Positions 1 to 64,000 of a DNA stretch of 64,000 nucleotides are shown here, piece by piece. The notes beneath the pieces are model-generated. The model was not told where the DNA came from, did no database searches, and was given only the letters and a program-made list of their open reading frames with translations. Each line of letters opens with the position of its first letter. Position 1 is the first letter of the stretch. The stretch is from the IMG/VR virus record IMGVR_UViG_3300046516_001816, positions 220,984 through 284,983 of that record, one strand, 5' to 3'. Made by a program: the position numbers and the translations under genes.

Positions 1-159
1 TTCCACGTGGGCACCATCCACAAGGACGTGCGCTATATGCGTGAGAAAACCACGCTGCTCGACGGCTACGTGTCCCGTGTCCCCAAGGACATCGTCGTGA
101 GCAAGATCCGTCGTGTGCGCGGCGGCATTCCTGAAGTCACCGTTCAACGTCTGCACTAA
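1..159 (+). CDS. hypothetical protein, 5'-truncated by window edge
   Basis: Frame 1 is open from base 1 to TAA at 157-159, with phage-like codon usage; the next gene's RBS follows. Confidence 0.7.
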   Translation, partial: FHVGTIHKDVRYMREKTTLLDGYVSRVPKDIVVSKIRRVRGGIPEVTVQRLH

Positions 160-168
160 GGAACAGAC

Positions 169-378
169 ATGTCGTTTCAACTGATCGCTGTCTTTGCCGT
201 TGTGGCTGCGCTTGCCCTCGCCCTGGGCATCTCGCTTCGCTGGAACACTCGCCAGAAGAAGCGCGCGCAGTTGATTGCGTCTCGCGACAGCGCGCTGTCG
301 ATGTTGTATTCGAAGTCCCCGCTCTCCGAGGCGGAGTACTTTCGTCGTCGAGTGGAACTCGCTCGTCAAGTGCATTAA
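169..378 (+). CDS. small membrane protein (N-terminal TM helix)
   Basis: AAGGA RBS; hydrophobic LIAVFAVVAALALALGISL followed by basic residues. Confidence 0.75.
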   Translation: MSFQLIAVFAVVAALALALGISLRWNTRQKKRAQLIASRDSALSMLYSKSPLSEAEYFRRRVELARQVH

Positions 379-441
379 GGTTTTTCAGTCGTACATTCCC
401 CGAAGTCGTACACACTAAACTCATTAAGAAGGAAACTGAAC

Positions 442-1422
442 ATGCATAAGAACGTCCAAATCGTCTCGATCGCTGACATCCAGGGCAAGCTGCCGCGTCT
501 GCCGTTCGTCAATATCCTCGGCACGATCGCACCGGCCGACACCCTCGATCGCCTGCCCACCCATATGGTCGAGCTGGCCAACACCAAGTCGGCGTCACGC
601 GCGGTCGTGTTCCTGCGTTTCGAAAAGAACACGCTGCGCAGCGGTGAGCACGACCTCGGCACCTCGGTGATGTTCGTCAAGGGCTGGCTGGAAAAGATGG
701 TCAAGGAACTGAACGCCACGCAAAACGGCGACAACCAGTTCACGATCGCCTACCAGGCAGCCTACGCGGGCTGGACGCCGCCGCAGTCGCGCTATCCGCA
801 CACGCCGGATACGTATCCGCACAACACGATGCCGGGTCAGCGTCCGTTGGCGTGGCCGGATACCCGCTATGGTGCGCCCGGTGGTTTCCGTCCGGCTGGA
901 TACGTGGGTATGGGTGGTCGTCCGGGTTATGCTCCGGATCAGGCCTTCCGTGCTGCGCCGGACTTTTCGGAACAAACGCTCTACGCGCTGGCCGAGGGCT
1001 TTGTGCAGCAGTTGACCGATCCGTACCCGATGGATCCGAAGCAAACCCACTTCGCGGTCAGCATGTACCCGACCAAGGACGGTGTACCGAATATCTCCGG
1101 CAGCGGACGCCTGGGTTATGGTGTGTCGTTCGAGTTCTCGGAAGTGGTCGACCTGGAAGCGCACGACCGGTCGGTGGAGGCGTACAAGGAAAACGAGCAC
1201 AACACGTACGACACGTACCTTGCTGTCTTCCAGCATCTCGGCAAGGGGTATACGGTGAGCTTCACGCACCAGATGCTCGGCGCGCGTCTGCCGGAATTCA
1301 TTACCGACGACGCATTGCAAACCGCGTTCAATACGCTGTGGTGTGACTTCTGGACCAAGCTCACGGGTGCAGAGGTCCGCGGTCCGAAGACGCTCACCTT
1401 CATCAAGCAGAATCAGAAGTAA
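442..1422 (+). CDS. hypothetical protein with central Pro/Gly/Tyr-rich linker
   Basis: 326 aa ORF, AAGGA RBS, followed by a terminator. Confidence 0.8.
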   Translation: MHKNVQIVSIADIQGKLPRLPFVNILGTIAPADTLDRLPTHMVELANTKSASRAVVFLRFEKNTLRSGEHDLGTSVMFVKGWLEKMVKELNATQNGDNQFTIAYQAAYAGWTPPQSRYPHTPDTYPHNTMPGQRPLAWPDTRYGAPGGFRPAGYVGMGGRPGYAPDQAFRAAPDFSEQTLYALAEGFVQQLTDPYPMDPKQTHFAVSMYPTKDGVPNISGSGRLGYGVSFEFSEVVDLEAHDRSVEAYKENEHNTYDTYLAVFQHLGKGYTVSFTHQMLGARLPEFITDDALQTAFNTLWCDFWTKLTGAEVRGPKTLTFIKQNQK

Positions 1423-1440
1423 GTAACACTCGTTGTAAGA

Positions 1441-1470
1441 GAGCGGCCTGACCAGCCGCTTTCTTTTTTT
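1441..1470 (+). terminator. rho-independent terminator
   Basis: AGCGGC/GCCGCT stem followed by a T-tract. Confidence 0.7.
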
Positions 1471-1495
1471 CTTACATCAATTCGAAGGCCGAGAT

Positions 1496-1912
1496 ATGTT
1501 AGCCGCCCCTCAAACTGCAAGCATTGTTCCCGGTAGATTTAATCGGGAGATTGAAGCACTCAATGATGACGCGCTGGACCATATCGAGACGCTCTGGTAC
1601 TCGGGCACGCCCCGTATCATCTTCTCGGGCTGGATCAAGCTCGCCTTGGATAGCCTCGCAGGCATTAAGGCATCCCATTGGGTCAAGCAGTTCCAACTCT
1701 ACAAAGCGCAAGACATCGCGCTGAAGTCGGGTGAGAAGGTTAGCGCTCTGCGCTTCGTGATGCTGGCGGTTCCTCCGGAATGCACCGGTGACCCCGTCGA
1801 CTTTACACGCGAGCAAGAACGCGAGTTTCACATGCGAATCCGTACCTATCAGTGCTTCCTCAGGGTAGACGACCTGGGCCGCATTGTGGAGATCGTTCAG
1901 TCGCCCCATTAA
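1496..1912 (+). CDS. hypothetical protein
   Basis: 138 aa ORF in the co-oriented gene string. Confidence 0.7.
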   Translation: MLAAPQTASIVPGRFNREIEALNDDALDHIETLWYSGTPRIIFSGWIKLALDSLAGIKASHWVKQFQLYKAQDIALKSGEKVSALRFVMLAVPPECTGDPVDFTREQEREFHMRIRTYQCFLRVDDLGRIVEIVQSPH

Positions 1913-1942
1913 ACGAAGCTAGAACAAGAGGAGAATAAACCA

Positions 1943-2461
1943 ATGCAGTCCACCGCCACTAAGCTGCGCATCAAGTTTAACAAAGTACGGCGGGACACCC
2001 GCTGGAAGAAACCCAATGCCCGTTTCATTTTGATCAGTCGTGATTTGCGTGAACCGACGGCGGTCCCGTGGCAACCGCTGATCGAGACATGCTACCAGGA
2101 TTACGCTGACTTTATGAAGCGGGGTTGGCACAAAGGACACGTCTACGTCTTCCCCATACGTGGACGTCAACCCGGTGTGGTGTATGACCAGCTGATGGAT
2201 CGGCTGGCACCGGAGCAATCGCCGGAAGAAGACCTCGACACTGATCTGTTAGGACTCGACGCACTTCATCCCTTCGCCTCCACAGGGGGTGAGCTTCGCA
2301 GTCGCAAGCAGATGTTGAGCACACAGGTGAAGGCACCGGTCGAAATCCTCAATGCCGATGGCACGAAAGGCGTCATCGTTCGCCAGGTTACCCCGAGCCT
2401 GGATGAAGAGATGGCACGTCTGAACGCCAGTCTTTCTATCAAAGGGCCGACCCGTGAGTGA
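1943..2461 (+). CDS. hypothetical protein with N-terminal basic motif KxRIxxNKxRR
   Basis: GAGGAG RBS; N-terminus KLRIKFNKVRR. Confidence 0.75.
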   Translation: MQSTATKLRIKFNKVRRDTRWKKPNARFILISRDLREPTAVPWQPLIETCYQDYADFMKRGWHKGHVYVFPIRGRQPGVVYDQLMDRLAPEQSPEEDLDTDLLGLDALHPFASTGGELRSRKQMLSTQVKAPVEILNADGTKGVIVRQVTPSLDEEMARLNASLSIKGPTRE

Positions 2462-2756
2462 CATCGCGAAGTTGTTTGTCTGGAATGGCGAGCCGGATCT
2501 GAAGCTCAAGAATCTGGACGTCGATATGGATAAGCTCTACGAGCGTCTTAAGGCAGAGATGGCCAAGCGCCATGCGATCGGTCAGTCGATGTTTTTCAGC
2601 AAGACGCTCCCCGATCTGTCTGAAATCTTCATCGGCGTGGACCCCGGTGATCAGGTCAACCGTCCCACGATCATGAAGGTGTTGAAAGCCAAGCCCCAGG
2701 GTGGCGAACGTCTCCAGTTCGTTGTCCTGGATTCGTATTGTGGTTTCAAGGAATAA
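2454..2756 (+). CDS. hypothetical protein
   Basis: GTG start overlapping the end of the previous ORF; 100 aa. Confidence 0.7.
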   Translation: MSDIAKLFVWNGEPDLKLKNLDVDMDKLYERLKAEMAKRHAIGQSMFFSKTLPDLSEIFIGVDPGDQVNRPTIMKVLKAKPQGGERLQFVVLDSYCGFKE

Positions 2757-2758
2757 TA

Positions 2759-3313
2759 ATGCTCAGCAAACAAACCAAGGAACGCATCCACAAGAACAAG
2801 CAACGTCGACGGATGTTTCGTAACAAGTCAGCACGGGATCTCTTTCTGTCGCTCTACAGCGATCCGCATATCGCTCGACCGAATCGCAACGGCCTGAATT
2901 TCATGGCGCATCTACGCGAGCACATCAAGGGCGGCATGATGTCGGGTGATCTGTTTGTGATGCCTGCATTGGTCCGTCCCAGTCAATGTAAGTCGGACCT
3001 CGTGGGGTCTGAGGGCCGTCGCGCCCTGATGACTGGTGGTAAGTCTCTCATCGCCACGAAAGACCCCTATTCGGTCGTACTCGACAACGACACGTTGCTC
3101 AAGGGTGGCGACCTCCGGCAGATTTTCACCCGCATGCACGCGCAGCAACAGGTGCGGATGTTGGATGAGGCGCATATGGCGCCGCGCATGATTGTCCATC
3201 CGGATGGCCGCAAAGAAATCATCGGCTGGAGTTACGTCGATGGTCCGTATGACAGGAATAACAAGGAAAACAAAGATGCTCAGCAGTCAAGTGAAAGCAC
3301 GAATCGCCCGTAA
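2759..3313 (+). CDS. hypothetical protein with N-terminal basic motif KxRIxxNKxRR
   Basis: AAGGA RBS before ATG 2759; MLSKQTKERIHKNKQRRR. Confidence 0.75.
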   Translation: MLSKQTKERIHKNKQRRRMFRNKSARDLFLSLYSDPHIARPNRNGLNFMAHLREHIKGGMMSGDLFVMPALVRPSQCKSDLVGSEGRRALMTGGKSLIATKDPYSVVLDNDTLLKGGDLRQIFTRMHAQQQVRMLDEAHMAPRMIVHPDGRKEIIGWSYVDGPYDRNNKENKDAQQSSESTNRP

Positions 3314-3677
3314 TAAGAACCGGCGGCGTTATCGCCTGAAGCTTAAGCAGGATGGTCAGGACTGGATGGACTTTAGCCAAACGTTGCGTTCACGGTTGCC
3401 TGCTGGTCTAGCCCGCATCAAAAGACAGGCGGACGGCGCCATGGAGATTGACTTCCCGCTCAGTACGTCAGACGACAGCACCAACCCCAACAACTGTCTG
3501 ACCTGTGACCATCACCAAAACCCCGACGGCGGGCACTGCTATATGTTCCGTGACGCCCCCACGGAAGTCTGCATGCAGCACACGGGTCGCCAGATGCCGG
3601 GCTTCTTGAAGGAGTTCTACGCTGACATGATGCCTCGGCTTCCGGATGACCAGTGGAAGGTGTTGTTCAAGGGTTAA
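3276..3677 (+). CDS. hypothetical protein with N-terminal basic motif and Cys/His cluster
   Basis: AAGGA RBS before ATG 3276; MLSSQVKARIARNKNRRR; CLTCDH..HC..C..H is a putative metal site. Confidence 0.7.
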   Translation: MLSSQVKARIARNKNRRRYRLKLKQDGQDWMDFSQTLRSRLPAGLARIKRQADGAMEIDFPLSTSDDSTNPNNCLTCDHHQNPDGGHCYMFRDAPTEVCMQHTGRQMPGFLKEFYADMMPRLPDDQWKVLFKG

Positions 3678-3713
3678 GCTGTTCTTTCAATTAAACTAAA
3701 CCAAGGAAACAGA

Positions 3714-5126
3714 GTGAAAAACGAACTCACGATCAGCAAATTGATGATGATGGAAATGCCGGGTTACCGTGAGCAGTACCGACGTATCTATACGGGCTCG
3801 GGTGATCACGTCGGGATTCACCAGTTCGCTGAAACGATCAATACCCTGGATGACGTCGAAGTCACCGGGGCGATCGCCGCGCAGCACGTCCACAAAGTGT
3901 TGCGCTTTGCGGACCAACCCGAACCGAGTGCGCCGATTCCCTTTGGCTGGGACGCGCCACGGTATTCGTTCTTGCTGGTGGTGGAAACGAAAACGCCGAT
4001 GGGCAGCAAAGAGATCACGCATCTGGCTGGTTACACCGACCGCGTGGCGCCGATTGGCGAGCTGGAGTTTCATATCAACAGCACAGCGACCTGGCGAGAA
4101 ATGCCTAATCGCGACGGCAGCGGCTACACGCTCATGTCGCAAGATCACCTGCACATGGATCCGAACGGTCAAGCGCTCTCGGGCGGGAATTACTCGGAGT
4201 TGATGCGCCCGAAGGATATCTTCTCGCGGCTGTCGCTGGGTGACGGACTGGCCATGGAAGAGGTGATCGATTTGCGCACCCGTGTCTCGGCGTATGCGAC
4301 GCGTTCGGACCGCTACAATGTCGTGCCGTCGGCGTGGCTTTCCAAGCTGGTGGAAGCATATCTGTCGGCGCTGCAAGATGAACTGGCCGCCAATGAAAGC
4401 ACGGGGCTCTGGCACGTGTGTCAGGTTCACGCTGAAGAAACCCCGATCCGTTACAATCCGGTCCTCAGTGCCTTGGCGCAATTGGCAGCCAAACAAAACG
4501 GCACGTTCACCTTCGACGATCTGAAACTCCTCGATAGCGAAGTCGCTGAGAAGACGACCGTTGCCAACCAGGGTAGTGATGACGCCAATGCAAAACTGAT
4601 CTACTCGAACAATTATGAGGACTGGGACGTCGCAGTCGGGGAAGGCGAAGTCAGTCACGCTACGATTGCTTATGCGGCTGGCATGGCGTTACCACCCGTG
4701 ATGAATGAGGCGGGGTTGTCCAGTGCGCATTTCGTGGTGCTGTATTCGCCGGACAGTCCGGCGAGCGTCGAAGTGCGCATCATCACAGTGAGCCCGATCT
4801 TTGCAACAAGCGATCTGAAAGCCGCGATTGATTTGTTTGTGTACGAGTTTGAAACGCTGGTCTTGCCGCAACTCGCGCCGCGCGATTACGAAGGCATCGA
4901 AACGTTGTTCCTCGAGATCGACGCGGATCTCTACGGCACCACTGCGGTACGGGTGGCGCTGGATAAGCCCGAGAACACCAAGACGTTTTTGTTGCCCTCG
5001 TTTGCGGATTCGCTGCTGAGCCCGCTGCTGACCATCGAAGCCTGCAACACCACCAAGGACTTTATGGATCTCACGATCCTCGCCCGGGAGCTGGAAGCCG
5101 GACTGTCTCGGTTGACGGTGAAGTAG
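3714..5126 (+). CDS. phiKZ gp68-like non-virion RNA polymerase specificity (sigma-like) subunit homolog
   Basis: Blocks ISKLMMMEMPGYREQYRRIY, RYSFLLVVE, LAGYTD, FHINS, LMRPKDIF and PSFADSLLSPLLT match the recalled pattern of gp68-family proteins; 470 aa. Confidence 0.6.
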   Translation: MKNELTISKLMMMEMPGYREQYRRIYTGSGDHVGIHQFAETINTLDDVEVTGAIAAQHVHKVLRFADQPEPSAPIPFGWDAPRYSFLLVVETKTPMGSKEITHLAGYTDRVAPIGELEFHINSTATWREMPNRDGSGYTLMSQDHLHMDPNGQALSGGNYSELMRPKDIFSRLSLGDGLAMEEVIDLRTRVSAYATRSDRYNVVPSAWLSKLVEAYLSALQDELAANESTGLWHVCQVHAEETPIRYNPVLSALAQLAAKQNGTFTFDDLKLLDSEVAEKTTVANQGSDDANAKLIYSNNYEDWDVAVGEGEVSHATIAYAAGMALPPVMNEAGLSSAHFVVLYSPDSPASVEVRIITVSPIFATSDLKAAIDLFVYEFETLVLPQLAPRDYEGIETLFLEIDADLYGTTAVRVALDKPENTKTFLLPSFADSLLSPLLTIEACNTTKDFMDLTILARELEAGLSRLTVK

Positions 5127-5235
5127 TGCGACCCCCGCTTGGTCTTTGACCCCCAAGCGGGTTAAGGGACTCCATGATAAGTCAATACTTTCATGGATCC
5201 CCTTTTTTTATGACGCACACTCACAAGGAGCTAGC

Positions 5236-5637
5236 ATGAATACCGGGATGTTGCAGTTTGTTCCTACGGCCGATACGTTAATTCCCACCACCGAGAGCGC
5301 GGTGTTAGCCGCGATCAGTACGTACGCCGGCGCTGAGATTGCGGGCAGCAGCGAGCATATCGACGAAGCGTTTCAGATGCTCAAATCGATGGCGATCACG
5401 CAGCTCAATCTAGTGGATGGCAGTTTCGCGTACTACTACTATTTTGATGATAACAACAATGCCTTTCTGGTGTTAGCGGGACCCGCCGGCATGCAGACCC
5501 TGGATCATCATCCGCCTCAGCACGTACGCTTGCAATTGATTCTCGACCCGACGGGCACGATCCTGGGAAGTGGTGAGTGCTATATCACCAACATGCCGTT
5601 CTCTCCAGCTTCTCCCTTCTCGCCTGTTTTTTCCTAA
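5236..5637 (+). CDS. hypothetical protein
   Basis: AAGGAG RBS before ATG 5236. Confidence 0.7.
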   Translation: MNTGMLQFVPTADTLIPTTESAVLAAISTYAGAEIAGSSEHIDEAFQMLKSMAITQLNLVDGSFAYYYYFDDNNNAFLVLAGPAGMQTLDHHPPQHVRLQLILDPTGTILGSGECYITNMPFSPASPFSPVFS

Positions 5638-5661
5638 CTGATCCGACAACGAGTTAAAAAC

Positions 5662-6015
5662 ATGTCAACCAAACGCGCAGGCTGGCTCATCGGGGCAGCA
5701 GCCGTCGCAACCATTCTTATAACGAACCATTACGAAGCAGGAGCCACCAGCCAGGTGGTGTTTCACTCTGCGTTGACGCAAGGGCCCCGAGATACGCTGG
5801 ATCAGATTGTGCAGGACGCAGCCAACGATGGCGGTCAGATCGTACGCTGTGACGCCATGCAACACTGTATCGATCTGGAGAGCAAAGAAGACATGGGGGA
5901 TGCGCAATCCGGTTATTACGTGGTCTTCCCGTCGGAGCCGAAATATAAAGGCAAGCTGCAACAGTATCAGCAACGCATTCAAAACTGGATGAAGAACCGG
6001 ACAGAAAACGAATGA
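5662..6015 (+). CDS. secreted or membrane-anchored hypothetical protein
   Basis: N-terminal KR plus a hydrophobic stretch; two Cys. Confidence 0.7.
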   Translation: MSTKRAGWLIGAAAVATILITNHYEAGATSQVVFHSALTQGPRDTLDQIVQDAANDGGQIVRCDAMQHCIDLESKEDMGDAQSGYYVVFPSEPKYKGKLQQYQQRIQNWMKNRTENE

Positions 6016-6121
6016 CATACAGGCTAGGCTGGGGGCAACCCTGGCCTAGCCTTTTATGCCCCCTTTTTTCTTTCTATAAATACAAGTATTTAACCCTAAA
6101 ACAACGATTCTAGAAAAAGTC

Positions 6122-6143
6122 AAACATATATACTACCCGTGAG
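6122..6143 (+). promoter_or_regulatory. putative phage early promoter (TATATTAC-like)
   Basis: AT-rich region with TATACTAC, one mismatch to the phiKZ early consensus TATATTAC; same TATAT-N8-TGAG layout as the 27214 site. Confidence 0.5.
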
Positions 6144-6202
6144 CTTAGTCCAATGAAGACAGCTCAAACCCTTTATAACGCAATAAACCAAGGAGTAGTA
6201 AA

Positions 6203-6658
6203 ATGAACGCACTTCAAATGATCGGTCGCCGTGGCTTTGACGCAGCAACAAACGGTGCAGCGCTGGCTGCTGAAGGCATCATCGAAGGTACGGTGACGCT
6301 GGTCGATACCGCCGGCAACGTGATTGCCGAAGGCGTGCCGGCTACCTTCACCGAGACGCTCGGTGACAAGGTGAAGAAGGTCGCCACCAACAAGTACGTC
6401 ATCGGCAGCGTGGCCGCTGTCGCTGTGGCGGCTGCTGCGTACGGTACGTACCGTTTCCTGAATCGTGACAAGAAGAAGGTCACGAAGAAGGACAAGGGTC
6501 ACGACTTCATGAAGTCCGCGGAGCACGTGGTCGAGATGACGGAAGATCAGGCTGCGGAAGCGGTCGAGCTTGCTCGTGCCAACCTGCAAGCCGCAGAAGC
6601 TGTCCTCACCAAGAGCAAGGCCAAGAAGGCAGGCAAGAAGGACACCGCAGCTGCGTAA
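6203..6658 (+). CDS. small Ala/Lys-rich single-TM membrane protein
   Basis: AAACCAAGGAG leader; TM VIGSVAAVAVAAAAYGTY; basic tail. Confidence 0.85.
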   Translation: MNALQMIGRRGFDAATNGAALAAEGIIEGTVTLVDTAGNVIAEGVPATFTETLGDKVKKVATNKYVIGSVAAVAVAAAAYGTYRFLNRDKKKVTKKDKGHDFMKSAEHVVEMTEDQAAEAVELARANLQAAEAVLTKSKAKKAGKKDTAAA

Positions 6659-6723
6659 GCTAGCGGAGTAGGAACGGGGGGAGCGCTGAGCTCCCCTTCT
6701 TTCAATCAGTTGGAGAAAAGAAC

Positions 6724-6921
6724 ATGAACGGTCTGAAGGCTTTTGGCATTGGCGTAGGCGCAACAGCAGGGATCATCATCGGCGTCTATGCAGGCGTCAA
6801 GGGCATCGAGATGATCGGTTACATGGCAGCAAAGCGCGAAGGCGCAATGCAAAAGCGCATGGATAAAGAGTTTGATCGTCGGGTCGACGAAGCAGTCAAG
6901 CAGAAGTTGTTCCAGGCTTAA
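6724..6921 (+). CDS. small Gly-rich membrane protein
   Basis: GGAG RBS; FGIGVGATAGIIIGVYAG. Confidence 0.75.
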   Translation: MNGLKAFGIGVGATAGIIIGVYAGVKGIEMIGYMAAKREGAMQKRMDKEFDRRVDEAVKQKLFQA

Positions 6922-6973
6922 CCTCAACACCAATAACACATCTAAACCAACTGTTAGGGAAAAGGAAATCATC

Positions 6974-7405
6974 ATGTCGAACGCACTCAAAGTAGCCGCA
7001 GCAGTCGCAGGTATCGCAGCCGTCGGTGCAGCCACGTACTACGGTCTGCGCAAGTACGAAGATCACAAGTTCAACAAGTGGGTCGATGAGAGCCACGGTA
7101 AGGCCAAGGCCAAGGTCGGCGGTGTGGAGGAGTTCAAGACCACGACCGAGAAGACGAAGGAAGATGGCAAGGTGTTCGTGAAGACGGTGTCGGTGCGCGA
7201 GACGGCGGATGCCACCACGACGATCGCGACGCATGCCACGCAGAATCGCAAGCTCGGTATGAACATGGCCAGCACGCTGACGGTCACGGTGCCGAAGGTG
7301 GAAGTGAAAGCAAAGCCGGTCGTGAAGCACGTGACCCGCAAGCCCGCCGCGAAGACCCCGGCTGTGAAGACCGCAGCCAAGCGCACCCTGAAGAAGGCTG
7401 CGTAA
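6974..7405 (+). CDS. single-TM protein with Lys/Ala-rich C-terminal tail
   Basis: AAGGA RBS; MSNALKVAAAVAGIAAVGAATYYG; KPAAKTPAVKTAAKR tail. Confidence 0.85.
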   Translation: MSNALKVAAAVAGIAAVGAATYYGLRKYEDHKFNKWVDESHGKAKAKVGGVEEFKTTTEKTKEDGKVFVKTVSVRETADATTTIATHATQNRKLGMNMASTLTVTVPKVEVKAKPVVKHVTRKPAAKTPAVKTAAKRTLKKAA

Positions 7406-7480
7406 CGTAAGCCGGCCACCTTCGGGTGGCCTTGTAGTTTTCTCCGCAATAAATCCAAACCAATCTTCAGGAGTAGCAAA

Positions 7481-7741
7481 ATGAAAGAAGCAATCAAGAC
7501 CTTCGCTTGTGTCGGTGCTTACGCAGCTGGTGTGGTAGTGGGCATGACGGTGGCAGGCCAGACCATCATCGCTATCGAAAAGCGCAGCGCGCGCAAGAAG
7601 CTGGAAAAGGCTGTGAAGGAAGGTCAGGCTGCTGCTGCGGATCTCGACACGCTCGAGAAGCGCGCCGCGATGGCCACGACCTTCGGTGGCAACGCACTCG
7701 CCATGATGGGTGCCGCCGTCGCCACGACGCACCGCAAGTAA
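7481..7741 (+). CDS. small Gly/Ala-rich membrane protein
   Basis: AGGAG RBS; FACVGAYAAGVVVGMTVAG. Confidence 0.8.
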   Translation: MKEAIKTFACVGAYAAGVVVGMTVAGQTIIAIEKRSARKKLEKAVKEGQAAAADLDTLEKRAAMATTFGGNALAMMGAAVATTHRK

Positions 7742-7824
7742 AGCGCAGTTCTCCCCCAACAACCCAGCATCCAAGCAGGCGTTCACGAAGAGCGCCTAGT
7801 TAAACACATTCAAGGAGTAGGAAC

Positions 7825-8025
7825 ATGTCGGCATTGAAAGACGTTGCAAAGTGCGCAGCCATTGGTGTAGCCGTGGGCGCAGGTGTGATCGGTGGTTTCT
7901 ACGTGGGTGGCAAGCTCTGCAATGCAAGCTTCAAGGCAGCAGACTGGACCAAGTCGAAGTTCTCGAAGAACAAGGCTGCCCAGGCCGACGCCGCACCCGC
8001 TGAGACGCAAGCCGCAGCGAGCTAA
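7825..8025 (+). CDS. small Gly-rich membrane protein
   Basis: AAGGAG RBS; AAIGVAVGAGVIGGFYVGG. Confidence 0.8.
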   Translation: MSALKDVAKCAAIGVAVGAGVIGGFYVGGKLCNASFKAADWTKSKFSKNKAAQADAAPAETQAAAS

Positions 8026-8088
8026 TCCCCCCTCTCGTAGCGTGCCGGGGTTCGCCCCGGCCGCTATGCCGTTAAACTGGAGAGCGTA

Positions 8089-8349
8089 ATGAATATCGTC
8101 TTATGGTGGTATGTGAATGATCCGCTGGGGACGATTCTCACTGCACTTTCGTTCCTGGCAGTTCTGGCAATGGTTCTGATCCCTCTGGCTATCGACCGCG
8201 TCTACGGTCATCAGACAGACGAAGAACTGGTCCAACAAATCCTGGCTGAGATTCAAGCCAAACTTAATAACAAATCCCAAACCAACGTCACTGATGAAAA
8301 CGTTCACGAACAACGAAGTCGCAACAACGATGCGCAGGTTGTACGATAG
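8089..8349 (+). CDS. single-TM hypothetical protein
   Basis: GGAG RBS; ILTALSFLAVLAMVLIPLAI. Confidence 0.65.
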   Translation: MNIVLWWYVNDPLGTILTALSFLAVLAMVLIPLAIDRVYGHQTDEELVQQILAEIQAKLNNKSQTNVTDENVHEQRSRNNDAQVVR

Positions 8350-8596
8350 CAAGGCTGTCTTTTCGCATGTGCTGAAACAGCTGACCCCGGTGGTGCAGGA
8401 CCCCACGCTGGATGACGAACTTATCACCAGCATGGAGCGTGACGCGATCGAGTTTCTGGACAAGGTCCTCCACTCGGTCGCCGGCAGTACCGTCTGGTGT
8501 AAGGCGATTGAGATTGCCTACACCCCCAACACCCTGGTGGGCTACAAGCGTGTCGCGGAATACTACCGCCGCGCTGAAGCCATCCAGGCGCTGTAA
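8294..8596 (+). CDS. hypothetical protein
   Basis: 100 aa ORF with phage-like codon usage. Confidence 0.7.
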   Translation: MKTFTNNEVATTMRRLYDSKAVFSHVLKQLTPVVQDPTLDDELITSMERDAIEFLDKVLHSVAGSTVWCKAIEIAYTPNTLVGYKRVAEYYRRAEAIQAL

Positions 8597-8662
8597 GCAG
8601 TAAGTCATAATACCCGGGCCTCTTCGGAGGTCCACACATAAACCAAGACTAGGAGCATCACC

Positions 8663-9274
8663 ATGAACGCAATCGTTAAGCAAGCTGCTGTGAAGAACGT
8701 GAAGAAGGCATCGGACGGCGTGCTGCGTATGGCCGCCAGCGCACTGAAGTTCCGTGAAGACGAATTCCGTATCGGCCAGACCACCACCGCGCAACTCGGT
8801 AACCCGGGTGACACGGACTGGACTGATGAAACGCACGCCAACGTGCCGGTCGTGATTATCGACAAGCAACGCTGCACCGTGACGTTCAAGATGTATTACC
8901 TGATCACCAAGGTGGGCGATCGGGAATACGTCGGCCGTGCGAGCGACTCACGCGGCAGCGACAGCGTCGAGGGTGACGTGTACTGCACGAACGCCCGGCG
9001 CTTTGGTAGCAAGGCGCAGAAATGGACGGGTATCACGACTTTCCTGGGCGCGGCGGACTCGCTGCATTTCACGTTGCCGATCTACGACGCGGAGATGAAC
9101 GCGCAGAAGATCACGAGCGCCCAGCTCGATGCCGCACTCCAGTGTCTGCGTGCTTACTTCGATCCGCTGATCGCGGAAGCAGAAGCCGAAGGCAACATGG
9201 AAGCGCGCCAACTGTGGGCACACGACTTCGCAGAGAAAGAGTTGATCGTGCGCCTGATGTGGCAAAACTCGTAA
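8663..9274 (+). CDS. hypothetical protein
   Basis: AGGAG RBS; 203 aa. Confidence 0.8.
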   Translation: MNAIVKQAAVKNVKKASDGVLRMAASALKFREDEFRIGQTTTAQLGNPGDTDWTDETHANVPVVIIDKQRCTVTFKMYYLITKVGDREYVGRASDSRGSDSVEGDVYCTNARRFGSKAQKWTGITTFLGAADSLHFTLPIYDAEMNAQKITSAQLDAALQCLRAYFDPLIAEAEAEGNMEARQLWAHDFAEKELIVRLMWQNS

Positions 9275-9320
9275 TTGCAGGGGTGTCATCCGGCACCCCC
9301 GTTCTTTTAAGGAGAACAAC

Positions 9321-9476
9321 ATGGACAAGTTCATGTGGTGGGTGCGGGAAGACGGCTCGGCCGAGTTGGTCGAGGTGTTGAAGCAGGTGCGTACGGGCGC
9401 TTTGGCGATACGCGATCGCAACGTGTATCACCTGGTGCTGGCGGATGAGCTCCAGAAGGAACATCCGTATTGGTAA
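9321..9476 (+). CDS. small hypothetical protein (51 aa, not in ORF track)
   Basis: AAGGAG RBS; MDKFMWWVREDGSAELVEVL...HPYW, followed by a hairpin. Confidence 0.7.
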   Translation: MDKFMWWVREDGSAELVEVLKQVRTGALAIRDRNVYHLVLADELQKEHPYW

Positions 9477-9532
9477 TCTCATGGGGGAACTTCGGTTCCC
9501 CTCTTATTACACTAAACCATTCGAGGCAGTTC

Positions 9533-9955
9533 ATGGATTACATTTTCGGTATTTCGTACGCGCAGTCAGTTTACCTGATGGGCGTGTCGTTGTGCATTCT
9601 GTTTCAGCTTGTGGTCGGCAGCTGGCTGCATTTCGGCAAGAGCGACATGGCAGTGGTTGCGCGCATGACGCGTGAGGAGAAGCTCGCCACGCTCTACCTG
9701 CGTGTGGGTTTGGTGGGCTACGTCTGCTGGATGCTGGTCGCCACCGCGTTCTTCACGTATTTCTTTCTCACGCTGGGTTGGTACGTCGCCCTCGTCGTGG
9801 GATTGATCGGTGGTGCAGTGCTCATGCCGTTCCAGTTCTACAAGCTGGTGAAGATCAGCAAGAATCAAGACGCACTCAATCGTGCGAAACTTTTCATGGA
9901 TTACGATCTGCAATGGCCGAGCATGCGCTCGCTGAGCGTAAAGCGCGGTCGTTAA
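9533..9955 (+). CDS. multi-pass membrane protein (about 3 TM)
   Basis: GAGG RBS; three hydrophobic segments. Confidence 0.75.
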   Translation: MDYIFGISYAQSVYLMGVSLCILFQLVVGSWLHFGKSDMAVVARMTREEKLATLYLRVGLVGYVCWMLVATAFFTYFFLTLGWYVALVVGLIGGAVLMPFQFYKLVKISKNQDALNRAKLFMDYDLQWPSMRSLSVKRGR

Positions 9956-9972
9956 ACGTTTAGGAGGTTGTC

Positions 9973-10182
9973 ATGGTCCGCCGCATCGATGCTATTCCCG
10001 CGTTTCAATCGTTTCAGCAATACCTGAATCAGGCGCCTGCACAACCTCTTGTGAAAGGTGTGGTAAAGGCGCAGTTGAACGAGCTTCCGAGCTCGACGCA
10101 TGTCGTGATTTCCGCTGAAGGTCGCCGTCGTTTGGCCGCCGCTCAGTTGGAAGCACGGGTGCCTTACGACATCGAACTGTAA
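9973..10182 (+). CDS. small hypothetical protein
   Basis: AGGAGG RBS; followed by a terminator. Confidence 0.75.
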   Translation: MVRRIDAIPAFQSFQQYLNQAPAQPLVKGVVKAQLNELPSSTHVVISAEGRRRLAAAQLEARVPYDIEL

Positions 10183-10204
10183 GAGTTTCCTCTGCTGTAT
10201 CTTT

Positions 10205-10231
10205 GAGGGGCCTTCGGGTCCCTCTTTTTTT
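10205..10231 (+). terminator. rho-independent terminator
   Basis: GAGGGGCC-TTCG-GGTCCCTC plus T-tract. Confidence 0.85.
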
Positions 10232-10266
10232 GTTTAATCCTGTGTCTTTTACAGGAGATCCTTGCT

Positions 10267-10629
10267 ATGTTTCAAAAGCTCCAGGCTTTATGGGCGCGTG
10301 TGCAACCACTCATCACCTTTGCGCAGACGCGTCGTCTGACAGCCAAGACCTTTAGCGATATGTTCACCAACTGGAACGGCGACGTCGATCCAGCACGCTT
10401 GGTGGGCTATGGTTTCGTGATGCTCGGTGGCATTCAGTTTCTGTCGCTCTCGCTCTACGACACCCTGAAAAATCACACGTTCAATTACATGGGGTTCTCC
10501 ACTGGCCTCGTGGCGATCTCCGGTGCCATCACAGCTGCGGCCGCTGGGGTGCGCTGGAAGCAACTGGCTGAAGCGCCGATGCCTCCGGCAGGTGACCCCG
10601 TGTTCAACCCGCCGAACGCGAATGGTTGA
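10267..10629 (+). CDS. two-TM membrane protein (holin-like topology)
   Basis: AGGAG RBS; two hydrophobic segments; function not established. Confidence 0.7.
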   Translation: MFQKLQALWARVQPLITFAQTRRLTAKTFSDMFTNWNGDVDPARLVGYGFVMLGGIQFLSLSLYDTLKNHTFNYMGFSTGLVAISGAITAAAAGVRWKQLAEAPMPPAGDPVFNPPNANG

Positions 10630-10639
10630 TAGTATTTAC

Positions 10640-11230
10640 CGCCGCCCAGTAGAAAGTTACTCGGGCGTTATGGTATGCGGAGAGAAATCTCTGGATCATG
10701 GAATGCGTTAGATAGGGTTAGACACTGTCTGATGAGCGGTGCAAGTCCGCAGCGGTTTTGGGGGGATGCGCAATGCTAACTCTTGAGGCCGCCCAGGTGC
10801 AACGCCTGCGAAACCTCGTGGCACAGACTCCCTGGGTCTGGTGGTGGTAGGGATGGCTTTAGCTCAGATACTGTCGGGATGACAGAAAAATGGCGGGCAG
10901 CGGAAGGAGAGAACGGGCCTTCTTTGATCCTTATCGGTTTAGCCGCGTTGTAACAGTCTGCTCACGAGTTACCGTGCTCGACTGCCAGGTTTACCAGACC
11001 TGGAACGGTACGCCCAGTATAGCTGGGAAGTTGTAGCCTAGTTGATGCTTCGGCTCCTAGGACGCAGCCTGCAAGAGATGATGGTGTTCGGTGCGTGGGT
11101 CATTCACGCAAGCGTCAGAGACTGGCTGTCTCTGGAACCAGGATAAACTTATCGAAACGGTCGTCTCCCCGGATGAGATAAGCGGAACTGCTTCACACCC
11201 GTCTCTTGTGGGATGCGGATCCCTTTTTTT
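10640..11230 (+). ncRNA. candidate large structured non-coding RNA (~590 nt)
   Basis: No credible ORF. More than 12 hairpins/stems, GAAA/GCAA/UUCG loops, two similar UGCAA T-loop-like hairpins, G-U-rich stems pointing to the + strand, and a 3' hairpin plus U-tract. Confidence 0.65.
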
Positions 11231-11251
11231 ATTTTGTCAACTTGCCATGAC

Positions 11252-11845
11252 ATGCAAACGTATACAAACGAAGCGTTGCTAGCCCGTATTCAAGTGATCG
11301 ACGGATTCTTTAGTGAGGCCGCGCTACGAGACCTGGAGTTCTTCTGGCGAGCGCCGATCTGGAAGTACGACTGGAAGACCAGTGGCACCGAGTATAACTT
11401 CTGGGGTACCCGACTGATGGGACTGGGGCAAGCCGAAACCCTCACCAACTGCGAGCACCAGTTTCAGGACAGTGCGATGAATGCGTTTCTGGGACGTGTC
11501 TGGTATGCGATTCGGGACCACTATCTGCCCGATCATGAACTCATTCGTTGTGCAGGAGCAGCGTACAACCAGGGGGCGGATGGCTTTATCCACACGGACA
11601 ATGCAGCGGAAGGTTACACGAGCATTCTGGTGTACACGCATCCGTACTGGGAAGCGCATTGGGGTGGCGAGATTGGCTATTACACTCTGGATCAGAGTGA
11701 GCTACTCACCATGATTGCCCCCAAGCCTGGACGCTTACTCATTGCCCCGGGGTTTATTCCGCATCGTCCGTTTGCCCCCGGTCGTAATGTCGATAGTTTG
11801 CGCGCCGCACTGAATTTTAGATCAAGACCAAAGGTAAACAAATGA
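11252..11845 (+). CDS. 2OG-Fe(II) oxygenase (prolyl-hydroxylase-like)
   Basis: HxD (IHTD), WGGE, distal His (IPHR) and Arg (LRAALNF). Confidence 0.85.
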   Translation: MQTYTNEALLARIQVIDGFFSEAALRDLEFFWRAPIWKYDWKTSGTEYNFWGTRLMGLGQAETLTNCEHQFQDSAMNAFLGRVWYAIRDHYLPDHELIRCAGAAYNQGADGFIHTDNAAEGYTSILVYTHPYWEAHWGGEIGYYTLDQSELLTMIAPKPGRLLIAPGFIPHRPFAPGRNVDSLRAALNFRSRPKVNK

Positions 11846-12465
11846 AACAATTGGGGAATCTGGAAGACGAGATCTGGGTGCTCGATGATCTGATTCCTAA
11901 GGATGTCCAGGCACGCTTATCCGCTACGGTCCAAAGTCCCGTCTGGGGGTATGATTGGCGCACGTCTTTGTCGGATCGCTATCCGGTCTGGGGTCGCAGT
12001 GTGGCTTCCCCGATGCGCGGGGACTTGAATGTCCAGGAGCAGTTACTCCAAGACACCCAGCAGCTCGACTCCGCTGAGATCTGGAAACTGTTCACGAAGA
12101 GCTTTCTGCGCGGACACAGTCTGCTGCGCGCCTTTGTGATTGGCTTTCACCATGGCTGCGAAGGCTACGCCCACGGGGACAACGTCGATCCGGAAACGGG
12201 CACCGAGATGGGTAACGGGCTGAACCTCACCAACTATCGCTCTACCATTGTGTTTGCCTTCAATGAGTGGGACGCCGCGTGGGGCGGGGAAATGGTGCTC
12301 TATAACCGGGAGATGACGGACATTGTCATGGCCGTTGAGCCCAAACCCTTTCGAGTGCTGAGCTTTCCGGGGTTCCTGCCGCATAAACCGAATGGTCCGA
12401 CCCGTGTCTCGGATCAGTTCCTGCCGCTTTTGTCGTATCGCTCCAAACAAATCCTTCGCAAGTGA
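11842..12465 (+). CDS. 2OG-Fe(II) oxygenase paralog
   Basis: AHGD, WDAAWGGE, LPHK; the Arg seen in the other two copies is replaced. Confidence 0.8.
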   Translation: MKQLGNLEDEIWVLDDLIPKDVQARLSATVQSPVWGYDWRTSLSDRYPVWGRSVASPMRGDLNVQEQLLQDTQQLDSAEIWKLFTKSFLRGHSLLRAFVIGFHHGCEGYAHGDNVDPETGTEMGNGLNLTNYRSTIVFAFNEWDAAWGGEMVLYNREMTDIVMAVEPKPFRVLSFPGFLPHKPNGPTRVSDQFLPLLSYRSKQILRK

Positions 12466-12472
12466 GACCACT

Positions 12473-13093
12473 GTGAGTATTATTCAAACGTCCCGTAAAG
12501 AGTTGGCCGACCGCGTACAAGTCCACGATGGACTGATTCCTGTCGGCCTGCAAGAACACCTCACCGCCCTGGTGACCAAGCCCATTTGGGCGCATGGCTG
12601 GAAGTCCAATGCCGAGAACGACAAGTATTCGTTCTGGCACGCCCACTTCGCCGGCGGCGATCTGCACAACCGTGTCAGCTGCGAAACCGAGCTTGACGAG
12701 AAGGGACCGGTGGCGGTGGCTCGCCTCTGGGATCTGCTGAGGAAGACGATTCTGCAAGGTCATGAGCCGTTGCGTGCGTACGGCAACGCCCACACGTTTG
12801 GCTGTGAGGGCTACATCCATGTCGACAATCGAGACAGCGACAACTATTTCTCGACCATCATCTATACCAACAAGAACTGGAAAGCCTGGTGGGGTGGTGA
12901 AACGCTCTTCTACGGACTGGACCAGAAGGACATTATCAAGGCCTGTGCCGCGCTGCCGTTTCGGATCGTGACCTTCCCGGGACATATCCCGCACAAGGCC
13001 AACGCGCCGGCGCGCGACGTGCCCGACCTGCGCACATGCATCGTGTTCAAGTCGCACCTGAAACAGGCCCCGGCACAACCGACGGAGGTGTAA
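12473..13093 (+). CDS. 2OG-Fe(II) oxygenase paralog
   Basis: IHVD, WWGGET, IPHK, LRTCIVFK; GTG start inferred. Confidence 0.85.
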   Translation: MSIIQTSRKELADRVQVHDGLIPVGLQEHLTALVTKPIWAHGWKSNAENDKYSFWHAHFAGGDLHNRVSCETELDEKGPVAVARLWDLLRKTILQGHEPLRAYGNAHTFGCEGYIHVDNRDSDNYFSTIIYTNKNWKAWWGGETLFYGLDQKDIIKACAALPFRIVTFPGHIPHKANAPARDVPDLRTCIVFKSHLKQAPAQPTEV

Positions 13094-13094
13094 C

Positions 13095-13610
13095 GTGCTT
13101 GTGGACCGTGAAAAAATCATGGCCTTTTTAGAGGCTCACCATGCCTCTACGGCCGGTCACAGTGGTAGGACCTTCCTGCGCCATTTGGAGGGCACTGAGC
13201 GCATTCTAAGGGACTGGGGATGCCCTCAACACTTGCAGCTGGCTGGATTGTTCCATTCGATCTATGGGACGAACATTTTCACGGTTCAAAGCGCGTCGTT
13301 TGGTGAGCGCGAAGTGATCTCGTCCTTGATTGGACCGATCGGCGAATGGTTGGCGTATCTGTTTTGTGTGACGGCGCGACCCGATGCCTTCTTCATTGCC
13401 AAGACCTCCAAGAGCATGCGGCATCGCTACACGCAGATGCCCATTGCGGTGCGTGACGATGATTTGCGTGATCTGTTTCTGCTCGAAGCGGCGAACCATA
13501 TCGAACAGAACATGAACCCTCCGCTCGTGAAACGCATCCACGACCTCTACCAAGACGATCCTACTGTTACCGACGCCGCCAAGTACGGGATGTGGGAATT
13601 CTTTAGCTAA
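13095..13610 (+). CDS. HD-like DUF6817-type protein
   Basis: HSGRTFLRHLEGT...WG...AGLFHSIYGT signature. Confidence 0.7.
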   Translation: MLVDREKIMAFLEAHHASTAGHSGRTFLRHLEGTERILRDWGCPQHLQLAGLFHSIYGTNIFTVQSASFGEREVISSLIGPIGEWLAYLFCVTARPDAFFIAKTSKSMRHRYTQMPIAVRDDDLRDLFLLEAANHIEQNMNPPLVKRIHDLYQDDPTVTDAAKYGMWEFFS

Positions 13611-13615
13611 GAACA

Positions 13616-14116
13616 ATGAAAACCATTCTCTACCATGGTTCTGGGTTTGACCAGGACGAACTGATGCCAGGCTTTTTACGCTCCGGCAAGCTGGTGCAGT
13701 GGGATCAAACGGAGTCGAACGAATGGCTCTACACGACGACCGACAAGCAAGAAGCGATCAGTCAGGCGTTCGCGTCGATGATCGAGAAAACCTACGAGAG
13801 CATGGGGTATGCCACCCACGGCAATCGGATCGAGATTCAGTTCCCGAAGGAAGTGGCGCCCAGTGTGGAGGAGTTGAAAAAGCTCCAGCTGTTCCTGTAC
13901 ACGATCCGTCTGGAGGACGAGGACGGGTGGGTCAAGAACAACAACGAACACAACCAGATCAAGACCGAGTGGAAAACGCAGTCGATTATCGATCGCAACA
14001 TCATCCACAAGGAACAGATCGATCTGGCTGGGTGGCTCGCAAACAAGCAATTGGATTTACGAGTGGGCGGTAAGGCGAATAATCCGAACGCCGCACCCGG
14101 TTGGTTACTCTGGTAA
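13616..14116 (+). CDS. jumbo-phage hypothetical protein (N-terminal LYHGS)
   Basis: 166 aa; the YHGS start resembles ADP-ribosyltransferase-fold proteins, unverified. Confidence 0.7.
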   Translation: MKTILYHGSGFDQDELMPGFLRSGKLVQWDQTESNEWLYTTTDKQEAISQAFASMIEKTYESMGYATHGNRIEIQFPKEVAPSVEELKKLQLFLYTIRLEDEDGWVKNNNEHNQIKTEWKTQSIIDRNIIHKEQIDLAGWLANKQLDLRVGGKANNPNAAPGWLLW

Positions 14117-14293
14117 TAGAGGTCAGGCTTCGGCCTGGCTTTTATGCCGACTGAAAGAAATCTCAGAAATATATAATGTCCTTGGTATCCCTGGATAAAA
14201 ATATACCCCAGGACCATCTATGAGAAGAGGGGGTTTCCCCTACCTATGCCGTCTCTTCATTCAATCAAGCAACGAAACCAAGGAGTCGTACAA

Positions 14294-16138
14294 ATGAAGC
14301 AAGAACAATTTGTGGTTGCAAAGCAGGAATTCGAAATGGGTCTGGTCGGTCAGTTCTGCTGGGCTGAGTTCCGCGACAATATGAAGGCGGTCGCTGTCGA
14401 CGAAGACCAGATGGAAAAGTGGTTCGACTGGCTCGCGAACCTGATGGCCAATGACATGACGGGCGCGGATGACGACGGTTTCCGGCCGCAGGAATTCGAG
14501 TACAAGCTCGACGTCGAAATCATGTATCGCGATGAAGCGAAAGAAAATTCGGACGAAGTCGATGTCTCGAAAGCGGGACTGGTGCTGCGTCTGGTGCCGA
14601 TGAGCGAGCGCGTGCAGGCAGTGATCCAAGAAGGCATGAGCATGACCGCGTTTCGTTGGCCGGTGATCAACAATGAGGGCGTGTTGATGATCGAAGCGTT
14701 CAGCTACGACATGCTCAGGTATGCGCGGCCGGTCGTCTCGAAACTGGTGCAGGGAGTGCAGGCGCCGGCGACCATGGCCGAAGACACGCTGGTGCAAGAG
14801 CGCGATCCGGATTGGGGTGAAGAGCCGGCAAGCCAGAAGAAACTGACGACGCGTCCGGTGTTTGGCTGGCTGAAGGAAGCCCTCACCAAGGGCGTGGTCT
14901 CGTACGAGGATTTGAAGGAGCTCCTCAAGCAGCCGCTGTTCTTCAGTCTGGCTCACAAGGAAGACACGTATGTTTCGTTCTTCCGCAAGCTGGACAAGTA
15001 TCTCGAAGGTGAATTCCCGGTGCTGAACAAGGAGCGCCCGCTCTTTGGTCTGCGTTTTTCCAACACTCAGGAGACCATGTATGGTCTGCTCACCATCACG
15101 TACCACTCGCAGCGTCACGACGCCGACGTCAAACGCAATACGCTGAACGTACTCTGCCCGCTATCCTGGGGCAATGACGCCGATTGGCCGGTGATCATCG
15201 ATCCGGAAGTGTCGTTCCAGCCGATGCACTACACAGGCACGTTGGCCGAACACGCGGCCACCGAAGTGCGCTTCAGTCTGCAACGCGCAGCGAGCCGCAT
15301 CAACCTGGAAGCACCGGTAGTGGATCAGCTGCAAAGCTTCCTGAACGACGGTACGTTGGCGCAGATTATCGATCGCCGTCTGGTGGAAGCCAATATCCAC
15401 CATGAAGTGAAAAGCGTCTTCGTGCAGCCGAAGGGAAGTTTTACCTACGTGCAAACCGAAGAGCCGCTGCAATTCCATGCTCAGGCGTTCTTCTTCCCCG
15501 CTCATGAGCCCTCGTGGGAGCCGAACGAAGCGATCGCACTCCTGGATCTGGTGATGGACTACACGGAGCCGTTTTTCGTGTGGCGCCATGACGCGGGGCA
15601 GGTGGAATTGTTGGAGCGCAAGCCGAGCAGCGACAAACATGCGGGTGTGTCGCAGACGCTGAAGTTCTCGGTGGGCGACGGAGCGAAGTTCCAGACCATG
15701 GCGGATCCTGCCCAGCAGGCTGAGAGCACGATGGATCTGAACGCACTGCGCGCCCAAGCGGCCAAGCATGCGATGGAAAGCAGTGCCAATGCTCGCCCCA
15801 TCGTCGGTCAGGCCGCGATGCCGATGGAAGCCGTGCATCAGGGTTTTGACATCGCCCTGGAAATGACCTTCCTGGATTCGCGTGTGCCCTATCCGGTGCT
15901 CAATGCCTTTATGGGTTTGTTCCCGGATCTGTTTGTAAAGTATGCGCGACTGCTGGAAGAGCTTAGCTATCGTGGCGTGCAGATCAATCAGGAACCGGTG
16001 ATGCTGGAACTGAGGGGGCAAGTCAGTGACATCCTGGGCGATCAGAAGACGGAGGTGGTGTTGCGGCTGGTCTGCGTCGATGTGTCCGATGATAGTATCG
16101 GCTCGTCGGTGGATGTGAAGTACTGTTTCAAGCGTTAA
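14294..16138 (+). CDS. large hypothetical protein
   Basis: AAACCAAGGAG leader before ATG 14294; upstream AT-rich TATATAAT at ~14170 is a possible early promoter. Confidence 0.8.
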   Translation: MKQEQFVVAKQEFEMGLVGQFCWAEFRDNMKAVAVDEDQMEKWFDWLANLMANDMTGADDDGFRPQEFEYKLDVEIMYRDEAKENSDEVDVSKAGLVLRLVPMSERVQAVIQEGMSMTAFRWPVINNEGVLMIEAFSYDMLRYARPVVSKLVQGVQAPATMAEDTLVQERDPDWGEEPASQKKLTTRPVFGWLKEALTKGVVSYEDLKELLKQPLFFSLAHKEDTYVSFFRKLDKYLEGEFPVLNKERPLFGLRFSNTQETMYGLLTITYHSQRHDADVKRNTLNVLCPLSWGNDADWPVIIDPEVSFQPMHYTGTLAEHAATEVRFSLQRAASRINLEAPVVDQLQSFLNDGTLAQIIDRRLVEANIHHEVKSVFVQPKGSFTYVQTEEPLQFHAQAFFFPAHEPSWEPNEAIALLDLVMDYTEPFFVWRHDAGQVELLERKPSSDKHAGVSQTLKFSVGDGAKFQTMADPAQQAESTMDLNALRAQAAKHAMESSANARPIVGQAAMPMEAVHQGFDIALEMTFLDSRVPYPVLNAFMGLFPDLFVKYARLLEELSYRGVQINQEPVMLELRGQVSDILGDQKTEVVLRLVCVDVSDDSIGSSVDVKYCFKR

Positions 16139-16257
16139 CGCGCGCTGGGCCCCGGGCTTCGGCTCGGGGCTGTATGCCGTTGGGTAGTTTTGTCCACCCC
16201 CGAGATCGTATGAAAAGGGGGTAAATATTATCTTACAACAAACCAAAGGAAACGAAC

Positions 16258-16833
16258 ATGTCCCACTCTCTCGAAAGTCAACACCTGGTGGAAGTCGATA
16301 AGCTTCTGAAGCTGTCGATGAGCGGAAGCTGGTTCTTTAAGAATCAGATGCAGGACTATGCAGACGAAAGCGAAATCGCTGAAATCGCCAAGCGCCTGGA
16401 TACGCTCTACGACCAGGGCGTGAAACACAACGCGGGTCGCAGCTTTAACCCGAAGTACCAGTTCCATCGGGTCGCCGATATGGACACGCAGACCCCCAAG
16501 GTCTACTTGCAATTGCTGCTGCCGGGCAACCATTTCAACGCTGCCAAGTTGGTCGGCGAGATTTGCCTGCATCTGAGTCTCGAAGACCACGGATGCATCC
16601 GACTCTCGCTGCCGCTGGAAACGGCTGCGCAGAAGTTGGCACGGGAGCATCACTGGAAGGTGTCAGAGGCTGAGTTGGAGGCACTCACCACGCTCATCGA
16701 AGCAGCAAAAGCGCTCCAGGACCTGGGCAGTAAGAATCTGCCCGTGACGCTGGATGTCGGTCGCGACGGTGTGAAGATCAGCACCGGCTATTATAATCCG
16801 GTTGACCAAGTGCGGGCTGCACTCGCTCGCTAG
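16258..16833 (+). CDS. hypothetical protein
   Basis: AAAGGA RBS; 191 aa. Confidence 0.8.
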   Translation: MSHSLESQHLVEVDKLLKLSMSGSWFFKNQMQDYADESEIAEIAKRLDTLYDQGVKHNAGRSFNPKYQFHRVADMDTQTPKVYLQLLLPGNHFNAAKLVGEICLHLSLEDHGCIRLSLPLETAAQKLAREHHWKVSEAELEALTTLIEAAKALQDLGSKNLPVTLDVGRDGVKISTGYYNPVDQVRAALAR

Positions 16834-16858
16834 GTTGACCACTTTCAACCATTCGGCC

Positions 16859-17248
16859 ATGATTACCAGAAAGGCGCAGTACTTCATGACCCTGGAGCAG
16901 TTCGAGCAATCGATCATCCAGGGTCTGGTGAAAAACAACACGGACTACCAGACGATCGTTACTGCTTTGAATAGCCTGATCGCCCAAGTCCAAGCCGCCC
17001 TTCCGGCCGTCACGTTGCACTTTGCTGCCATCGCGTATAACGATGGGACGGGTCAACTGGTGATGCAGTTGGAAGTCGGACATGCACTGTCCTCCCGCGT
17101 GATGCACTGGGATGCCGCGATCCTGATGAATGCCTATCTGGAGTCCGGTACGATTTACGCGAGCTTACCACTCACGACGAAGTTGTATACGCCGAATGCC
17201 TCGCCCATCAGCAGTGACGTGACGGGCTTGGCTCCGCAGTCCAATTAA
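16859..17248 (+). CDS. hypothetical protein
   Basis: ATG 16859; followed by a hairpin+TATGCCG element. Confidence 0.7.
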   Translation: MITRKAQYFMTLEQFEQSIIQGLVKNNTDYQTIVTALNSLIAQVQAALPAVTLHFAAIAYNDGTGQLVMQLEVGHALSSRVMHWDAAILMNAYLESGTIYASLPLTTKLYTPNASPISSDVTGLAPQSN

Positions 17249-17316
17249 GCTTTACCCAGGGGCTGCGGCTCCTGGGCTTTATGCCGTCTAATTAATCTAA
17301 ACCAAGGAGTAGAATC

Positions 17317-17553
17317 ATGGAAGACTATTTCGTGTTGTGCATTGGCGCCGGCTTTGTGTTGGGCTTGTTGGCCATCTGGTTGAAAGCATTCTGGTGGGAT
17401 CCCCGCCAGCGTAACAAGAAGATTCAGCAGCGCTTGTGTGAAGCCGTCCGGAATATCCCGGGCAAGATGCATCCCGATTGCTACCACCACGGCTGCCGTG
17501 GTCAGGGGCATTGCTTTCGCTGTGTGACGATGGCGAAACTGGATGCGCAGTAA
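17317..17553 (+). CDS. single-TM protein with C-terminal Cys/His cluster
   Basis: AAACCAAGGAG leader; TM; HPDCYHHGCRGQGHCFRC. Confidence 0.75.
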   Translation: MEDYFVLCIGAGFVLGLLAIWLKAFWWDPRQRNKKIQQRLCEAVRNIPGKMHPDCYHHGCRGQGHCFRCVTMAKLDAQ

Positions 17554-17700
17554 CGATCTCAGTGCGGGAGACCAGAGCCCCAGAGAGGGCCGTAGTAACC
17601 TTAGTGCCTGAGAGGCAGTAAGCAAGTGCAAGACGGCATAAAGCCCTCCCCGCAAGGGGAGGGCCTATGCTTAGCCTTCTTTTTTTGGTTTCAAACCCAA

Positions 17701-20238
17701 TTACTTCTTGAAGGCACGTGCAAAACGGGAACCAAAGGACTGCGGATCGATGCTTTCCGTTGCCGGCGCTTCTTCTGCATCCACTTGCTCCTGGTACTCC
17801 GCCAGCGCTTGCTGCATTTGCGCCACCAGGTTCTTCACCGCTTCCTTGGCCACGCCGTGCTTCTCAGGACTGTCCGCATCCTTCAGCAACTTCTGCTGTT
17901 GGTCGTGCGCGTCATTGAGTCGCTTCATGCGCTTGGCGTGCTTGGTGTGGATGTCCTCACCTTCGCTTTCACCTTCCGCTTCGCCTTCCGCCTTTTCCGC
18001 AGCGGGCGTCACGTCATCCGAAGCATTGGTGGCCGGCGCTGCGTCGGCCGGGGGCGCTTCGTCGTGGTTTTCCATCGACACCACTTTTTCCTTGCCCGTG
18101 AAGTTGTAGAGCGTCCGAGCCGCTTCGTCACTGTGCGACGAATGACGATGGGTGATCTTCAGGCTGTCGCCCGATTCTTCCGCCGTCGCGTACTCGTTCT
18201 TCTCTTCATCTTCCTTGACCAGGTATTGCAGCTTCGGGCCGTTCATGCGCACATCCACGATCCGACCGACACCAGCGACGTGCTGGCCCTTATGGAACTT
18301 GGCCTCGTCGAGGTTTTCCAGTGCCGGATGCGAGAGGTTGAACTTCTGACGAATGTTGAACTCTTCGTGCGCCTGTTCTTGCTTGAGCGCCTTGAACTTC
18401 GCTTCGTCATGCGCTGCGGCTTTCAGCTTGGCTTCGTACTTCACGTGCAGGGCGTCGAGCGCTTCGTCCATCTTGCGGATGTTTTCTTGCGCGTCTTCGT
18501 CCCGACCTTCGGTAGCGACTTCATGCTTGTCTGCCATCGTGAGCGGCCAGAGGTCATGGCCACGCAGTTCTCGGCTCAGACGGCTCAGATGCGCCTTGAC
18601 GACTTCCAGGCGGGCGCCCGTTGCGTGGGCTTCTTCAGCCTTCAGCTTGTCGTACTGGTGCTTCGTCTGCTCGTACTTGGCCTTCATCGCCGGCGACGGC
18701 TCTTCGTAATCTTCCGTGGAGACTTGCTTGCGATCAGCGTTGTACATCGCACGCAGGGCCAGGTAGTTACAGTACTTCGCGGCACGCAACGAACGCGCCG
18801 CTTCACCATGCACCGGCTTCTGGATCGCACGACGCAGCGCATTGGCAAACGCCATGATCTGCTCAAACACGTGGCAGGCTTCCTGGAATTCGTTCCAGCC
18901 CTTGTTCGCGCCATCCCGGTCGGTCTTCTCGAGCTTGATCAGCTCTTCAACCACGTCGTCCGAGCTGTTGTTCGCGCGTTCGATTGCTGCATCGAGCTCG
19001 TCCATCACGCGCACGATTTCACGCTCGTAACCCACGCAGGCGCGCACGTTGTCGAGGTAAGCTTCGGCGATGTCAAGCACCGTCTCGATTTCCTTGACCT
19101 TGAACGTAAACGCCATTTCCTTGGTGGACGTGAGCGCTGCCGTCGGCAAGGCTGTCGACAGCTTGTGCACGCCGTACATCATCGTGCCGATGCCGGGTGC
19201 GGCCACGTTCAGGGCGGTGGCGCCCGCTGCTGAAGACACTGCGCCAGAAGCCCGCAGGAACTTCATGTTGTTCGAGCCTTTGTAGCCGACGTGCTTGGCA
19301 CCGGCCATCTCGGCCATACGCGGCATTGCCTTGTAGGTCGTGGCCGGCGGCAGCTTGCGCGTGCGCGGTGCTTGGGCGTGCAGCTGCGCTGCCCCCAGGA
19401 GTTCCTGGCTGTGGTACTTCGAATCGAAGAGTTCGACCGGGGTCTTGAGCTTTTCGACTTGGCTAGCCATCTTGATGATGTCGCCCGAGCGCTTGAAGTT
19501 CGCGCTGCGCAGGATCGACGCCAGCGACTTCATTTCCTGCATCACGGCCTTCGGGTACTGCGTGAGGATGTACTTCGAGACCTTCACGTCTTCCTTCAGG
19601 GCCTCGAGCAGCTTGCCGGAACCGAGCAGCTTGCCCACCGTCGGGTCTTGCGTGCCCTTGGCGAAGAAGTAGAGCAGGCCGTTGGCGCCCACCGAGACGT
19701 CCGCACCGAGATCCACTTCCTTCTTGACGTCGACCCAGTGACGGGAATTCTCGAGCGTCTTCTTCTCGTACTTCGCGGTGATCTCCGACGTGGTGCGCAG
19801 GAACTCGCCGATCAGGTCCTTGTGGTGCTTGAAGCCCAACACGAACTCTTGCACGACGTTGTTCAGGAAGTTCTTGAAGCTTTCCAGCGCAATCGTGGAC
19901 TGCGCTTCGATCGAGATCGTTTCGACGTCTTCGAGGGCCGGCATCGTGAGTTCACGACCCATGCGGCGCGCTTGTTGCTGGACCGCGTGACGGATCAGAC
20001 CGAGGGCGACGGCATTGCATTCGCCGCAGTTGATCATCGAGGCGAGCTGGTCCGAGTGGTCTCGGATCGCTTCGAGCGCTTGCGACTGCACTTCGCTGTC
20101 TTCGAACTGGGCATCGCAGGCTTCTGCATACGAACCGAGCGCCGAATCCCCGCCTTCAGGCAGGTCGTCGTCCAGATTCTCCAACGTCAGACCCTTGCTG
20201 CCGTGGGCCGCCTTGTGGGCGAGGAGTGTGAAGTCCAT
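17701..20238 (-). CDS. internal head / ejection protein (phiKZ inner-head protein type), protease-processed
   Basis: 845 aa; acidic propeptide with repeated (A/S/T)xE sites (TLE, ALE, SIE, IALE-S), typical of phiKZ head-protease substrates. Confidence 0.65.
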   Translation of the reverse strand: MDFTLLAHKAAHGSKGLTLENLDDDLPEGGDSALGSYAEACDAQFEDSEVQSQALEAIRDHSDQLASMINCGECNAVALGLIRHAVQQQARRMGRELTMPALEDVETISIEAQSTIALESFKNFLNNVVQEFVLGFKHHKDLIGEFLRTTSEITAKYEKKTLENSRHWVDVKKEVDLGADVSVGANGLLYFFAKGTQDPTVGKLLGSGKLLEALKEDVKVSKYILTQYPKAVMQEMKSLASILRSANFKRSGDIIKMASQVEKLKTPVELFDSKYHSQELLGAAQLHAQAPRTRKLPPATTYKAMPRMAEMAGAKHVGYKGSNNMKFLRASGAVSSAAGATALNVAAPGIGTMMYGVHKLSTALPTAALTSTKEMAFTFKVKEIETVLDIAEAYLDNVRACVGYEREIVRVMDELDAAIERANNSSDDVVEELIKLEKTDRDGANKGWNEFQEACHVFEQIMAFANALRRAIQKPVHGEAARSLRAAKYCNYLALRAMYNADRKQVSTEDYEEPSPAMKAKYEQTKHQYDKLKAEEAHATGARLEVVKAHLSRLSRELRGHDLWPLTMADKHEVATEGRDEDAQENIRKMDEALDALHVKYEAKLKAAAHDEAKFKALKQEQAHEEFNIRQKFNLSHPALENLDEAKFHKGQHVAGVGRIVDVRMNGPKLQYLVKEDEEKNEYATAEESGDSLKITHRHSSHSDEAARTLYNFTGKEKVVSMENHDEAPPADAAPATNASDDVTPAAEKAEGEAEGESEGEDIHTKHAKRMKRLNDAHDQQQKLLKDADSPEKHGVAKEAVKNLVAQMQQALAEYQEQVDAEEAPATESIDPQSFGSRFARAFKK

Positions 20239-20290
20239 TATAAGCTCTTGTCGGAATTGTTAATAGGGTGACAACTGCATGTCAAAAGAT

Positions 20291-22384
20291 TTACCACAAT
20301 GCCCAAAACGGATCCAGCTCTTCGGTAAAGAAACCTTCCTCGGTAATGCCTTCCATGGCCATGCATTGATCGAACTCATCCATGACCACGCTGGTGATCG
20401 TTTCATAGTGCGCATGCTGAGCACCGGTGGGCATCTCGTCATACGCTTCGACCGCGATCAGGTTGGCGTTTTCAAAGCCCAGGATCTCATCGACCTGCTG
20501 GCGCGACCAGTTCATGATGTCGATCGTGCGACTAGAGATATTGGGTTCCTCGCCGGTATCCAAGACCACATCCCAAATCGTCACGTTTTCATCTTGCCCG
20601 AGTCGTTTCACCCGCGCCACCGCCTGATCGTATTCAAACGAGCGAAACGGCGAGTTCATCATGATCTCTTCGTTCGCCATGATCAAGGGCACCGCCGAGG
20701 AGAGCGACTGGTAAGTGGCAATCATCGGGTTGGCGTCTTCTGAGTTCTTATACTCAGTGACCATCGAGGCCAACTCATTGTTGGTTTCCCCGTACACGCG
20801 CAACGGATGGTAGCCCTTCGCCTTCAGGTAATCGCCCGCGGCATCTACCGCCCCCACGTAACTGGTAAAGATCAGCGTCTTTTTCAGCGCCTCATCGATG
20901 ATCTTCTCCAGCCCCATATGCGGGACCATGTCCATGATGCACTGCCCGCGCTTCTTACCGAGCACCTGTCCGAGCGCTTCGCCCTGCACCTTGAGCTTAT
21001 AGTACTTGACCACGGACTTGGAGGCCTTCAGGTCTTCCCTCAGCTTCTTGGGCAACGCCGGCTGAATCACGCTGCGCTCGTACTTGTTGCACCAGACCGC
21101 GGCTTCCTTGTGCAGCTTCGGATCGTAGCCCCGGCGAATCGACTTCATGAACTTTTCGTATTGCTTGAACTGGTCTTTCTGTTCGGAAGTGATAAGGGTG
21201 CGGTAGAAGGCGTCGATGGCGGCTTCATACATCCGTTCGTACACGCGCATATTGGTTCGGTAGTGCTGGACGCGCTCGTCGATGAATTTGCGCATCTCCC
21301 CACGAATCGAAGCAAGCGTGTAATCTTTGCCATTGGGAATCTCCACTTTGAGCGACACGTGCTTGACATCAATCTTGACGACCTGGTTGCTGTCGACCTT
21401 GTACGTGACCTTGCCCAGCCGATGCGCCAGCACGTCGTTGGCCCGTGCACTGTTCTTGCCATAGATCGCCTGGAAGCGACGCTGAGCATCCTCATCGAAC
21501 ATGGAGTCAATGGTGCGGAACAACGGCGCCATTTCGCCGCCAATGGCCTTCACGGGGGTGCCCGACTCCCACAGCACGTACTGACAGCGTGTGCGGTTGC
21601 AGAGCTCAATAAAGAGCTGCGTGCGCAAGGCTTCCATTTCATTCATACCGTGCGACTCGTCCAACAGAATCACGGGCTTGTTCCAGTGCTGCGTCTTGGC
21701 AAACTCCAGGAACTTAGGCAGGTAGTCGTAATGGACGATATAGAACTTCTTGCCGCGCACGGGCGGCGTGCCCATCTGCGAATGCCAATACGCCTGGGGA
21801 CGTTTAAACAACTCGACCACCGTGTCTTCCCAGACTTTCTTCACGGCCCGGGGTGGACACACCACAATCGTGACATCCGCATGCAAGCAGACGGTGAGCG
21901 CACAGCCCATAAAGGTCTTGCCCGTGCCGGGACCCGCGCCCAGCAACGCTCCTTTCAGTCGGAAGCGCGGCACCATCTCGTTGAACCATTTGAGGAACCC
22001 CATCTGGTGGTCCATCGCCGACCATTTCAACTGGTTGAGCTGGCCGAAGTCCAGGATGTCAGGATGCTTGATCAGCGTCTCTTTCATCCAGGTGTGTTCG
22101 TACATCCCCTCGACGACTTTTCGCAGCGCGCGGATATTGTGGCCGCGCTGCTTGTTATTGATAATGCGCGTGAACGCATAGACAATGTCCGGGGCAAAAA
22201 AGCGATTGAAGATAATCTCGTTGGGCGTGACCCGCGTGAACATATGTTCCGCGATCTTGGTCGTCCCCCAGATTTGCGCAATCGTGTTGGCAACCGAGTT
22301 GCCGGGTAAGCCTGTCACTTTAATCTGATCGCCACTTTCTTGGACTTGGATCAGACCGAGTACACGCCGTAAGGACGCGAACAT
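20291..22384 (-). CDS. SF2 (SNF2/DEAD-like) helicase
   Basis: Walker A GPGTGKT, motif II LLDESH, SGTP, motif VI QAVARVKRLGQ. Confidence 0.9.
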   Translation of the reverse strand: MFASLRRVLGLIQVQESGDQIKVTGLPGNSVANTIAQIWGTTKIAEHMFTRVTPNEIIFNRFFAPDIVYAFTRIINNKQRGHNIRALRKVVEGMYEHTWMKETLIKHPDILDFGQLNQLKWSAMDHQMGFLKWFNEMVPRFRLKGALLGAGPGTGKTFMGCALTVCLHADVTIVVCPPRAVKKVWEDTVVELFKRPQAYWHSQMGTPPVRGKKFYIVHYDYLPKFLEFAKTQHWNKPVILLDESHGMNEMEALRTQLFIELCNRTRCQYVLWESGTPVKAIGGEMAPLFRTIDSMFDEDAQRRFQAIYGKNSARANDVLAHRLGKVTYKVDSNQVVKIDVKHVSLKVEIPNGKDYTLASIRGEMRKFIDERVQHYRTNMRVYERMYEAAIDAFYRTLITSEQKDQFKQYEKFMKSIRRGYDPKLHKEAAVWCNKYERSVIQPALPKKLREDLKASKSVVKYYKLKVQGEALGQVLGKKRGQCIMDMVPHMGLEKIIDEALKKTLIFTSYVGAVDAAGDYLKAKGYHPLRVYGETNNELASMVTEYKNSEDANPMIATYQSLSSAVPLIMANEEIMMNSPFRSFEYDQAVARVKRLGQDENVTIWDVVLDTGEEPNISSRTIDIMNWSRQQVDEILGFENANLIAVEAYDEMPTGAQHAHYETITSVVMDEFDQCMAMEGITEEGFFTEELDPFWALW

Positions 22385-22528
22385 ATGAGTTGTCCTTCTT
22401 TTATTTTAGACCAGCCAGCCGACATAAACCAGGAGCCAGCCCAGGTAACCCCAAGTAGGAAAGGGTTACCTGGAGCTGACTCCCAACTAGAACTACTGTT
22501 TCACATTATTTACAAGCGAGTATGTTGC

Positions 22529-24109
22529 TTAGGCTGCCATGGGTGCCCAGAAGGGTGTTTCGTTTGCACTGCCGATCGCCCCACCCCCCACCTTGCGTCG
22601 CGTCGTATCCGCACGGCCCACGTCAAACGTGATGCCCCACTTGGAGAACGGCAGAACGCAGTACAGATCCTTCGGGTTGGTTTGACCGATAATACGATGC
22701 TTGCCACGTTGAACCGTGAGGAACGATTCGCCGTTGACCTTTTCGATGTGAATGAAAATCTCCAGGTCCACTTCCTGGTCAATCTGTTTACAGCCGCGAT
22801 AGTAACCCTTACCCGGCAACTCCTGCACGAAGTCCGCTTTACCGTCTCGGATCATCTGTTTGGCGTCGGTGGACAGCTGATGCGGCGTGACGATCGCGAT
22901 GTTCTTCGCTGACATAAAGTTGCGAATGCGGCGGAACATGTCCTGCACGTCAGTGCCGGTCGGACCCTGGATACAGCCCGTGGTCGGAATCATCGACAGG
23001 TAGTCGAGCATGCACATGTGGATTTCGAAGCCTTCCGCTTCAAACTCCAGAATCTTGTTCTGAATGCTGCGGTAGCTCCACTCCGACGGATTGACGCGCA
23101 GCATCTCCACGTGCCATCCGTTTTCCATCATGCGCTTACTGACGTACGACGCGATCGGCTTGACGAACTCGAGCTTCTCCTCCTCCGACATCGCCTTGAT
23201 TTCTTCCGGCGTCTTCGACGATGTGATCTCGTTGCCGCGGCCGTCATAGTCCATCAGCACTTCGTACATGTACTGGAAGTTCAGTTCCAGGTCATCTTCG
23301 AAGGAGATGCGCAAGAGCATCGGTTTGGCGTCGGGTCGTTTCGGGTTCGGCTCGGGCGTATTGAACAGCGCGACGCCCACAAACGTGCCGAGGCTGAAAC
23401 CGGTCTTGAAGTTGTGTTGCAGCGCGCCGATGACCGTCTCTTGTCCTCGCCGATAGCCGCCGCGCAACATCCGGTTAACACCTTGCCAGCCCGTTTGCAG
23501 AATGCCGCCGCCTTCCTCGTTCTTCTGGATGTTGGAGTAGATCCCCACCATCTCATCCATATTACCGAGGTTCACGCGCTTGGTGATGGCCGGATCGTTG
23601 GTTTCGCGGTCTTGCTGGTAGGGCTCCAGCATCGAGACCGTTTCGGCAATGAACTGCTTCCAGTTATTAATCTGGCCGCGCTGGAACCGGACTTTGTTCG
23701 TTGCTTCAAACAGAATCTTCTGCGCTTCTTCCTCACGAATGTGCTCGTGCAAGAACCGTTGCAGATTGACGGTGACCTTCTTCGTTTTGGCGTCGGTGAG
23801 TTCCTTATCGATACCATCCACAAATGTCTGGTACAGCGTCTCGTCTTCGGAGCAGTCGACTTTGAGCTGTTGCAGCAAATCGGTGGATTCGTGTTCGTAG
23901 TCCAACGGCATCTCGCACATCTTCAATGCCGTCTTTTTCAGCGCGACAATCACATCCCGCTCGTGGTCCAGACCAATGTTGACTTGGGGGTCCTTGATGG
24001 TATTCAGGATGCCACGAACCAGCCCCGAGGAGTTCTCACTCGAACTCGGCAGCTGTGACTCGCGGTAGAGCAAGGTGATCGCCTTCACCAGGAGTAGCTT
24101 ATGGTTCAT
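22529..24109 (-). CDS. dnaB: DnaB-like replicative helicase (phiKZ type)
   Basis: TGWQGVNRML, GALQHNFKT (variant Walker A), MLDYL, TPHQLS, QRGKHR; divergent from the capsid operon as in phiKZ-like phages. Confidence 0.85.
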   Translation of the reverse strand: MNHKLLLVKAITLLYRESQLPSSSENSSGLVRGILNTIKDPQVNIGLDHERDVIVALKKTALKMCEMPLDYEHESTDLLQQLKVDCSEDETLYQTFVDGIDKELTDAKTKKVTVNLQRFLHEHIREEEAQKILFEATNKVRFQRGQINNWKQFIAETVSMLEPYQQDRETNDPAITKRVNLGNMDEMVGIYSNIQKNEEGGGILQTGWQGVNRMLRGGYRRGQETVIGALQHNFKTGFSLGTFVGVALFNTPEPNPKRPDAKPMLLRISFEDDLELNFQYMYEVLMDYDGRGNEITSSKTPEEIKAMSEEEKLEFVKPIASYVSKRMMENGWHVEMLRVNPSEWSYRSIQNKILEFEAEGFEIHMCMLDYLSMIPTTGCIQGPTGTDVQDMFRRIRNFMSAKNIAIVTPHQLSTDAKQMIRDGKADFVQELPGKGYYRGCKQIDQEVDLEIFIHIEKVNGESFLTVQRGKHRIIGQTNPKDLYCVLPFSKWGITFDVGRADTTRRKVGGGAIGSANETPFWAPMAA

Positions 24110-24208
24110 GTTGTTTGCTTATAAATAATGTGATAACTTCATTTCCGGGGACATAGTGTTGTCCTCGTGTGTTTTTTCTTACTGCACATCCTCTACGGAG
24201 CCAGACAC

Positions 24209-24790
24209 GTGAACTCTGCTCGCCCCATGAAGAAGGTGGTTCTCATCCCATACTGGGTGCAAGAAGCACTTTCGCGTAACAACTGCGCCTTGGCAGATGC
24301 GTTGAACTTCGATCAAGTCATCAAGTGTGTTAACGTTAATGATTTGATTGGCTTCCTCGCGTTGCAGGAATACATGCTGGAGCTTGGCGGCTATGAAGTG
24401 TCGGGCAGCGCCCTGATGCTGTCGTGGTCGGCAAGTGCCAAAGACGAGGGGTCGGACTCTTTGCTCACGCAAACTATTATTCCGTTCACCTCGCAAGCGG
24501 AGTATATCGAGGACGTGCACAGTCGGTTGTTCACCCGGGACAGCCAATGTGACCGCCTTGCGCACCATGTAGAACCCTTTAATATGTATGACATTACGCA
24601 TGACGTTGCTGGCGTAGTGGTACATCCGGGTTTCTTCACGGAAGAAGTCGGTTCGAATGGGTACCGCGCGGCGCTCATTTGTGCAATTCTGAAAGTATTG
24701 TATGCGTACAACGCATACCACGAGGTGGCGAGCACGCCTCTGTTTAAGCGTTATCTTGGATTGCTAGCTGAGAAGCAGCTGTCAATTTGA
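24209..24790 (+). CDS. hypothetical protein upstream of major capsid
   Basis: GGAG RBS before GTG 24209; occupies the slot between the DnaB-like and capsid genes. Confidence 0.7.
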   Translation: MNSARPMKKVVLIPYWVQEALSRNNCALADALNFDQVIKCVNVNDLIGFLALQEYMLELGGYEVSGSALMLSWSASAKDEGSDSLLTQTIIPFTSQAEYIEDVHSRLFTRDSQCDRLAHHVEPFNMYDITHDVAGVVVHPGFFTEEVGSNGYRAALICAILKVLYAYNAYHEVASTPLFKRYLGLLAEKQLSI

Positions 24791-24843
24791 GGTTAACAAA
24801 GCCCCAGTAGTCTCTTTTTAACTGCAAAAGGTTGGGATCACTC

Positions 24844-27054
24844 ATGACCGCACTGTTCCAAAACAAGAGCCGCATCGGCTCGCAACCGGCGACTCAGCTG
24901 GACAAGCTGGTGGGCTCGCTGCGTGAAGAAATGAACGGCCACGGTGCCGCATTCGCAGACCGCCACATCTCGAAGGCAGCCCTGTCGCTCGAATCGATCG
25001 ACGCATCGCTTGCCCGCGAACTCGAAGGCTCGCTCTCGCAGCTGAACTCCGCCCTCGAAGGCATCGTCAACGAGCACGGCCTGTCGGGTGACCTGACGGC
25101 GTCGCAACGTGACGCAGCTCTGGCTGCCATGGCCATGACCGGCGACATGGGCTCGTTCCTGCACGGCCAGATCAAGCACGACATGGTCAGCACGGAATCG
25201 ATGAAGTTCATCACCGTCGGTGGCGAAGACCACATGTACGAGCGTGTCAAGCCGGCACTCGAAGCGTACGACGAGAAGGAAAACAAGAACGCGGTGGTGT
25301 ACTCCGTCGCGTACAACTTGCAAGCTGCACGCCAGGACGAATTCGGCGAAGCCTTCTACCCGACCGTCGTCGTGACGCCGGACCAAGTGGGCTACACGGT
25401 TTCGATCCGCCTGATCGAAGTGTACAACGAGCCGAAGCGCGCAATCAGCGGCGCTCCCTCGCAGAACTTCGGCCGCAAGAACATCGTGCAAGCCGTGATC
25501 GATCCGTCGATCCTGCGCAACGACCAAACGAAGATCGTTCCGGTCTATCGCACGGAAAGCGCACCGTACTTCGTGACGAACGCGGCCGTCGAGCCGTACA
25601 ACGTCATGATGACGGACAACACGTCGGTCCTGACCGCACCGCTGGCAGTGGGCCAGAAGTTCTCGCTGCTCGGCCTGTCGCAAACGGAAGCGCTGCTCGA
25701 AACGGGTATCCTCGACGTCACCGACGCCATCGACAGCTCGATCTACCTGTCGGCTGTGTACGTCCAGTTCACGACCGGTGGCGCAACGCCGACCGTGGAA
25801 ACGGTGAAGTTCAACACGCGTCAACTGCCGCTCGCGTCGTTCAACTACGCACAGCAGAACGTCTACCGTCAGATGAACCTCCAGTTCAAGACGGAAACGC
25901 TGCTCATCGGCGCGAACACGGTTCAAGCTGACGGCGCTGCATCGACGATCCTCGCACCGATCGTGTCGGGCGACTACGAAGCGCGTTTCGGCTTCTCGAT
26001 GTTCGGTTCGGTGAACCTCGAACTCGGCGACACCGAAATCAACGCATCGAACGTCGGCGTGAACACGATCAAGAATTCGAGCGATCAGTCGCTGGATCTG
26101 ACGACGGGCACGGGCGCGACGCTGGCTGCGCTGTTCGCAGGCGCGAAGGTCGTGGGTTACGACCTGGAAGCTCATCGTACCAACAGCAACCGTCGTCAAC
26201 GCGGCCAGCTGCTGAACACGAACTTCTACAACCAGATCTACACGGTGCCGCTGCTGGCTCCGATCTCGATTCCGCGTCCGATGGCTGTGGGCGATTCGAA
26301 CGACTCGAGCGATCTGGCTTCGCTGATCACGGCAACGCGTATCCGTACGTCGAACGCCGCAGTCGACGCCATCTTCACGATGCAAGACCTGCTCGCGGAA
26401 ACGACGTCGGCGCTGAACACCGGTGCTGCTCCGAATGCTGCTGCCGACACCCCGGAAATCCTGGGCGTGACGCGCTTCATCATTCAGCCGGCGTACATGA
26501 CGAAGAACCTGGCAATCGACACGCAGACGGACAGCCTCTCGGCTCACCAACGCGCGGCCGACATCCAAGCTTCGCTCATCAACTGCCTGCGCGACATGGC
26601 GTACACGCTGTACGTGCAATCGGGCTACAAGGCAGCTGCGGACGCACTCGCAGGTGGCGTGGGTCCGGTGCCGACGGTCATCATCGGTACGGATCCGTAC
26701 ATCGCGCGTTACCTGATGGTGACGGGCGACCTGCGTACGCTGGGTGGTCAGTTCGACGTGAAGATCGTGTCGACGCTGAACGAACGCATGACGGGCAAGA
26801 TCGTGATGAGCTTCGGCGACTTCTCGAACGAGCGCGCTGGCGTGCCCAACCCGCTGCACTTCGGTAACATGGCATGGAAGCCGGAAGTCACGGTCGTCCT
26901 GCCGATGATCCGCAACGGCGCACAATCGAAGGAACTCACGGTCCAGCCGTCGTTCCTGCACGTCACGAACCTGCCGGTTCTCGGCGTGGTCAACGTCTCC
27001 GGTATCAGCAACATTGCGTACAGCAAGGTGCCGGTCAACTTCCATACCGTTTAA
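24844..27054 (+). CDS. major capsid protein (phiKZ gp120-like)
   Basis: ~736 aa, strong high-expression codon bias, propeptide ending ALE-AYDE, motifs YNLQAARQDEFGEAFYPT, NSNRRQRG, VQPSFLHVTNLP. Confidence 0.9.
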   Translation: MTALFQNKSRIGSQPATQLDKLVGSLREEMNGHGAAFADRHISKAALSLESIDASLARELEGSLSQLNSALEGIVNEHGLSGDLTASQRDAALAAMAMTGDMGSFLHGQIKHDMVSTESMKFITVGGEDHMYERVKPALEAYDEKENKNAVVYSVAYNLQAARQDEFGEAFYPTVVVTPDQVGYTVSIRLIEVYNEPKRAISGAPSQNFGRKNIVQAVIDPSILRNDQTKIVPVYRTESAPYFVTNAAVEPYNVMMTDNTSVLTAPLAVGQKFSLLGLSQTEALLETGILDVTDAIDSSIYLSAVYVQFTTGGATPTVETVKFNTRQLPLASFNYAQQNVYRQMNLQFKTETLLIGANTVQADGAASTILAPIVSGDYEARFGFSMFGSVNLELGDTEINASNVGVNTIKNSSDQSLDLTTGTGATLAALFAGAKVVGYDLEAHRTNSNRRQRGQLLNTNFYNQIYTVPLLAPISIPRPMAVGDSNDSSDLASLITATRIRTSNAAVDAIFTMQDLLAETTSALNTGAAPNAAADTPEILGVTRFIIQPAYMTKNLAIDTQTDSLSAHQRAADIQASLINCLRDMAYTLYVQSGYKAAADALAGGVGPVPTVIIGTDPYIARYLMVTGDLRTLGGQFDVKIVSTLNERMTGKIVMSFGDFSNERAGVPNPLHFGNMAWKPEVTVVLPMIRNGAQSKELTVQPSFLHVTNLPVLGVVNVSGISNIAYSKVPVNFHTV

Positions 27055-27213
27055 CGACGGAGTGGAAAAGTGAAAGGGTGAGTGATTCGCAGTGGCTCGC
27101 TACACGGGAGTCGCTGCCCTTTCACAGTAGAATCAGACGTACGCTGGGGCTTGGCCTCTGTCTGCCCTTCGGGGTGGGCAGAGGCCTCTATGCCGTCAAT
27201 TTATTTTTGGTTA

Positions 27214-27230
27214 TATATTACCTACCTGAG
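27214..27230 (+). promoter_or_regulatory. putative phage early promoter TATATTAC
   Basis: Exact TATATTAC (phiKZ early consensus) upstream of the operon carrying the non-virion RNAP subunit. Confidence 0.6.
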
Positions 27231-27264
27231 CAGGATTAGAAGGGGAACATTGGGAGCTCAGGAA

Positions 27265-28446
27265 ATGAGTCTTGACTATTTTATTCCAGATGCGTTTTTC
27301 GGGAATACAGAGCTCAGTCAGATCAATGCCAGTGCGCACGCCGTCTTTTTAAAGGAGGACGTGTTTACGAAAACCACCCGGTATTTTAATTATACTGGAC
27401 AAGTGGTGACCGTAATTGAGCGCTCGGGCATCCAGCATGAGTTTGGGTCAATACCCAGCTACAGCCGGGCTGACTTTATGATCGTCACGGATTGGAAGAT
27501 TCATAAGTCCTTGCACTTGGGACTGGTGAATTTCCTCAAGGTAGAAAAGGAGAATGAAACCGCTGTGATTCGTAAGCTTCGGGAAGTGGTGCTTAAATAC
27601 CAGCCTACCATCCACGAAGAGTTCATCTTCCTCAGAACGGAAGAGAAGATATTATTAGGAGACTTGGAGAAGCATCGCAAGGAGATTTATGTCCATGATC
27701 ACGACGTCGTGGTATCGTTGTATCGGGGCATAGAAGCCGGACCTCATCCGTATAGTCCTCTGGGTCGTGCGTTGGATATGACCACCGCCATGGAGCGCGA
27801 TGCTGATAGCAAAGCGTTTTGTGAGACCATTCGGATTGTCGACAACCTGGGGACGTATGGAGATCGATTCATCAACCGGAATAAAAGTGTTTATCGAATC
27901 GAAGCCGTGCGGGACGCAACGCGTGAGGATGGCGTGTGGGTGATACGGAACAAACCGTTTGAAAACACCCGGTTGCCGTCGAAGGTGGGTTGGCGACGCT
28001 ACACATTTGAGGAAGCTGACGGAATCCTCGAATTGTACAAAACTTACGCAGAAGCGGAACATTGTGGTGATGCCGAGTATAAACGCAAGCAAGAACTGCT
28101 CGAACTTGAGACGAGGCTCACTCGGGAGAAGACAGAGCTTGCGGAACAGAAGCTGCGTCATCAAAGTCAACAGCAAGAATGGGACATGGATAAAGCACGT
28201 CAGTTGTCGCAGTTCGAGCGGCAACAGGCGGCTTATGCCGAAGAGGCATTCCGTGCTCGGCAGGAGCTGGATCGACAGAAACATTTCTACGAGCGGCAGA
28301 TGCTCGATCTGCGCAGCAGTGCGGAGCGTAGGAAGGATGTGTCGGACTGGCTGAAACACCTCCCCGCGATTATGGGTGCTGTCGGTGTAGCCTGGCTAAG
28401 CTACAAGACGGCCCAGTTTGCGGCCAATCGTGCGAGTGCCCCCTAA
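27265..28446 (+). CDS. hypothetical protein with C-terminal coiled coil and TM anchor
   Basis: AGGA before ATG 27265; E/Q/R-rich coiled coil then LPAIMGAVGVAWL. Confidence 0.75.
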   Translation: MSLDYFIPDAFFGNTELSQINASAHAVFLKEDVFTKTTRYFNYTGQVVTVIERSGIQHEFGSIPSYSRADFMIVTDWKIHKSLHLGLVNFLKVEKENETAVIRKLREVVLKYQPTIHEEFIFLRTEEKILLGDLEKHRKEIYVHDHDVVVSLYRGIEAGPHPYSPLGRALDMTTAMERDADSKAFCETIRIVDNLGTYGDRFINRNKSVYRIEAVRDATREDGVWVIRNKPFENTRLPSKVGWRRYTFEEADGILELYKTYAEAEHCGDAEYKRKQELLELETRLTREKTELAEQKLRHQSQQQEWDMDKARQLSQFERQQAAYAEEAFRARQELDRQKHFYERQMLDLRSSAERRKDVSDWLKHLPAIMGAVGVAWLSYKTAQFAANRASAP

Positions 28447-28483
28447 AGAAACGATAAACCTACTTTTACAAGGAAGAACTGGT

Positions 28484-30127
28484 ATGGATGATGGACTGAT
28501 CTATCGGATCGAAGAGTATATGCCGAAGCTGAATCCGGCGATAGCGAACGGCTTCGCATCTTACCAGATGACCGAACACAACGTCGTCAAGTATATCGAC
28601 AGCGTGTTTCGTTCGGCAGCCAAAGGGTTCCCCGAAGGTTTGACCTACGAAGGCTGCCGGCGCTGTACGCCCCTGGAAGACTTCAACGAGTCGTCCAAGA
28701 AAAAGGGCAATAACAAACGTACCTTCGATGTCGCGGTCTCGTACACGTACATGATGAAATATCTGTTCAAGTACAAGGGCGAAGACATCACGCGCTTTAT
28801 CAATCTGCCGTTTGTCGGCGATGCGGGCTCGATCGTGATGAGCGGCTCGCGCTTCAATATCTCACCCGTGCTCTCCGATCGGGTGATCTCCGTGGGCACC
28901 GAAACCGTCTTCGTGCGTCTGCTGCGCGATGTGCTCACCTTCCAGCGGGTTCCCCAGAACATCAACGTCAATGGCCTGCGTGAACAGGTCAACGTCGCGT
29001 GGGCGATGATTTACCACAAGTCCGCGAAAGACAAGCGCATTCGTCCGACGGTCAAGATGCATTCGACCATGGTGCATTACTTGTTCTGCAAGTACGGTCT
29101 CATGAAAACGTTCGAGATGTTTGCGCGCTGTACGCCGGTGATCGGTGGTCCGGAAATCAACACCAATACCTATCCGGCTGACGAGTGGGTGATCATTGCG
29201 TCGACTCAGATCAAACCGAAGGGCTGCGGCAAGGGCCTGTATGAACCGACCAATCTGCGTGTGGCGGTGCATAAAACGGATTGGTCGCGCATGATGGTGC
29301 GCAATCTGATTGGGGGGCTGTTCTATGTCGCCGATCACTTTCCGGGTCGCGTGCGCGCGGAGTATATCAACAACACGGACCCCAAGTGGATGGATAACAC
29401 CAGCACCTGGATCAGTCTGATGGGCTGGGTGATCTGGGGCGGCAACCAGCACGAAGGCGTGTTGCGCGAACGGGTAGAAGAACACCTGCGATCGCTGGAT
29501 GAATACATCGACAATATTGTCCTGGACAAGTTCCGTCAGATTGGAGTGCAAGCCACCGATCTGTATCAGTTCATGGCAGTTATCATCGAGAACATCACCG
29601 ATATGCTGCACAAAGCGAGTGATAAGGTCAACAGCATGTACGACAAGGAACTGTCGGTGCTGTACTTTGTGCTCAAAGATATCACGAGCGAGATCTTCAA
29701 GCTGTACTTCAAACTGAAGGCGGCGAGCAAGAAGGAGCTCACGAAGAAGGATATCGACGAGCGCATGAACAAGACCATCTCGATGGGGCGCATTTTCAGC
29801 ATCACCAAACAGCACCCAGAAGTCACGACCATCAGTAGTTCGGGTGACAATATGGCGCTGAAGATCACCGGGGTGTTGGTGCCACAGTCGAGTAGTTCCA
29901 AACAGTCGGGTCGCAAGGACCGGGTGGTGATTGATGATCCGTCGCGCTTTCTGCATGTGTCGTATGCAGAGATCGGTGGCTATTCGAATCTGCCCAAGTC
30001 CGACCCGATTGGTCAGTCGCGGATCAGCGGCTGGTGCGAGACCGACCCCGATGGGCTCGTGCTGCGTCGTCCGAAGTTCTACGACATGCTCAATGCGTAT
30101 CAAGACCAGATCCGCAGACGGCGTTAA
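28484..30127 (+). CDS. non-virion RNA polymerase beta subunit, N-terminal part (phiKZ gp123-like)
   Basis: INLPFV..GSRFNISPVLSDRVIS, LHVSYAEIGG, PIGQSRI; position downstream of the capsid gene. Confidence 0.8.
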   Translation: MDDGLIYRIEEYMPKLNPAIANGFASYQMTEHNVVKYIDSVFRSAAKGFPEGLTYEGCRRCTPLEDFNESSKKKGNNKRTFDVAVSYTYMMKYLFKYKGEDITRFINLPFVGDAGSIVMSGSRFNISPVLSDRVISVGTETVFVRLLRDVLTFQRVPQNINVNGLREQVNVAWAMIYHKSAKDKRIRPTVKMHSTMVHYLFCKYGLMKTFEMFARCTPVIGGPEINTNTYPADEWVIIASTQIKPKGCGKGLYEPTNLRVAVHKTDWSRMMVRNLIGGLFYVADHFPGRVRAEYINNTDPKWMDNTSTWISLMGWVIWGGNQHEGVLRERVEEHLRSLDEYIDNIVLDKFRQIGVQATDLYQFMAVIIENITDMLHKASDKVNSMYDKELSVLYFVLKDITSEIFKLYFKLKAASKKELTKKDIDERMNKTISMGRIFSITKQHPEVTTISSSGDNMALKITGVLVPQSSSSKQSGRKDRVVIDDPSRFLHVSYAEIGGYSNLPKSDPIGQSRISGWCETDPDGLVLRRPKFYDMLNAYQDQIRRRR

Positions 30128-30209
30128 GCAGTCTACAAGGAAAACGTAATAACCCGGTGAGTGAGCTGGGCTTCACTCACCCCAAGCTAAACCAAGGAAA
30201 ACAAACGTC

Positions 30210-32264
30210 ATGTACCAGCAACAACTCCCCTTCAGCCCGGATCAACTGCAACAAGGGTTCCTCCAGGGTATTGGGCCGGGCTGTCCCCCGTTCGTTCCGC
30301 AGCTCACGGGTATCCAGCCGTGGTTGCAGAACTACGTACCGGCCATCGCAGGTTATGTCGCCGCGGAGATTCAGAATCAGGCGGAAAAGAATCACTTGCG
30401 TCGGTTCTTCTTCAATATGTTCGGTCGCAACAACTTCGCCAACGAGGACTATATCTCGGTGGTGCAGGCCGCAGCCGACTATCTTCAGTCGCAAGTCGCA
30501 CAGAACCCCAATGTGCGGATTGAGGCGATGATCGATCAGATCGTGCCGCAGACGGTGGAATTGTTCACGTCGCAGATGACGCGTGCCTTTCCGCAGCTGA
30601 ACGCGTATCTCACGCCGAACATGCAGTACAGTGTGTCGCAACAACACGCTGCGTTCGATAACGTGAAGATGCAGATCGAGCGCTTCAAGGGCGGGATGCA
30701 GGCGCCCATGGGAATGCAGCCTCCGATGGGGATGGCGGCGCCCCAGCAAGGCATGATGATGATGCAGCCGACGGGCTATCAGCAGCCGGGCGCGATGATG
30801 CGTGGCGATCCGCGTCTGGGGGGCAATCCGGGCAGTCTCGGGGTGAGCCTCACGGGTCCGGTCACGAGCCTCGCACCGCAAGGTGTGGCGATGGCACCCA
30901 ATCCGCAAGGCAACAGCATGGCGGCCACGAGCCGTTGGGCCATGCCGGATTTGTCGACCCCGCCGGTGCGCACGATCTCGATCGCCCAGCAGGAACAGCA
31001 ACAAGATTCGGGCAATGTGCATATTGCACGCAGCGCGATGCCGGTCCAAAGCACTACCAATCAAACCACGGAGGCCAGCAGTATGAATACCCCGGTACAA
31101 GAACAGGCAGCGCCGCAGGAAGGTCCGATCGAGCCGCTGGCCACGACGTCGCTGAAATGGAAGCGTAGCGCCATTCAGCCGTATTTCCCGGCTTGGGATC
31201 CCCAGCAACAGGATCTGTATTTGCAACGCTTGGCCACCGGCGAGGTGGTGGTCAAGATGAAGGTGAAACAAAAAGGAGCGGAAGTGGAGTACGATCGTCA
31301 CAAAATCCCGAGCGTGTTCGGACCGGCCTTGCCGACGCTCGACCTGAGCAACACGGCGAAGACCCTGGAAATCGTGCAAAAGGGACTCACCGAAATCGAA
31401 CAGGAAAAGAAGGAACGCCTGGAATCGGTGGAACCGTCGTTCAGCACGCGCGTGAATCCGAACTGGTATGTCGATGTGTCGCCCGAGATGGTCTGGTTGA
31501 CGGGTTCGGTGAACTGGCTCGCGTCGATGGAAAACGGCAAGGTGCCCGACATCTATCGTCAGTACGGTCAGGTCGTCGAGATGATCGTCGGCACGGAAAA
31601 CGAAGACAACTACATCGAGTCGTTCCGCGATGCAGGGACCTTCGTGAACCTGCATCGCATGTTGAACGAAACCCAGGGCAAATGCAGCACCCAGCTCTGG
31701 TATCGTCTCAACGATCGGATCACGGAACTGGTGAACCGGGCCCTCGAATTCAACCTCTCGCTCACGGGTCTGACGATCGACTCGTTTGCGAACGACGGCT
31801 TGGATATCATCGAGTATCTGGGCAACCACTACGGTGATACGGTCAAGGGCGCGTTCTTGCACAACCAGGCGTATCTGATTCGCAGCATCTTCGAATCGAT
31901 CTCGCAGGAAAATGCTGACGCGCTCGACGGCAACTTCATCCCGCATCCGGAAGAAGGCGCCGAAGTCGACCCCGAAGCGAAGCCGCCGGTGTTCACGCAT
32001 CTGGTGTCCAACGGCAGCTTCACCTTCCTCAACTGCCTGGCACACGAACTGTCGCTGGAATTCGACAAGGATCACCCGGCGCTCCTGACGGACAGACTCA
32101 CCCCGGTCTTGTATCGTCTGGCCAAGGGCATCATCGAGGACGCCAAGAGCTACACGGGTGCCACCATCGGGCGTCATTTCGTCCAGACGCTCGACGGTCA
32201 CATCCTCGAAGTCGACACCGCGTTCCTGGGTGAAGAAGCGTACCTCGTACGCAAGCTGAAGTAG
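30210..32264 (+). CDS. hypothetical protein with Q/M/P-rich low-complexity region
   Basis: AAACCAAGGA leader; 684 aa; follows the RNAP subunit gene. Confidence 0.8.
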   Translation: MYQQQLPFSPDQLQQGFLQGIGPGCPPFVPQLTGIQPWLQNYVPAIAGYVAAEIQNQAEKNHLRRFFFNMFGRNNFANEDYISVVQAAADYLQSQVAQNPNVRIEAMIDQIVPQTVELFTSQMTRAFPQLNAYLTPNMQYSVSQQHAAFDNVKMQIERFKGGMQAPMGMQPPMGMAAPQQGMMMMQPTGYQQPGAMMRGDPRLGGNPGSLGVSLTGPVTSLAPQGVAMAPNPQGNSMAATSRWAMPDLSTPPVRTISIAQQEQQQDSGNVHIARSAMPVQSTTNQTTEASSMNTPVQEQAAPQEGPIEPLATTSLKWKRSAIQPYFPAWDPQQQDLYLQRLATGEVVVKMKVKQKGAEVEYDRHKIPSVFGPALPTLDLSNTAKTLEIVQKGLTEIEQEKKERLESVEPSFSTRVNPNWYVDVSPEMVWLTGSVNWLASMENGKVPDIYRQYGQVVEMIVGTENEDNYIESFRDAGTFVNLHRMLNETQGKCSTQLWYRLNDRITELVNRALEFNLSLTGLTIDSFANDGLDIIEYLGNHYGDTVKGAFLHNQAYLIRSIFESISQENADALDGNFIPHPEEGAEVDPEAKPPVFTHLVSNGSFTFLNCLAHELSLEFDKDHPALLTDRLTPVLYRLAKGIIEDAKSYTGATIGRHFVQTLDGHILEVDTAFLGEEAYLVRKLK

Positions 32265-32342
32265 TATCGGTGGGCGGGGCTGCGGCTCCGCCTCAGACAA
32301 CGCAATACAACTAAACCATCTTTAAGTACCAAGGAAAGAATC

Positions 32343-32765
32343 ATGACGACGCAAAAAGATCCGCTCGAAGTCATCGTGCAAGGTGGTGACGTCGAAGCTA
32401 ACACGCTCGTCTTCGGAGTGGTTCAGCACGCGCTGGATAACGCCGGATTCACGGACGTGTCGGTGCATTCGCCGCAAGGTGATGTGCCGTGCGATGTGGA
32501 AGAAGTCCCGACCCTGCTGGACGTCGTGCGCGCCAACCGACCGCACCTGTTCGATACGCCGATCCGTGTCGAGCAACGCGCGCTGGGTGAAGACGTGCTG
32601 GCAATGTCCACGGACGATCCGGGCGCGATTGGCCTGGCGAAGGTAGTCTACGGCGGTGGGCTGGAAGAAGCGGGTGTTGTGGCCACGGTCGAAGCAGAAG
32701 TACTCCAAGCGATGGAGCGCGATGACTTTGCCGATCCGGTGCAAGACGAAGACGTCGCCTATTAA
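32343..32765 (+). CDS. acidic hypothetical protein
   Basis: CCAAGGA RBS. Confidence 0.75.
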   Translation: MTTQKDPLEVIVQGGDVEANTLVFGVVQHALDNAGFTDVSVHSPQGDVPCDVEEVPTLLDVVRANRPHLFDTPIRVEQRALGEDVLAMSTDDPGAIGLAKVVYGGGLEEAGVVATVEAEVLQAMERDDFADPVQDEDVAY

Positions 32766-32786
32766 TCCATTATCCCCGGGACTGAT

Positions 32787-33125
32787 ATGGCCAAAACTGT
32801 CAAGATTCATCTGGGGCTCAGCGTTGTCTGTACCGTCGCTGACGATGTGGATGAGCAAGGACTCGTCGATGAATTTGTACGACGCACCGAAATCGCGATC
32901 GGTAACGGCATGATTGAAAGTGGGCCGAGCGTGGAGATTGATGAGCATTCACTCTGCGGCACGCTGATTCCGCTGGTGACGGATCCCCTGGAGGACTTTA
33001 TGCATCAGCGTATTGAAGATGGCGAGATGGAGCTCGAAAAAATTCCGGAGCGCCTCGTTCAGTACGGGTTGATGGAGCCGGCTGACTTCCTATCGGAAAT
33101 GACTGAACGCATGCAAGCGCAGTAA
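32787..33125 (+). CDS. acidic hypothetical protein
   Basis: GGGGA RBS; 112 aa. Confidence 0.75.
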   Translation: MAKTVKIHLGLSVVCTVADDVDEQGLVDEFVRRTEIAIGNGMIESGPSVEIDEHSLCGTLIPLVTDPLEDFMHQRIEDGEMELEKIPERLVQYGLMEPADFLSEMTERMQAQ

Positions 33126-33209
33126 GTTTGCCGCGGTCCTTTGATTCGAGGAGGCTTCGGCCTCCTTTTTCTTTTATGCTGGTCGCACAAATTTAAACCA
33201 AGGTTCGTC

Positions 33210-33803
33210 ATGAAAATCGTTCCCTTCTATACGCCTGAAGTCGCCAAGTATTTCTCCGAGTACGGCCCCGTGATGACCGTACCGCGCGGGCTGCAACTCT
33301 ATCAAACCAAGCTGCTACGGCCCGACGTAGCGATCCCGCTGCTGCACCTGGGGGAATCCACGGCGCTGCTGGAAACGTCGATTCTCGACACGACCGATTA
33401 TATCCAGATGGATCCGGCGCCGGCGGTCGACGGGCTGCTCTTCCGTATCATCAAGGAAGGCGAGCCGGACGAACTGTTTTATCAGGAGATCGACGAAACC
33501 GATCACCTCTCGGGACGCTTCCGACCGAATCCGGATGATTATTCGGTGGCCTTGCTGCATACCGACGTCAGCATCGTCCTGCACCGGGTGAACGAAGACA
33601 GCACGCTGGCGATTGCACAAATCAAGGGCACGTTCTTCGCCGATATGGCCACGGTCGAGCTCAAGGGGCGGGTAATCATCAAGGATGAAGACTTCGCCGA
33701 CGGCGTGGAGCTCGTGGGGTATTCTATCGATACGCATCGCTTCAATAGCAAGAGCAAACCTGCCAAGCATCAGATCACACCGACGCGTTACAAGAAGATT
33801 TAA
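33210..33803 (+). CDS. stand-alone paralog of an internal major capsid protein segment
   Basis: Aligns by eye to MCP: KIVPFY/KIVPVY, LLHLGESTALLETSILDTTD/LLGLSQTEALLETGILDVTD, VGYSIDTHRFNS/VGYDLEAHRTNS. Confidence 0.75.
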   Translation: MKIVPFYTPEVAKYFSEYGPVMTVPRGLQLYQTKLLRPDVAIPLLHLGESTALLETSILDTTDYIQMDPAPAVDGLLFRIIKEGEPDELFYQEIDETDHLSGRFRPNPDDYSVALLHTDVSIVLHRVNEDSTLAIAQIKGTFFADMATVELKGRVIIKDEDFADGVELVGYSIDTHRFNSKSKPAKHQITPTRYKKI

Positions 33804-33880
33804 GCTGACGGCATAGAGCCCGGCCCCCACATGGGGAGCCGGGCCTTTATGCCGCCTTCTTTTTTTGGCTTCAAACGAGC

Positions 33881-36799
33881 TTAGGACTTGGGTTGCTGAT
33901 CCTTGTCCTGGTTCTCGTCCTCTTCCCCTTCCTTCGGCTGCGCGTTAGCGTCGGCGCCAGGTGCTGCATTCTGGTCGGCGTTATCGCTCGGTGCCGCTTC
34001 GCCCGGGGCTGCGGGCATCGTATCACCCTGACCGTTGCCCGTATCGAGCTCGGGTGCGTCAAACCCGGTCTGATCTCCAAACCCACCACCGCTGTTCTCA
34101 TCGGTGCCCGACGTGTCCGTGGAACCGAAGTCCGTGCTACCCCCTGCGGCTGTGGTGGTGAGCTTGCCCTCGGTGTCCTTGAGCTCCTCGTTGGATTTGT
34201 TGGTGATCGAGACCAGATCCTTGAAGAACTCACCAAACGTCTTCTGCAACGTTTCGATGTGTTCCGATTGGATCTTGAAGACGTCCACCGCCGGCTTGCC
34301 GTCTTCGGTTTTCGTCGTGAGCTGCGAGAGTTCCGTCATCATGCCGTTCTCGCTCATCCATTGACGCAAGAAGTAGGCTTTCGCCACTTCCTTGAGCACC
34401 GTGATCTTCTCGGCGACATTGCCACCCGTATCCGGCGTGAAGAACTTCTCCGACAGCCAGGCATCGAGCGCCATGTCCAGGGCTTCACTGTAACTCTTGA
34501 ATGCGGCGAACTGGTTTTCCAGTGTCGTCGAATTTGGACGCGGCAGGGTCACTGTCACGTTCATCAAGAATTCATTGAGGACCTGGTTGACGATGTACTC
34601 CTGATCATCCTCGCTCAGGTTGCCGGTGCCGTCCGAGTTATCGCTGCGCTTTTCGTCGATGATCGGCACACCCGTGTTGTTGCCGTAGTTGCGCGGATCA
34701 CTTGACTTCCTTTTCGCGTTCTTCTTCTCGTCCTTCGTGATGGTGAGTTTCTTGAAGTTCTCACGGAGAATCTCTTTCAAGTCCTCCACGAGCTCTTCCG
34801 AATTCATCGCGTGCTGACGCATATGCGTGGCCAGCTGCGGATGGAACTCGTCCTGAATCTGCATCACGCGCTTGGAGAGCAGGATGTTGTTGGTCACCAC
34901 CGAGGTCGCCAACTCCGGCTGGTAGGCCGCGTCAATCGTTTCCGGCGGCACACCCGTCTTCATGATCGCCCGCTTGCGCAGGTTATCTTCAAGCTCGGTG
35001 TCGGGCTTGGTGTACTGGCTGTTCTTCTCGCCGAAGTCAATCGACACGTCCGGCATGCCCGGGTGCCCTTCGTACGTGAATTCAAAGCCTGCGCGCGTAA
35101 TGAAGTCCACCACTTCAGCCGGCGAATTCACCCCCAGCGGCAAGAAGTTCTGACGGCTGCGGATGATTTCATGCATCGCCGTCTCAAGCGTCTTCTCCGG
35201 ATTGGCGTCATCCTCGTCGAACTTGAGTTTGACTTCCGTGCGACCGATCGAGTTCTTGATGCCGGCCATCACGTTGGCAAACAGCAGCATCGAGCGCAGA
35301 CTGTTCAGGATCTTCAGCTCGTCGAGCAACGACTCCCCGATGCCATCCTTATTGAAGCGGAAGGCAAAGTACGTCATGAACTCCGCCGGGATAAAGAGCA
35401 ACTGCGTATGCTGACGGGCCAAGGCCCGTGCAAACATAATGCGGTAGATCTCTTCACGCTTGCCGATCGCCACGCTGTTGCCATACGGTCCGTTGCGCAG
35501 ACGGGCGAGCAAGTCCTGCTCCACCATGTCCCCGTAGACTCGCGACGAGTAATCGAGGTGGTCCCGGTTATGGACATCAAAGCCTTCCATCTGGCTTTTG
35601 ACCTTGGTGAGCATCGCACTGGGGAAGCTCCCCGACGTCGACATCCGTTGCTGCATCTGCTGGTAGTGGTCGGTGATCTGTTGACGCACCACCGGATGGC
35701 CGTCCTGATCGAGCAGCACAAAGAAGCCGATCTGGTTTTGCGGCGTGCCCGGCACGTGCACCGGAATGATGGCTTCCGAAGGGATATGCATCACCATCGG
35801 GTTGCCCACCATGCGACGATCCAGCTGCTCGTGGGTTTTGACAGTCGCCACCGGCTGGTAATTAAACCGGCGGTTGCGATACAGCAAGCCCGTGAGTTCC
35901 CGATCGTTCATCTTCTGCATCGGGCTATTGTTACCCACCCCCAGCGATTCCAACGCGGACGAGCCCCAGGCCTTGAGCGTCTTATGCTCGCGCAGCTTCT
36001 GGTTGATCAGTGGCACCTTGAGCGCGGTCGGATTGTCCGTGACGGTCAAGAACACGTCTTCCTTATTGAGCGGCTTCGAAAAGCTGCTCTCAAAACGCAC
36101 CAGCCCGATCTCCTGCTCGATGGCGATATTTTCGTCATTGAACTGCTCGATCGCCAAACCCGGACCGCGGGCTTCTTCGGTGGGCTTCTTCTTTTGCACC
36201 GGACCCAGCAAACCCACCGGACGGATCGTGCCATCGGGGTTGATATGCTCAGCGAGGTTTTCCATGGCCATGCGCACTTGGCCGTTGATCACTTCGTCGA
36301 CCGAGTTTTCCGGGATCACCGCAATGCCGTAGGAGCCCGTGCGGAACAGCGTGTCGCGCAGGATCTTGGGAATGAGCGGTTTAATCTTATGGACTTGTTC
36401 GAAATGCTGCCGGTAACGGTCGATCATGGCGCCGGCGACGTCGGGGGCCATGAGGCCTTCAGGCGCTGTGTAGGTCAGCTCCAGCGTCATCATGTCCTTG
36501 GGCGAACCCACGGATGACACCAGAATCTGCTGCGACAACTCCATGTCGGGCAAGAGCTGCATGACCGTTTCAGCGTCATTGACGTTTTGCGCGGTCTGTT
36601 CAGCAGCGTTTCGGAAACTGTACAAGTTAGGCTGCACCGGTTCACGGTTGCCCTTATCGTTGTACTGGTTGGGGTGCTGCGACGGAATCAGCTTAGCCAA
36701 AGTGGCGGCTGTACCCGGGTCCTGTCGCACCAATTGCATGACAGGAAATCTTTTACCGCTACCCGCCAATTCAATGGCTTTGTCGTATCCGTTAGACAT
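33881..36799 (-). CDS. portal protein (phiKZ gp129-like)
   Basis: 972 aa; LLPDMEL..QILVSS..SPKDM, IPSEAIIPVHVPG, GIGESLL; acidic C-tail; conserved gene order. Confidence 0.75.
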   Translation of the reverse strand: MSNGYDKAIELAGSGKRFPVMQLVRQDPGTAATLAKLIPSQHPNQYNDKGNREPVQPNLYSFRNAAEQTAQNVNDAETVMQLLPDMELSQQILVSSVGSPKDMMTLELTYTAPEGLMAPDVAGAMIDRYRQHFEQVHKIKPLIPKILRDTLFRTGSYGIAVIPENSVDEVINGQVRMAMENLAEHINPDGTIRPVGLLGPVQKKKPTEEARGPGLAIEQFNDENIAIEQEIGLVRFESSFSKPLNKEDVFLTVTDNPTALKVPLINQKLREHKTLKAWGSSALESLGVGNNSPMQKMNDRELTGLLYRNRRFNYQPVATVKTHEQLDRRMVGNPMVMHIPSEAIIPVHVPGTPQNQIGFFVLLDQDGHPVVRQQITDHYQQMQQRMSTSGSFPSAMLTKVKSQMEGFDVHNRDHLDYSSRVYGDMVEQDLLARLRNGPYGNSVAIGKREEIYRIMFARALARQHTQLLFIPAEFMTYFAFRFNKDGIGESLLDELKILNSLRSMLLFANVMAGIKNSIGRTEVKLKFDEDDANPEKTLETAMHEIIRSRQNFLPLGVNSPAEVVDFITRAGFEFTYEGHPGMPDVSIDFGEKNSQYTKPDTELEDNLRKRAIMKTGVPPETIDAAYQPELATSVVTNNILLSKRVMQIQDEFHPQLATHMRQHAMNSEELVEDLKEILRENFKKLTITKDEKKNAKRKSSDPRNYGNNTGVPIIDEKRSDNSDGTGNLSEDDQEYIVNQVLNEFLMNVTVTLPRPNSTTLENQFAAFKSYSEALDMALDAWLSEKFFTPDTGGNVAEKITVLKEVAKAYFLRQWMSENGMMTELSQLTTKTEDGKPAVDVFKIQSEHIETLQKTFGEFFKDLVSITNKSNEELKDTEGKLTTTAAGGSTDFGSTDTSGTDENSGGGFGDQTGFDAPELDTGNGQGDTMPAAPGEAAPSDNADQNAAPGADANAQPKEGEEDENQDKDQQPKS

Positions 36800-36823
36800 T
36801 GATGCTACCTCTTAGTTTTTAGG

Positions 36824-39136
36824 ATGACTGTCGTGGCTTCCACAAATTCAAATTACTTCCAGGTCTACCTGAACGCGTGCGTCGCGTTGGCCCAGACCAT
36901 GGTCATCAAATCGACCGAATCAGAACAAGGACTAAACCAATTCGTTATTGACAACTATGGCGCGGCGGCCTGGGACGAGACCGATCCGACGTCGTGGAAA
37001 TACTACATGAATCTTTCTGGCAAATATCATTTTACTGACCAGATGATGTATGTTATCTCCCTCGACACGATGGAGCGCATCGAGTTCACGCCGGCGAACC
37101 TGTTGATCCATACGGCGACCGCGCAAGCGTACCAGTTTGGCTCGACGTATTACCAGGCGCTGGTGGACCAGTACCCGCGTCAGGTCTCGTTGATTCTGGG
37201 CATTCTGTATCCCGTGGATCAAGCCACTGCCATCGCTGCAAAGGATGGACAGATCCTCGGTTGGCCCGCCCAGTATATCGAGGTGAACGAGTACAGCCTG
37301 GTGGAGAAACTGCAAGCGTGGATCTATGGCTTTAAACAGCGCTGGATCAACCCGCAATTTGGGCTGAGTGACGAATTGTATTTCACGGTGCAGCTGCACC
37401 ACATGTATCAGGGTTTGCTCCAGGCGATCATTGCGTACCGCGAAGAAGCGTGTCGCACTGCGGAGATGCACAGCTTTCATCAGCAGCAGTTTCTGGCCTC
37501 CCATCAGGGACTGGACCAGTACATGGACCAGCTGAGCTTGAACCAGATCGTCTGGCTGTGTCGCAATATCAACTATATCCAGCGCAATGTGGGCAAGCGC
37601 TCGACGTTTCAAACGCTGATCCAGAACATCTTGACGGTGCGCAATATTCCGCTGGCGGCGTACACCATGCGGCACAACACTGGCCACATGCCCACGCTGA
37701 CGAGCCCCGAAGTGTTCTTCCAGTCGGACCCGTTGAATTTCGACGAGAACCTGGTGGCTTCCACCAACTGGACGCTCGCCACGATGCTGGACACTGAGCA
37801 GCCGCTGGCGACCATGAACGCGCAGATTCAAACGGATCAGGCGGCGGACATTCAGTTGCGCATGGAAAACGCGCTGTCCAATACGCTGCAAACCAAGGTG
37901 CTCAATAGCGCCATGGTGGACGAAACCGATTCGACGCCGTACACGATGGAAGACATCCTCGTGAACCACTGGCTGCTCTTCTCGCAACAGGATCTGTACA
38001 CTGCCTTCTTGGTGGTGAACAATCCCGTGACGGGTGAGCCGATTGTGCCGATGAATGCGAAGGATGGCTTTGTGTTCATGTGGTACTGCTACTCGCGCAG
38101 CATTGGCATTGATTTGACCAACGCGGTAATCCCAGCGGTGCTGGCCCAGCGCGTTGTGCGTACCCCCCTCCCCAACGTGACCGACTTGATGTCAGTGGTC
38201 GATTGGAGCTTGGTCTCACAGGATATCGCCACGCAAATGCTCGGTTATATGCCTGCGATTAACCCGATGATCTCCACCACGTCGTTCTTTGCGACGTGTA
38301 AGGCGATCTGGACAGCGGCCAATAATCAGCGGGGACTGGTGTCGCGCCAAGAACATTACCTGCGCCGCGGGATGGTGTACGGCATGAGTGAGCGCTGCTA
38401 CCAGGACGTGATGATCCAGCTGGGTGACCAATCGGGTGAGACGTTCTACGAATGGTTCCATCTGCGCAATATCGATCTGGGCAACTTTAGCCAGAACGAC
38501 TGGGGGCTGATGTACACCTCGCTCGTGCAAGCGGCGACTGGCATTGACCTGCTCAATACAAACTCGGTGGCCAACCTCCAGAAAGCCATGATCGGCATCA
38601 TGGAGAAGCTCTCGAGCTATTCGGTGCAGTATCTGTACGAGATTAACAACGGCGCGATTCAGGACATCGACTGGCCGATGGTGCGCGTGGGCGACATCCA
38701 TACCGACGCGGCCATGGAGCTTTATGGCGAGCAAGTCCTCGATACGTACAACGAACGCGTGAGTGGCGTGCTCGGTGACGAGTTCGACATCGGGGCGGCA
38801 ACCTGTGAAGTCTTGAGCGTGGGGGCGAGCGTGCGCAAGGATGAAAACATCTGCATGAGCACCTGGCTCGGTGACAATGCGATGGTGTTTAAGATGCACA
38901 CGCATCAGCTGGTGGGGGTCCGGTCCGCCACGCCCTTGCAAGAAAACAGCCGCGGCATCATTCCGGTGATTGGCCTGGATAACTGGCTCGCCATGGACGA
39001 AGCCGCGCAAGATACATCGTTGGTCAGTATCTATCAGTCCAACTGGAATAACGCACCCAATGCACCGGTGAAACAACTGGCCAGCGTCTGGCCGGTGCGG
39101 AACTTGTCGGGCTTGACCTACACCCCGCCCAATTAA
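36824..39136 (+). CDS. virion structural protein (baseplate-related)
   Basis: DPTSWKYYMNLSGKYH, SLDTME, LSSYSVQ motifs; divergent from portal as in phiKZ-like genomes. Confidence 0.7.
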   Translation: MTVVASTNSNYFQVYLNACVALAQTMVIKSTESEQGLNQFVIDNYGAAAWDETDPTSWKYYMNLSGKYHFTDQMMYVISLDTMERIEFTPANLLIHTATAQAYQFGSTYYQALVDQYPRQVSLILGILYPVDQATAIAAKDGQILGWPAQYIEVNEYSLVEKLQAWIYGFKQRWINPQFGLSDELYFTVQLHHMYQGLLQAIIAYREEACRTAEMHSFHQQQFLASHQGLDQYMDQLSLNQIVWLCRNINYIQRNVGKRSTFQTLIQNILTVRNIPLAAYTMRHNTGHMPTLTSPEVFFQSDPLNFDENLVASTNWTLATMLDTEQPLATMNAQIQTDQAADIQLRMENALSNTLQTKVLNSAMVDETDSTPYTMEDILVNHWLLFSQQDLYTAFLVVNNPVTGEPIVPMNAKDGFVFMWYCYSRSIGIDLTNAVIPAVLAQRVVRTPLPNVTDLMSVVDWSLVSQDIATQMLGYMPAINPMISTTSFFATCKAIWTAANNQRGLVSRQEHYLRRGMVYGMSERCYQDVMIQLGDQSGETFYEWFHLRNIDLGNFSQNDWGLMYTSLVQAATGIDLLNTNSVANLQKAMIGIMEKLSSYSVQYLYEINNGAIQDIDWPMVRVGDIHTDAAMELYGEQVLDTYNERVSGVLGDEFDIGAATCEVLSVGASVRKDENICMSTWLGDNAMVFKMHTHQLVGVRSATPLQENSRGIIPVIGLDNWLAMDEAAQDTSLVSIYQSNWNNAPNAPVKQLASVWPVRNLSGLTYTPPN

Positions 39137-39210
39137 GACCGCAGTAGATTTTCACTTAGTAATTTTACATCTTGTGTAGGCTTTCTTTTTAAGACCGTTT
39201 AGGATTCGAC

Positions 39211-40056
39211 ATGGAACAAACCACCAGAACAGTTTGGGGCGCGTATTTGCAAACCTGCCTGCTGCTCAAGCTCCAATACCAGATGATGACGGACTCGACG
39301 CTGAACGAAAAGTTCAATGTCCAATCGGGGATTGCACCGGCCGCTTCGGTGATCCCGACGCAAGGCTACTACTGTATCGGCAACGGCGGCCACGCCATGA
39401 CCGTGGGTACCGACGGCCTCACCGCCCCGACGCCCCTGCAACACGAAGCGACCGACGCGGCGCTGTTCAACCACCTGCCGTTTATCATGCGTCCGGTCGC
39501 GAGTGACCTCTCGCAAAGCCAGATGGCGCAGTACGCGCTGCGCGTGGTGCAGCCGTTCAATGGCGTGCCCTACGCTTGCTACTACCTGCGTCGCATCAAC
39601 TTCACGAACGTCGCCGCGCAGATCCAGATGAACACGGTCGCCTCGGGCGTGACCACGGTGGCGCCGTACAGCGCGAACACGGCCAACCTGAACCCGACCC
39701 CGCCGGTGGTGGCCAATGGTCAATCGAATGTCGTGTCGCCGGACTACCTGACCGCGGCTGCGATTCTCGGCCTGTCGTTCTCGCAACAAGACGCTGCTGA
39801 GCTCGTGAACTGCGCGAACATCATCTACGGGGATCCGCGCTACGCGATCGTCTCGGAAGTCGGCCTCGTCTCGGGCGTGGACGCCGTCGTGCAAGTCCCG
39901 TCGGTGGCAGGCTCGTTCAATATGAACGAAGTCATCGCTGCGCAAATCGATTCGTTCATCAATACGTTCATTCCGATGAACTACCTGAACGATGGCACCA
40001 CCATCAATCTGAACGTGGGTTCCACCGAACCGCTGTTCCAGTTGCAAGCTGCCTAA
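39211..40056 (+). CDS. virion structural protein
   Basis: STLNEKF, YYCIGNGGH, LPFIMRP motifs recalled from a phiKZ-like structural family. Confidence 0.7.
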   Translation: MEQTTRTVWGAYLQTCLLLKLQYQMMTDSTLNEKFNVQSGIAPAASVIPTQGYYCIGNGGHAMTVGTDGLTAPTPLQHEATDAALFNHLPFIMRPVASDLSQSQMAQYALRVVQPFNGVPYACYYLRRINFTNVAAQIQMNTVASGVTTVAPYSANTANLNPTPPVVANGQSNVVSPDYLTAAAILGLSFSQQDAAELVNCANIIYGDPRYAIVSEVGLVSGVDAVVQVPSVAGSFNMNEVIAAQIDSFINTFIPMNYLNDGTTINLNVGSTEPLFQLQAA

Positions 40057-40067
40057 GAGGTGACAGG

Positions 40068-40673
40068 ATGCTCCGCGTGCCCTATGGTTCGGGGTCCATC
40101 ATCTCCATCGTAGGGATTGACCCGGGGAGCGACACCCTGGGTACCGCGATTCTTTGGGTCGATCTCGCTGCGATGCAGATTGTGTCGTCGTCTGCCAAGA
40201 CGTTTCGAGGGGAGAAGCTGCTCTCGAATGACTCATGGACCGAATCGCTTTATGGCAATCGCTTGGCGCGTATCTGGGCACTGGAGAATGAGCTGGTTCA
40301 TCTCTTCGAGCACGTGCAGCCGTTCATGATTGCCAGTGAGGCGCCGTTTGTAAACAAACGGTTTCCGCAAGCGGGCTTAGCGCTCACGGAAGTCGTCTGT
40401 GCTGTAAAGTCAGCTGTGATCCGGTTTGACAAATGGAAGCCACTGTATCTGATCGATCCTCCCACCGTAAAGCGGGCTATCAACGCGAAGGTGATGGGGG
40501 GTGAGAAAGGTAAAGAGGAAATGAAACGGGCGGTATTGGAAGTCTCTGATCTCCACTACGCCGGTGACACTCCACTCGACACTCTGGACGAGCACAGCGT
40601 TGATGCGCTAGCGGTGGCGTATAGCCGCTGGCACTCTTTTTTGAAGGAGATGAACTGTGTCGAAAATCCTTGA
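40068..40673 (+). CDS. ruvC: RuvC-like Holliday junction resolvase
   Basis: IVGIDPGS, IASEAPF, PPTVK, DEHSVDALAVA acidic catalytic motifs. Confidence 0.85.
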   Translation: MLRVPYGSGSIISIVGIDPGSDTLGTAILWVDLAAMQIVSSSAKTFRGEKLLSNDSWTESLYGNRLARIWALENELVHLFEHVQPFMIASEAPFVNKRFPQAGLALTEVVCAVKSAVIRFDKWKPLYLIDPPTVKRAINAKVMGGEKGKEEMKRAVLEVSDLHYAGDTPLDTLDEHSVDALAVAYSRWHSFLKEMNCVENP

Positions 40674-41220
40674 CCTGTTAGGGCTCGGGCAGATCAAACT
40701 GTCGGTGACCACGGTGGTGTGTATTGTCGCGGCGCTGGCGTTTGCAGGCGTCGTGGGCTACGGTGTGTATGAAGCGAAGCAAATCAAGACGCTGGAAACA
40801 GCAGCTGGAAAAGCCTCGCAGCAAATCACCGATCTCACCAATACCAACAAAGACTTGAGCACCCAGCTCAAGCTCGCGCAACAGTCCGCCAAAATCAATA
40901 CCGATGTCAGCACGGCGGACGTGCAAGCCAAACAGCAAGCGCAGAGCAGCTCGACGGCGATCGCGACCAACGCGCAAAAGCAAATCACCACCATCGTCAA
41001 GAAGTATCAACCGCAAGGTCCCGCGCAAGTGCTCACGCCCGTGCAGGCCAAAGCGGAACGCGATGAAATCAGTACGGTGCGATTGAATAGCGCATGGCAA
41101 ACTTACTGCCAGGCCGTGCCCAAGGAGTCCAAAGGCTGCGTGCTGGTGATGCCGGAGACGCCGCTTCAGGCGCCGGTGGACAACAACCATCCGCCGGCTC
41201 AAGTGGGGCCGAGCGCGTGA
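40657..41220 (+). CDS. putative i-spanin (Rz-like)
   Basis: N-terminal TM, long coiled coil, C-terminal Cys pair; followed by a lipoprotein gene. Confidence 0.6.
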   Translation: MSKILDLLGLGQIKLSVTTVVCIVAALAFAGVVGYGVYEAKQIKTLETAAGKASQQITDLTNTNKDLSTQLKLAQQSAKINTDVSTADVQAKQQAQSSSTAIATNAQKQITTIVKKYQPQGPAQVLTPVQAKAERDEISTVRLNSAWQTYCQAVPKESKGCVLVMPETPLQAPVDNNHPPAQVGPSA

Positions 41221-41255
41221 CGTAACAACACCAAGAAATCTCGGGGAAACCAATC

Positions 41256-41612
41256 ATGAAACGTATCGGACGTTGGGTCGCGCTGCTTGCGACCGTCGCA
41301 CTTGCTGCCTGTACCACCGCGCCTACGACGGTGGAGCATTACCAGATGTATTTGCCGGAATTCCCGAGTCTCTTGGTGGCCCACACGCAAGCGGCGCCGC
41401 CCCCGGATCTCTCGCAGTACCTCGCAGCCAATGCCGACGCACGTGAGCAGATGTGGACTGACGCGTATAACGCGCAAACCACCAACCTGTGGACTTGTAA
41501 TATCGACAAAGACAAGGTGCAGGACTGGTGGACTAAACAACAAGCAGCGGTGGCCGCCGCAAACGGGGCTAGCGCCTCCGTGGCGGCCTCGGCTGCGCAG
41601 GTGGGGCAATGA
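41256..41612 (+). CDS. putative o-spanin lipoprotein (Rz1-like)
   Basis: Signal peptide with lipobox LAAC, Pro-rich segment, second Cys (TCNID). Confidence 0.65.
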   Translation: MKRIGRWVALLATVALAACTTAPTTVEHYQMYLPEFPSLLVAHTQAAPPPDLSQYLAANADAREQMWTDAYNAQTTNLWTCNIDKDKVQDWWTKQQAAVAAANGASASVAASAAQVGQ

Positions 41613-42106
41613 GTCATACTGAGCGATGCGGCCTCCTGGAGGCCATTCTCGCAGGTATTAGCGATACTCGGACACTGGGTGATCATGATGGTGGTCCTTC
41701 GCCGCTCGATGAGCTGGTCAAGGGCTACCGTCGTGAAGCCAAGATCGACGATCGCTTGCCGGCGATTACCAGTGAGAGTACGGGTCGGGAGTTGAAAGAT
41801 GCAGTAGGGTTGTTGCGACCGGAAGTCCAAGTCGCACTACTGCAAGACTACAACCACGCGACCAAGAACCTCTCGACCCCAACTGAATACGACCCCAAGG
41901 TCCTGAAGGAGCAAACCAAGAGCCTGCGCAACCAAGTCTGGTGGTTGGCGGGGGCGCTGTTATTCTTTATGGTCGCCGTGTTGGTGGGTGCTACCATTGC
42001 GACGGCGGTTCACATGAACGTCGTGAGCGAAGGCGAAGTGCTCAAGAACCTGCTGGAAACGGCAAAAGAAATCATCATGCTCTTCCTGGACATGGAGGGC
42101 GGTTAA
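41609..42106 (+). CDS. membrane protein (C-terminal TM)
   Basis: VWWLAGALLFFMVAVLVGATIATAV; start overlaps the previous stop. Confidence 0.7.
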   Translation: MSHTERCGLLEAILAGISDTRTLGDHDGGPSPLDELVKGYRREAKIDDRLPAITSESTGRELKDAVGLLRPEVQVALLQDYNHATKNLSTPTEYDPKVLKEQTKSLRNQVWWLAGALLFFMVAVLVGATIATAVHMNVVSEGEVLKNLLETAKEIIMLFLDMEGG

Positions 42107-42116
42107 GGAATCGATT

Positions 42117-43241
42117 ATGGATGTGGATTTTCTGAAAGTCGCGCTCGGCGAACACGTCGCTGTGGAAGAACGCAGCGATGGCGAGGCGCAAAAAGAAATT
42201 GAGCTAGTCTACTACGCTCGCTTGGATGTGGCGAAGCTGCCTGCCACGCAGTTGCGCGAAGCGCAGGAGCAGTGGTCGATCAAGATTGCTCACTCCGACG
42301 AGAACGCCGCGAAGGGCGACATCCGGGTACGCAAAACGGACTTCTACGACGATGGTGATCTTGGTCGCACGGAGTACGTGCTCACCACCAAAGTGCGGCT
42401 GGAGGACGGCACGACCGATGAAATCCCGATTCAGTCAACTGTTGACCAGTTCGAGCATTTCAAGAAGCTCGCCGCCAACGGCATGCACAAGGTGCGCCAC
42501 ACCTATCCGATCGATGGCACGGACCTCGCCTGGGAAGTCGACTGCTTTGTGAATCCGCAAGGTGGCTTTCATCCCTGGGTGAAGATCGACCTGGAACTGC
42601 CGGAAGGCTACGCGGGTGGGATTCCCGAGCCGGAAGACATGTTCGAGATCGACGAGATCATCAAGGGTCAGAACGGTAAGCGTTTGCCGGCAGAAGAACA
42701 GCAGGTGCGTGATCTGTATGAAACGATGTTCTTGACCAAGAACCCGGGTGCCAAAGAGAAGACGCCGAAAGTCGACGCAGAGGACGAACAGGACGATAAC
42801 CCGGTGGGTCACAAGCCTGCGGTGGAATCCGAATGGACCGCGGCGTGGCCGGAGCTCGACGGTACCCCGGTGAGTCCGGATCTGGTGCCAGGGGCGGAGA
42901 TCTTTGAAGGCGAGAACGGTGAAGTGCGTTCAGAACCCGATGAGAGCAAACCCGTGGTGGGCGTTGAGCAGATGCAGGAGTTCAAGGACGAGCTCGTGCG
43001 CGGTGTCTCGGATCTCGGCGCGCGCCTCGTGAAGCTATCAGAAGGTCGCGGGTATTTACCTGTCGAAGAGATGATGGCGTTGCTCGCGCAGCGTGCACCG
43101 GAACGCGTCGTGATTGATCGAGGCGGGGTGGGTGGATCCAACTTCTACTATCTGAAGGACCCCGCACCGGGTGGTCTGATGATGGGCGTAGGGTTTCACA
43201 TGAATCATCCGACGCTTTCGAGCGATCAGGTGCAGTTCTAA
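42117..43241 (+). CDS. CYTH-like (triphosphate tunnel) domain protein with acidic C-terminal extension
   Basis: EIE, IRVRK, LTTK, KVRHTY, WEVD, IDLE pattern of the CYTH fold. Confidence 0.6.
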   Translation: MDVDFLKVALGEHVAVEERSDGEAQKEIELVYYARLDVAKLPATQLREAQEQWSIKIAHSDENAAKGDIRVRKTDFYDDGDLGRTEYVLTTKVRLEDGTTDEIPIQSTVDQFEHFKKLAANGMHKVRHTYPIDGTDLAWEVDCFVNPQGGFHPWVKIDLELPEGYAGGIPEPEDMFEIDEIIKGQNGKRLPAEEQQVRDLYETMFLTKNPGAKEKTPKVDAEDEQDDNPVGHKPAVESEWTAAWPELDGTPVSPDLVPGAEIFEGENGEVRSEPDESKPVVGVEQMQEFKDELVRGVSDLGARLVKLSEGRGYLPVEEMMALLAQRAPERVVIDRGGVGGSNFYYLKDPAPGGLMMGVGFHMNHPTLSSDQVQF

Positions 43242-43286
43242 GCAGACAGCATAGAAGCCCGGCCAAGCGCCGGGCCTTTATGCCGC

Positions 43287-43430
43287 TTAGCAGCCAGGAA
43301 TATTCGGGATGATATTGTCCTTCCAGTGATGGGTCCACATGGCCTCCCAATAGTCTTGGTAGGTCGGTCGCGGTAGCCACCAGAAAGCCCAGTCCGTTGC
43401 ATGCGCTAACAGGACGTTGTAATGATACAT
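43287..43430 (-). CDS. small Trp-rich protein (47 aa, not in ORF track)
   Basis: GGGGGAG RBS; MYHYNVLLAHATDWAFWWLPRPTYQDYWEAMWTHHWKDNIIPNIPGC; ends at a two-sided hairpin element. Confidence 0.55.
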   Translation of the reverse strand: MYHYNVLLAHATDWAFWWLPRPTYQDYWEAMWTHHWKDNIIPNIPGC

Positions 43431-43496
43431 GTCTCCCCCGGTCCAACAGAAGTTATGGTCTCAGAGCATAGCAAGGAAACCATAAGAAAAAACTGC

Positions 43497-44120
43497 TTAG
43501 AAGAATACTCCTGTCTGCCCATCGATGTTGTATGGATCGCCCTGAGGCGGCGGGGCCGTCCCATCACCGCCCGTGCCACCGGTGCCACCCCCCGAGGTAC
43601 CATCTCCACTCGTGCCATCGGAAGTCGGAGGCGGCGGCGGGGTCACGCCCGCGATATTTAGCACGACACTGCCACTGAACGCGGGGGAGGCCGGATTGGC
43701 AGTCATCGTGATCGGCCACACGGGCGCAGGGATCGGCGTATTGAGCACGTCCGCTTGCGTGAGCTGCAACCCGTAGTAGGCATTGATCAAGGGTAGCAGC
43801 GTCCAGATGTCCGTCGGGTAGGCGGTGATCGGAATCGGTACCACGGTCCCGCCTGACGCATTCGCCGCGGGCAGGAAGTCCGCGAGGTTCACCCGTTTAT
43901 ACAACAGGGTTTGCGTGCCGGTGAGTTGCTGCCAGGGCATCGCGGGATCCGCTTCGATGGTGATCACGGTGTCGCGCTGATAGCGATCGCCGGTCAACGG
44001 CGTCTGGGCAATCGGATTGCCGAAGAGAATGCCTTGTGGGGGCACCAGGAAACCATTCGTGGCAAAGATCAAATCCCGCAGAATCTGCTCGGCGGGTTTG
44101 TTGTAATTGAAGTACGACAT
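43497..44120 (-). CDS. virion structural protein (tail/baseplate-associated family)
   Basis: LLYKRVNLADF, LLPLINAYYGLQL, ANPASPAFSGS; AAGGAG RBS; G/P/T-rich tail. Confidence 0.6.
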   Translation of the reverse strand: MSYFNYNKPAEQILRDLIFATNGFLVPPQGILFGNPIAQTPLTGDRYQRDTVITIEADPAMPWQQLTGTQTLLYKRVNLADFLPAANASGGTVVPIPITAYPTDIWTLLPLINAYYGLQLTQADVLNTPIPAPVWPITMTANPASPAFSGSVVLNIAGVTPPPPPTSDGTSGDGTSGGGTGGTGGDGTAPPPQGDPYNIDGQTGVFF

Positions 44121-44175
44121 GGGGACTCCTTGGTAACAAAATAAAAGCCAGGGATTGCTCCCTGGCTCTCAAGCT

Positions 44176-46680
44176 TCAGGCAGCGATGCCCATCACTTCA
44201 GCCCGAGCAATACGCTCACCCGCAGCATGGGCTTGATGCAAGAAGCGCCAGTCCAGCTGCTCGTAATCGTAGTTCCACTCGTTAAAGAACGCCGCCGCCA
44301 CGTAACCGTTCACGATACAGGGCGGACCTTCCAACACCGGAATGTAGACCGGCGTCATCGGATCTTCATCCAGCTCGACCACGGTGCGTTTGACGAAGCC
44401 GTTCAGGTGCGCGTACTCGACTTCGCCCTCGTAGACACTGTTGATGTCCTTGAGGCCTTGAGTGAGCCCACCTTCGACTTCAGCGCGCATATACGCCGCG
44501 TCGCCCGACCACCACCACTGCTTGCCGCCCGCCGCCGGTCGACTCCAGAGCGGATGGTCAGCCACCCAGCGCGTGTGTGGATCTTCCTTCATGGTGAGCA
44601 TCTTGCGACCCGTACCCAGAATCGCTTCATGCAAGCGCAACATCTTCGCCGGACCCGTGGGCGTCATCAACAGATCCCCGGGTACCAGCGACTCGATCGG
44701 CTGCCAGGTATAGTCGCCCATCAGCACGCGCGAGCCCGCGACGAAACACGACACGGAGCAATGACTGCCAGTACCGCCACCGGTGCAGACCGGCGGAGGC
44801 GGAGGCGGCTGACCGTTGATATAACCAGCCGGCGGTTGACCCGACTGCGGCCAGCCCGAGATATGACAGTAGCCCGAACGCGGACCACCTTGCCACACAC
44901 CCGTGTATGCACCGTACGCCGTGTAGACCCCGTTGCCGTTGGCCAGCCAGCTGTACGACCAGCTGTTGGAGAGCGTGAAGTTATCGCCCAGACTCGAGGA
45001 GAACGTCATGCCATCGAGCGACCCGTTCAGCACAATCACCGTGATCACGTTGTTCCAGCGGTAAAAGCCCTGGACTTGTGCGCCACCCGGCGCATTGAAC
45101 CAGGTCCAATTCCCCGTGACCGTGTTGTCCCCGCCGGTGATCACCGGGCTGGTCCCCTGATAGATCAGCAAGTCACGACCAAAGTTCCCACCACACGCGC
45201 CCGAGTAGTTCACGTTGTAGTACTGCGTGCCTGTCTCATAGAACGCAAAGCCCGAGTTGTTAATCTGACCCTGGCCCCAGTTCAAGTCGGCTTCCAGCTG
45301 ACCGAGGTTCCACGGCCCCAACGCCCCGAGGTGATACTGCGCGGACGTGCCGTGCGGATTCGAGCGGTTGTTGATGTGGCCCCACATCACGTTGTAGTTC
45401 GAATTGAAATAATTCTGGTACGCCGTTTGGGCTGCGCTCAAGGCCGCATTGAACTGGTTCGCCGTGTAGCCACTGATCTGGCTGATATTCACCGCGTGCG
45501 GATTCGCGGTATTGGCGATGTGGTTGTTGAGCGTCGTCTGCAAGCTCGCCAGGGCGCTCGCCGTCCACGTACCAATCTGCGCCGGCGTCACTACGTGCGG
45601 GTTGGCCTTATTGGCAATGTGCGTATTGAGCGTCGTGGTGTCGGCACTCGCCTCGGTCGACACGGGGGTTGTTGCATTGGTGATCGCCGTCTGAATCTGC
45701 GAGATCGTCAACGTCCCCAATCCCGTGGTCGAATCCTGGTGGGGATTGTTCAGGTTGTTGATGTGCGCATTCATCGTGGTCGCATTCGTGCTGATCGTAC
45801 TGGTGATCGCCGTTTGCGCTGCACTGATGTTGCTGTTCACGGTGGACGTCGCATACATCCCCAACTGGACCAGGGTGACCTGGTGCGGATTGTTGGTGTT
45901 GGCTTCGTGGGTATTTAACGTCACCACCAACGCCGCATCGCCTGCCTGCATCGCGGTATGTTCCACCGCAATCGCGGCGGTTTCTTCCGCTTGCGTGTAG
46001 GCGCCCAACTGATGCGCCATCAACTGGTGCGGGTTGGTGCGATCCGCTTCGTGGGCTGCGAGCAGCGCCATCTGCGTATTGAGCGGACCCAGCGCCAGTT
46101 GTTCCTGCGCGTCAGCGTAGGCTTTAATCGCATCCTGCGAGATCGGGTCACCCATCAACGAGAGCTGCGTCATGCGTTGCAGCGTATGCACCACGTATTC
46201 AAACGTGATCATCCCCGCTTGCCCGATGTCATGATACTGCGCGGACACGGGGGTTGATTGCAGCGAATCAATCACTGAGGGCCACTTGGTCGGACGGGTA
46301 TCGGGTTCAGCTTGCAGCAGGTCAGCGACGATCCCATTTTGCGGCGTCTGATAACCCGCACCCAGGGCCTGATAGTCGATCTTCACATTGGCCGACACAG
46401 CCGGATCCAGAATCACCACCACACCACAGATCGTGTCGGCGTTGGGTTTACCGTACTTGGTCGTGGCTAAGTCATACACCACGGCAGCGAAGTACTGGGC
46501 ACTGGTGAGCTTCTGACCGCTCGCCACGTCCGTCACCACGAGCGTCGACGCGAAGAACGCCCCGTAGTTCGGCGCCAGCGCCCGAATCTTCGTGGTCCCA
46601 ATCGCATGCACTTCGCCCGTAATGTCGTTCGTTGTCGCCTTCCCCGTGGGGTCCAGCGGCAAAGTCAAAACGGTTGACAT
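44176..46680 (-). CDS. tail fibre protein with C-terminal Hint domain
   Basis: Shared N-terminal LPLDPTG domain; HxxNxxNPH repeats; C-terminal CFVAGSRVLM...VADHP...CIVNGYVA. Confidence 0.8.
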   Translation of the reverse strand: MSTVLTLPLDPTGKATTNDITGEVHAIGTTKIRALAPNYGAFFASTLVVTDVASGQKLTSAQYFAAVVYDLATTKYGKPNADTICGVVVILDPAVSANVKIDYQALGAGYQTPQNGIVADLLQAEPDTRPTKWPSVIDSLQSTPVSAQYHDIGQAGMITFEYVVHTLQRMTQLSLMGDPISQDAIKAYADAQEQLALGPLNTQMALLAAHEADRTNPHQLMAHQLGAYTQAEETAAIAVEHTAMQAGDAALVVTLNTHEANTNNPHQVTLVQLGMYATSTVNSNISAAQTAITSTISTNATTMNAHINNLNNPHQDSTTGLGTLTISQIQTAITNATTPVSTEASADTTTLNTHIANKANPHVVTPAQIGTWTASALASLQTTLNNHIANTANPHAVNISQISGYTANQFNAALSAAQTAYQNYFNSNYNVMWGHINNRSNPHGTSAQYHLGALGPWNLGQLEADLNWGQGQINNSGFAFYETGTQYYNVNYSGACGGNFGRDLLIYQGTSPVITGGDNTVTGNWTWFNAPGGAQVQGFYRWNNVITVIVLNGSLDGMTFSSSLGDNFTLSNSWSYSWLANGNGVYTAYGAYTGVWQGGPRSGYCHISGWPQSGQPPAGYINGQPPPPPPVCTGGGTGSHCSVSCFVAGSRVLMGDYTWQPIESLVPGDLLMTPTGPAKMLRLHEAILGTGRKMLTMKEDPHTRWVADHPLWSRPAAGGKQWWWSGDAAYMRAEVEGGLTQGLKDINSVYEGEVEYAHLNGFVKRTVVELDEDPMTPVYIPVLEGPPCIVNGYVAAAFFNEWNYDYEQLDWRFLHQAHAAGERIARAEVMGIAA

Positions 46681-46696
46681 GATTGTTTCCTATTCT

Positions 46697-48103
46697 TTAA
46701 TGGTACGAATTCGCGTACACCTGCGCATTCAACTGATTGACCCAGTCCTGATACAACCAGCCCCCGATCTGATACGCGGTCACCCCGTGCGGATTGCTAC
46801 CATTGCCTGTGTGACCATTGATCCAGTTCGCTTGGGAGTTCAACGCGTTGGCTGCCGGCGTCGAGTACCCGTTCTGAATCTGGGCCGTGATCTGGGCACC
46901 CGTCCACGTGCCCACTTGGGCGGCCGTCACCCCGTGCGGGTTCGAATGGTTCGCAATATGGTTGTTGATCGCGGTCTGCTCGGCGTTGATACTCGCCGTA
47001 TCCCATGCGCCGATTTGAGTCAGGGTCAACTGGTGCGGATTGGCGCGACTGGCCACGTGAGCCGTAAGCGCAGCATCCTGCGTATTCATCTGCGTCGAGA
47101 TCGGCGTGATCGCGGCACTGATCGTGGTGCTGATCTGCGCGGTGGTTTGCGCATTCAATTGAACCAAGGTGACCTGGTGCGGGTTACTGTGGTTGGCGAT
47201 GTGCTCGTTCATATCGAGCGAGTCCGACGCCAGCTGCGCATTGATCGCGTTTTTGATCGCGTTCAGGTTCGCATCCGTTTCCGCCGTGGTGTAGCCACCA
47301 ATGCTGTCCGCGGTATCGTGGTGCGGATTGTTGTGGTTGGTCGCATGCGCCTGAATGTCGTTGTTGACCCCCAGGTCAGCGCTTTGACGGTTGCTCGCTT
47401 CCACCGCAATCTGACTGTCCACATTGCTCGACGCGTACACATTCACCTGTGTAAGTGTCGTTTGGTGTGGATTGTTGTAGTTCTGGATATGGGCCTGCAA
47501 GGCGGCGGCAAACGTCGAGATGTCCAACGTGCGACCGGTCAACTGCTGGTCAATCCAGGTGAGCGTAGAGTCGTAGCTCGCGGTCTTGGCCAAAGCCATC
47601 GCATTCAAGCACAGCTCCAGTGCCGTGACGACGTAGTCCCAGTCGTACGTATCACCCAGCCAGTGCATATGCGGCACCACCGGGTAGGCGTTGGGCTTGC
47701 CTGTGATATTGTTCAGCGCCACCGCTCGATCATCGTTGGCGAGCGTCTCCAATTCCTGAAGCAAGGTGCCCGTCGGATTGGACTTCGGACCCCCCAGGGC
47801 TTGATACGAGAGCGACACATTGGGCGAGACCGTGGGGTCGGTGACGACGACCACGCCCCAGACTTCTTCGCCGGTGAGCTGCGTGGCTTCGGTGTCCAGA
47901 AACTGGAACTCAAACTGCGCGCTTGTCAGGGGCTTGTTGGTGAACAGGTCCCACAACTGCATGCTCGCGCCAAAGAACGCGCCTGCTTGCGGAGCGATCG
48001 CCCGGTTCGGCGCCGTCCCAATCGCGCGGTTTTCCCCCGTCACGTAGTTGTTATTGCTGTCCCCCGTCAAATCCAACGGGTAGCGGTAGATATTCGGAAT
48101 CAT
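46697..48103 (-). CDS. tail fibre protein paralog
   Basis: YPLDLTG N-domain and HxxNxxNPH repeats. Confidence 0.8.
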   Translation of the reverse strand: MIPNIYRYPLDLTGDSNNNYVTGENRAIGTAPNRAIAPQAGAFFGASMQLWDLFTNKPLTSAQFEFQFLDTEATQLTGEEVWGVVVVTDPTVSPNVSLSYQALGGPKSNPTGTLLQELETLANDDRAVALNNITGKPNAYPVVPHMHWLGDTYDWDYVVTALELCLNAMALAKTASYDSTLTWIDQQLTGRTLDISTFAAALQAHIQNYNNPHQTTLTQVNVYASSNVDSQIAVEASNRQSADLGVNNDIQAHATNHNNPHHDTADSIGGYTTAETDANLNAIKNAINAQLASDSLDMNEHIANHSNPHQVTLVQLNAQTTAQISTTISAAITPISTQMNTQDAALTAHVASRANPHQLTLTQIGAWDTASINAEQTAINNHIANHSNPHGVTAAQVGTWTGAQITAQIQNGYSTPAANALNSQANWINGHTGNGSNPHGVTAYQIGGWLYQDWVNQLNAQVYANSYH

Positions 48104-48116
48104 CTCGTCTTCCTAC

Positions 48117-49589
48117 TTAGTTGTGCACGCTGGCCAAGTAGTTGATCGCGTTGGCCGCCGACCCACCCGGACCCTGCAAAAGACTGATGGCATACGCCAG
48201 CTGACCCGACGTGTACGCGCCTCCGGTGTTGGAGACGTTATCGCCGTGGGGGTTGCTGTAGTTCGTCACGTGCGACTGGATCGTCCCGTTCAACGAGTTG
48301 ATCTGATTGGCCAGTGACGTCCACGCGGAGTTGATGCTGTTGTTCATCGTCGTCGCACTGTAGACGCCGGAGCCGTCCACGTTCGAGGTGACGATATTGG
48401 AATACACATCGCCGTGCGGATTGCCTGCGTTATTGGCATGCGAGTTAAACGGCACGATGATATTGGTGCTGATCGTATTGTACGTCCACGTGCCCACGTT
48501 CGCCGCGGTGTCGCCGTGCGGATTGTTCGTGTTGCCCGTGTGCGCTTGCAATGCGCTTTGAAACGTATTGACCTGCGACTGCAAGGTATTGGCAGCGGCC
48601 GTGACAGCGGCCGCAATCTGCGGGGTCGTCCACGTGCCGATCTGGGCAGCGGTGACCTGGTGCGGATTGTTGTAGTTCTGGATGTGCGCGTGTTGCGTGC
48701 TTTCATTGGCCGCAATCGTGGCTTCCAGCGCCGTTTGCATCGCTGTCATCGCGGCATCGGACTGCGCGCGCGTCATGCCACCGACTTGCGCCGGGGTCAA
48801 AGCGTGCGGGTTATTGCCGTTGTTGATGTGCGCGGTGAGCGAGGCTTCCACCGCCGCATCGCCTGCCTGACGGGTGGTGGTTTCCCCGGCGATATTCGCA
48901 ACCGTTTCCGTGGTGGTGAACGAACCGATCTGATGCGCGCTCACTTGGTGCGGATTGGTAAAGTCACTTTCGTGCGCTTGCAGTGCCGCATTGGCCGTGG
49001 CAATGTAGTTCTGCAATTCGGCGACCACGCCCTGGGCATAGGCGAGCAGAGCTTCTTGCGCTGCGCCCTGACCTTGCGTAATCGCTTTACCCAGCGTGTC
49101 GGTGGCCGAAACCAGATACTCGGTCCCAAACACATCATCGGCGTGGTGCTTGTGGGGTGCAGGCGGATACACACTTTGCTTGGCCTGTACTTCATCCCAC
49201 GTCACCGGTGCATCATTGAGATCGAGTCCCGCCAACGCTGCTTGGGCGGCAACACTGTTGAGGCTATTGATGCCACCCACAGCCTGATAGGTGACGCTCA
49301 CTTGATTGCTGACCGTGGTGTCTACAATCAGAATCACGGCATCGACTTGCTGACCGTATGCCACCGAGCTATCCAGATCCATCTCAGCCGGATAATACTG
49401 CACGTCTTTGGTGAGCGTGAGTCCCGAGGTGAGGTCTTTCACCACCACCGAGTCGCGAAAGAACAACCCGTAGTTCAACGGGAAGGCGCGCGTACCGACG
49501 GTGCCGATGCTGTGTACTTCGTTTTGAATGAGGTTGCTTGACGCCGAACCCGTGGGATCCAGCGGCAACACTAAATTCGGCGTGCTCAT
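48117..49589 (-). CDS. tail fibre protein paralog
   Basis: LPLDPTG N-domain and HxxNxxNPH repeats; GGAG RBS before ATG 49589. Confidence 0.8.
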   Translation of the reverse strand: MSTPNLVLPLDPTGSASSNLIQNEVHSIGTVGTRAFPLNYGLFFRDSVVVKDLTSGLTLTKDVQYYPAEMDLDSSVAYGQQVDAVILIVDTTVSNQVSVTYQAVGGINSLNSVAAQAALAGLDLNDAPVTWDEVQAKQSVYPPAPHKHHADDVFGTEYLVSATDTLGKAITQGQGAAQEALLAYAQGVVAELQNYIATANAALQAHESDFTNPHQVSAHQIGSFTTTETVANIAGETTTRQAGDAAVEASLTAHINNGNNPHALTPAQVGGMTRAQSDAAMTAMQTALEATIAANESTQHAHIQNYNNPHQVTAAQIGTWTTPQIAAAVTAAANTLQSQVNTFQSALQAHTGNTNNPHGDTAANVGTWTYNTISTNIIVPFNSHANNAGNPHGDVYSNIVTSNVDGSGVYSATTMNNSINSAWTSLANQINSLNGTIQSHVTNYSNPHGDNVSNTGGAYTSGQLAYAISLLQGPGGSAANAINYLASVHN

Positions 49590-49667
49590 CTGAATGAACT
49601 CCAGACCCTTATTAACAGACAAAAGGGCTCAAGGTGCCCGAAAGCACCCTGAGCCCCAAAGAGAGAT

Positions 49668-52556
49668 TTACGACGAGAGGTTCCAAGCCGAGAAGCCCGA
49701 CGGCACTGCGTTGGTAAACGCATTGACGCCTGGATTGAGCGTGAGCGTATCGCCCTTCTCGGAGATCGACACGCCGAGGTACACCGGACCGGTCGTGCCG
49801 CCCGGGGCGAGAATCGCCGCGATCGAGATACCGCCCGTACCGGTGGCCGGGTTTTGGTTCGCGAGGATGTCGCCATTCCACTGACCCGAAGCCGGGTTGT
49901 AGAACCACACCTTCTGCGCGGCGAAGTCCACCGCTACGCCGAGTTCGTCGCCTGTGGCGGGCAGGGTGGCCCCGATGCCGCCATTGGTGAACGCACCGTT
50001 GTAGCTGATGCCGCTGGTGGCGGTCGACGGCTGCGTGAACATCATGATCGAGTTCGTATCGAAGCCGAGCGAGTGCGTGCCGGCGGTGCTGGCATTGCCC
50101 AGACCGAAACCCACCCCGCCATCGAGACTGTTGATCGACACTTCTGCGTAGACCTTGCCCGTGGTGCGACCGTAGGTGGCGAGCTCCGTGCGCCAGGCAT
50201 TGCTGGTATTGCTGGTGACCGTCATGTTGCCATTGGAGAGCACCATGTCGGACGGCAACACCGTCACGTTGAAGCTCATCGCGGTCGTCGCCGGCGGCGT
50301 CGTACCCGAGTTGTTCACAGCCTGGACCACGGTCTTGAACGCGGTGGTCAGCTGCGACACGACGTTGTTCAATTCCGACACGGTGGCAAAGGTTTCGGCC
50401 ACCGCGTAGATGATCCCAGCCGGTGCGGTGTTTTGCACCGAGATCGAGCCCAGGAAGTTGTTGTTGTACTCGCTGAAGCCATTGACCGTGATCTGGTTGG
50501 CGCCGCCCGGCGTTTGCATCCACAGCGTGGCGAGCTTGGTCCCGGAATTCACCGTGTAGCCAAACTTCACCGTCGTGGTGTTGCGTCCCGTGAGCGAGAG
50601 CACTTGCAGCTCCACGCTATCCGCCGAGGCGGTGTTACGCACCGACATGCGCACGTACCACGAACCCGATTGCGTGTCGCCCGTGGCATCGCCACCGGTC
50701 ACCAGCATCTGCAAGTCCGGATAGACGGTTTGACCCGCCGTGCCTTGCATCGCCATTTGCGCGATCGGGGTCCAGAGCAACGGATCCGTCGTATCAACTG
50801 CGGCCGGAATCGTGTCCTGCGGGGTGACCATTTGACTGGTCCACAACTGAGCATTGGTCGACGCCGTGATCGAGCTCGAGAGGGCTGCTTGCGACAGACC
50901 ATTCAAAGCCGTCGCGTTGGCTGCCGTCCCACTCAGAATCGCCGAGGTCAGCTGCGCTTGCGTGAGACCAAACGCTTGCGTGGCATTGGCTGCGGTGCCC
51001 GACAGGATCTGTGTGGTGAGCGCCGCAATCGTCATGCCGCCCAGCTGGTTAGCGTTCGCCGCCGTACCGTTCAGGATCTGCGTGGTCAACTGCGCCACCG
51101 TCATGCCGTTGAGCTCCGTGGCGTTGGCCACCGTCGCATTCGCAATGTAGGTATCCCATTGCGCCGGGGTCATGCCGCCGAACATTTCCGAGTCGCTTGC
51201 CGTGCCACCGGAGACGTACGAGATCAGCTGCGCGGGCGTCATGCCGCCCACCATCGTCGCGTTGTTCGCCGTACCAGCCAGAATAGCGGACGTCACCTGC
51301 GCCATCGTCTGGCCACAGAAGAGCGACGTGTCCGCTGCCTTACCCGTCTTGAGCAAGTAGCTCGCCAGCGTGCTGTCCATCTGAGCCGTCGAGTAGGCTC
51401 CGACTTGCGCTGCCGTCACCTGGTGAGGGTTGGCATAGTTCGTAATGTGGGTGTTGAGCACCGCATTCGAACCCTGGTTCGCAATGGCCGCCGCGGTTGC
51501 CGCCGGCGTCATGAACAGGTTGTTGGCCGTGCCTGCGACCGCATCGCTATTTTGCGCGACACTGAAGTTCGGCACATTGCCCAAGCCCACTTGCGCCGCA
51601 CTGGTTTGGTGCGGGTTGTTGTAGTTGAGAATGTGCGCTTGCAGGTTATTGCCCACCGAACTGTTGATCGCGACCATGGTGGTGGCCGGGGTCATATACA
51701 GATTCGTGGCCGTGCCCGTCTGGGCATCGGTGTTGCTCGCCGGTGCGTAGTTCGCGACATTGCCCAGCCCGACCTGCGTTTGCGTTACGCGGTGCGGATT
51801 GTTGTAATTGGCAATGTGAGCGTTAAACGAACCCAGCACCTGCGTTTGGATCGCCGCGGCGGTGGCCGCCGGTGTCATATACAGCGTCGTCGACGTGCCC
51901 GCTGCCGCGTCGCTGTTTTGCGCCACCGCGTAGTTCTGGACATTGCCCAGCCCGACTTGCGCGGAGCTCACATGGTGCGGGTTGCCGAAGTCGGCTTCGT
52001 GCGCAGCCAAGCCCGTGGAGCCGGTCGATTGCAGTGCGGTCGTGACGCTGTTAATCGCCCCCACCACGCTACCCATATTAACCATGTCATTCACGTCCCA
52101 CGCATGCGCGGTGGGCGGGAACGCATAGGGCGTACCACTGACTTCTTCCCACGACGTGATGCGCGGGTTGTCCGCGACGTCGGCGAGAATCGTGTTGATC
52201 TGGGAGGTCGCCACCGTCCACTGTCCACCAACGGTTTGGTAGTTCAGCTTAACGATGCCAGCCAGATTCGTGTTGATAAACAAAAGCGAACCGTAGACGC
52301 GCATAGCGGTCGAACGGCTGGCCGAGATAAACCAATGCGCCGGGTAATAATCGACGCCTTCCTCCAAGGTGTGCAGGGTACCCTGCGTGTCTTGATAGGT
52401 AACAGCGAGCGTATCAGCGAAGTACGGGGCAAACTCCGGCACGATGATGTGCTGATCCCGAAAGTTCTGCGCGACCAGTTGCTGCTGTTCCCCTGAAATC
52501 AGGTTCGAAACCAACGAACCCGTCGGGTCGAACGGATATGAGATGGGTGTTGTCAT
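49668..52556 (-). CDS. tail fibre protein with C-terminal SPRY/B30.2-like domain
   Basis: YPFDPTG N-domain; NPH..QVGLGNV.N repeats; GTA.NA repeats; GKVYAEV..GFGLG..LGVAVD..VWFYN. Confidence 0.8.
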   Translation of the reverse strand: MTTPISYPFDPTGSLVSNLISGEQQQLVAQNFRDQHIIVPEFAPYFADTLAVTYQDTQGTLHTLEEGVDYYPAHWFISASRSTAMRVYGSLLFINTNLAGIVKLNYQTVGGQWTVATSQINTILADVADNPRITSWEEVSGTPYAFPPTAHAWDVNDMVNMGSVVGAINSVTTALQSTGSTGLAAHEADFGNPHHVSSAQVGLGNVQNYAVAQNSDAAAGTSTTLYMTPAATAAAIQTQVLGSFNAHIANYNNPHRVTQTQVGLGNVANYAPASNTDAQTGTATNLYMTPATTMVAINSSVGNNLQAHILNYNNPHQTSAAQVGLGNVPNFSVAQNSDAVAGTANNLFMTPAATAAAIANQGSNAVLNTHITNYANPHQVTAAQVGAYSTAQMDSTLASYLLKTGKAADTSLFCGQTMAQVTSAILAGTANNATMVGGMTPAQLISYVSGGTASDSEMFGGMTPAQWDTYIANATVANATELNGMTVAQLTTQILNGTAANANQLGGMTIAALTTQILSGTAANATQAFGLTQAQLTSAILSGTAANATALNGLSQAALSSSITASTNAQLWTSQMVTPQDTIPAAVDTTDPLLWTPIAQMAMQGTAGQTVYPDLQMLVTGGDATGDTQSGSWYVRMSVRNTASADSVELQVLSLTGRNTTTVKFGYTVNSGTKLATLWMQTPGGANQITVNGFSEYNNNFLGSISVQNTAPAGIIYAVAETFATVSELNNVVSQLTTAFKTVVQAVNNSGTTPPATTAMSFNVTVLPSDMVLSNGNMTVTSNTSNAWRTELATYGRTTGKVYAEVSINSLDGGVGFGLGNASTAGTHSLGFDTNSIMMFTQPSTATSGISYNGAFTNGGIGATLPATGDELGVAVDFAAQKVWFYNPASGQWNGDILANQNPATGTGGISIAAILAPGGTTGPVYLGVSISEKGDTLTLNPGVNAFTNAVPSGFSAWNLSS

Positions 52557-52651
52557 GCTGTGGACTCCCGAGCCGGCAAGTTCATCGTATGGGGTTTTTA
52601 AAGTCGATACTGACTATACGATGTACGATCAAATTTATCGGAGAAAGCGTT

Positions 52652-53902
52652 ATGTACACATTGCAGAGCGCGCTCGGAAAGTCACTTTCTGGCGGCCAAC
52701 AGTGGAGCGCAATCGATTTGAGTGGCATGACGTTCGCTACCGTCGTTGAAAACTATTCCGTGGTTTACGCTGTACTCACCAATCCGTTCCTTGCGGGACC
52801 GGTGAGTTTGAACCTGAATAGCATTCTGCCCACAATCACTAACCAGCAACAAACCTTCGGCGCGTATCTGGCGAGCCTGGGCAATAAGGCCTTGCCCACC
52901 TCTACCAGCATTCCGTCGATCAAGACGCAATACGCACGCTATCAGGATGGCGTGAAGGCAGGCTACACGATTCAGCCAATTGGCACCACGCAGTCCTTGC
53001 AGTATGGGGCGACCATTGCCAACAAGCCCGATGTGTTGCTCACCCGGGCCAACACCAACTACACGACGTTCTACCAGAGTTGTCTGGTGTCGATCAATGG
53101 ATTCTTCCATATGACCGATACCGATGGCAAGACGGGCGTGTGGGTGACCAACGGCATGGCGAGTTGCGTGAAGTCTAAAAAGAACAAGCTCGGCATTCTG
53201 AATTTTCAGGATCTGGGTAAGCTTACGATGATCCCGATTACGGGCGACATGATCTACAAGCAGAACACGAGCCAGGCGCTCAAGAACCGCGCGTATCTGA
53301 ATGTCGGCAAGGATCTGTCCAACTCGACCGTGATGGTGGTGATTGGCGGCTACTTGCATATCCTCGATGGCAAGACGTTCAAGCTGGTGGGTAAGCAGTC
53401 GCTAATGATCGATTTCAACAACTACCCGCTCTTTGAACGCTACTACGAGTCGAAGGATTTCATTGACCTCTCGACGCTCGCGTTCACGGCCTACCCGACC
53501 AATGCGCAAGCGGTGGCGGTCGACGAGATCACCTCCGACGCCGCGATCAAGGCGCTGCTGACACTCTCGCAATCCTTTATCGTGCTGCTGGATAACACCC
53601 AGATCTCGGTGCAGTTGGAGAAAGTGCGCGCGGCCAAGATTCCCGGGCAGTACGTGAGCTACGTGGAACCGATCTGGCCGTTGATTACGGGCTACGGCAA
53701 GGTGAACGAATACTGGTCGGTGCAAGATGCCGGGCAGTGGGCGCTCTACGTGGAGGACAATATCCAGCCGAATTACGTCTTCAATACGGTGGATACCTCA
53801 CGCAAGCAAGAGACTATCACGGATCAACGCGATCCGATGCGACCCACCAGGGTGAGCCTCGGGCATTACTTGCAGATCAGCTGTGATGTGAGTTTTAGCT
53901 AA
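52652..53902 (+). CDS. virion structural protein
   Basis: GGAG RBS; CLVSINGFFH, VVIGGYLH, LTLSQSF motifs recalled from a phiKZ-like structural family. Confidence 0.7.
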   Translation: MYTLQSALGKSLSGGQQWSAIDLSGMTFATVVENYSVVYAVLTNPFLAGPVSLNLNSILPTITNQQQTFGAYLASLGNKALPTSTSIPSIKTQYARYQDGVKAGYTIQPIGTTQSLQYGATIANKPDVLLTRANTNYTTFYQSCLVSINGFFHMTDTDGKTGVWVTNGMASCVKSKKNKLGILNFQDLGKLTMIPITGDMIYKQNTSQALKNRAYLNVGKDLSNSTVMVVIGGYLHILDGKTFKLVGKQSLMIDFNNYPLFERYYESKDFIDLSTLAFTAYPTNAQAVAVDEITSDAAIKALLTLSQSFIVLLDNTQISVQLEKVRAAKIPGQYVSYVEPIWPLITGYGKVNEYWSVQDAGQWALYVEDNIQPNYVFNTVDTSRKQETITDQRDPMRPTRVSLGHYLQISCDVSFS

Positions 53903-53941
53903 CGGCATAGAGGGCGGGCTGCGGCCCGCCCCTTATGACCC

Positions 53942-54931
53942 TTAGTTGTACCGCAGGTTCGGTGCGGTAATCGAGGCGGTCGCGGCAATCGTGACTGCCG
54001 ACACGCCCCCCTTGACGTCCATATCGCCCAGCAGTTCGGTCTGACCCGCAATGGTGATCTTGCCCGTGCCCGCGGTGGATCCTTCTCCACCGCCGGCTTT
54101 CGTGGTCATATCGCCATTCAGACCCAGCGCACCATTTTCCGTGAAGTCCCCGGTGTGCGTGGTGGTGGCCTTGATGCCAAACGTATTGCTATTGATCGTG
54201 GCGGTTTGCGTGTCGAGGCTGAACCGCTTGGTCTTCAGGGCAATCGAGTCCTGCGTGGTGAGCGCCATCTGCTGCTTCAAGATTTGCAGCACCGACTGGT
54301 CACCATTGCCAAATTCAAAATGGTTCTGGGTGGAGTCCAGCAGCGCGTAATTCCCGATGTCGTCCTGCATCCGGAAATATCCTTCCTTGGTGTTCAACTG
54401 GATGTCGTACCCATAAGGCTCCCCATTGGCTTTGGACGTGTGCAGCGTAATCATCCCCGTATGCGTGCTGATTTCAATATAGTAGCTGGAGTCCGCATCG
54501 GTGGATTTGCTTTCATCGCTGGTCCCACTGAAGGCCCACACCACGGTTTCCAGCTTGCGCAGGCTCGAATCATCGAGCATGGTGGTCCAGTAATACGTGT
54601 CGGCATCCCCAAACTGGTAGAGGGCGACCTGCGCGCCGCGCCGAATATCGGGACTGGTCTTGCGATTGCCCTGACCGAGCTTAAGCCACGTGGCTTTGAT
54701 GGTCACGGAAGAGGCAACTTGGGTGCTGTACTGACCCCCAGCATTGTCCGTGCCTTGCGCTTGCACGGGGGTGCCGGCGTCGGTCAGCTGACCATCCACA
54801 AACGGCAAATGTTCGATCGGTGTGACTTCCACTTCATCACTGGACATGGGTTTGTTATTGGCGACCACGCCGACGCTATAGAAGCGCAGCTGCGACGCTT
54901 GCGGGTGCTGATTGGTTGGGCGACTGGCCAT
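53942..54931 (-). CDS. baseplate central spike-like protein (phiKZ gp164-like)
   Basis: YSVGVVANNK, ATWL...NRKTSPDIRRG, LRKLET, beta-helix-like C-terminus; divergent from sbcC. Confidence 0.65.
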   Translation of the reverse strand: MASRPTNQHPQASQLRFYSVGVVANNKPMSSDEVEVTPIEHLPFVDGQLTDAGTPVQAQGTDNAGGQYSTQVASSVTIKATWLKLGQGNRKTSPDIRRGAQVALYQFGDADTYYWTTMLDDSSLRKLETVVWAFSGTSDESKSTDADSSYYIEISTHTGMITLHTSKANGEPYGYDIQLNTKEGYFRMQDDIGNYALLDSTQNHFEFGNGDQSVLQILKQQMALTTQDSIALKTKRFSLDTQTATINSNTFGIKATTTHTGDFTENGALGLNGDMTTKAGGGEGSTAGTGKITIAGQTELLGDMDVKGGVSAVTIAATASITAPNLRYN

Positions 54932-54999
54932 TGTTGTCTCTTAGATAAAAGATACACCATCGCGGCATGGTGTGGAAAACAGATAAACGGGTGTGCAAA

Positions 55000-57525
55000 A
55001 TGCGATACACCGCTTTGATTTTGAAGCATTTCAAGCGCTTTGCGCTCAATCAGATCTCGCTGTTCGATCTGCGTCCCACGGAGCAAATCCAGCTGATCCT
55101 CGGCACCAATGGGTCAGGCAAGTCCTCGCTGCTCGGTGAGCTCACGCCCCTGCCCGCGAACGCCGCGGACTATCTCAAAGGGGGCAGCAAAGAGATCCAT
55201 ATCTCGCATCGGGGTTCGACCTATGTGCTCATCAGTTCGTTTGAATCGGGTAACAAACACTACTTCCGTAAAGACGACGAAGAGCTGAATCCGGGTGGCA
55301 CCCAAGCGGTGCAAAAGGAACTGTGCAAACAGGAATTCGGCGTCACACCGGATACGCACGAATTGTCCACAGGATTGTTGCGCTTCACGGGCATGGGTCC
55401 GTCTCATCGTAGGGAATGGTACACCCGGATGTCCGACGTCTCGTTCGACTATGCCATTGGAGTCTATGACAAACTGCGTAAGGAACACCGCAGTGTGGTC
55501 GGGGCGCTGGATCTGGATAAGAAACAACTGGTCACCGAGCAGTCCAAGATCATCACCGAAGAAGAGCAGCAGTTGCTTGTGAATGACGTGAAGGATCTGC
55601 ACCGGGAACTGGAACGTTTGCTGGAAATCAAACGCCGCCCAGATCGCCCGATGGACGTCGTGGAAGAGCAACGCCGCTTAACCGAACGCGATCTGCTGGA
55701 GCTCTCCAATAAGCTGCTGAACCTCAAGGTCGAATCGCCCGCGCACCTATACCGGGACGAGTGGGGCATTCTCCAACCGCTGGAGTTTAAGTCGATCGAT
55801 GGCGTCAATGCCTATATCGACGATCTGCGTGAACAGATTGCCGCACAGAACGCGGTGATGGAAAAGCTGGTGGCCGATCACAGCAAGCAGAAAGACACGG
55901 TCGAAGTCCTCAAGAAGCAAGGGGCGGACGGGATCGAGTCGGTGCGCAAGAAGATCAATGAGTGGGCTGAGAAACGCGTGGAGGCCATGAAGGGCCTGCG
56001 TCTGAAGCTGGACTTTAGTCATACTGACCCCGTGCAAGCCAAACGCACGATTGAAGCCATCAAGCACGATCTGGAAGCCTTGGTGTTTGAGCTACCGGTG
56101 AATACCAGCAAGACGTTTGGATCAGCGGTGCTCGGCGAGCTGAAACAATCGGCGCAGACCCTGAAGGACCAGCACCGGCGTAAGGTGAATGAGCAAGCGC
56201 AACTCAGCGCGCGTAAGCAACACGCGGAAGAACATCGCGAGAAGGGCGTCACTACCTGTCCGAAGTGCAATCATTCTTTCCATATGGGCATGTCCGATGC
56301 GCAGATGGACGAGCTCAAAAAGCGACTCGTGATCGTGGGGCAAGAGATCGAGAAGCTCGAGGAACATCTCAAGAAGCTCGAGGCAGCCATTGCGGAACAG
56401 GAAGAGTACGGGGCACGGTATCGAGCGATTATTCAGTTGACGCGTTCCACCCCGGCGCTGAAACCGTTCTGGGAGTACGTGGCCGAGAAGGAACTCTTGG
56501 TGAATGCGCCGCGCAGCGTGATGAGCACGATGCAGATCCTTGAGAACGACGTCGACCTCGAGTGCATGATCGATGCGATGAATGCAGAGATCGAGGAGTT
56601 GAAGAAACTCCTGGCGAAATCCGAAGAGCTCGGCGATCAGAATCTGGGCGAAGCGGTGGAGAAGCTTAACACCCTCACCACGGAAATCGAAGCCCACACC
56701 AAAGCACTGGCGCAGTCACGGCGCGAACTCAACGACTTCCATACCTATCGCAAGCAGTTGCAAGAAGCGATGGCGTTGGAGTTGAAGATCAATGTGGCGA
56801 TGGTGACGTTTGAAAACCTCACGCATGAAGCCGTGGAGACGCTGCGCCTCAGCACGATCGAACAGTGTTTCCGCCAAACCCAGTCGACACTCGCCCGTAA
56901 GGAAGAAGTACTCAAAGCGGTGCATCAGCAAAAGGCCATTGTCGAGCATCTGAAGACGACCATTGTGCGCCGGACGATGGAAGAAGAAGCGCTTAAGCAT
57001 TGTGTGCGCGAACTCTCCCCCACGGACGGGCTCATTGCAGAGGGCTTACTCGGGTTCATTAAGAATTTTACCCACCAGATGAATCAATTGATTCGCAAGA
57101 TCTGGGCGTACCCGTTGGAAGTCCTGCCGTGCGGGATCTCCAGCGAACGCGGCGCGGAACTGGATTATAAGTTTCCGCTGATGGTCGGCACACGGGACAA
57201 TATCGTCTCGGATGTCAGCCGCGGCAGCTCTGGAATGCAAGAGATCGTGGACCTGGCGTTTAAGGTGATCGGTCTTAAGTATCTGGGACTGGAGCACGGC
57301 ACGTTGATGCTGGATGAATTCGGCAAGACGCTCGACTTGGAGCACCGCACAGCGGCCGTCATGGCCATTAAGATGCTGATGGAAACGAAACCGTTCTCGC
57401 AGCTCTTTATGATCTCGCACTACGAATCGCATTACGGAGCTTTCTCGAACGCGCAGGTCTGTGTTCTCGATGCTCGCAATATCGCTGTTCCTAAAACCCA
57501 TAACACTCACGTCACCATTCAGTAA
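55000..57525 (+). CDS. sbcC: SbcC/Rad50-like SMC ATPase
   Basis: Walker A GTNGSGKS, coiled coils, zinc hook CPKC, signature SSGM, Walker B LMLDE, ISH. Confidence 0.9.
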   Translation: MRYTALILKHFKRFALNQISLFDLRPTEQIQLILGTNGSGKSSLLGELTPLPANAADYLKGGSKEIHISHRGSTYVLISSFESGNKHYFRKDDEELNPGGTQAVQKELCKQEFGVTPDTHELSTGLLRFTGMGPSHRREWYTRMSDVSFDYAIGVYDKLRKEHRSVVGALDLDKKQLVTEQSKIITEEEQQLLVNDVKDLHRELERLLEIKRRPDRPMDVVEEQRRLTERDLLELSNKLLNLKVESPAHLYRDEWGILQPLEFKSIDGVNAYIDDLREQIAAQNAVMEKLVADHSKQKDTVEVLKKQGADGIESVRKKINEWAEKRVEAMKGLRLKLDFSHTDPVQAKRTIEAIKHDLEALVFELPVNTSKTFGSAVLGELKQSAQTLKDQHRRKVNEQAQLSARKQHAEEHREKGVTTCPKCNHSFHMGMSDAQMDELKKRLVIVGQEIEKLEEHLKKLEAAIAEQEEYGARYRAIIQLTRSTPALKPFWEYVAEKELLVNAPRSVMSTMQILENDVDLECMIDAMNAEIEELKKLLAKSEELGDQNLGEAVEKLNTLTTEIEAHTKALAQSRRELNDFHTYRKQLQEAMALELKINVAMVTFENLTHEAVETLRLSTIEQCFRQTQSTLARKEEVLKAVHQQKAIVEHLKTTIVRRTMEEEALKHCVRELSPTDGLIAEGLLGFIKNFTHQMNQLIRKIWAYPLEVLPCGISSERGAELDYKFPLMVGTRDNIVSDVSRGSSGMQEIVDLAFKVIGLKYLGLEHGTLMLDEFGKTLDLEHRTAAVMAIKMLMETKPFSQLFMISHYESHYGAFSNAQVCVLDARNIAVPKTHNTHVTIQ

Positions 57526-57644
57526 TGAATCAAGACTATTATTCAGGCCTCTCGTCGGTTGCTGTTTTACCGGACGGACGAGAGGTCGTGACGCACTATC
57601 CGATCCTTGGACCGGAGTCTTTTGAAATCAGAAACGGAAAAAAC

Positions 57645-58703
57645 ATGGCCATCACGAAAGAAGAACTTTTTAAAGAACTGAGCGCAGCGCATCAGCAATT
57701 CACCGAAGCCACCCGGCGCGTCTTTATGTTGATGATGCAGGTGCAGAACATGCCGGACTTCGACGCTGCGTTGGAATTCGTGCGTCAACACAAGGCGGGA
57801 CTCACGCAGCTTCCGCCGATGGGATCGGCCTCGGCGCAAGCGGCACCGGGGCTGTCGTTCAATCCGACCAGCCATCCGCATGATCGTTCGGGTCATACAG
57901 ACGGTGTCGGGGTTCAACCGACGGCTGCCGCCGCCGCAGCCGCCGCCTCGTCGGCCGCCGCGACCAAGCTCTTCGAGACACAAGCGATCGTCGCCCCGGC
58001 GGAAACGATCACGAACCTGACGGGTCAGAAGCCGGCCGAAGCACACGTGTGGCAACTGAATACGGCAGAAACGGTGAACGCCGGTGCTGCGGAGCAGGTC
58101 CCGCAAGGCAACGAGGTGGTAGCCGGCGCACTGGCCGATGCCAAGGGTGTTGTCACGCAACTCCTGAAGGACAAAGGACTGCCCGCTGAAGTCATTGCGA
58201 TGGTTGAGCAGGTCAGCGTGCAAGATCTTCTCAATCGCGGCAAAGTGGTCACGCCCCCGCAACTGCCGGCCGGTCCGACTGAAGTCGTCGATGCCGTGCA
58301 AGAACCCAGTCCGTTGCAACTGCTGGTGGGCATGGGTAGTGTCTTCTGTGAGTATCTGCATCCGGATGTGATTCGCGGCGGTCAGGGTGAGATTCAGCCC
58401 AAGTGCAACGATGACATCAAGCGTTACTCGCAGGACGCGATGATCACGGAGATCAAGACGCTCATCGGCTACCCGACCGGTTTCTACACGAACTCGCAAA
58501 GCAAGGCGATGCAGTTCTTCGTGAAGACCGATCAGTTCCTGGCCGTGGTCGACGGGTTGCCCTCGGAAGTCGCGCCGCTGTACATCCACTTCCTGGGTGA
58601 CCCGACCGGCTGGACGCATGCTCAAAACCTGGGACCGAGCGAGCTGCGCCTGATTCATTCGAAGCTCGACTTCGTGTTGGGCGGCGTAAAAAAAAAGAAC
58701 TGA
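57645..58703 (+). CDS. hypothetical protein with Ala-rich linker
   Basis: Start at ATG 57645 inferred (ORF opens at 57525). Confidence 0.7.
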   Translation: MAITKEELFKELSAAHQQFTEATRRVFMLMMQVQNMPDFDAALEFVRQHKAGLTQLPPMGSASAQAAPGLSFNPTSHPHDRSGHTDGVGVQPTAAAAAAAASSAAATKLFETQAIVAPAETITNLTGQKPAEAHVWQLNTAETVNAGAAEQVPQGNEVVAGALADAKGVVTQLLKDKGLPAEVIAMVEQVSVQDLLNRGKVVTPPQLPAGPTEVVDAVQEPSPLQLLVGMGSVFCEYLHPDVIRGGQGEIQPKCNDDIKRYSQDAMITEIKTLIGYPTGFYTNSQSKAMQFFVKTDQFLAVVDGLPSEVAPLYIHFLGDPTGWTHAQNLGPSELRLIHSKLDFVLGGVKKKN

Positions 58704-58741
58704 CTGGCACCCCACGCGCGCTCGGTGAAAGCATTGACGCA

Positions 58742-59167
58742 GTGAACTACGCGGGGCGACCCGCGGAGCTCGGTCAGGCGTACTTGCCGTACTTCGGTGA
58801 GGGGGGCATTTTCGAACGCTACCTCTCGCCGAATCTGATTGAAAATGGCAAGGGTACCATTCAGGCCTTTGGTGACCTCAAGCAGTACTCGTACGACGTC
58901 TTTGAGATGATCAAGCACGCGGGCATTGGTGAGGTGCGCACGGGCTTTTATCTGTCACCGGAGAACCAGATCCAGTTGTTCGTGAATCTGGGCATGGGCG
59001 CGGTAATCTATGAGGGCCTGCCGAGTAGCCAGGGCAAGGTCACGTTCGATTACTACGGGGACGCGTTGGGACTGCGTGGGTTTGATGTCACGCCCTATCA
59101 CATCAAAGCGGAACTGCTGAGGGATCTGAACGAAGCGTTCAAGATGCTGACGCAAGAAATGGAGTAA
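58742..59167 (+). CDS. hypothetical protein, similar to the C-terminal domain of the upstream gene
   Basis: Shared YS.D...TGFY...Q.FV pattern. Confidence 0.65.
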   Translation: MNYAGRPAELGQAYLPYFGEGGIFERYLSPNLIENGKGTIQAFGDLKQYSYDVFEMIKHAGIGEVRTGFYLSPENQIQLFVNLGMGAVIYEGLPSSQGKVTFDYYGDALGLRGFDVTPYHIKAELLRDLNEAFKMLTQEME

Positions 59168-59170
59168 TGG

Positions 59171-59287
59171 ATGTCGTTTTTCAAGAAGTCGTTTTTCAAG
59201 AAGCGTAGGAATGTCGTGGATGTAGCGGTTCTGTCGACTTGGGTGGTGTTGATTGCGGTGGTGATTCAATCCGGTCATCACATCTGA
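59171..59287 (+). CDS. small single-TM peptide (38 aa, not in ORF track)
   Basis: GGAG RBS; MSFFKKSFFKKRRNVVDVAVLSTWVVLIAVVIQSGHHI; 15-bp tandem duplication at the start. Confidence 0.5.
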   Translation: MSFFKKSFFKKRRNVVDVAVLSTWVVLIAVVIQSGHHI

Positions 59288-59335
59288 GTTAGCGGCATAG
59301 AAGCCCGGCTTGTGGCCGGGCCTTTATGCCGTCGA

Positions 59336-60631
59336 TTAGATGCCTGTGACTTGGGTGTTCCAAGCCAGGTAGCCTGTCGGGAGCGGATTGACAAACGTGC
59401 TGCTACCAGGATTAAACGTGACCGAGTCAGTGACCTGCCAGAGTGAGGCGGCTGGGAACACTTGCGCGGACAAGTTATTCTGTTTACAGATGCTGTTAAT
59501 CGAGATCCCGCCGACATTGCCGACTGGGTTTTGCTTGGCTGGGGTGTCGCCGTTCCACTGCTTGGTGATCGGGTTATAGAACCAGACCAAGCCGAGGTTC
59601 AGATTCACCGCCATACCCATGGTCGAGCCTTGGACCGGGGCTTGCGAGCCAATCGTGTCGATGTTGCCCCCCAGGTAATAAATCCCGGAGGTGACCTTGG
59701 CCAGATTGCTGAACATCATGATACTGTTCGCATCCGCGCCGAGCTCGCCGTTGGCGGCCGCCAGCTGGTTGCACAGACCAAAACCCACGGCGCCGGTGAG
59801 GCGATTGATCGTGAGTTCGGCGTAGAACAAGCCTGCGGTTTGCGCGTAGGTCGTGCGGGCGGTCTGCCACTGGTTGAGCGTAGAGACCACCTGCATATTG
59901 CTCGCTTGAAGCTGCAAGCCTGCCGGCAAGGTTGCCGGATCGAAGGTCGCCGTCACCGTAACGGTCTGCGGCGGGGTGGTGCCGTCGCCTCCGCCACCCA
60001 AGACCGTGCCTGCCGCAATCGCTTGTTGAATCCAGGTGACAAGGGCAGAGTACTGCTGCTGCAATGTCGCGTGCTGGGCCTGCAAGGCGGTGAGTTGCGC
60101 AGTAGGCGTGCCGCTCTTACTCATATTCGCCTGACGCTGCGCGGTCATCGACTGATCTTCCGCGGGACTCACCAGCGTCTTGGCCGATACTGCCACGGCT
60201 TTCACCGTCGGGTTCGCAATGCCCAACGAATCCTTCACGGCTGCGGCGACGGCGGACTTCACATAGGTGAGGTCCAGCTTATCGGGCAGCGGTCCCAGAT
60301 TCACCCCGAGCACGATGGACGTGTACGGGATGTTGTTCTGGTTCGGCATCGCGGTGATATACGTATTGGGCAGATACAGCCACTGCCCACCGGATGCTTG
60401 CAAGGACACAATCGACGCACCGGCGGCAATGTCTGCCTGGTAGTCCGACTGCTGAAGGTTGTTGGGTTTGTAATACAGCGTGTAGGGGTCTCCCCCTGCG
60501 GCGACAATATCTGCGAGCAACCGAACGGCCACCACCGAGTACGACACGTTCGTTTGAAGCTGAGCAGCGAAGGGCGCCTTAAGCGTCCACAAGCCCCCCA
60601 TTCCAATACTGGGTGAAAGTACAGTAGCCAT
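59336..60631 (-). CDS. virion-associated protein with C-terminal SPRY-like domain
   Basis: Jumbo-phage-type N-domain (LKAPF, LGPLP), coiled coil, and a SPRY-like C-domain similar to that of 49668-52556. Confidence 0.7.
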   Translation of the reverse strand: MATVLSPSIGMGGLWTLKAPFAAQLQTNVSYSVVAVRLLADIVAAGGDPYTLYYKPNNLQQSDYQADIAAGASIVSLQASGGQWLYLPNTYITAMPNQNNIPYTSIVLGVNLGPLPDKLDLTYVKSAVAAAVKDSLGIANPTVKAVAVSAKTLVSPAEDQSMTAQRQANMSKSGTPTAQLTALQAQHATLQQQYSALVTWIQQAIAAGTVLGGGGDGTTPPQTVTVTATFDPATLPAGLQLQASNMQVVSTLNQWQTARTTYAQTAGLFYAELTINRLTGAVGFGLCNQLAAANGELGADANSIMMFSNLAKVTSGIYYLGGNIDTIGSQAPVQGSTMGMAVNLNLGLVWFYNPITKQWNGDTPAKQNPVGNVGGISINSICKQNNLSAQVFPAASLWQVTDSVTFNPGSSTFVNPLPTGYLAWNTQVTGI

Positions 60632-60641
60632 GCTTTACCTT

Positions 60642-62045
60642 TTATTGCCCTTGCGGTGTGCTGCCGTCGCTGGACGTGCTGGTGCCATCGGCACCAAAGA
60701 GCGGCACATCGGCCAAGGGGAAGTTCGAAGCGCAGGCCATGAGATAATTCACGTTCTCAAAAGTCTGCACCAAATAGAAGATGCCGTCACGCGTGAGCGT
60801 CGACATCCCGGCGGGCACGTTGCCGTAGAGCGTGAGCGTTTCGGCCGCAATCAGCATCGAGCCCAGCATCAGGAAGAAGTTCTGCGTGTCCGTCCCCATG
60901 CGGGCAAAGTCGGTCGACTGACTCGGCACTGACAGCAGATCCGGGAAGACGTCTTCGAGCTGATACCAGGCGTTCTTGTTGTTGGGTGAGCCGCACGAGA
61001 TCACCGGGGTGCATTTCCAGGGGTACGTCTGGACGCACGTGTTGGAATTAATATGAGCGCTCGGATAGCTCTGTGCGACCTGCGTCATCATCTTGAGGAC
61101 GCGGGAGGCATTGGCCACCGGCGAGTAAATCCCGCTCTTCTGATTGCGGTTCGGAATCGCAAACTGGTCCCACATCGGCACCAGAATGAACTCCGTCTGC
61201 TTAAACAGATCGGGCAGGATCGCCGTCCACTCGGCCTGGGTGTGCGTGCTGTTGGCGAGGATATAGCCGATCAACGCATTTTGAATCGCGTCGATATTGT
61301 TGCCGGCCGCACCATAGATCAGCACACTCCAGTTCGTCGGAATGAGGTTGGTGTCATTCGTCGGATCCACGTAGTTGTACGACTCACCCACGTAGAGCGT
61401 TTCCGGGTTGTTGCCCTTGGCGGCCTGGATATTGGCCACCGTGGTCGGGAACGTCGCCGCGTCGATCAAGGCCCGCACATTCGCTGACGGCGTGAAGAAG
61501 TCGTCGAGGTTCGCAATCGGGGGCACGATCACAAAGCTGTACTGATCGTACTGACCCTTAAACGAATTGTCGGCAAACCAAATCTTGATCAGATTCTGAC
61601 CGCCCGTGGCAATCGAGCCATAGGTGGGGTCGGTGGTGTTTTCCCACTGGATCCATTCCGGCACCCAGTAGGTCCCATCCGTCACCATGTTACCGGCGCT
61701 GAAATTCGTGGCGCTGGATTCAAACTGGGCGAGCAGACCATTGAGGATCGTGGCCTGAGCAATCTCACCCGGGTTGGGCAGGGCTTGCGTTTGGGCAAAG
61801 ATCCACGCCGCAATTTGCAAGACCTGCTGAGCCAGATTCGTCGGCACCGCAACTTGACCGCGCACCGAATCATTGCTCGTCATGGCGACCAGCGTCAGAT
61901 CCGGAGCAACCGATTCCTTGAAGTATTCGGACTTGGTTGTTGAATAGGTGCTCGACAGCGTGGAGAGTTCACCGATGGTGGATGTGCCCCCAGGGACAGC
62001 ATCCAGAAAGGTGTTGTTCTCAATAAACCCTTTTAAGACGTACAT
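60642..62045 (-). CDS. virion structural protein (phiKZ gp157-like)
   Basis: MYVLKGF, IGELST, IKIWFAD..F..QY, YGAAGNN, W..ILPDLFK.TEF; GAGGA RBS before ATG 62045. Confidence 0.7.
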   Translation of the reverse strand: MYVLKGFIENNTFLDAVPGGTSTIGELSTLSSTYSTTKSEYFKESVAPDLTLVAMTSNDSVRGQVAVPTNLAQQVLQIAAWIFAQTQALPNPGEIAQATILNGLLAQFESSATNFSAGNMVTDGTYWVPEWIQWENTTDPTYGSIATGGQNLIKIWFADNSFKGQYDQYSFVIVPPIANLDDFFTPSANVRALIDAATFPTTVANIQAAKGNNPETLYVGESYNYVDPTNDTNLIPTNWSVLIYGAAGNNIDAIQNALIGYILANSTHTQAEWTAILPDLFKQTEFILVPMWDQFAIPNRNQKSGIYSPVANASRVLKMMTQVAQSYPSAHINSNTCVQTYPWKCTPVISCGSPNNKNAWYQLEDVFPDLLSVPSQSTDFARMGTDTQNFFLMLGSMLIAAETLTLYGNVPAGMSTLTRDGIFYLVQTFENVNYLMACASNFPLADVPLFGADGTSTSSDGSTPQGQ

Positions 62046-62153
62046 CCTGTCCTCTCTGCAAAGTCGGGCTAAGAAATAGGGAAGGCAAGGGGGTTGATCT
62101 GTCCCCTTTACCTGTGTTAAACTCAAACTATAAAATTAACCACGAGGACCATT

Positions 62154-62567
62154 GTGAATCCGCTCGAGTTTGTCTTTAAGCTCCTCTGGAACGCGTGGCC
62201 GTTTGTCAAGGAAATGGTGCTGGATGGCCGGTCTTTGAAACACGCATTCCAGTTCAACCGCCGCCGTGCCATTTTCAGTGTAGTGGTAATGGCAAGTTTT
62301 GCGTTTAACATGCTCAACTTTGGCATCGATGGCCGCATGGTGTCGGTCATGATGAAGTATGTCAAGTTGGAGAAAGACCATGTCGCTATGGGTAAGGAGC
62401 TTGACCGTTTGAAGACGTCGATGGTGACCAACAACTGCCCGTTGCCAGCGCCTGCTGAACCGGCTTCGGCGCCCGCGCCTGAAGTGATCACGGTGCCGGA
62501 TACGGCTGGTCAACAAAACCGGTACGATGCGCTGCAAAGTACCTTCACAAATCTGAACCGTCAATAA
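62154..62567 (+). CDS. membrane protein with coiled coil (second i-spanin candidate)
   Basis: GAGGA RBS; TM AIFSVVVMASFAFNML, short coiled coil, Cys and Pro-rich tail. Confidence 0.5.
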   Translation: MNPLEFVFKLLWNAWPFVKEMVLDGRSLKHAFQFNRRRAIFSVVVMASFAFNMLNFGIDGRMVSVMMKYVKLEKDHVAMGKELDRLKTSMVTNNCPLPAPAEPASAPAPEVITVPDTAGQQNRYDALQSTFTNLNRQ

Positions 62568-62607
62568 AACGAAGGGGAGGCTTGGACCTCCCCGACCAGG
62601 GGTTATC

Positions 62608-63090
62608 ATGCATAAACGTACCAGACTGGCGATTGTGATTGGCGTGTTATCGCTCGGCGCGTGTGACAGCTTCACGCTTTCGTACACGCACGGGGACCGC
62701 CCCGATCCATCGCCGCAAGCCCCGGCTCCCACCAATCCCGCAAGCGGTGTGGTCCAAACCGATCCGGTGCAAACCCAATCGAGTGTGATTAAAAGCCTCA
62801 CCGACATTCAACAGAAACAGCAAGGCGTGCAGAACCAGGTCATGCAGAGCTGGTGTCCGAAATGGAACCCGCCGCGGCTGCCCGCCGTGCCGGCCGCCCC
62901 CGCCGCGGCGCTGGCGCAGCTCAAGCCCAATGAGACCGATGCGATCGCTGCCTTGACCCGACAACACATTGTGGAGCTGCACGCATGGGCAAGTCGCGCG
63001 CAGGCGATCTACGCGCAGTCGTACCGCGAGTATCTCACCAACTGTGCCAAAGCCAAGCAGCAGGTGGCGATCGACGCACCGAATATGTAA
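62608..63090 (+). CDS. lipoprotein (second o-spanin candidate)
   Basis: Lipobox LGAC, Pro-rich linker, two further Cys. Confidence 0.55.
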   Translation: MHKRTRLAIVIGVLSLGACDSFTLSYTHGDRPDPSPQAPAPTNPASGVVQTDPVQTQSSVIKSLTDIQQKQQGVQNQVMQSWCPKWNPPRLPAVPAAPAAALAQLKPNETDAIAALTRQHIVELHAWASRAQAIYAQSYREYLTNCAKAKQQVAIDAPNM

Positions 63091-63142
63091 AAAACACTGT
63101 TCGGAGGTATGGTTTAGTACCCGAACAGATTAGGATCACACC

Positions 63143-64000
63143 GTGAGTGAAATCAATAACCTCGAAGAACAGGTTGTCACCGCCCTGGAAATCAAAGACA
63201 CGGAAGTTGTAGAGTCCGTTGAAATTATTCCGGCCAAAGAAGCCGAGAGTAACCAGGGACTGATGATCTATGCAGACGGATCGGCCGCGCCCACCAATCC
63301 CGGTCCGACCGGCTGGGGGATTCACGGCTTTCTCTATGCAGATGTCAAACCCAAAAAGGGCACCGGCAACAGTGGTTGGAACCTGACCAAGAATGGCTAC
63401 GTCGCTAAGACCGACGCCAGTCAGAAAGGCACCTTCGGCGACATCACGCCGATTCACTATGTCGATGGCTTTGGCTCCATTCCCGATCCGGGTTGGGGCG
63501 CACCGAACCGACCGAGCAATAACGTCGGTGAACTGATGGGTGCCACCCGTGCTCTCGAACACGCCTTGAACTACAGCGTGAAGTTCGTGCATGTGCGCAC
63601 TGACAGCGAGTATGTCCGTAAGGGCATCGAAGGCTGGGTCGAGAACTGGGAGCGCAATAACTGGCTCAAGCGTGACGGCAGTCCGCCGGCGAATATTGAC
63701 TACTGGAAGAACCTGTGGTCCATTCGCAACCAGCTGACTGATCGCGGTGTCGATGTGAAGTTCTCCTGGGTCAAGGGGCACAACAATCACATCGGCAATG
63801 AGCTCGCCGATAAGCTGGCGGGTCTGGGCTCGATGATGGCCAAGAGCACGGGTGAGCATCGCAACGAAATCAATATCAAGGTGGCCGAAGGCTACTGGAA
63901 GTATGATAGCGAGCGCCACCCGTTCGTGTCCCAGCAGCGGATGTATTTCAATACGCTCAAAGAGTACTGCAAGCCGGGTGAGTACTACCTGGGCAACCAC
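63143..64000 (+). CDS. rnhA: ribonuclease HI, 3'-truncated by window edge (not in ORF track)
   Basis: GTG 63143 after AGGA; IYADGS..NPGPTGWG, SNNVGEL, TDSEYV, WVKGH, GNELADKLA. Confidence 0.9.
   Translation, partial: MSEINNLEEQVVTALEIKDTEVVESVEIIPAKEAESNQGLMIYADGSAAPTNPGPTGWGIHGFLYADVKPKKGTGNSGWNLTKNGYVAKTDASQKGTFGDITPIHYVDGFGSIPDPGWGAPNRPSNNVGELMGATRALEHALNYSVKFVHVRTDSEYVRKGIEGWVENWERNNWLKRDGSPPANIDYWKNLWSIRNQLTDRGVDVKFSWVKGHNNHIGNELADKLAGLGSMMAKSTGEHRNEINIKVAEGYWKYDSERHPFVSQQRMYFNTLKEYCKPGEYYLGNH

What the first reader, a model, noticed from the sequence alone, without database searches (positions are those of the whole stretch)
33210..33803. Free-standing copy of an internal domain of the major capsid protein
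Seen: the 197-aa protein aligns collinearly with the MCP segment encoded at ~25531-26190. MKIVPFYTPEVAKYF vs TKIVPVYRTESAPYF; PLLHLGESTALLETSILDTTD vs SLLGLSQTEALLETGILDVTD; IKGTFFADMATVEL vs MFGSVNLELGDTEI; VELVGYSIDTHRFNS vs AKVVGYDLEAHRTNS. The similarity spans nearly the whole small protein. It lacks the propeptide and the rest of the capsid fold, and lies at the end of the gene run carrying the RNAP subunit rather than beside the capsid gene. Inference: an excised capsid insertion domain acting as a decoy for capsid-sensing host defences, an assembly/docking modulator, or a decoration protein.
Basis: partly seen in the sequence, partly recalled or inferred. Interest (0 to 1): 0.75.

Follow-up and report, generated by a model that had tools for sequence, protein, structure and literature searches.

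The report
Stand-alone copy of capsid insertion domain
A phiKZ-like giant phage carries a small, separately transcribed, fast-evolving gene that is a genuine stand-alone copy of the surface "insertion" domain of its own major capsid protein; the gene belongs to a widespread family that no paper I found describes and whose function is unknown.

Summary
ORF 33210-33803 (+), 197 aa, is homologous over its whole length to the I (insertion) domain of the window's phiKZ-type major capsid protein (MCP, 24844-27054). BLASTP gives E 5e-7, the Smith-Waterman z-score is 9.5 against shuffles, and the family profile matches the MCP at E 2.8e-29. The AlphaFold model superposes on phiKZ gp120 residues 251-467 (Z 17.2); the published I domain is 248-472. 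The copy lacks two MCP-specific loops of about 20 aa each.

It is not a recent excision. Fourteen free-standing 173-201 aa proteins form one strongly supported clade. In the window's sub-lineage the gene always sits last in the MCP / nvRNAP / JADA-like run, convergent with the portal gene.

It evolves about twice as fast as its neighbours: 30% identity where the MCP keeps 82%. It is missing from some close relatives. Further stand-alone I-domain genes exist in this genome and in 201phi2-1, RP12, FLC9 and RTH11, but not in phiKZ, PhiPA3 or Goslar.

The gene is an insulated unit: terminator, TATG (the late-promoter motif in phiKZ), ORF, bidirectional terminator.

Function is untested. I favour an accessory protein that makes I-domain-type contacts with the MCP or capsid. 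A counter-defence or competition mimic is a serious rival. Two distant paralogues are absent from virion proteomes.

The parts
33210..33803 (+). Gene for the 197-aa free-standing MCP I-domain paralogue (stop codon included)
   Evidence: ORF and start. Homology to the MCP I domain. Fold match to phiKZ gp120 251-467, Z 17.2. Fourteen-member family.
33148..33167 (+). Intrinsic-terminator hairpin (8 bp stem, UUCG loop) followed by a T-run. It closes the upstream run of nvRNAP, JADA-like, 140-aa and 112-aa genes.
   Evidence: Terminator scan. Fold -14.3 kcal/mol, z -2.7, 0 of 200 shuffles as stable.
33175..33178 (+). TATG motif 32 nt upstream of the ATG; candidate late-type (nvRNAP) promoter and start site. 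Inferred, not shown.
   Evidence: Sequence. The same hairpin-TATG-UTR layout lies 30-38 nt before tail-fibre and transglycosylase genes of this genome. TATG with G as +1 is the phiKZ late-promoter motif (PMC4666361).
33194..33203 (+). 5'-UTR box TAAACCAAGG containing the ribosome-binding site
   Evidence: The same box lies before many start codons of this genome.
33809..33854 (.). Long palindromic hairpin between the convergent I-domain and portal genes; bidirectional terminator carrying the TATGCC motif on both strands
   Evidence: Fold -39.3 kcal/mol (+) and -41.9 kcal/mol (-), z about -6.7, 0 of 200 shuffles as stable. Sequence.
24844..27054 (+). Major capsid protein gene (phiKZ gp120 type), the parent fold
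   Evidence: Pfam PhiKZ_MCP E 2.8e-185. PHROG 3231. PDB MCPs of Goslar-like phages, phiKZ and phiKp24.
25519..26229 (+). Part of the MCP gene encoding its I domain (aa 226-462), the segment the small protein copies
   Evidence: hhalign MCP 224-458. Mapping to phiKZ I domain 248-472.
33881..36799 (-). Portal protein gene, convergent neighbour (context)
   Evidence: phmmer hits to PHIKZ129 (9xpe) at E 6.6e-120 and to 'Portal Protein gp36'. The same neighbour is present in L002, L003, L004/L005 and L006.
28484..30127 (+). Non-virion RNA polymerase subunit gene (PHIKZ123 homologue) (context)
   Evidence: PDB 7ogp_E PHIKZ123 E 2.7e-78. PHROG 2943.
30210..32264 (+). JADA-like gene (phiKZ_124 position), immediately downstream of the nvRNAP subunit (context)
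   Evidence: PDB 9rp3 Gp316/JADA E 1.1e-7 over the N-terminal domain. Conserved position described in PMC12931631.

Best explanation
Shown. The gene encodes a soluble, acidic 197-aa protein that is a stand-alone paralogue of the MCP I (insertion) domain. In phiKZ and Goslar capsids that domain sits on the outer surface, packs on the P domain and I-domain linkers of the neighbouring subunit, and pairs with another I domain across two-fold axes.

The family arose by an old duplication. In this lineage it is inherited vertically at a fixed site next to the portal gene. It evolves about twice as fast as its neighbours and is dispensable in some relatives.

Inferred. It is transcribed as its own monocistronic unit from a TATG late-type promoter just after a terminator, that is, together with the morphogenesis genes.

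Inferred, my preferred mechanism. It acts in trans through I-domain-type contacts with unassembled MCP or with the capsid lattice. It would be an accessory modulator of assembly, or a loosely bound or low-copy capsid-surface protein, for example filling I-domain pairing sites left unpaired around the portal vertex. It would not be a core shell component.
For: Identity:
- Sequence homology to the MCP I domain.
- Fold match.
- I-domain limits and contacts from PMC11297242 and the Goslar preprint.

Family and history:
- 13 free-standing relatives in an exhaustive phmmer search of 1.8 billion representatives; no MCP among the hits.
- One clade at 100/100 support.
- A single origin of all 20 stand-alone copies examined is not rejected (p-AU 0.20).
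- The gene's phylogeny follows that of its neighbours.

Fixed site: DnaB(-), gp93-like, MCP, 391 aa, nvRNAP, about 680 aa, about 135 aa, I-domain gene, portal(-). This order holds in the window, L003, L004/L005 and L006, and partially in L002.

Conserved motifs shared with MCP I domains (KIxPVYRxE..YF, SLL..SQTxALLETG..D.TD.ID, NYR, VNLELGD, VVGYDL.A.R.N.NR) show that the domain core is maintained.

Transcription unit:
- Terminator, TATG, UTR box and bidirectional terminator.
- Same layout before tail-fibre and transglycosylase genes.
- TATG is the phiKZ late promoter.
Against: - No direct evidence of binding. The MCP plus small-protein co-fold scored 0.00, which the tool says is no answer either way.
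- 201phi2-1 gp106 carries no mass-spectrometry note in its GenBank record, while the MCP gp200 is marked as a virion protein and gp98 is marked as identified by mass spectrometry.
- RP31 ORF211, the orthologue of RP12 ORF214, is absent from the 32-protein virion table.
- Neither the icosahedral phiKZ capsid structure nor the reconstructions reported for Goslar contain such a protein, and both genomes lack the gene.
- In other lineages the gene lies among small non-structural genes: beside ribonucleotide reductase in RTH11, and between chimallin and an nvRNAP subunit in 201phi2-1.
- The hairpin-TATGCCGT element also occurs where no gene follows, so the TATG may belong to the terminator rather than to a promoter.
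- The copy lacks two loops. In phiKZ numbering the second deletion (427-446) begins three residues after Asp424, one of the four I-I pairing residues; Lys415 and Asp424 themselves fall in aligned columns.
Confidence: 0.4

Rival explanations
1. Counter-defence or competition mimic. The free I domain copies the most exposed part of the MCP. It would bind host sensors that recognise capsid protein without activating them, or it would poison capsid assembly of a co-infecting related phage. Either way it would be locked in an arms race.
For: - It is the fastest-evolving gene of a conserved block: 30% identity against 47-82% for neighbours, and 52% against 78-95% in a closer pair. The MCP's own I domain stays at 80%.
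- Branch lengths are about ten times those of the MCP I domains.
- Presence is patchy: it is absent from the fetched region around the MCP and portal genes in the P0026 and P0028 phages, and absent from that site in RP12.
- Two to three I-domain copies per genome in this phage, FLC9 and pEt-SU.
- Other family members lie in arrays of small accessory genes.
- Distant paralogues are not seen in virions.
- Capsid proteins are known triggers of several defence systems (my own knowledge: CapRel, Lit, Pycsar and CBASS escape mutants).
Against: - No defence system or partner has been identified.
- A faithful copy of a trigger epitope would be expected to activate a direct sensor rather than block it.
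- I know of no precedent for a capsid-domain decoy.
- The fast rate could equally reflect relaxed constraint or an exposed surface position on the capsid.
- The gene is kept at one site next to the portal gene and carries a late-type upstream layout.
Confidence: 0.28
2. Re-used scaffold. The beta-rich I-domain fold was duplicated and now binds something unrelated to capsids, such as a host factor, the nuclear shell or a transcription component. Only the fold core is retained.
For: - Only core motifs are conserved between the stand-alone copies and the MCPs, and the two surface loops are deleted.
- In 201phi2-1 the homologue gp106 lies between chimallin gp105 and nvRNAP beta' gp107. Here the gene follows the nvRNAP and JADA-like run.
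- Residues forming phiKZ I-I salt bridges are not conserved.
Against: - Those salt-bridge residues are not conserved among MCPs either, so that comparison is uninformative.
- The NYR loop, which contacts I-domain dimers in phiKZ, is kept.
- A terminator separates the gene from the early run.
- No alternative partner is suggested by any search.
Confidence: 0.2
3. Decaying or neutral duplicate with no function.
For: High divergence and loss in some relatives.
Against: - The reading frame is intact in all 14 family members.
- The fold is confidently predicted (pLDDT 84).
- Motifs are conserved, and the gene has its own terminators, ribosome-binding site and fixed position across phages whose neighbouring genes differ by 50%.
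Confidence: 0.05

Closest known systems
I (insertion) domain of phiKZ gp120 and of the Goslar and phiKp24 major capsid proteins
   Same: Homologous sequence and the same fold over the whole domain: Z 17.2 on gp120 251-467 and 16.6 on phiKp24 92-311. The core motifs are shared.
   Different: It is not embedded in an HK97-fold protein. It has no I-domain linkers, N-arm, P or A domains and no propeptide. It lacks two loops of about 20 aa each, and it evolves about ten times faster.
Uncharacterised stand-alone I-domain proteins of cultured jumbo phages: 201phi2-1 gp106, RP12 ORF214 / RP31 ORF211, FLC9 gp87 and gp132, RTH11 WJJ55076, Phabio and pEt-SU proteins; PHROG 36436
   Same: Same fold (BFVD hits at probability 1.0, TM 0.56-0.72) and profile matches. 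All are annotated as hypothetical.
   Different: Most lie at other genomic sites. FLC9 gp87 is the exception and lies between the JADA-like gene and the portal gene. Some carry extra C-terminal parts (FLC9 gp87 381 aa, Phabio 315 aa). The window protein itself does not hit PHROG 36436. Only gp106 groups with the window's family, on a long branch.
Capsid decoration or cement proteins acting in trans versus insertion domains acting in cis (lambda gpD, phage L Dec, T4 Soc; P22 coat I domain). From my own knowledge.
   Same: An auxiliary capsid-stabilising module can be supplied either as a domain of the MCP or as a separate protein. A separate I-domain copy would fit this alternation.
   Different: Those decoration proteins are not paralogues of their own MCP's insertion domain. 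Here the phage already has the domain in cis, and no virion association has been shown.
Full-length MCP paralogues (T4 gp24 vertex protein; Ccm of capsid-forming PICIs). From my own knowledge.
   Same: A duplicated capsid-protein sequence used as an extra morphogenetic factor.
   Different: Those keep the complete HK97 fold and enter the shell lattice. This protein keeps only the insertion domain and cannot form a shell subunit.

Membership tests
phiKZ-type MCP I-domain homologues | Significant sequence similarity to the I-domain segment of phiKZ-type MCPs | tested here: met
   BLASTP E 5e-7 and 6e-4. Shuffle z 9.5. hhalign E 2.8e-29 on MCP 224-458. Profile hits to four solved MCPs.
phiKZ-type MCP I-domain homologues | Predicted fold superposes on a solved I domain | tested here: met
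   VIA-align Z 17.2, rmsd 2.8 A, model 1-182 on 8y6v_A 251-467. Foldseek probability 1.0. I domain is 248-472 in PMC11297242.
Pfam PF25620 PhiKZ_MCP (full major capsid protein) | Score above the gathering cut-off (27 bits) and presence of the HK97 core (N-arm, P and A domains) | tested here: not met
   15.7 bits, E 0.0043, covering only profile positions 146-274 of 635. The protein ends just after the I domain. It is not a capsid shell protein.
PHROG 36436 (unknown function, MCP-I-domain-like) | HMM match | tested here: not met
   No hit even at E 10. Relatives P0005, P0006 and P0010 hit weakly (3e-6 to 5e-3), and the MCP hits at 2.5e-7.
Capsid decoration / minor capsid protein | Physical presence in purified virions | not testable with these tools
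   No proteome exists for this phage. Distant paralogues were not reported in virions of 201phi2-1 (GenBank notes) or RP31.
Capsid decoration / minor capsid protein | Binding to the MCP lattice | tested here: inconclusive
   Complex prediction of MCP 141-736 plus the small protein scored 0.00. The verdict was 'no answer'.
Capsid decoration / minor capsid protein | Late expression with the morphogenesis genes | tested here: inconclusive
   A TATG lies 32 nt upstream, with the same layout as tail-fibre genes. The motif is also part of pure terminators. No RNA runs were listed.
Anti-defence decoy / mimic | Accessory, rapidly diversifying gene | tested here: met
   30% identity against 82% for the MCP between the same two phages. 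Absent from the P0026 and P0028 phages at this site.
Anti-defence decoy / mimic | Inhibition of a defined defence system or binding to a sensor | not testable with these tools
   Needs plating and co-expression assays.

The most novel reading that the evidence does not exclude
Stand-alone I-domain proteins are a family-wide class of capsid-surface mimics in nucleus-forming jumbo phages. They would act in conflicts rather than in the virion. They might blunt host sensors that recognise the exposed part of the capsid protein, or interfere with capsid assembly of competing jumbo phages. Either would explain their speed of evolution, copy-number variation and absence from virion proteomes.
Probability: 0.22. 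Interest if true: 0.85.

Novelty: new variant of a known kind. Interest (0 to 1): 0.55.

Why it matters
Insertion domains and decoration proteins are the two known ways tailed phages reinforce HK97-type shells. A phage that carries the domain both inside its capsid protein and as a separate, rapidly diversifying gene is a third arrangement, and I found no paper describing it.

The family is present in experimentally tractable phages: 201phi2-1 gp106, RP12/RP31, FLC9 and RTH11. Its role in assembly, in capsid-surface variation or in evasion of capsid-sensing immunity can therefore be tested directly.

The work also gives dozens of 'hypothetical proteins' of jumbo phages a concrete structural annotation.

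Tried and rejected
- tblastn and megablast of the gene against 50,697 phage records found nothing. The word-indexed protein search found only the protein itself. The exhaustive search was needed.
- The search for related loci with the family alignment failed because no stretch was conserved enough.
- P0009, a 797-aa tandem-repeat protein in the phmmer list, is a spurious short-motif hit.
- Complex prediction gave no answer.
- No sequencing runs were listed for the locus, so expression could not be examined and read laying was not used.
- The ESM Atlas search was uninformative: its own model has pLDDT 0.29 and all TM scores are at or below 0.40.
- I tried to use the phiKZ I-I salt-bridge residues (R296, D366, K415, D424) to judge whether the pairing interface is kept. 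These positions vary among MCPs themselves, so the test says nothing.
- Recent duplication from the phage's own MCP was rejected. The copy sits in a separate clade and is no closer to its own MCP than to others.
- Cassette replacement as the cause of the low identity was rejected, because the gene tree follows the neighbours' relationships.
- Reading the hairpin-TATGCCGT element purely as a promoter was rejected, because it also stands at convergent gene ends.
- The 201phi2-1 virion paper (PMC2577825) is not held. I used the notes in the GenBank record instead.

Full report
**What the window is.** The window is the last 64 kb of a 284,983-bp virus record. Its 736-aa protein at 24844-27054 is a phiKZ-type major capsid protein (MCP). 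Pfam PhiKZ_MCP scores E 2.8e-185 and PHROG 3231 also matches. The solved MCP sequences of phiKZ, phiKp24 and two other entries, one of which corresponds to Goslar by residue numbering, match at E 1e-64 to 3e-90. The nearest cultured relatives are Burkholderia phage FLC9 (53% identity) and Ralstonia phages RP12 and RP31 (43%). Metagenomic relatives reach 94%.

The gene order around the finding is:
- DnaB-like helicase (-)
- gp93-like 187-207 aa protein
- MCP
- 391-aa protein
- non-virion RNA polymerase subunit (PHIKZ123 homologue, E 2.7e-78)
- 684-aa JADA-like protein
- 140-aa and 112-aa proteins
- the 197-aa ORF
- the portal gene on the other strand, convergent (PHIKZ129 homologue, E 6.6e-120)

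**Checking the observation.** The ORF 33210-33803 is open. It has an AAGG ribosome-binding site 6 nt before the ATG, and its homologues begin with the same residues. BLASTP against the MCP gives two collinear matches: residues 2-65 against 230-296 (41% identity, E 5e-7) and 165-197 against 433-465 (E 6e-4). The Smith-Waterman score of 83 is 9.5 standard deviations above 1000 shuffles, and none reaches it.

An exhaustive phmmer search of 1.84 billion representatives returned 13 other free-standing proteins of 173-201 aa, and one spurious repeat protein. Their alignment (A1), compared with the MCP by hhalign, covers the small protein end to end against MCP 224-458. The probability is 99.8% and E is 2.8e-29.

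The AlphaFold2 model built on that alignment is confident (pLDDT 84, pTM 0.78). In the PDB its only Foldseek matches at E <= 0.001 are the phiKp24 and phiKZ MCPs. A second alignment places model residues 1-182 on gp120 residues 251-467, with Z 17.2 and rmsd 2.8 A. The phiKZ capsid paper defines the I domain as residues 248-472. It describes the domain as an extension of the HK97 E-loop that sits on the A/P junction and I-domain linker of the neighbouring subunit and pairs with another I domain across two-fold axes (PMC11297242). The Goslar preprint describes the same packing.

Compared with MCPs, the stand-alone copies lack two segments. These are equivalent to phiKZ 377-394 and 427-446.

**History of the gene.** In a maximum-likelihood tree of I domains from 24 MCPs and 16 free-standing copies, the 14 proteins of the window's family form one clade (100/100) on a long stem. 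Their terminal branches are roughly ten times longer than those of the MCP I domains. With five more sequences added, a single origin of all 20 stand-alone copies is not rejected (p-AU 0.20). 201phi2-1 gp106 joins the window's family, although on a long branch. The copy is therefore old, not a recent excision from this phage's MCP.

Within the window's sub-lineage the gene is syntenic. In L003, L004/L005 and L006 it is the last gene after the JADA-like and ~135-aa genes, convergent with the portal gene; L004/L005 and L006 also hold the MCP and nvRNAP genes of the run. The short contig L002 shows the same portal neighbour at 80% identity. The gene tree follows the relationships of the neighbouring genes: (window, L002), then L003, then (L004, L006). 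This points to vertical descent rather than cassette swapping.

The rate, however, is exceptional. Identities for the two pairs compared:

| Gene | Window vs L004 | L004 vs L006 |
|---|---|---|
| MCP | 82% | 94% |
| MCP I domain alone | 80% | not computed |
| Portal | 74% | not computed |
| nvRNAP subunit | 66% | 95% |
| JADA-like | 49% | 78% |
| 140-aa protein | 50% | 79% |
| Free-standing I domain | 30% | 52% |

The gene is also dispensable. A profile scan of the fetched region around the MCP gene found no stand-alone copy in two close relatives, the phages carrying P0026 and P0028; the P0026 region includes the portal gene. RP12 lacks it at this position.

**How widespread stand-alone I domains are.** This genome holds a second, more diverged copy of 180 aa at G000:214775-215317. 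It lies outside the window, beside three tRNA genes and an HNH gene. Whole-record profile searches gave the following:
- No extra copy: phiKZ, PhiPA3, Goslar, RSF1, LucasX.
- One extra copy: 201phi2-1 (gp106), RP12 (ORF214), RTH11 (WJJ55076).
- Two extra copies: FLC9 (gp87 and gp132).

A structural search of viral models adds proteins of Phabio, pEt-SU (two copies) and others. All are 'uncharacterized'. Their contexts differ:
- gp106 lies between the chimallin gene gp105 and the nvRNAP beta' gene gp107.
- RTH11's copy follows the ribonucleotide reductase genes.
- RP12 ORF214 lies among nucleotide-metabolism genes.
- Metagenomic members P0006, P0007 and P0010 sit in runs of small genes.

PHROG 36436, of unknown function, is a related profile. 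My full-text searches found no paper describing these proteins.

**Transcription anatomy.** An 8-bp GC-rich hairpin with a T-run lies at 33148-33167 (-14.3 kcal/mol, no shuffle as stable). It separates the gene from the upstream run. Immediately after it lies TATG (33175-33178), 32 nt before the ATG. A TAAACCAAGG box follows and is found before many start codons of this genome. Downstream, a 46-nt palindrome (-39 and -42 kcal/mol on the two strands) stands between the gene and the portal gene.

Genome-wide, about 66 hairpins are followed by TATGC(C/T)(G/C); the commonest form is TATGCCGT. Roughly half are followed by a start codon in the same direction, most of them 21-41 or 58-68 nt downstream. 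The 30-38-nt class includes two tail-fibre genes and a transglycosylase gene; the longer-spacing class includes a third tail-fibre gene, DNA polymerase and thymidylate kinase. The rest stand at gene ends with no gene following.

In phiKZ, TATG with G as +1 is the late promoter recognised by the non-virion RNA polymerase (PMC4666361). I therefore infer, and have not shown, that the gene is a monocistronic late-type unit. The motif could instead belong to the terminator. No RNA or DNA runs were listed for the locus.

**What it most likely does.** Nothing tested here shows function. The domain's only documented role is protein-protein contact on the capsid surface. The gene is kept next to the portal gene and has the upstream layout of late genes. 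The domain core, including the NYR loop that touches I-domain dimers in phiKZ, is conserved. This favours a trans-acting partner of the MCP or the capsid: an accessory assembly modulator or a loosely bound or low-copy surface protein. One attractive site is the ring of hexons around the portal, whose I domains lose the penton partners they pair with at ordinary vertices. That idea follows from the geometry described and is inference only. I give this family of mechanisms 0.4.

Several points count against a stable virion role:
- 201phi2-1 gp106 has no mass-spectrometry note in a GenBank record that carries such notes for the MCP gp200 (virion protein) and for gp98.
- RP31 ORF211 is not among the 32 virion proteins found by gel-band LC-MS/MS.
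- Both of these are distant paralogues, and both methods miss low-copy proteins.

The fast evolution, patchy presence, multiple copies and accessory-gene neighbourhoods fit a conflict protein at least as well. That could be a mimic of the exposed capsid surface acting on host sensors or on a rival phage's assembly (0.28). A simple decoy has a logical weakness: a faithful copy of a trigger should itself trigger a direct sensor. A re-used scaffold with an unrelated partner (0.2) and a neutral relic (0.05) complete the list. The co-fold of MCP 141-736 with the small protein scored 0.00, which the tool states is not evidence either way.

**Verdict.** This is a stand-alone MCP I-domain gene. It is a member of an old, fast-evolving, widely scattered and so far uncharacterised family in phiKZ-like phages, with its own terminator-bounded transcription unit. 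Its three functional options remain open, and none can be chosen on present evidence.

Noticed in passing
L021:1456-1998 (= G000:C1:214775-215317, about 5.7 kb upstream of the window start): A second, more diverged free-standing I-domain paralogue (180 aa) in the same genome. It lies next to tRNA-Tyr, tRNA-Asn and tRNA-Thr genes and an HNH endonuclease gene.
   Followed up: partly
window 30210-32264 (+): The 684-aa protein directly downstream of the nvRNAP subunit matches the N-terminal domain of PDB 9rp3 Gp316/JADA (E 1.1e-7). JADA is the early, essential Chimalliviridae protein reported to activate Avs5 defence, and it is said always to follow an nvRNAP subunit gene (PMC12931631).
   Followed up: partly
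whole genome; in the window e.g. 17279, 27190, 33174, 33847, 43278, 59324: About 66 copies of a composite element: a GC-rich hairpin followed by (T)TTATGCCGT(C). It stands both at convergent gene ends and 21-41 or 58-68 nt before start codons. This suggests coupled terminator and late-promoter sites.
   Followed up: partly
window about 27190-27215 (+), between the MCP and the 391-aa gene: After the MCP terminator there is an AT-rich TTATATATTAC stretch resembling phiKZ-type early promoters, just ahead of the 391-aa and nvRNAP genes. This would split the + strand run into late (MCP) and early (nvRNAP, JADA-like) units.
   Followed up: no
window 32343-32765 (+): The 140-aa protein upstream of the finding has four paralogues in the equivalent region of FLC9 (gp83, gp84, gp85, gp88). 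It is 50-81% conserved in L002-L006. Its function is unknown.
   Followed up: no
window 32787-33125 (+): The 112-aa ORF between the 140-aa gene and the I-domain gene has no counterpart in L004 or L006 and no family hit. It looks like a lineage-specific insertion.
   Followed up: no
L026:4965-5531 (201phi2-1 gp106): In the model phage 201phi2-1 the stand-alone I-domain gene lies between the chimallin gene (gp105) and the nvRNAP beta' gene (gp107). It carries no virion mass-spectrometry note. This is a convenient experimental handle for the family.
   Followed up: partly
L024:19132-22214: In the contig carrying MCP P0028, the expected position of the portal gene holds DeoR, PdxA-like and other bacterial-type genes. 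This may be an assembly chimera or a rearranged genome.
   Followed up: no
L023:7307-9387: The DnaB-like helicase of the phage contig found in a Paraburkholderia assembly is split into 143-aa and 441-aa ORFs. The assembly label also hints at the host range of this phage group.
   Followed up: no

What the first reader, a model, noticed from the sequence alone, without database searches (positions are those of the whole stretch)
44176..44760. Tail fibre ending in a Hedgehog-like, non-splicing Hint autoprocessing domain
Seen: after a PPPPPP/GGG linker the fibre continues S-CFVAGSRVLMGD (Hint block A, catalytic Cys), VADHP (block B His, with the usual Thr replaced) and PVY...CIVNGYVAAAF. It has no terminal His-Asn and carries a ~35-aa aromatic/helical tail. 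Knowledge: inteins need the C-terminal Asn to splice, whereas Hedgehog Hog domains lack it and use the Cys thioester to cleave and attach a nucleophile to the upstream protein, guided by a C-terminal recognition region. Inference: this fibre may self-cleave at Ser|Cys, acting as a removable chaperone or covalently capping the receptor-binding tip with a small molecule or partner protein.
Basis: partly seen in the sequence, partly recalled or inferred. Interest (0 to 1): 0.8.

Follow-up and report, generated by a model that had tools for sequence, protein, structure and literature searches.

The report
Self-cleaving Hint cap on phage fibre
The last of four tail-fibre genes of an uncultured phiKZ-like jumbo phage ends in a genuine Hedgehog/intein-type (Hint) module that cannot splice and probably cuts itself off the fibre; it belongs to a large, unstudied family of such end-caps on phage fibres, with no sign of Hedgehog-style adduct attachment.

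Summary
Observation confirmed. The gene at 44176..46680 (-) encodes an 834-aa fibre. It has a phiKZ-type N-terminus and shaft, a beta-sandwich tip, a low-confidence Pro/Gly linker, a Hint domain (residues 645-811) and a 23-aa helical tail.

- **Fold:** AlphaFold2 gives pLDDT 94.8. Foldseek hits BIL, Hedgehog and mini-intein structures (TM 0.63-0.73), and a family profile hits the PI-SceI intein at 1.7e-9.
- **Active site:** Cys645 and His709 are invariant across the 82-sequence family alignment. No aligned member has the terminal His-Asn, and no C-extein exists, so only the N-terminal Ser644|Cys645 junction can react.
- **Family:** 260 clusters at 50% identity. The module is almost always at the extreme C-terminus (median 10 residues follow it) and sits on unrelated fibre scaffolds.
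- **Conservation:** the Hint module is the best-conserved part of the protein and the tail the worst.
- **Hint-less orthologues:** two sister jumbo phages have the same tip but stop inside the linker, close to the predicted cleavage site.

Best reading: a self-removing, cargo-less terminal pro-domain, comparable in role to the S74 intramolecular-chaperone caps. Cleavage itself is inferred, not shown. The "Hedgehog-like adduct" idea is not supported: there is no SRR/ARR, and the tail is short, not hydrophobic and not conserved. In this clade the block-B Ser is replaced by Val. I rate it a new variant of a known kind.

The parts
44176..46680 (-). Whole fibre gene, 834 aa plus stop; last of four tandem paralogous fibre genes
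   Evidence: ORF list. PHROG phrog_2163 at 1e-57 plus tail-fibre PHROGs. Residues 1-460 match fibres of 128 cultured phiKZ-like phage records.
45790..46677 (-). N-terminal virion-attachment domain and start of the NPH-repeat shaft (residues 2-297), shared with the three upstream paralogues
   Evidence: phrog_2163 match at residues 2-297; the same family heads the paralogues.
44851..45249 (-). Distal beta-sandwich tip domain (residues 478-610), the probable receptor-binding part
   Evidence: AF2 model of residues 440-834: beta strands with pLDDT about 90. This is the most variable structured region among orthologues, at 43-64% identity (87% in the nearest relative P0002). No fold match was obtained for it.
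44749..44820 (-). Pro6/Gly-rich linker (residues 621-644), ending HCSVS with the -1 residue Ser644
   Evidence: Translation. pLDDT below 50 over residues 626-643. Hint-less orthologues terminate inside this linker.
44746..44751 (-). Predicted scissile junction Ser644|Cys645 (Hint block A nucleophile)
   Evidence: Translates to SC. Cys is present in 117 of 120 homologues and in all 82 aligned sequences; the -1 residue is Thr, Ser or Cys in 107 of 120.
44248..44748 (-). Hint core (residues 645-811), including a family-specific insert (~713-765, QWWW motif, Glu734) and the conserved C-terminal extension NE..YDY..LDW
   Evidence: AF2 pLDDT 94.8. Foldseek hits to BIL2 6y75, Hedgehog 1at0, BIL 2lwy and mini-inteins. 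Profile hit to PI-SceI at 1.7e-9. Column conservation.
44554..44556 (-). Block-B His709 (invariant); the motif here is W-V-A-D-H where the family consensus is W-S-E-E-H
44305..44313 (-). Block-G end: residues 795-797 Ala-Ala-Ala occupy the place of an intein's Val-His-Asn, so there is no terminal Asn
   Evidence: Block-G columns of the family alignment: consensus IIVNGYVVGAG, here IVNGYVAAAF. The register against intein block G is my reading of the motif, not a structural superposition.
44179..44247 (-). Clade-specific C-terminal helix (residues 812-834)
   Evidence: AF2 helix at residues 811-829. 9-61% identity among orthologues. Variable length and sequence. GRAVY 0.13.
43497..44120 (-). Downstream DUF7941 virion protein gene; syntenic, but not specific to Hint-bearing fibres
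   Evidence: Pfam DUF7941 at 1.6e-21. Conserved downstream in L004 and L006-L010, also downstream of the Hint-less orthologues, and present in cultured jumbo phages that gave no hit in the Hint-domain tblastn searches.
46697..52556 (-). Three upstream paralogous fibre genes (468, 501 and 962 aa), none with a Hint module
   Evidence: phrog_2163 hits. An HMM scan of all six frames of the window finds the module only once.

Best explanation
The fibre is made as an 89-kDa precursor. Its receptor-binding tip is followed by a flexible Pro/Gly tether and a cargo-less terminal Hint domain. The Hint domain performs the first step of Hint chemistry: an N-to-S acyl shift of the Ser644-Cys645 peptide bond, using Cys645 and His709. 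It has no terminal Asn, no C-extein and no adduct-recognition region. The thioester is therefore most likely resolved by water or a cytoplasmic thiol. That would release a ~21-kDa Hint fragment and leave a ~68-kDa mature fibre ending in the linker (...GSHCSVS). On this reading the module is a self-removing pro-domain, a transferable cassette found on many unrelated phage fibres. It plays the part that Peptidase_S74 intramolecular-chaperone caps play on other fibres and spikes: transient help with assembly or solubility, or masking of the tip, during morphogenesis. Shown here: the fold, the residues, the architecture, the family distribution and the existence of Hint-less orthologues. Inferred: the cleavage itself and the biological role.
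For: The Hint fold has high confidence and profile homology to inteins; 71 of 82 family members hit Pfam Hom_end_hint. Cys1 and the block-B His are invariant in the alignment, and the -1 residue is restricted to Thr, Ser or Cys in 107 of 120. No aligned member has His-Asn at block G. The module is terminal in almost all members, with a median of 10 residues after the core and only 1 of 120 having more than 60, so nothing downstream is released and only the upstream junction matters. It is fused to unrelated fibre scaffolds: lambda-type tail-tip, collagen-like, T4-like distal, phiKZ-like and Ig/PA14-bearing. It is separated from the tip by a low-confidence linker. It is the most conserved region of the protein (78-89% identity among the closer orthologues) while the tip varies (43-64% in all but the nearest relative); that pattern suits a housekeeping processing module and not a receptor-binding surface. 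Two sister jumbo phages carry the same tip and the same synteny but stop inside the linker, 7 aligned residues (P0165) or further (P0166) before the predicted cut, with no Hint remnant. A fibre ending there is therefore viable. In Hedgehog, the Hint part without the SRR carries out thioester formation, while transfer to cholesterol requires the SRR (PMC4695875).
Against: No cleavage was observed; everything about the chemistry is by homology. In this clade the block-B Ser (92% of the family, equivalent to the intein Thr) is Val706 and the adjacent Glu is Asp708, which could slow or abolish the acyl shift. The Hint-less orthologues and the flexible tether argue that the module is not an obligatory folding nucleus, so the 'chaperone' part of the role is weak. 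I could not inspect the active-site geometry because model coordinates are not exposed, and I could not model trimers.
Confidence: 0.55

Rival explanations
1. Hog-like ligation. The thioester at Ser644 is resolved by a specific nucleophile (a lipid or small molecule, a lysine of a partner or neighbouring chain, or an amine or hydroxyl on the host envelope), and not by water. The fibre tip would end up covalently capped, cross-linked or even covalently attached to its receptor.
For: The architecture is the same as Hedgehog/Hog proteins (cargo, then terminal Hint without Asn). The best PDB match is Tetrahymena BIL2 from the BUBL1 locus; from my own recollection, not checked here, BUBL BIL domains are proposed to ligate a ubiquitin-like domain to targets. 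The -1 residue is strongly restricted to Thr, Ser or Cys, and Glu734 in the family-specific insert is 98% conserved with no assigned role. Cysteines recur just upstream of the junction.
Against: There is no SRR/ARR-like region. The tail is 23 aa, not hydrophobic (GRAVY 0.13) and poorly conserved, and most family members have about 10 residues after the core. Hint-less orthologues with an ordinary carboxyl end exist. No conserved partner gene was found: DUF7941 also follows Hint-less fibres. In a thiol-rich cytoplasm a standing thioester would be thiolysed before release (general intein chemistry, my inference).
Confidence: 0.15
2. Uncleaved structural knob. The Hint fold has been co-opted as a permanent distal domain (adhesin, oligomerisation knob or spacer). 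Cys645 and His709 would be kept for structural or metal-binding reasons.
For: Loss of the block-B Ser/Thr in this clade (Val706). The confident compact fold with a family-specific insert and an extra helix could form an interaction surface.
Against: Invariance of exactly the two residues needed for the acyl shift across 82 sequences at 35% mean identity. The restricted -1 residue. Conservation is higher than in the tip, which is the opposite of what a receptor-contacting end domain shows. It is connected by a low-confidence tether, and orthologues do without it.
Confidence: 0.17
3. Selfish or neutral passenger. This would be an intein-derived cassette that persists at the 3' ends of fibre genes because it removes itself and so does not harm the fibre, spreading by the frequent recombination of fibre genes and bringing no benefit to the phage.
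For: Patchy presence and absence between close relatives. Occurrence on unrelated scaffolds. High conservation is also expected if loss of self-cleavage would cripple the fibre.
Against: There is no homing endonuclease or other mobility function in the module or next to it. The ~55-aa insert is too small and shows no Pfam hit. There are 260 diverged clusters with a conserved family-specific insert and C-terminal extension. A subset is consistently linked to a radical-SAM enzyme and a Cys tract, which points to an integrated maturation role.
Confidence: 0.1

Closest known systems
Hedgehog/Hog autoprocessing domains (Pfam PF01079; PDB 1at0, 6tyy)
   Same: Cargo followed by a terminal Hint domain. 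A Cys nucleophile in a CF(P/V)xG block A, a block-B His, no terminal Asn, and therefore cleavage only at the upstream junction. Foldseek TM 0.67-0.68.
   Different: No SRR/ARR of about 70 hydrophobic residues with motifs K and L, which the transfer step requires (PMC4695875, PMC2362128). The -1 residue is Ser/Thr/Cys; in Hedgehog it is Gly (my recollection, not checked here). It has a family-specific ~55-aa insert. The host is a bacteriophage. Sequence similarity is limited to block A.
Bacterial intein-like (BIL) domains, A and B types, and Tetrahymena BUBL BIL2 (PDB 2lwy, 6y75/6tmm)
   Same: Non-splicing Hint domains in variable regions of surface or secreted proteins that cleave a flank. These are the best structural matches (TM 0.72-0.73). 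Like B-type BILs, the module lacks the intein C-terminal motif (PMC7765530).
   Different: BIL domains are typically internal with sequence on both sides, and A-type BILs keep His-Asn and cleave C-terminally (PMC7765530). This module is terminal and cargo-less. Pfam Hint_2 matches only 15 of 82 members, and only at block A.
Pretoxin-HINT of polymorphic toxins (PF07591)
   Same: A Hint peptidase at the end of filamentous stalks, including tail-fibre-like repeats, used for autoproteolytic release (PMC3482391).
   Different: PT-HINT precedes a C-terminal toxin that it releases. Here nothing follows the Hint (median 10 residues). The genome loci sharing only the block-A pattern are other Hint families that match blocks A and B and lack the rest of the module.
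Peptidase_S74 intramolecular chaperone domains of phage tailspikes and fibres (K1F endosialidase, T5 pb1)
   Same: This is the closest functional analogy: a transferable C-terminal cap on trimeric phage fibres that removes itself after assembly (established knowledge; cited in the fibre literature found).
   Different: Unrelated fold and chemistry, and no S74 match in Pfam. S74 caps are contiguous with the triple beta-helix they nucleate, whereas this cap hangs on a low-confidence tether. Self-removal here is inferred, not shown.
Class 1 inteins (PI-SceI, DnaB and gp41-1 mini-inteins)
   Same: Same fold and block A/B chemistry; the best sequence-profile hit is PI-SceI at 1.7e-9.
   Different: No block-G His-Asn, no +1 nucleophile, no C-extein and no endonuclease, so it cannot splice.

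Membership tests
Hint superfamily | Hint (horseshoe beta) fold | tested here: met
   AF2 pLDDT 94.8, pTM 0.91. Foldseek probability 1.00 to more than 30 Hint structures, TM normalised by target 0.6-0.73. The ESM Atlas structural and feature neighbours are all Hint families.
Hint superfamily | Block A nucleophile (Cys/Ser) as first residue, and block B His | tested here: met
   Cys645 and His709 are invariant in the 82-sequence alignment. The block-B Thr/Ser position is Val in this clade.
Hint superfamily | Autocatalytic N-S acyl shift or cleavage at the N-terminal junction | not testable with these tools
   Needs protein expression with a C645A control, or virion mass spectrometry.
Inteins | C-terminal (His-)Asn plus a +1 Cys/Ser/Thr and a C-extein to ligate | tested here: not met
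   Block G reads IVNGYVAAAF (family consensus IIVNGYVVGAG). Only 23 non-conserved residues follow the core.
Hedgehog/Hog domain | Hint followed by an SRR/ARR (~70 residues, hydrophobic, motifs K and L) required for adduct transfer | tested here: not met
   The tail is 23 aa, GRAVY 0.13, 9-61% identical among orthologues; the family median is 10 residues. Definition from PMC2362128 and PMC4695875.
Hedgehog/Hog domain | Full-length match to the Hog Hint profile (PF01079) above the gathering score | tested here: not met
   The window protein gives no PF01079 hit. In the relatives scanned individually, PF01079 matches cover block A only and fall below the 29.7-bit cutoff; 46 of 82 alignment members match PF01079 at E<=0.01.
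BIL domain, A type | Conserved C-terminal His-Asn with C-terminal cleavage | tested here: not met
   No His-Asn in any aligned member. Definition from PMC7765530.
BIL domain, B type | All intein motifs except the C-terminal one; embedded in variable bacterial secreted proteins; N-terminal cleavage | tested here: inconclusive
   Motifs A and B are present and the C-terminal motif is absent. However, the module is terminal and virus-borne, Hint_2 matches only 15 of 82 members at block A, and no BIL-B reference alignment was available for direct comparison.
Pretoxin-HINT | A downstream toxin or cargo domain that is released | tested here: not met
   Only 1 of 120 members has more than 60 residues after the core.
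Peptidase_S74 intramolecular chaperone | S74 fold and sequence with a Ser-Lys dyad | tested here: not met
   No S74 hit in Pfam and the fold is Hint. The analogy is functional only.

The most novel reading that the evidence does not exclude
The terminal Hint is a ligase-like warhead and not merely a self-removing cap. Its thioester would be resolved by a defined nucleophile, so that the fibre's new C-terminus becomes covalently joined to something: a neighbouring chain, an envelope lipid or sugar amine of the host (covalent adsorption), or an upstream Cys to form a thiolactone ring. In the radical-SAM-linked relatives, the Hint would serve as a self-cleaving 'follower' domain of a RiPP-like maturation of the (Asn-Cys)n tract at the fibre tip.
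Probability: 0.12. Interest if true: 0.9.

Novelty: new variant of a known kind. Interest (0 to 1): 0.55.

Why it matters
Hint domains are known as inteins, Hedgehog processing domains, BIL domains and toxin-releasing peptidases. This one represents a large family: 260 clusters at 50% identity, nearly all from uncultured viruses, with only three cultured phages among about 50,700 records. These are cargo-less Hint caps on phage receptor-binding fibres, and I found no paper describing them; no Pfam model matched more than block A. If they self-cleave, they are a second, chemically distinct solution to the maturation problem that S74 intramolecular chaperones solve. That matters for predicting the true mature ends of receptor-binding proteins, for phage host-range engineering in laboratory strains, and as a source of compact N-terminal-cleaving Hint domains for protein chemistry. 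The linked radical-SAM and Cys-tract subset hints at post-translational cross-linking of fibre tips, which would be new for phage structural proteins.

Tried and rejected
- **Pfam, PHROGs and PDB sequence search with the window protein alone.** These gave only a sub-threshold Hint_2 hit (E=0.04) and noise, so the assignment needed the family profile and the fold.
- **Nucleotide search against cultured phages.** No match.
- **The search for related loci with the 82- and 12-sequence alignments.** A six-sequence alignment found nothing in genomes.
- **Degenerate DNA pattern for CFPAGxxVLMADG.** It found 22 genome loci, but 21 were other Hint families matching blocks A and B only.
- **DUF7941 as a dedicated partner or nucleophile.** Rejected: it also follows Hint-less fibres, and it occurs in cultured jumbo phages that gave no Hint hit.
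- **The tail as an SRR-like recognition region.** Rejected on length, hydropathy and conservation.
- **A second Hint copy or a radical-SAM gene in the window.** None found.
- **Fold search of the two-domain model to identify the tip fold.** Only Hint matches were returned, so the tip stays unassigned.
- **Literature searches for a described terminal Hint on phage fibres.** They found only inteins in terminases, PT-HINT toxins and S74 chaperones.
Full report
**1. What is in the sequence**

The minus-strand ORF 44176..46680 encodes 834 aa. It is the last of four tandem paralogous fibre genes: 49668..52556, 48117..49622, 46697..48103 and 44176..46680. All four open with the phrog_2163 'virion structural protein' domain followed by tail-fibre repeats. 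A DUF7941 virion-protein gene follows at 43497..44120.

The window comes from IMG/VR contig UViG_3300046516_001816, which is 284,983 bp long. A 972-aa virion protein in the window has homologues in 289 jumbo-phage records, best in Burkholderia phage FLC9 (51% identity) and then Ralstonia phages. This is therefore an uncultured phiKZ-like jumbo phage. Close relatives sit in Caballeronia and Paraburkholderia assemblies, which suggests a Burkholderiaceae host.

- the linker INGQPPPPPPVCTGGGTGSHCSVS (residues 621-644);
- Cys645 in CFVAGSRVLMGD;
- His709 in WVADHPLW;
- the end of the core, PVYIPVLEGPPCIVNGYVAAAF;
- NEWNYDYEQLDW, and then a 23-aa tail.

**2. Is it a Hint domain?**

On its own the window protein only reaches Pfam Hint_2 at E=0.04, and phmmer against the PDB gives noise.

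An exhaustive HMMER search with the last 194 aa found 260 clusters (at 50% identity) with E<=1e-3 and 137 with E<=1e-10. A profile of 82 of these hits the PI-SceI intein at 1.7e-9, other inteins, a BIL domain and, weakly, Hedgehog. Of the 82 members, 71 match Pfam Hom_end_hint individually, but only over block A. The Achromobacter phage JWF and 2-1 homologues pass that model's gathering score.

AlphaFold2 with this alignment gives pLDDT 94.8 and pTM 0.91. Foldseek then returns only Hint structures:
- Tetrahymena BIL2 6y75, E 1e-6, TM 0.73;
- the gp41-1 intein, TM 0.72;
- the Clostridium thermocellum BIL domain 2lwy, TM 0.72;
- Hedgehog 1at0 and 6tyy, TM 0.67-0.68.

The ESM Atlas neighbours are likewise all Hint families. 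The fold assignment is secure.

**3. Active-site and end motifs**

- In the 82-sequence alignment (35% mean identity) the invariant columns are Cys645, His709 and Trp712. Glu734 (98%), Arg692 (97%) and Trp811 (96%) are nearly invariant.
- Among 120 full-length matches, 117 have Cys at position 1, and the -1 residue is Thr, Ser or Cys in 107.
- Block B is W-S-E-E-H in the family, with Ser at 92% in the place of the intein Thr.
- Block G reads IIVNGYVVGAG in the family and IVNGYVAAAF here. No aligned member has His-Asn.
- The core is followed by a conserved extension (N/D-E-x-x-Y/F-D-Y-x-x-x-x-W). After that, sequence varies in length and content.

**4. Architecture of the family**

- **Terminal and cargo-less.** A median of 10 residues follows the conserved Trp, and only 1 of 120 members has more than 60.
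- **Highly varied upstream parts.** They include a lambda-type tail-tip fibre domain, collagen repeats, T4-like distal fibre, phiKZ-type fibres, and Ig and PA14 domains. Seven of nine sampled proteins have tail or fibre PHROG hits.
- **Linker character.** The stretch just before Cys1 is low-complexity Gly/Pro or Cys-rich.
- **Mostly from uncultured viruses.** Only three cultured phages among 50,697 records carry the module: Achromobacter phages JWF and 2-1 (annotated only as Caudoviricetes) and Providencia phage PSTNGR1, an autographivirus. JWF's copy is already annotated 'Hom_end-associated Hint family protein'. In IMG/VR the full module occurs on contigs of 5-324 kb.
- **Rare in cellular genomes.** Of 22 bacterial or archaeal genome loci sharing the block-A DNA pattern, only one (a Rhodospirillales MAG) has the whole module. 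The rest are other Hint families.

**5. Evidence bearing on function in this phage**

(a) A second AF2 model of residues 440-834 shows a confident beta-sandwich tip (residues 478-610, pLDDT about 90). A linker with pLDDT below 50 (residues 626-643) follows, and then the Hint domain. The two domains are tethered and do not pack against each other.

(b) Among the orthologues, the Hint core is the best-conserved segment. Against P0003-P0007 it is 78-80% identical, and against the nearest relative P0002 it is 89%. The shaft is 56-68% and the tip 43-64% in all but P0002. The linker is 21-67% and the tail 9-61%. A distal receptor-contacting domain would be expected to vary most; a processing module would be expected to be conserved.

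(c) A search with the tip domain found two orthologues of 642 and 633 aa on ~283-kb contigs in Paraburkholderia assemblies. They share the tip (52-53% identity) and stop inside the Pro-rich linker. One ends ...PPAPPPPPQEAGGGA, which aligns seven residues before the window's Ser|Cys junction. Their loci have the same synteny (four fibre genes, then DUF7941). The gap after the fibre gene is 200 bp in one and zero in the other. A six-frame HMM scan finds no Hint remnant in either. A fibre ending at about the predicted cleavage point is therefore a natural, viable form.

(d) DUF7941 is not a dedicated partner. It follows Hint-less fibres too, and it occurs in cultured jumbo phages that gave no hit in the Hint-domain searches.

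**6. Mechanism**

With Cys1 and the block-B His retained, and with no terminal Asn, no +1 nucleophile and no C-extein, the only Hint reaction available is the N-to-S acyl shift at Ser644|Cys645 followed by resolution of the thioester.

In Hedgehog, the Hint part without the SRR carries out thioester formation. Transfer to cholesterol needs the ~70-residue hydrophobic SRR (PMC4695875). Hog domains are defined by that SRR/ARR with motifs K and L (PMC2362128). Here the post-core tail is 23 aa, has GRAVY 0.13, is a predicted helix, and is the least conserved part of the protein.

I therefore favour simple self-removal by hydrolysis or thiolysis. This would give a 68.0-kDa fibre and a 21.3-kDa Hint fragment. 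The module would be a transferable pro-domain, functionally comparable to the S74 intramolecular-chaperone caps. The step from 'can form a thioester' to 'does cleave in vivo' is inference. The Val706 substitution is a real caveat. The chaperone role in particular is weakened by the flexible tether and by the Hint-less orthologues.

**7. Rivals**

- **Hog-like ligation to a specific nucleophile.** Kept at about 0.15. The restricted -1 residue, the conserved Glu734, the recurrent upstream cysteines and the BUBL-type best structural match leave room for it.
- **A permanently attached knob.** About 0.17, mainly because of Val706.
- **A selfish passenger.** About 0.1. Its presence is patchy, but it has no mobility function, and a subset is integrated with a maturation enzyme.

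**8. Comparison with known families, and novelty**

It is a member of the Hint superfamily by fold and catalytic residues. It fails the defining tests for:
- inteins (no Asn, no C-extein);
- Hog domains (no SRR/ARR);
- A-type BIL domains (no His-Asn);
- PT-HINT (no cargo).

B-type BIL membership is inconclusive. No Pfam model matched more than block A. The literature searches found no description of a cargo-less terminal Hint on phage fibres, only automatic annotations. I rate it a new variant of a known kind, of moderate-to-good interest, with a simple and decisive bench test.

**9. Side finding**

In six independent lineages (JWF and 2-1; L011; L013 and L014; L016; L022; and the Rhodospirillales MAG L078) the Hint-tipped fibre carries an (Asn-Cys)n / CxCxC tract immediately before Cys1. 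A ~450-aa radical-SAM enzyme lies within a few genes of it. Loci without the tract lack a close homologue of that enzyme. Counting five lineages with the tract against sixteen without (the count made before L078 was added) gives Fisher p of about 5e-5. L020 and L021 have only a distant radical-SAM gene about 5 kb away. About 28% of family members have at least three Cys in the 12 residues before Cys1. The window phage has neither the tract nor the enzyme.

Noticed in passing
L001:5077-8598, L002:5083-8589, L011:5530-7910, L013/L014 (~5026-9891), L016:5332-10438, L022:1760-4040, L078:595-3400: Hint-tipped fibres with an (Asn-Cys)n / CxCxC tract directly before the Hint Cys1 (for example L022 CPNCNCVCNCNYCNCNYNNCNCNCDCS|CFPAG) always have a ~450-aa radical-SAM (Radical_SAM + Fer4_12) gene one to four genes downstream. 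Fibres without the tract do not. This suggests radical-SAM modification (thioether cross-links or similar) of the fibre tip, with the Hint as a self-removing follower domain. It is not present in the window.
   Followed up: partly
window 44176-52556 (-): Four tandem paralogous fibre genes (962, 501, 468 and 834 aa) share the phrog_2163 N-terminal domain and NPH-type repeats but have different distal ends. Only the last carries a Hint module. The same four-gene array is conserved in the sister jumbo phages (L094, L095).
   Followed up: partly
L094:6001-7929 and L095:6001-7902: Orthologous fibres of jumbo-phage-sized contigs (~283 kb) found inside Paraburkholderia genome assemblies lack the Hint module and end in the Pro-rich linker. 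A Caballeronia arationis assembly carries a Hint-bearing orthologue (P0160). This suggests a Burkholderiaceae host range for this phage group, and that jumbo phage genomes are carried in culture assemblies.
   Followed up: partly
window 44155-45918 (+) and other long ORFs antisense to the fibre genes: Long open frames on the opposite strand of the fibre genes (for example 587 aa, Arg-rich). They look like the usual antisense artefacts of GC-rich (59%) coding DNA and not genes. They were not searched.
   Followed up: no
window 54967-57525 (+), 40068-40673 (+): An SbcC-like nuclease subunit (phrog_77, 1.6e-83) and a RuvC-like resolvase (phrog_159) flank the structural block. These are ordinary jumbo-phage DNA-metabolism genes.
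   Followed up: no
P0022, P0050, P0056, P0071, P0106, P0123 (family members of 170-200 aa): Some family members are almost nothing but the Hint module, with a 5-12 residue leader (for example MNCNT|CFPKG). They could be truncated gene calls at contig ends or genuine stand-alone modules. I did not check which.
   Followed up: no
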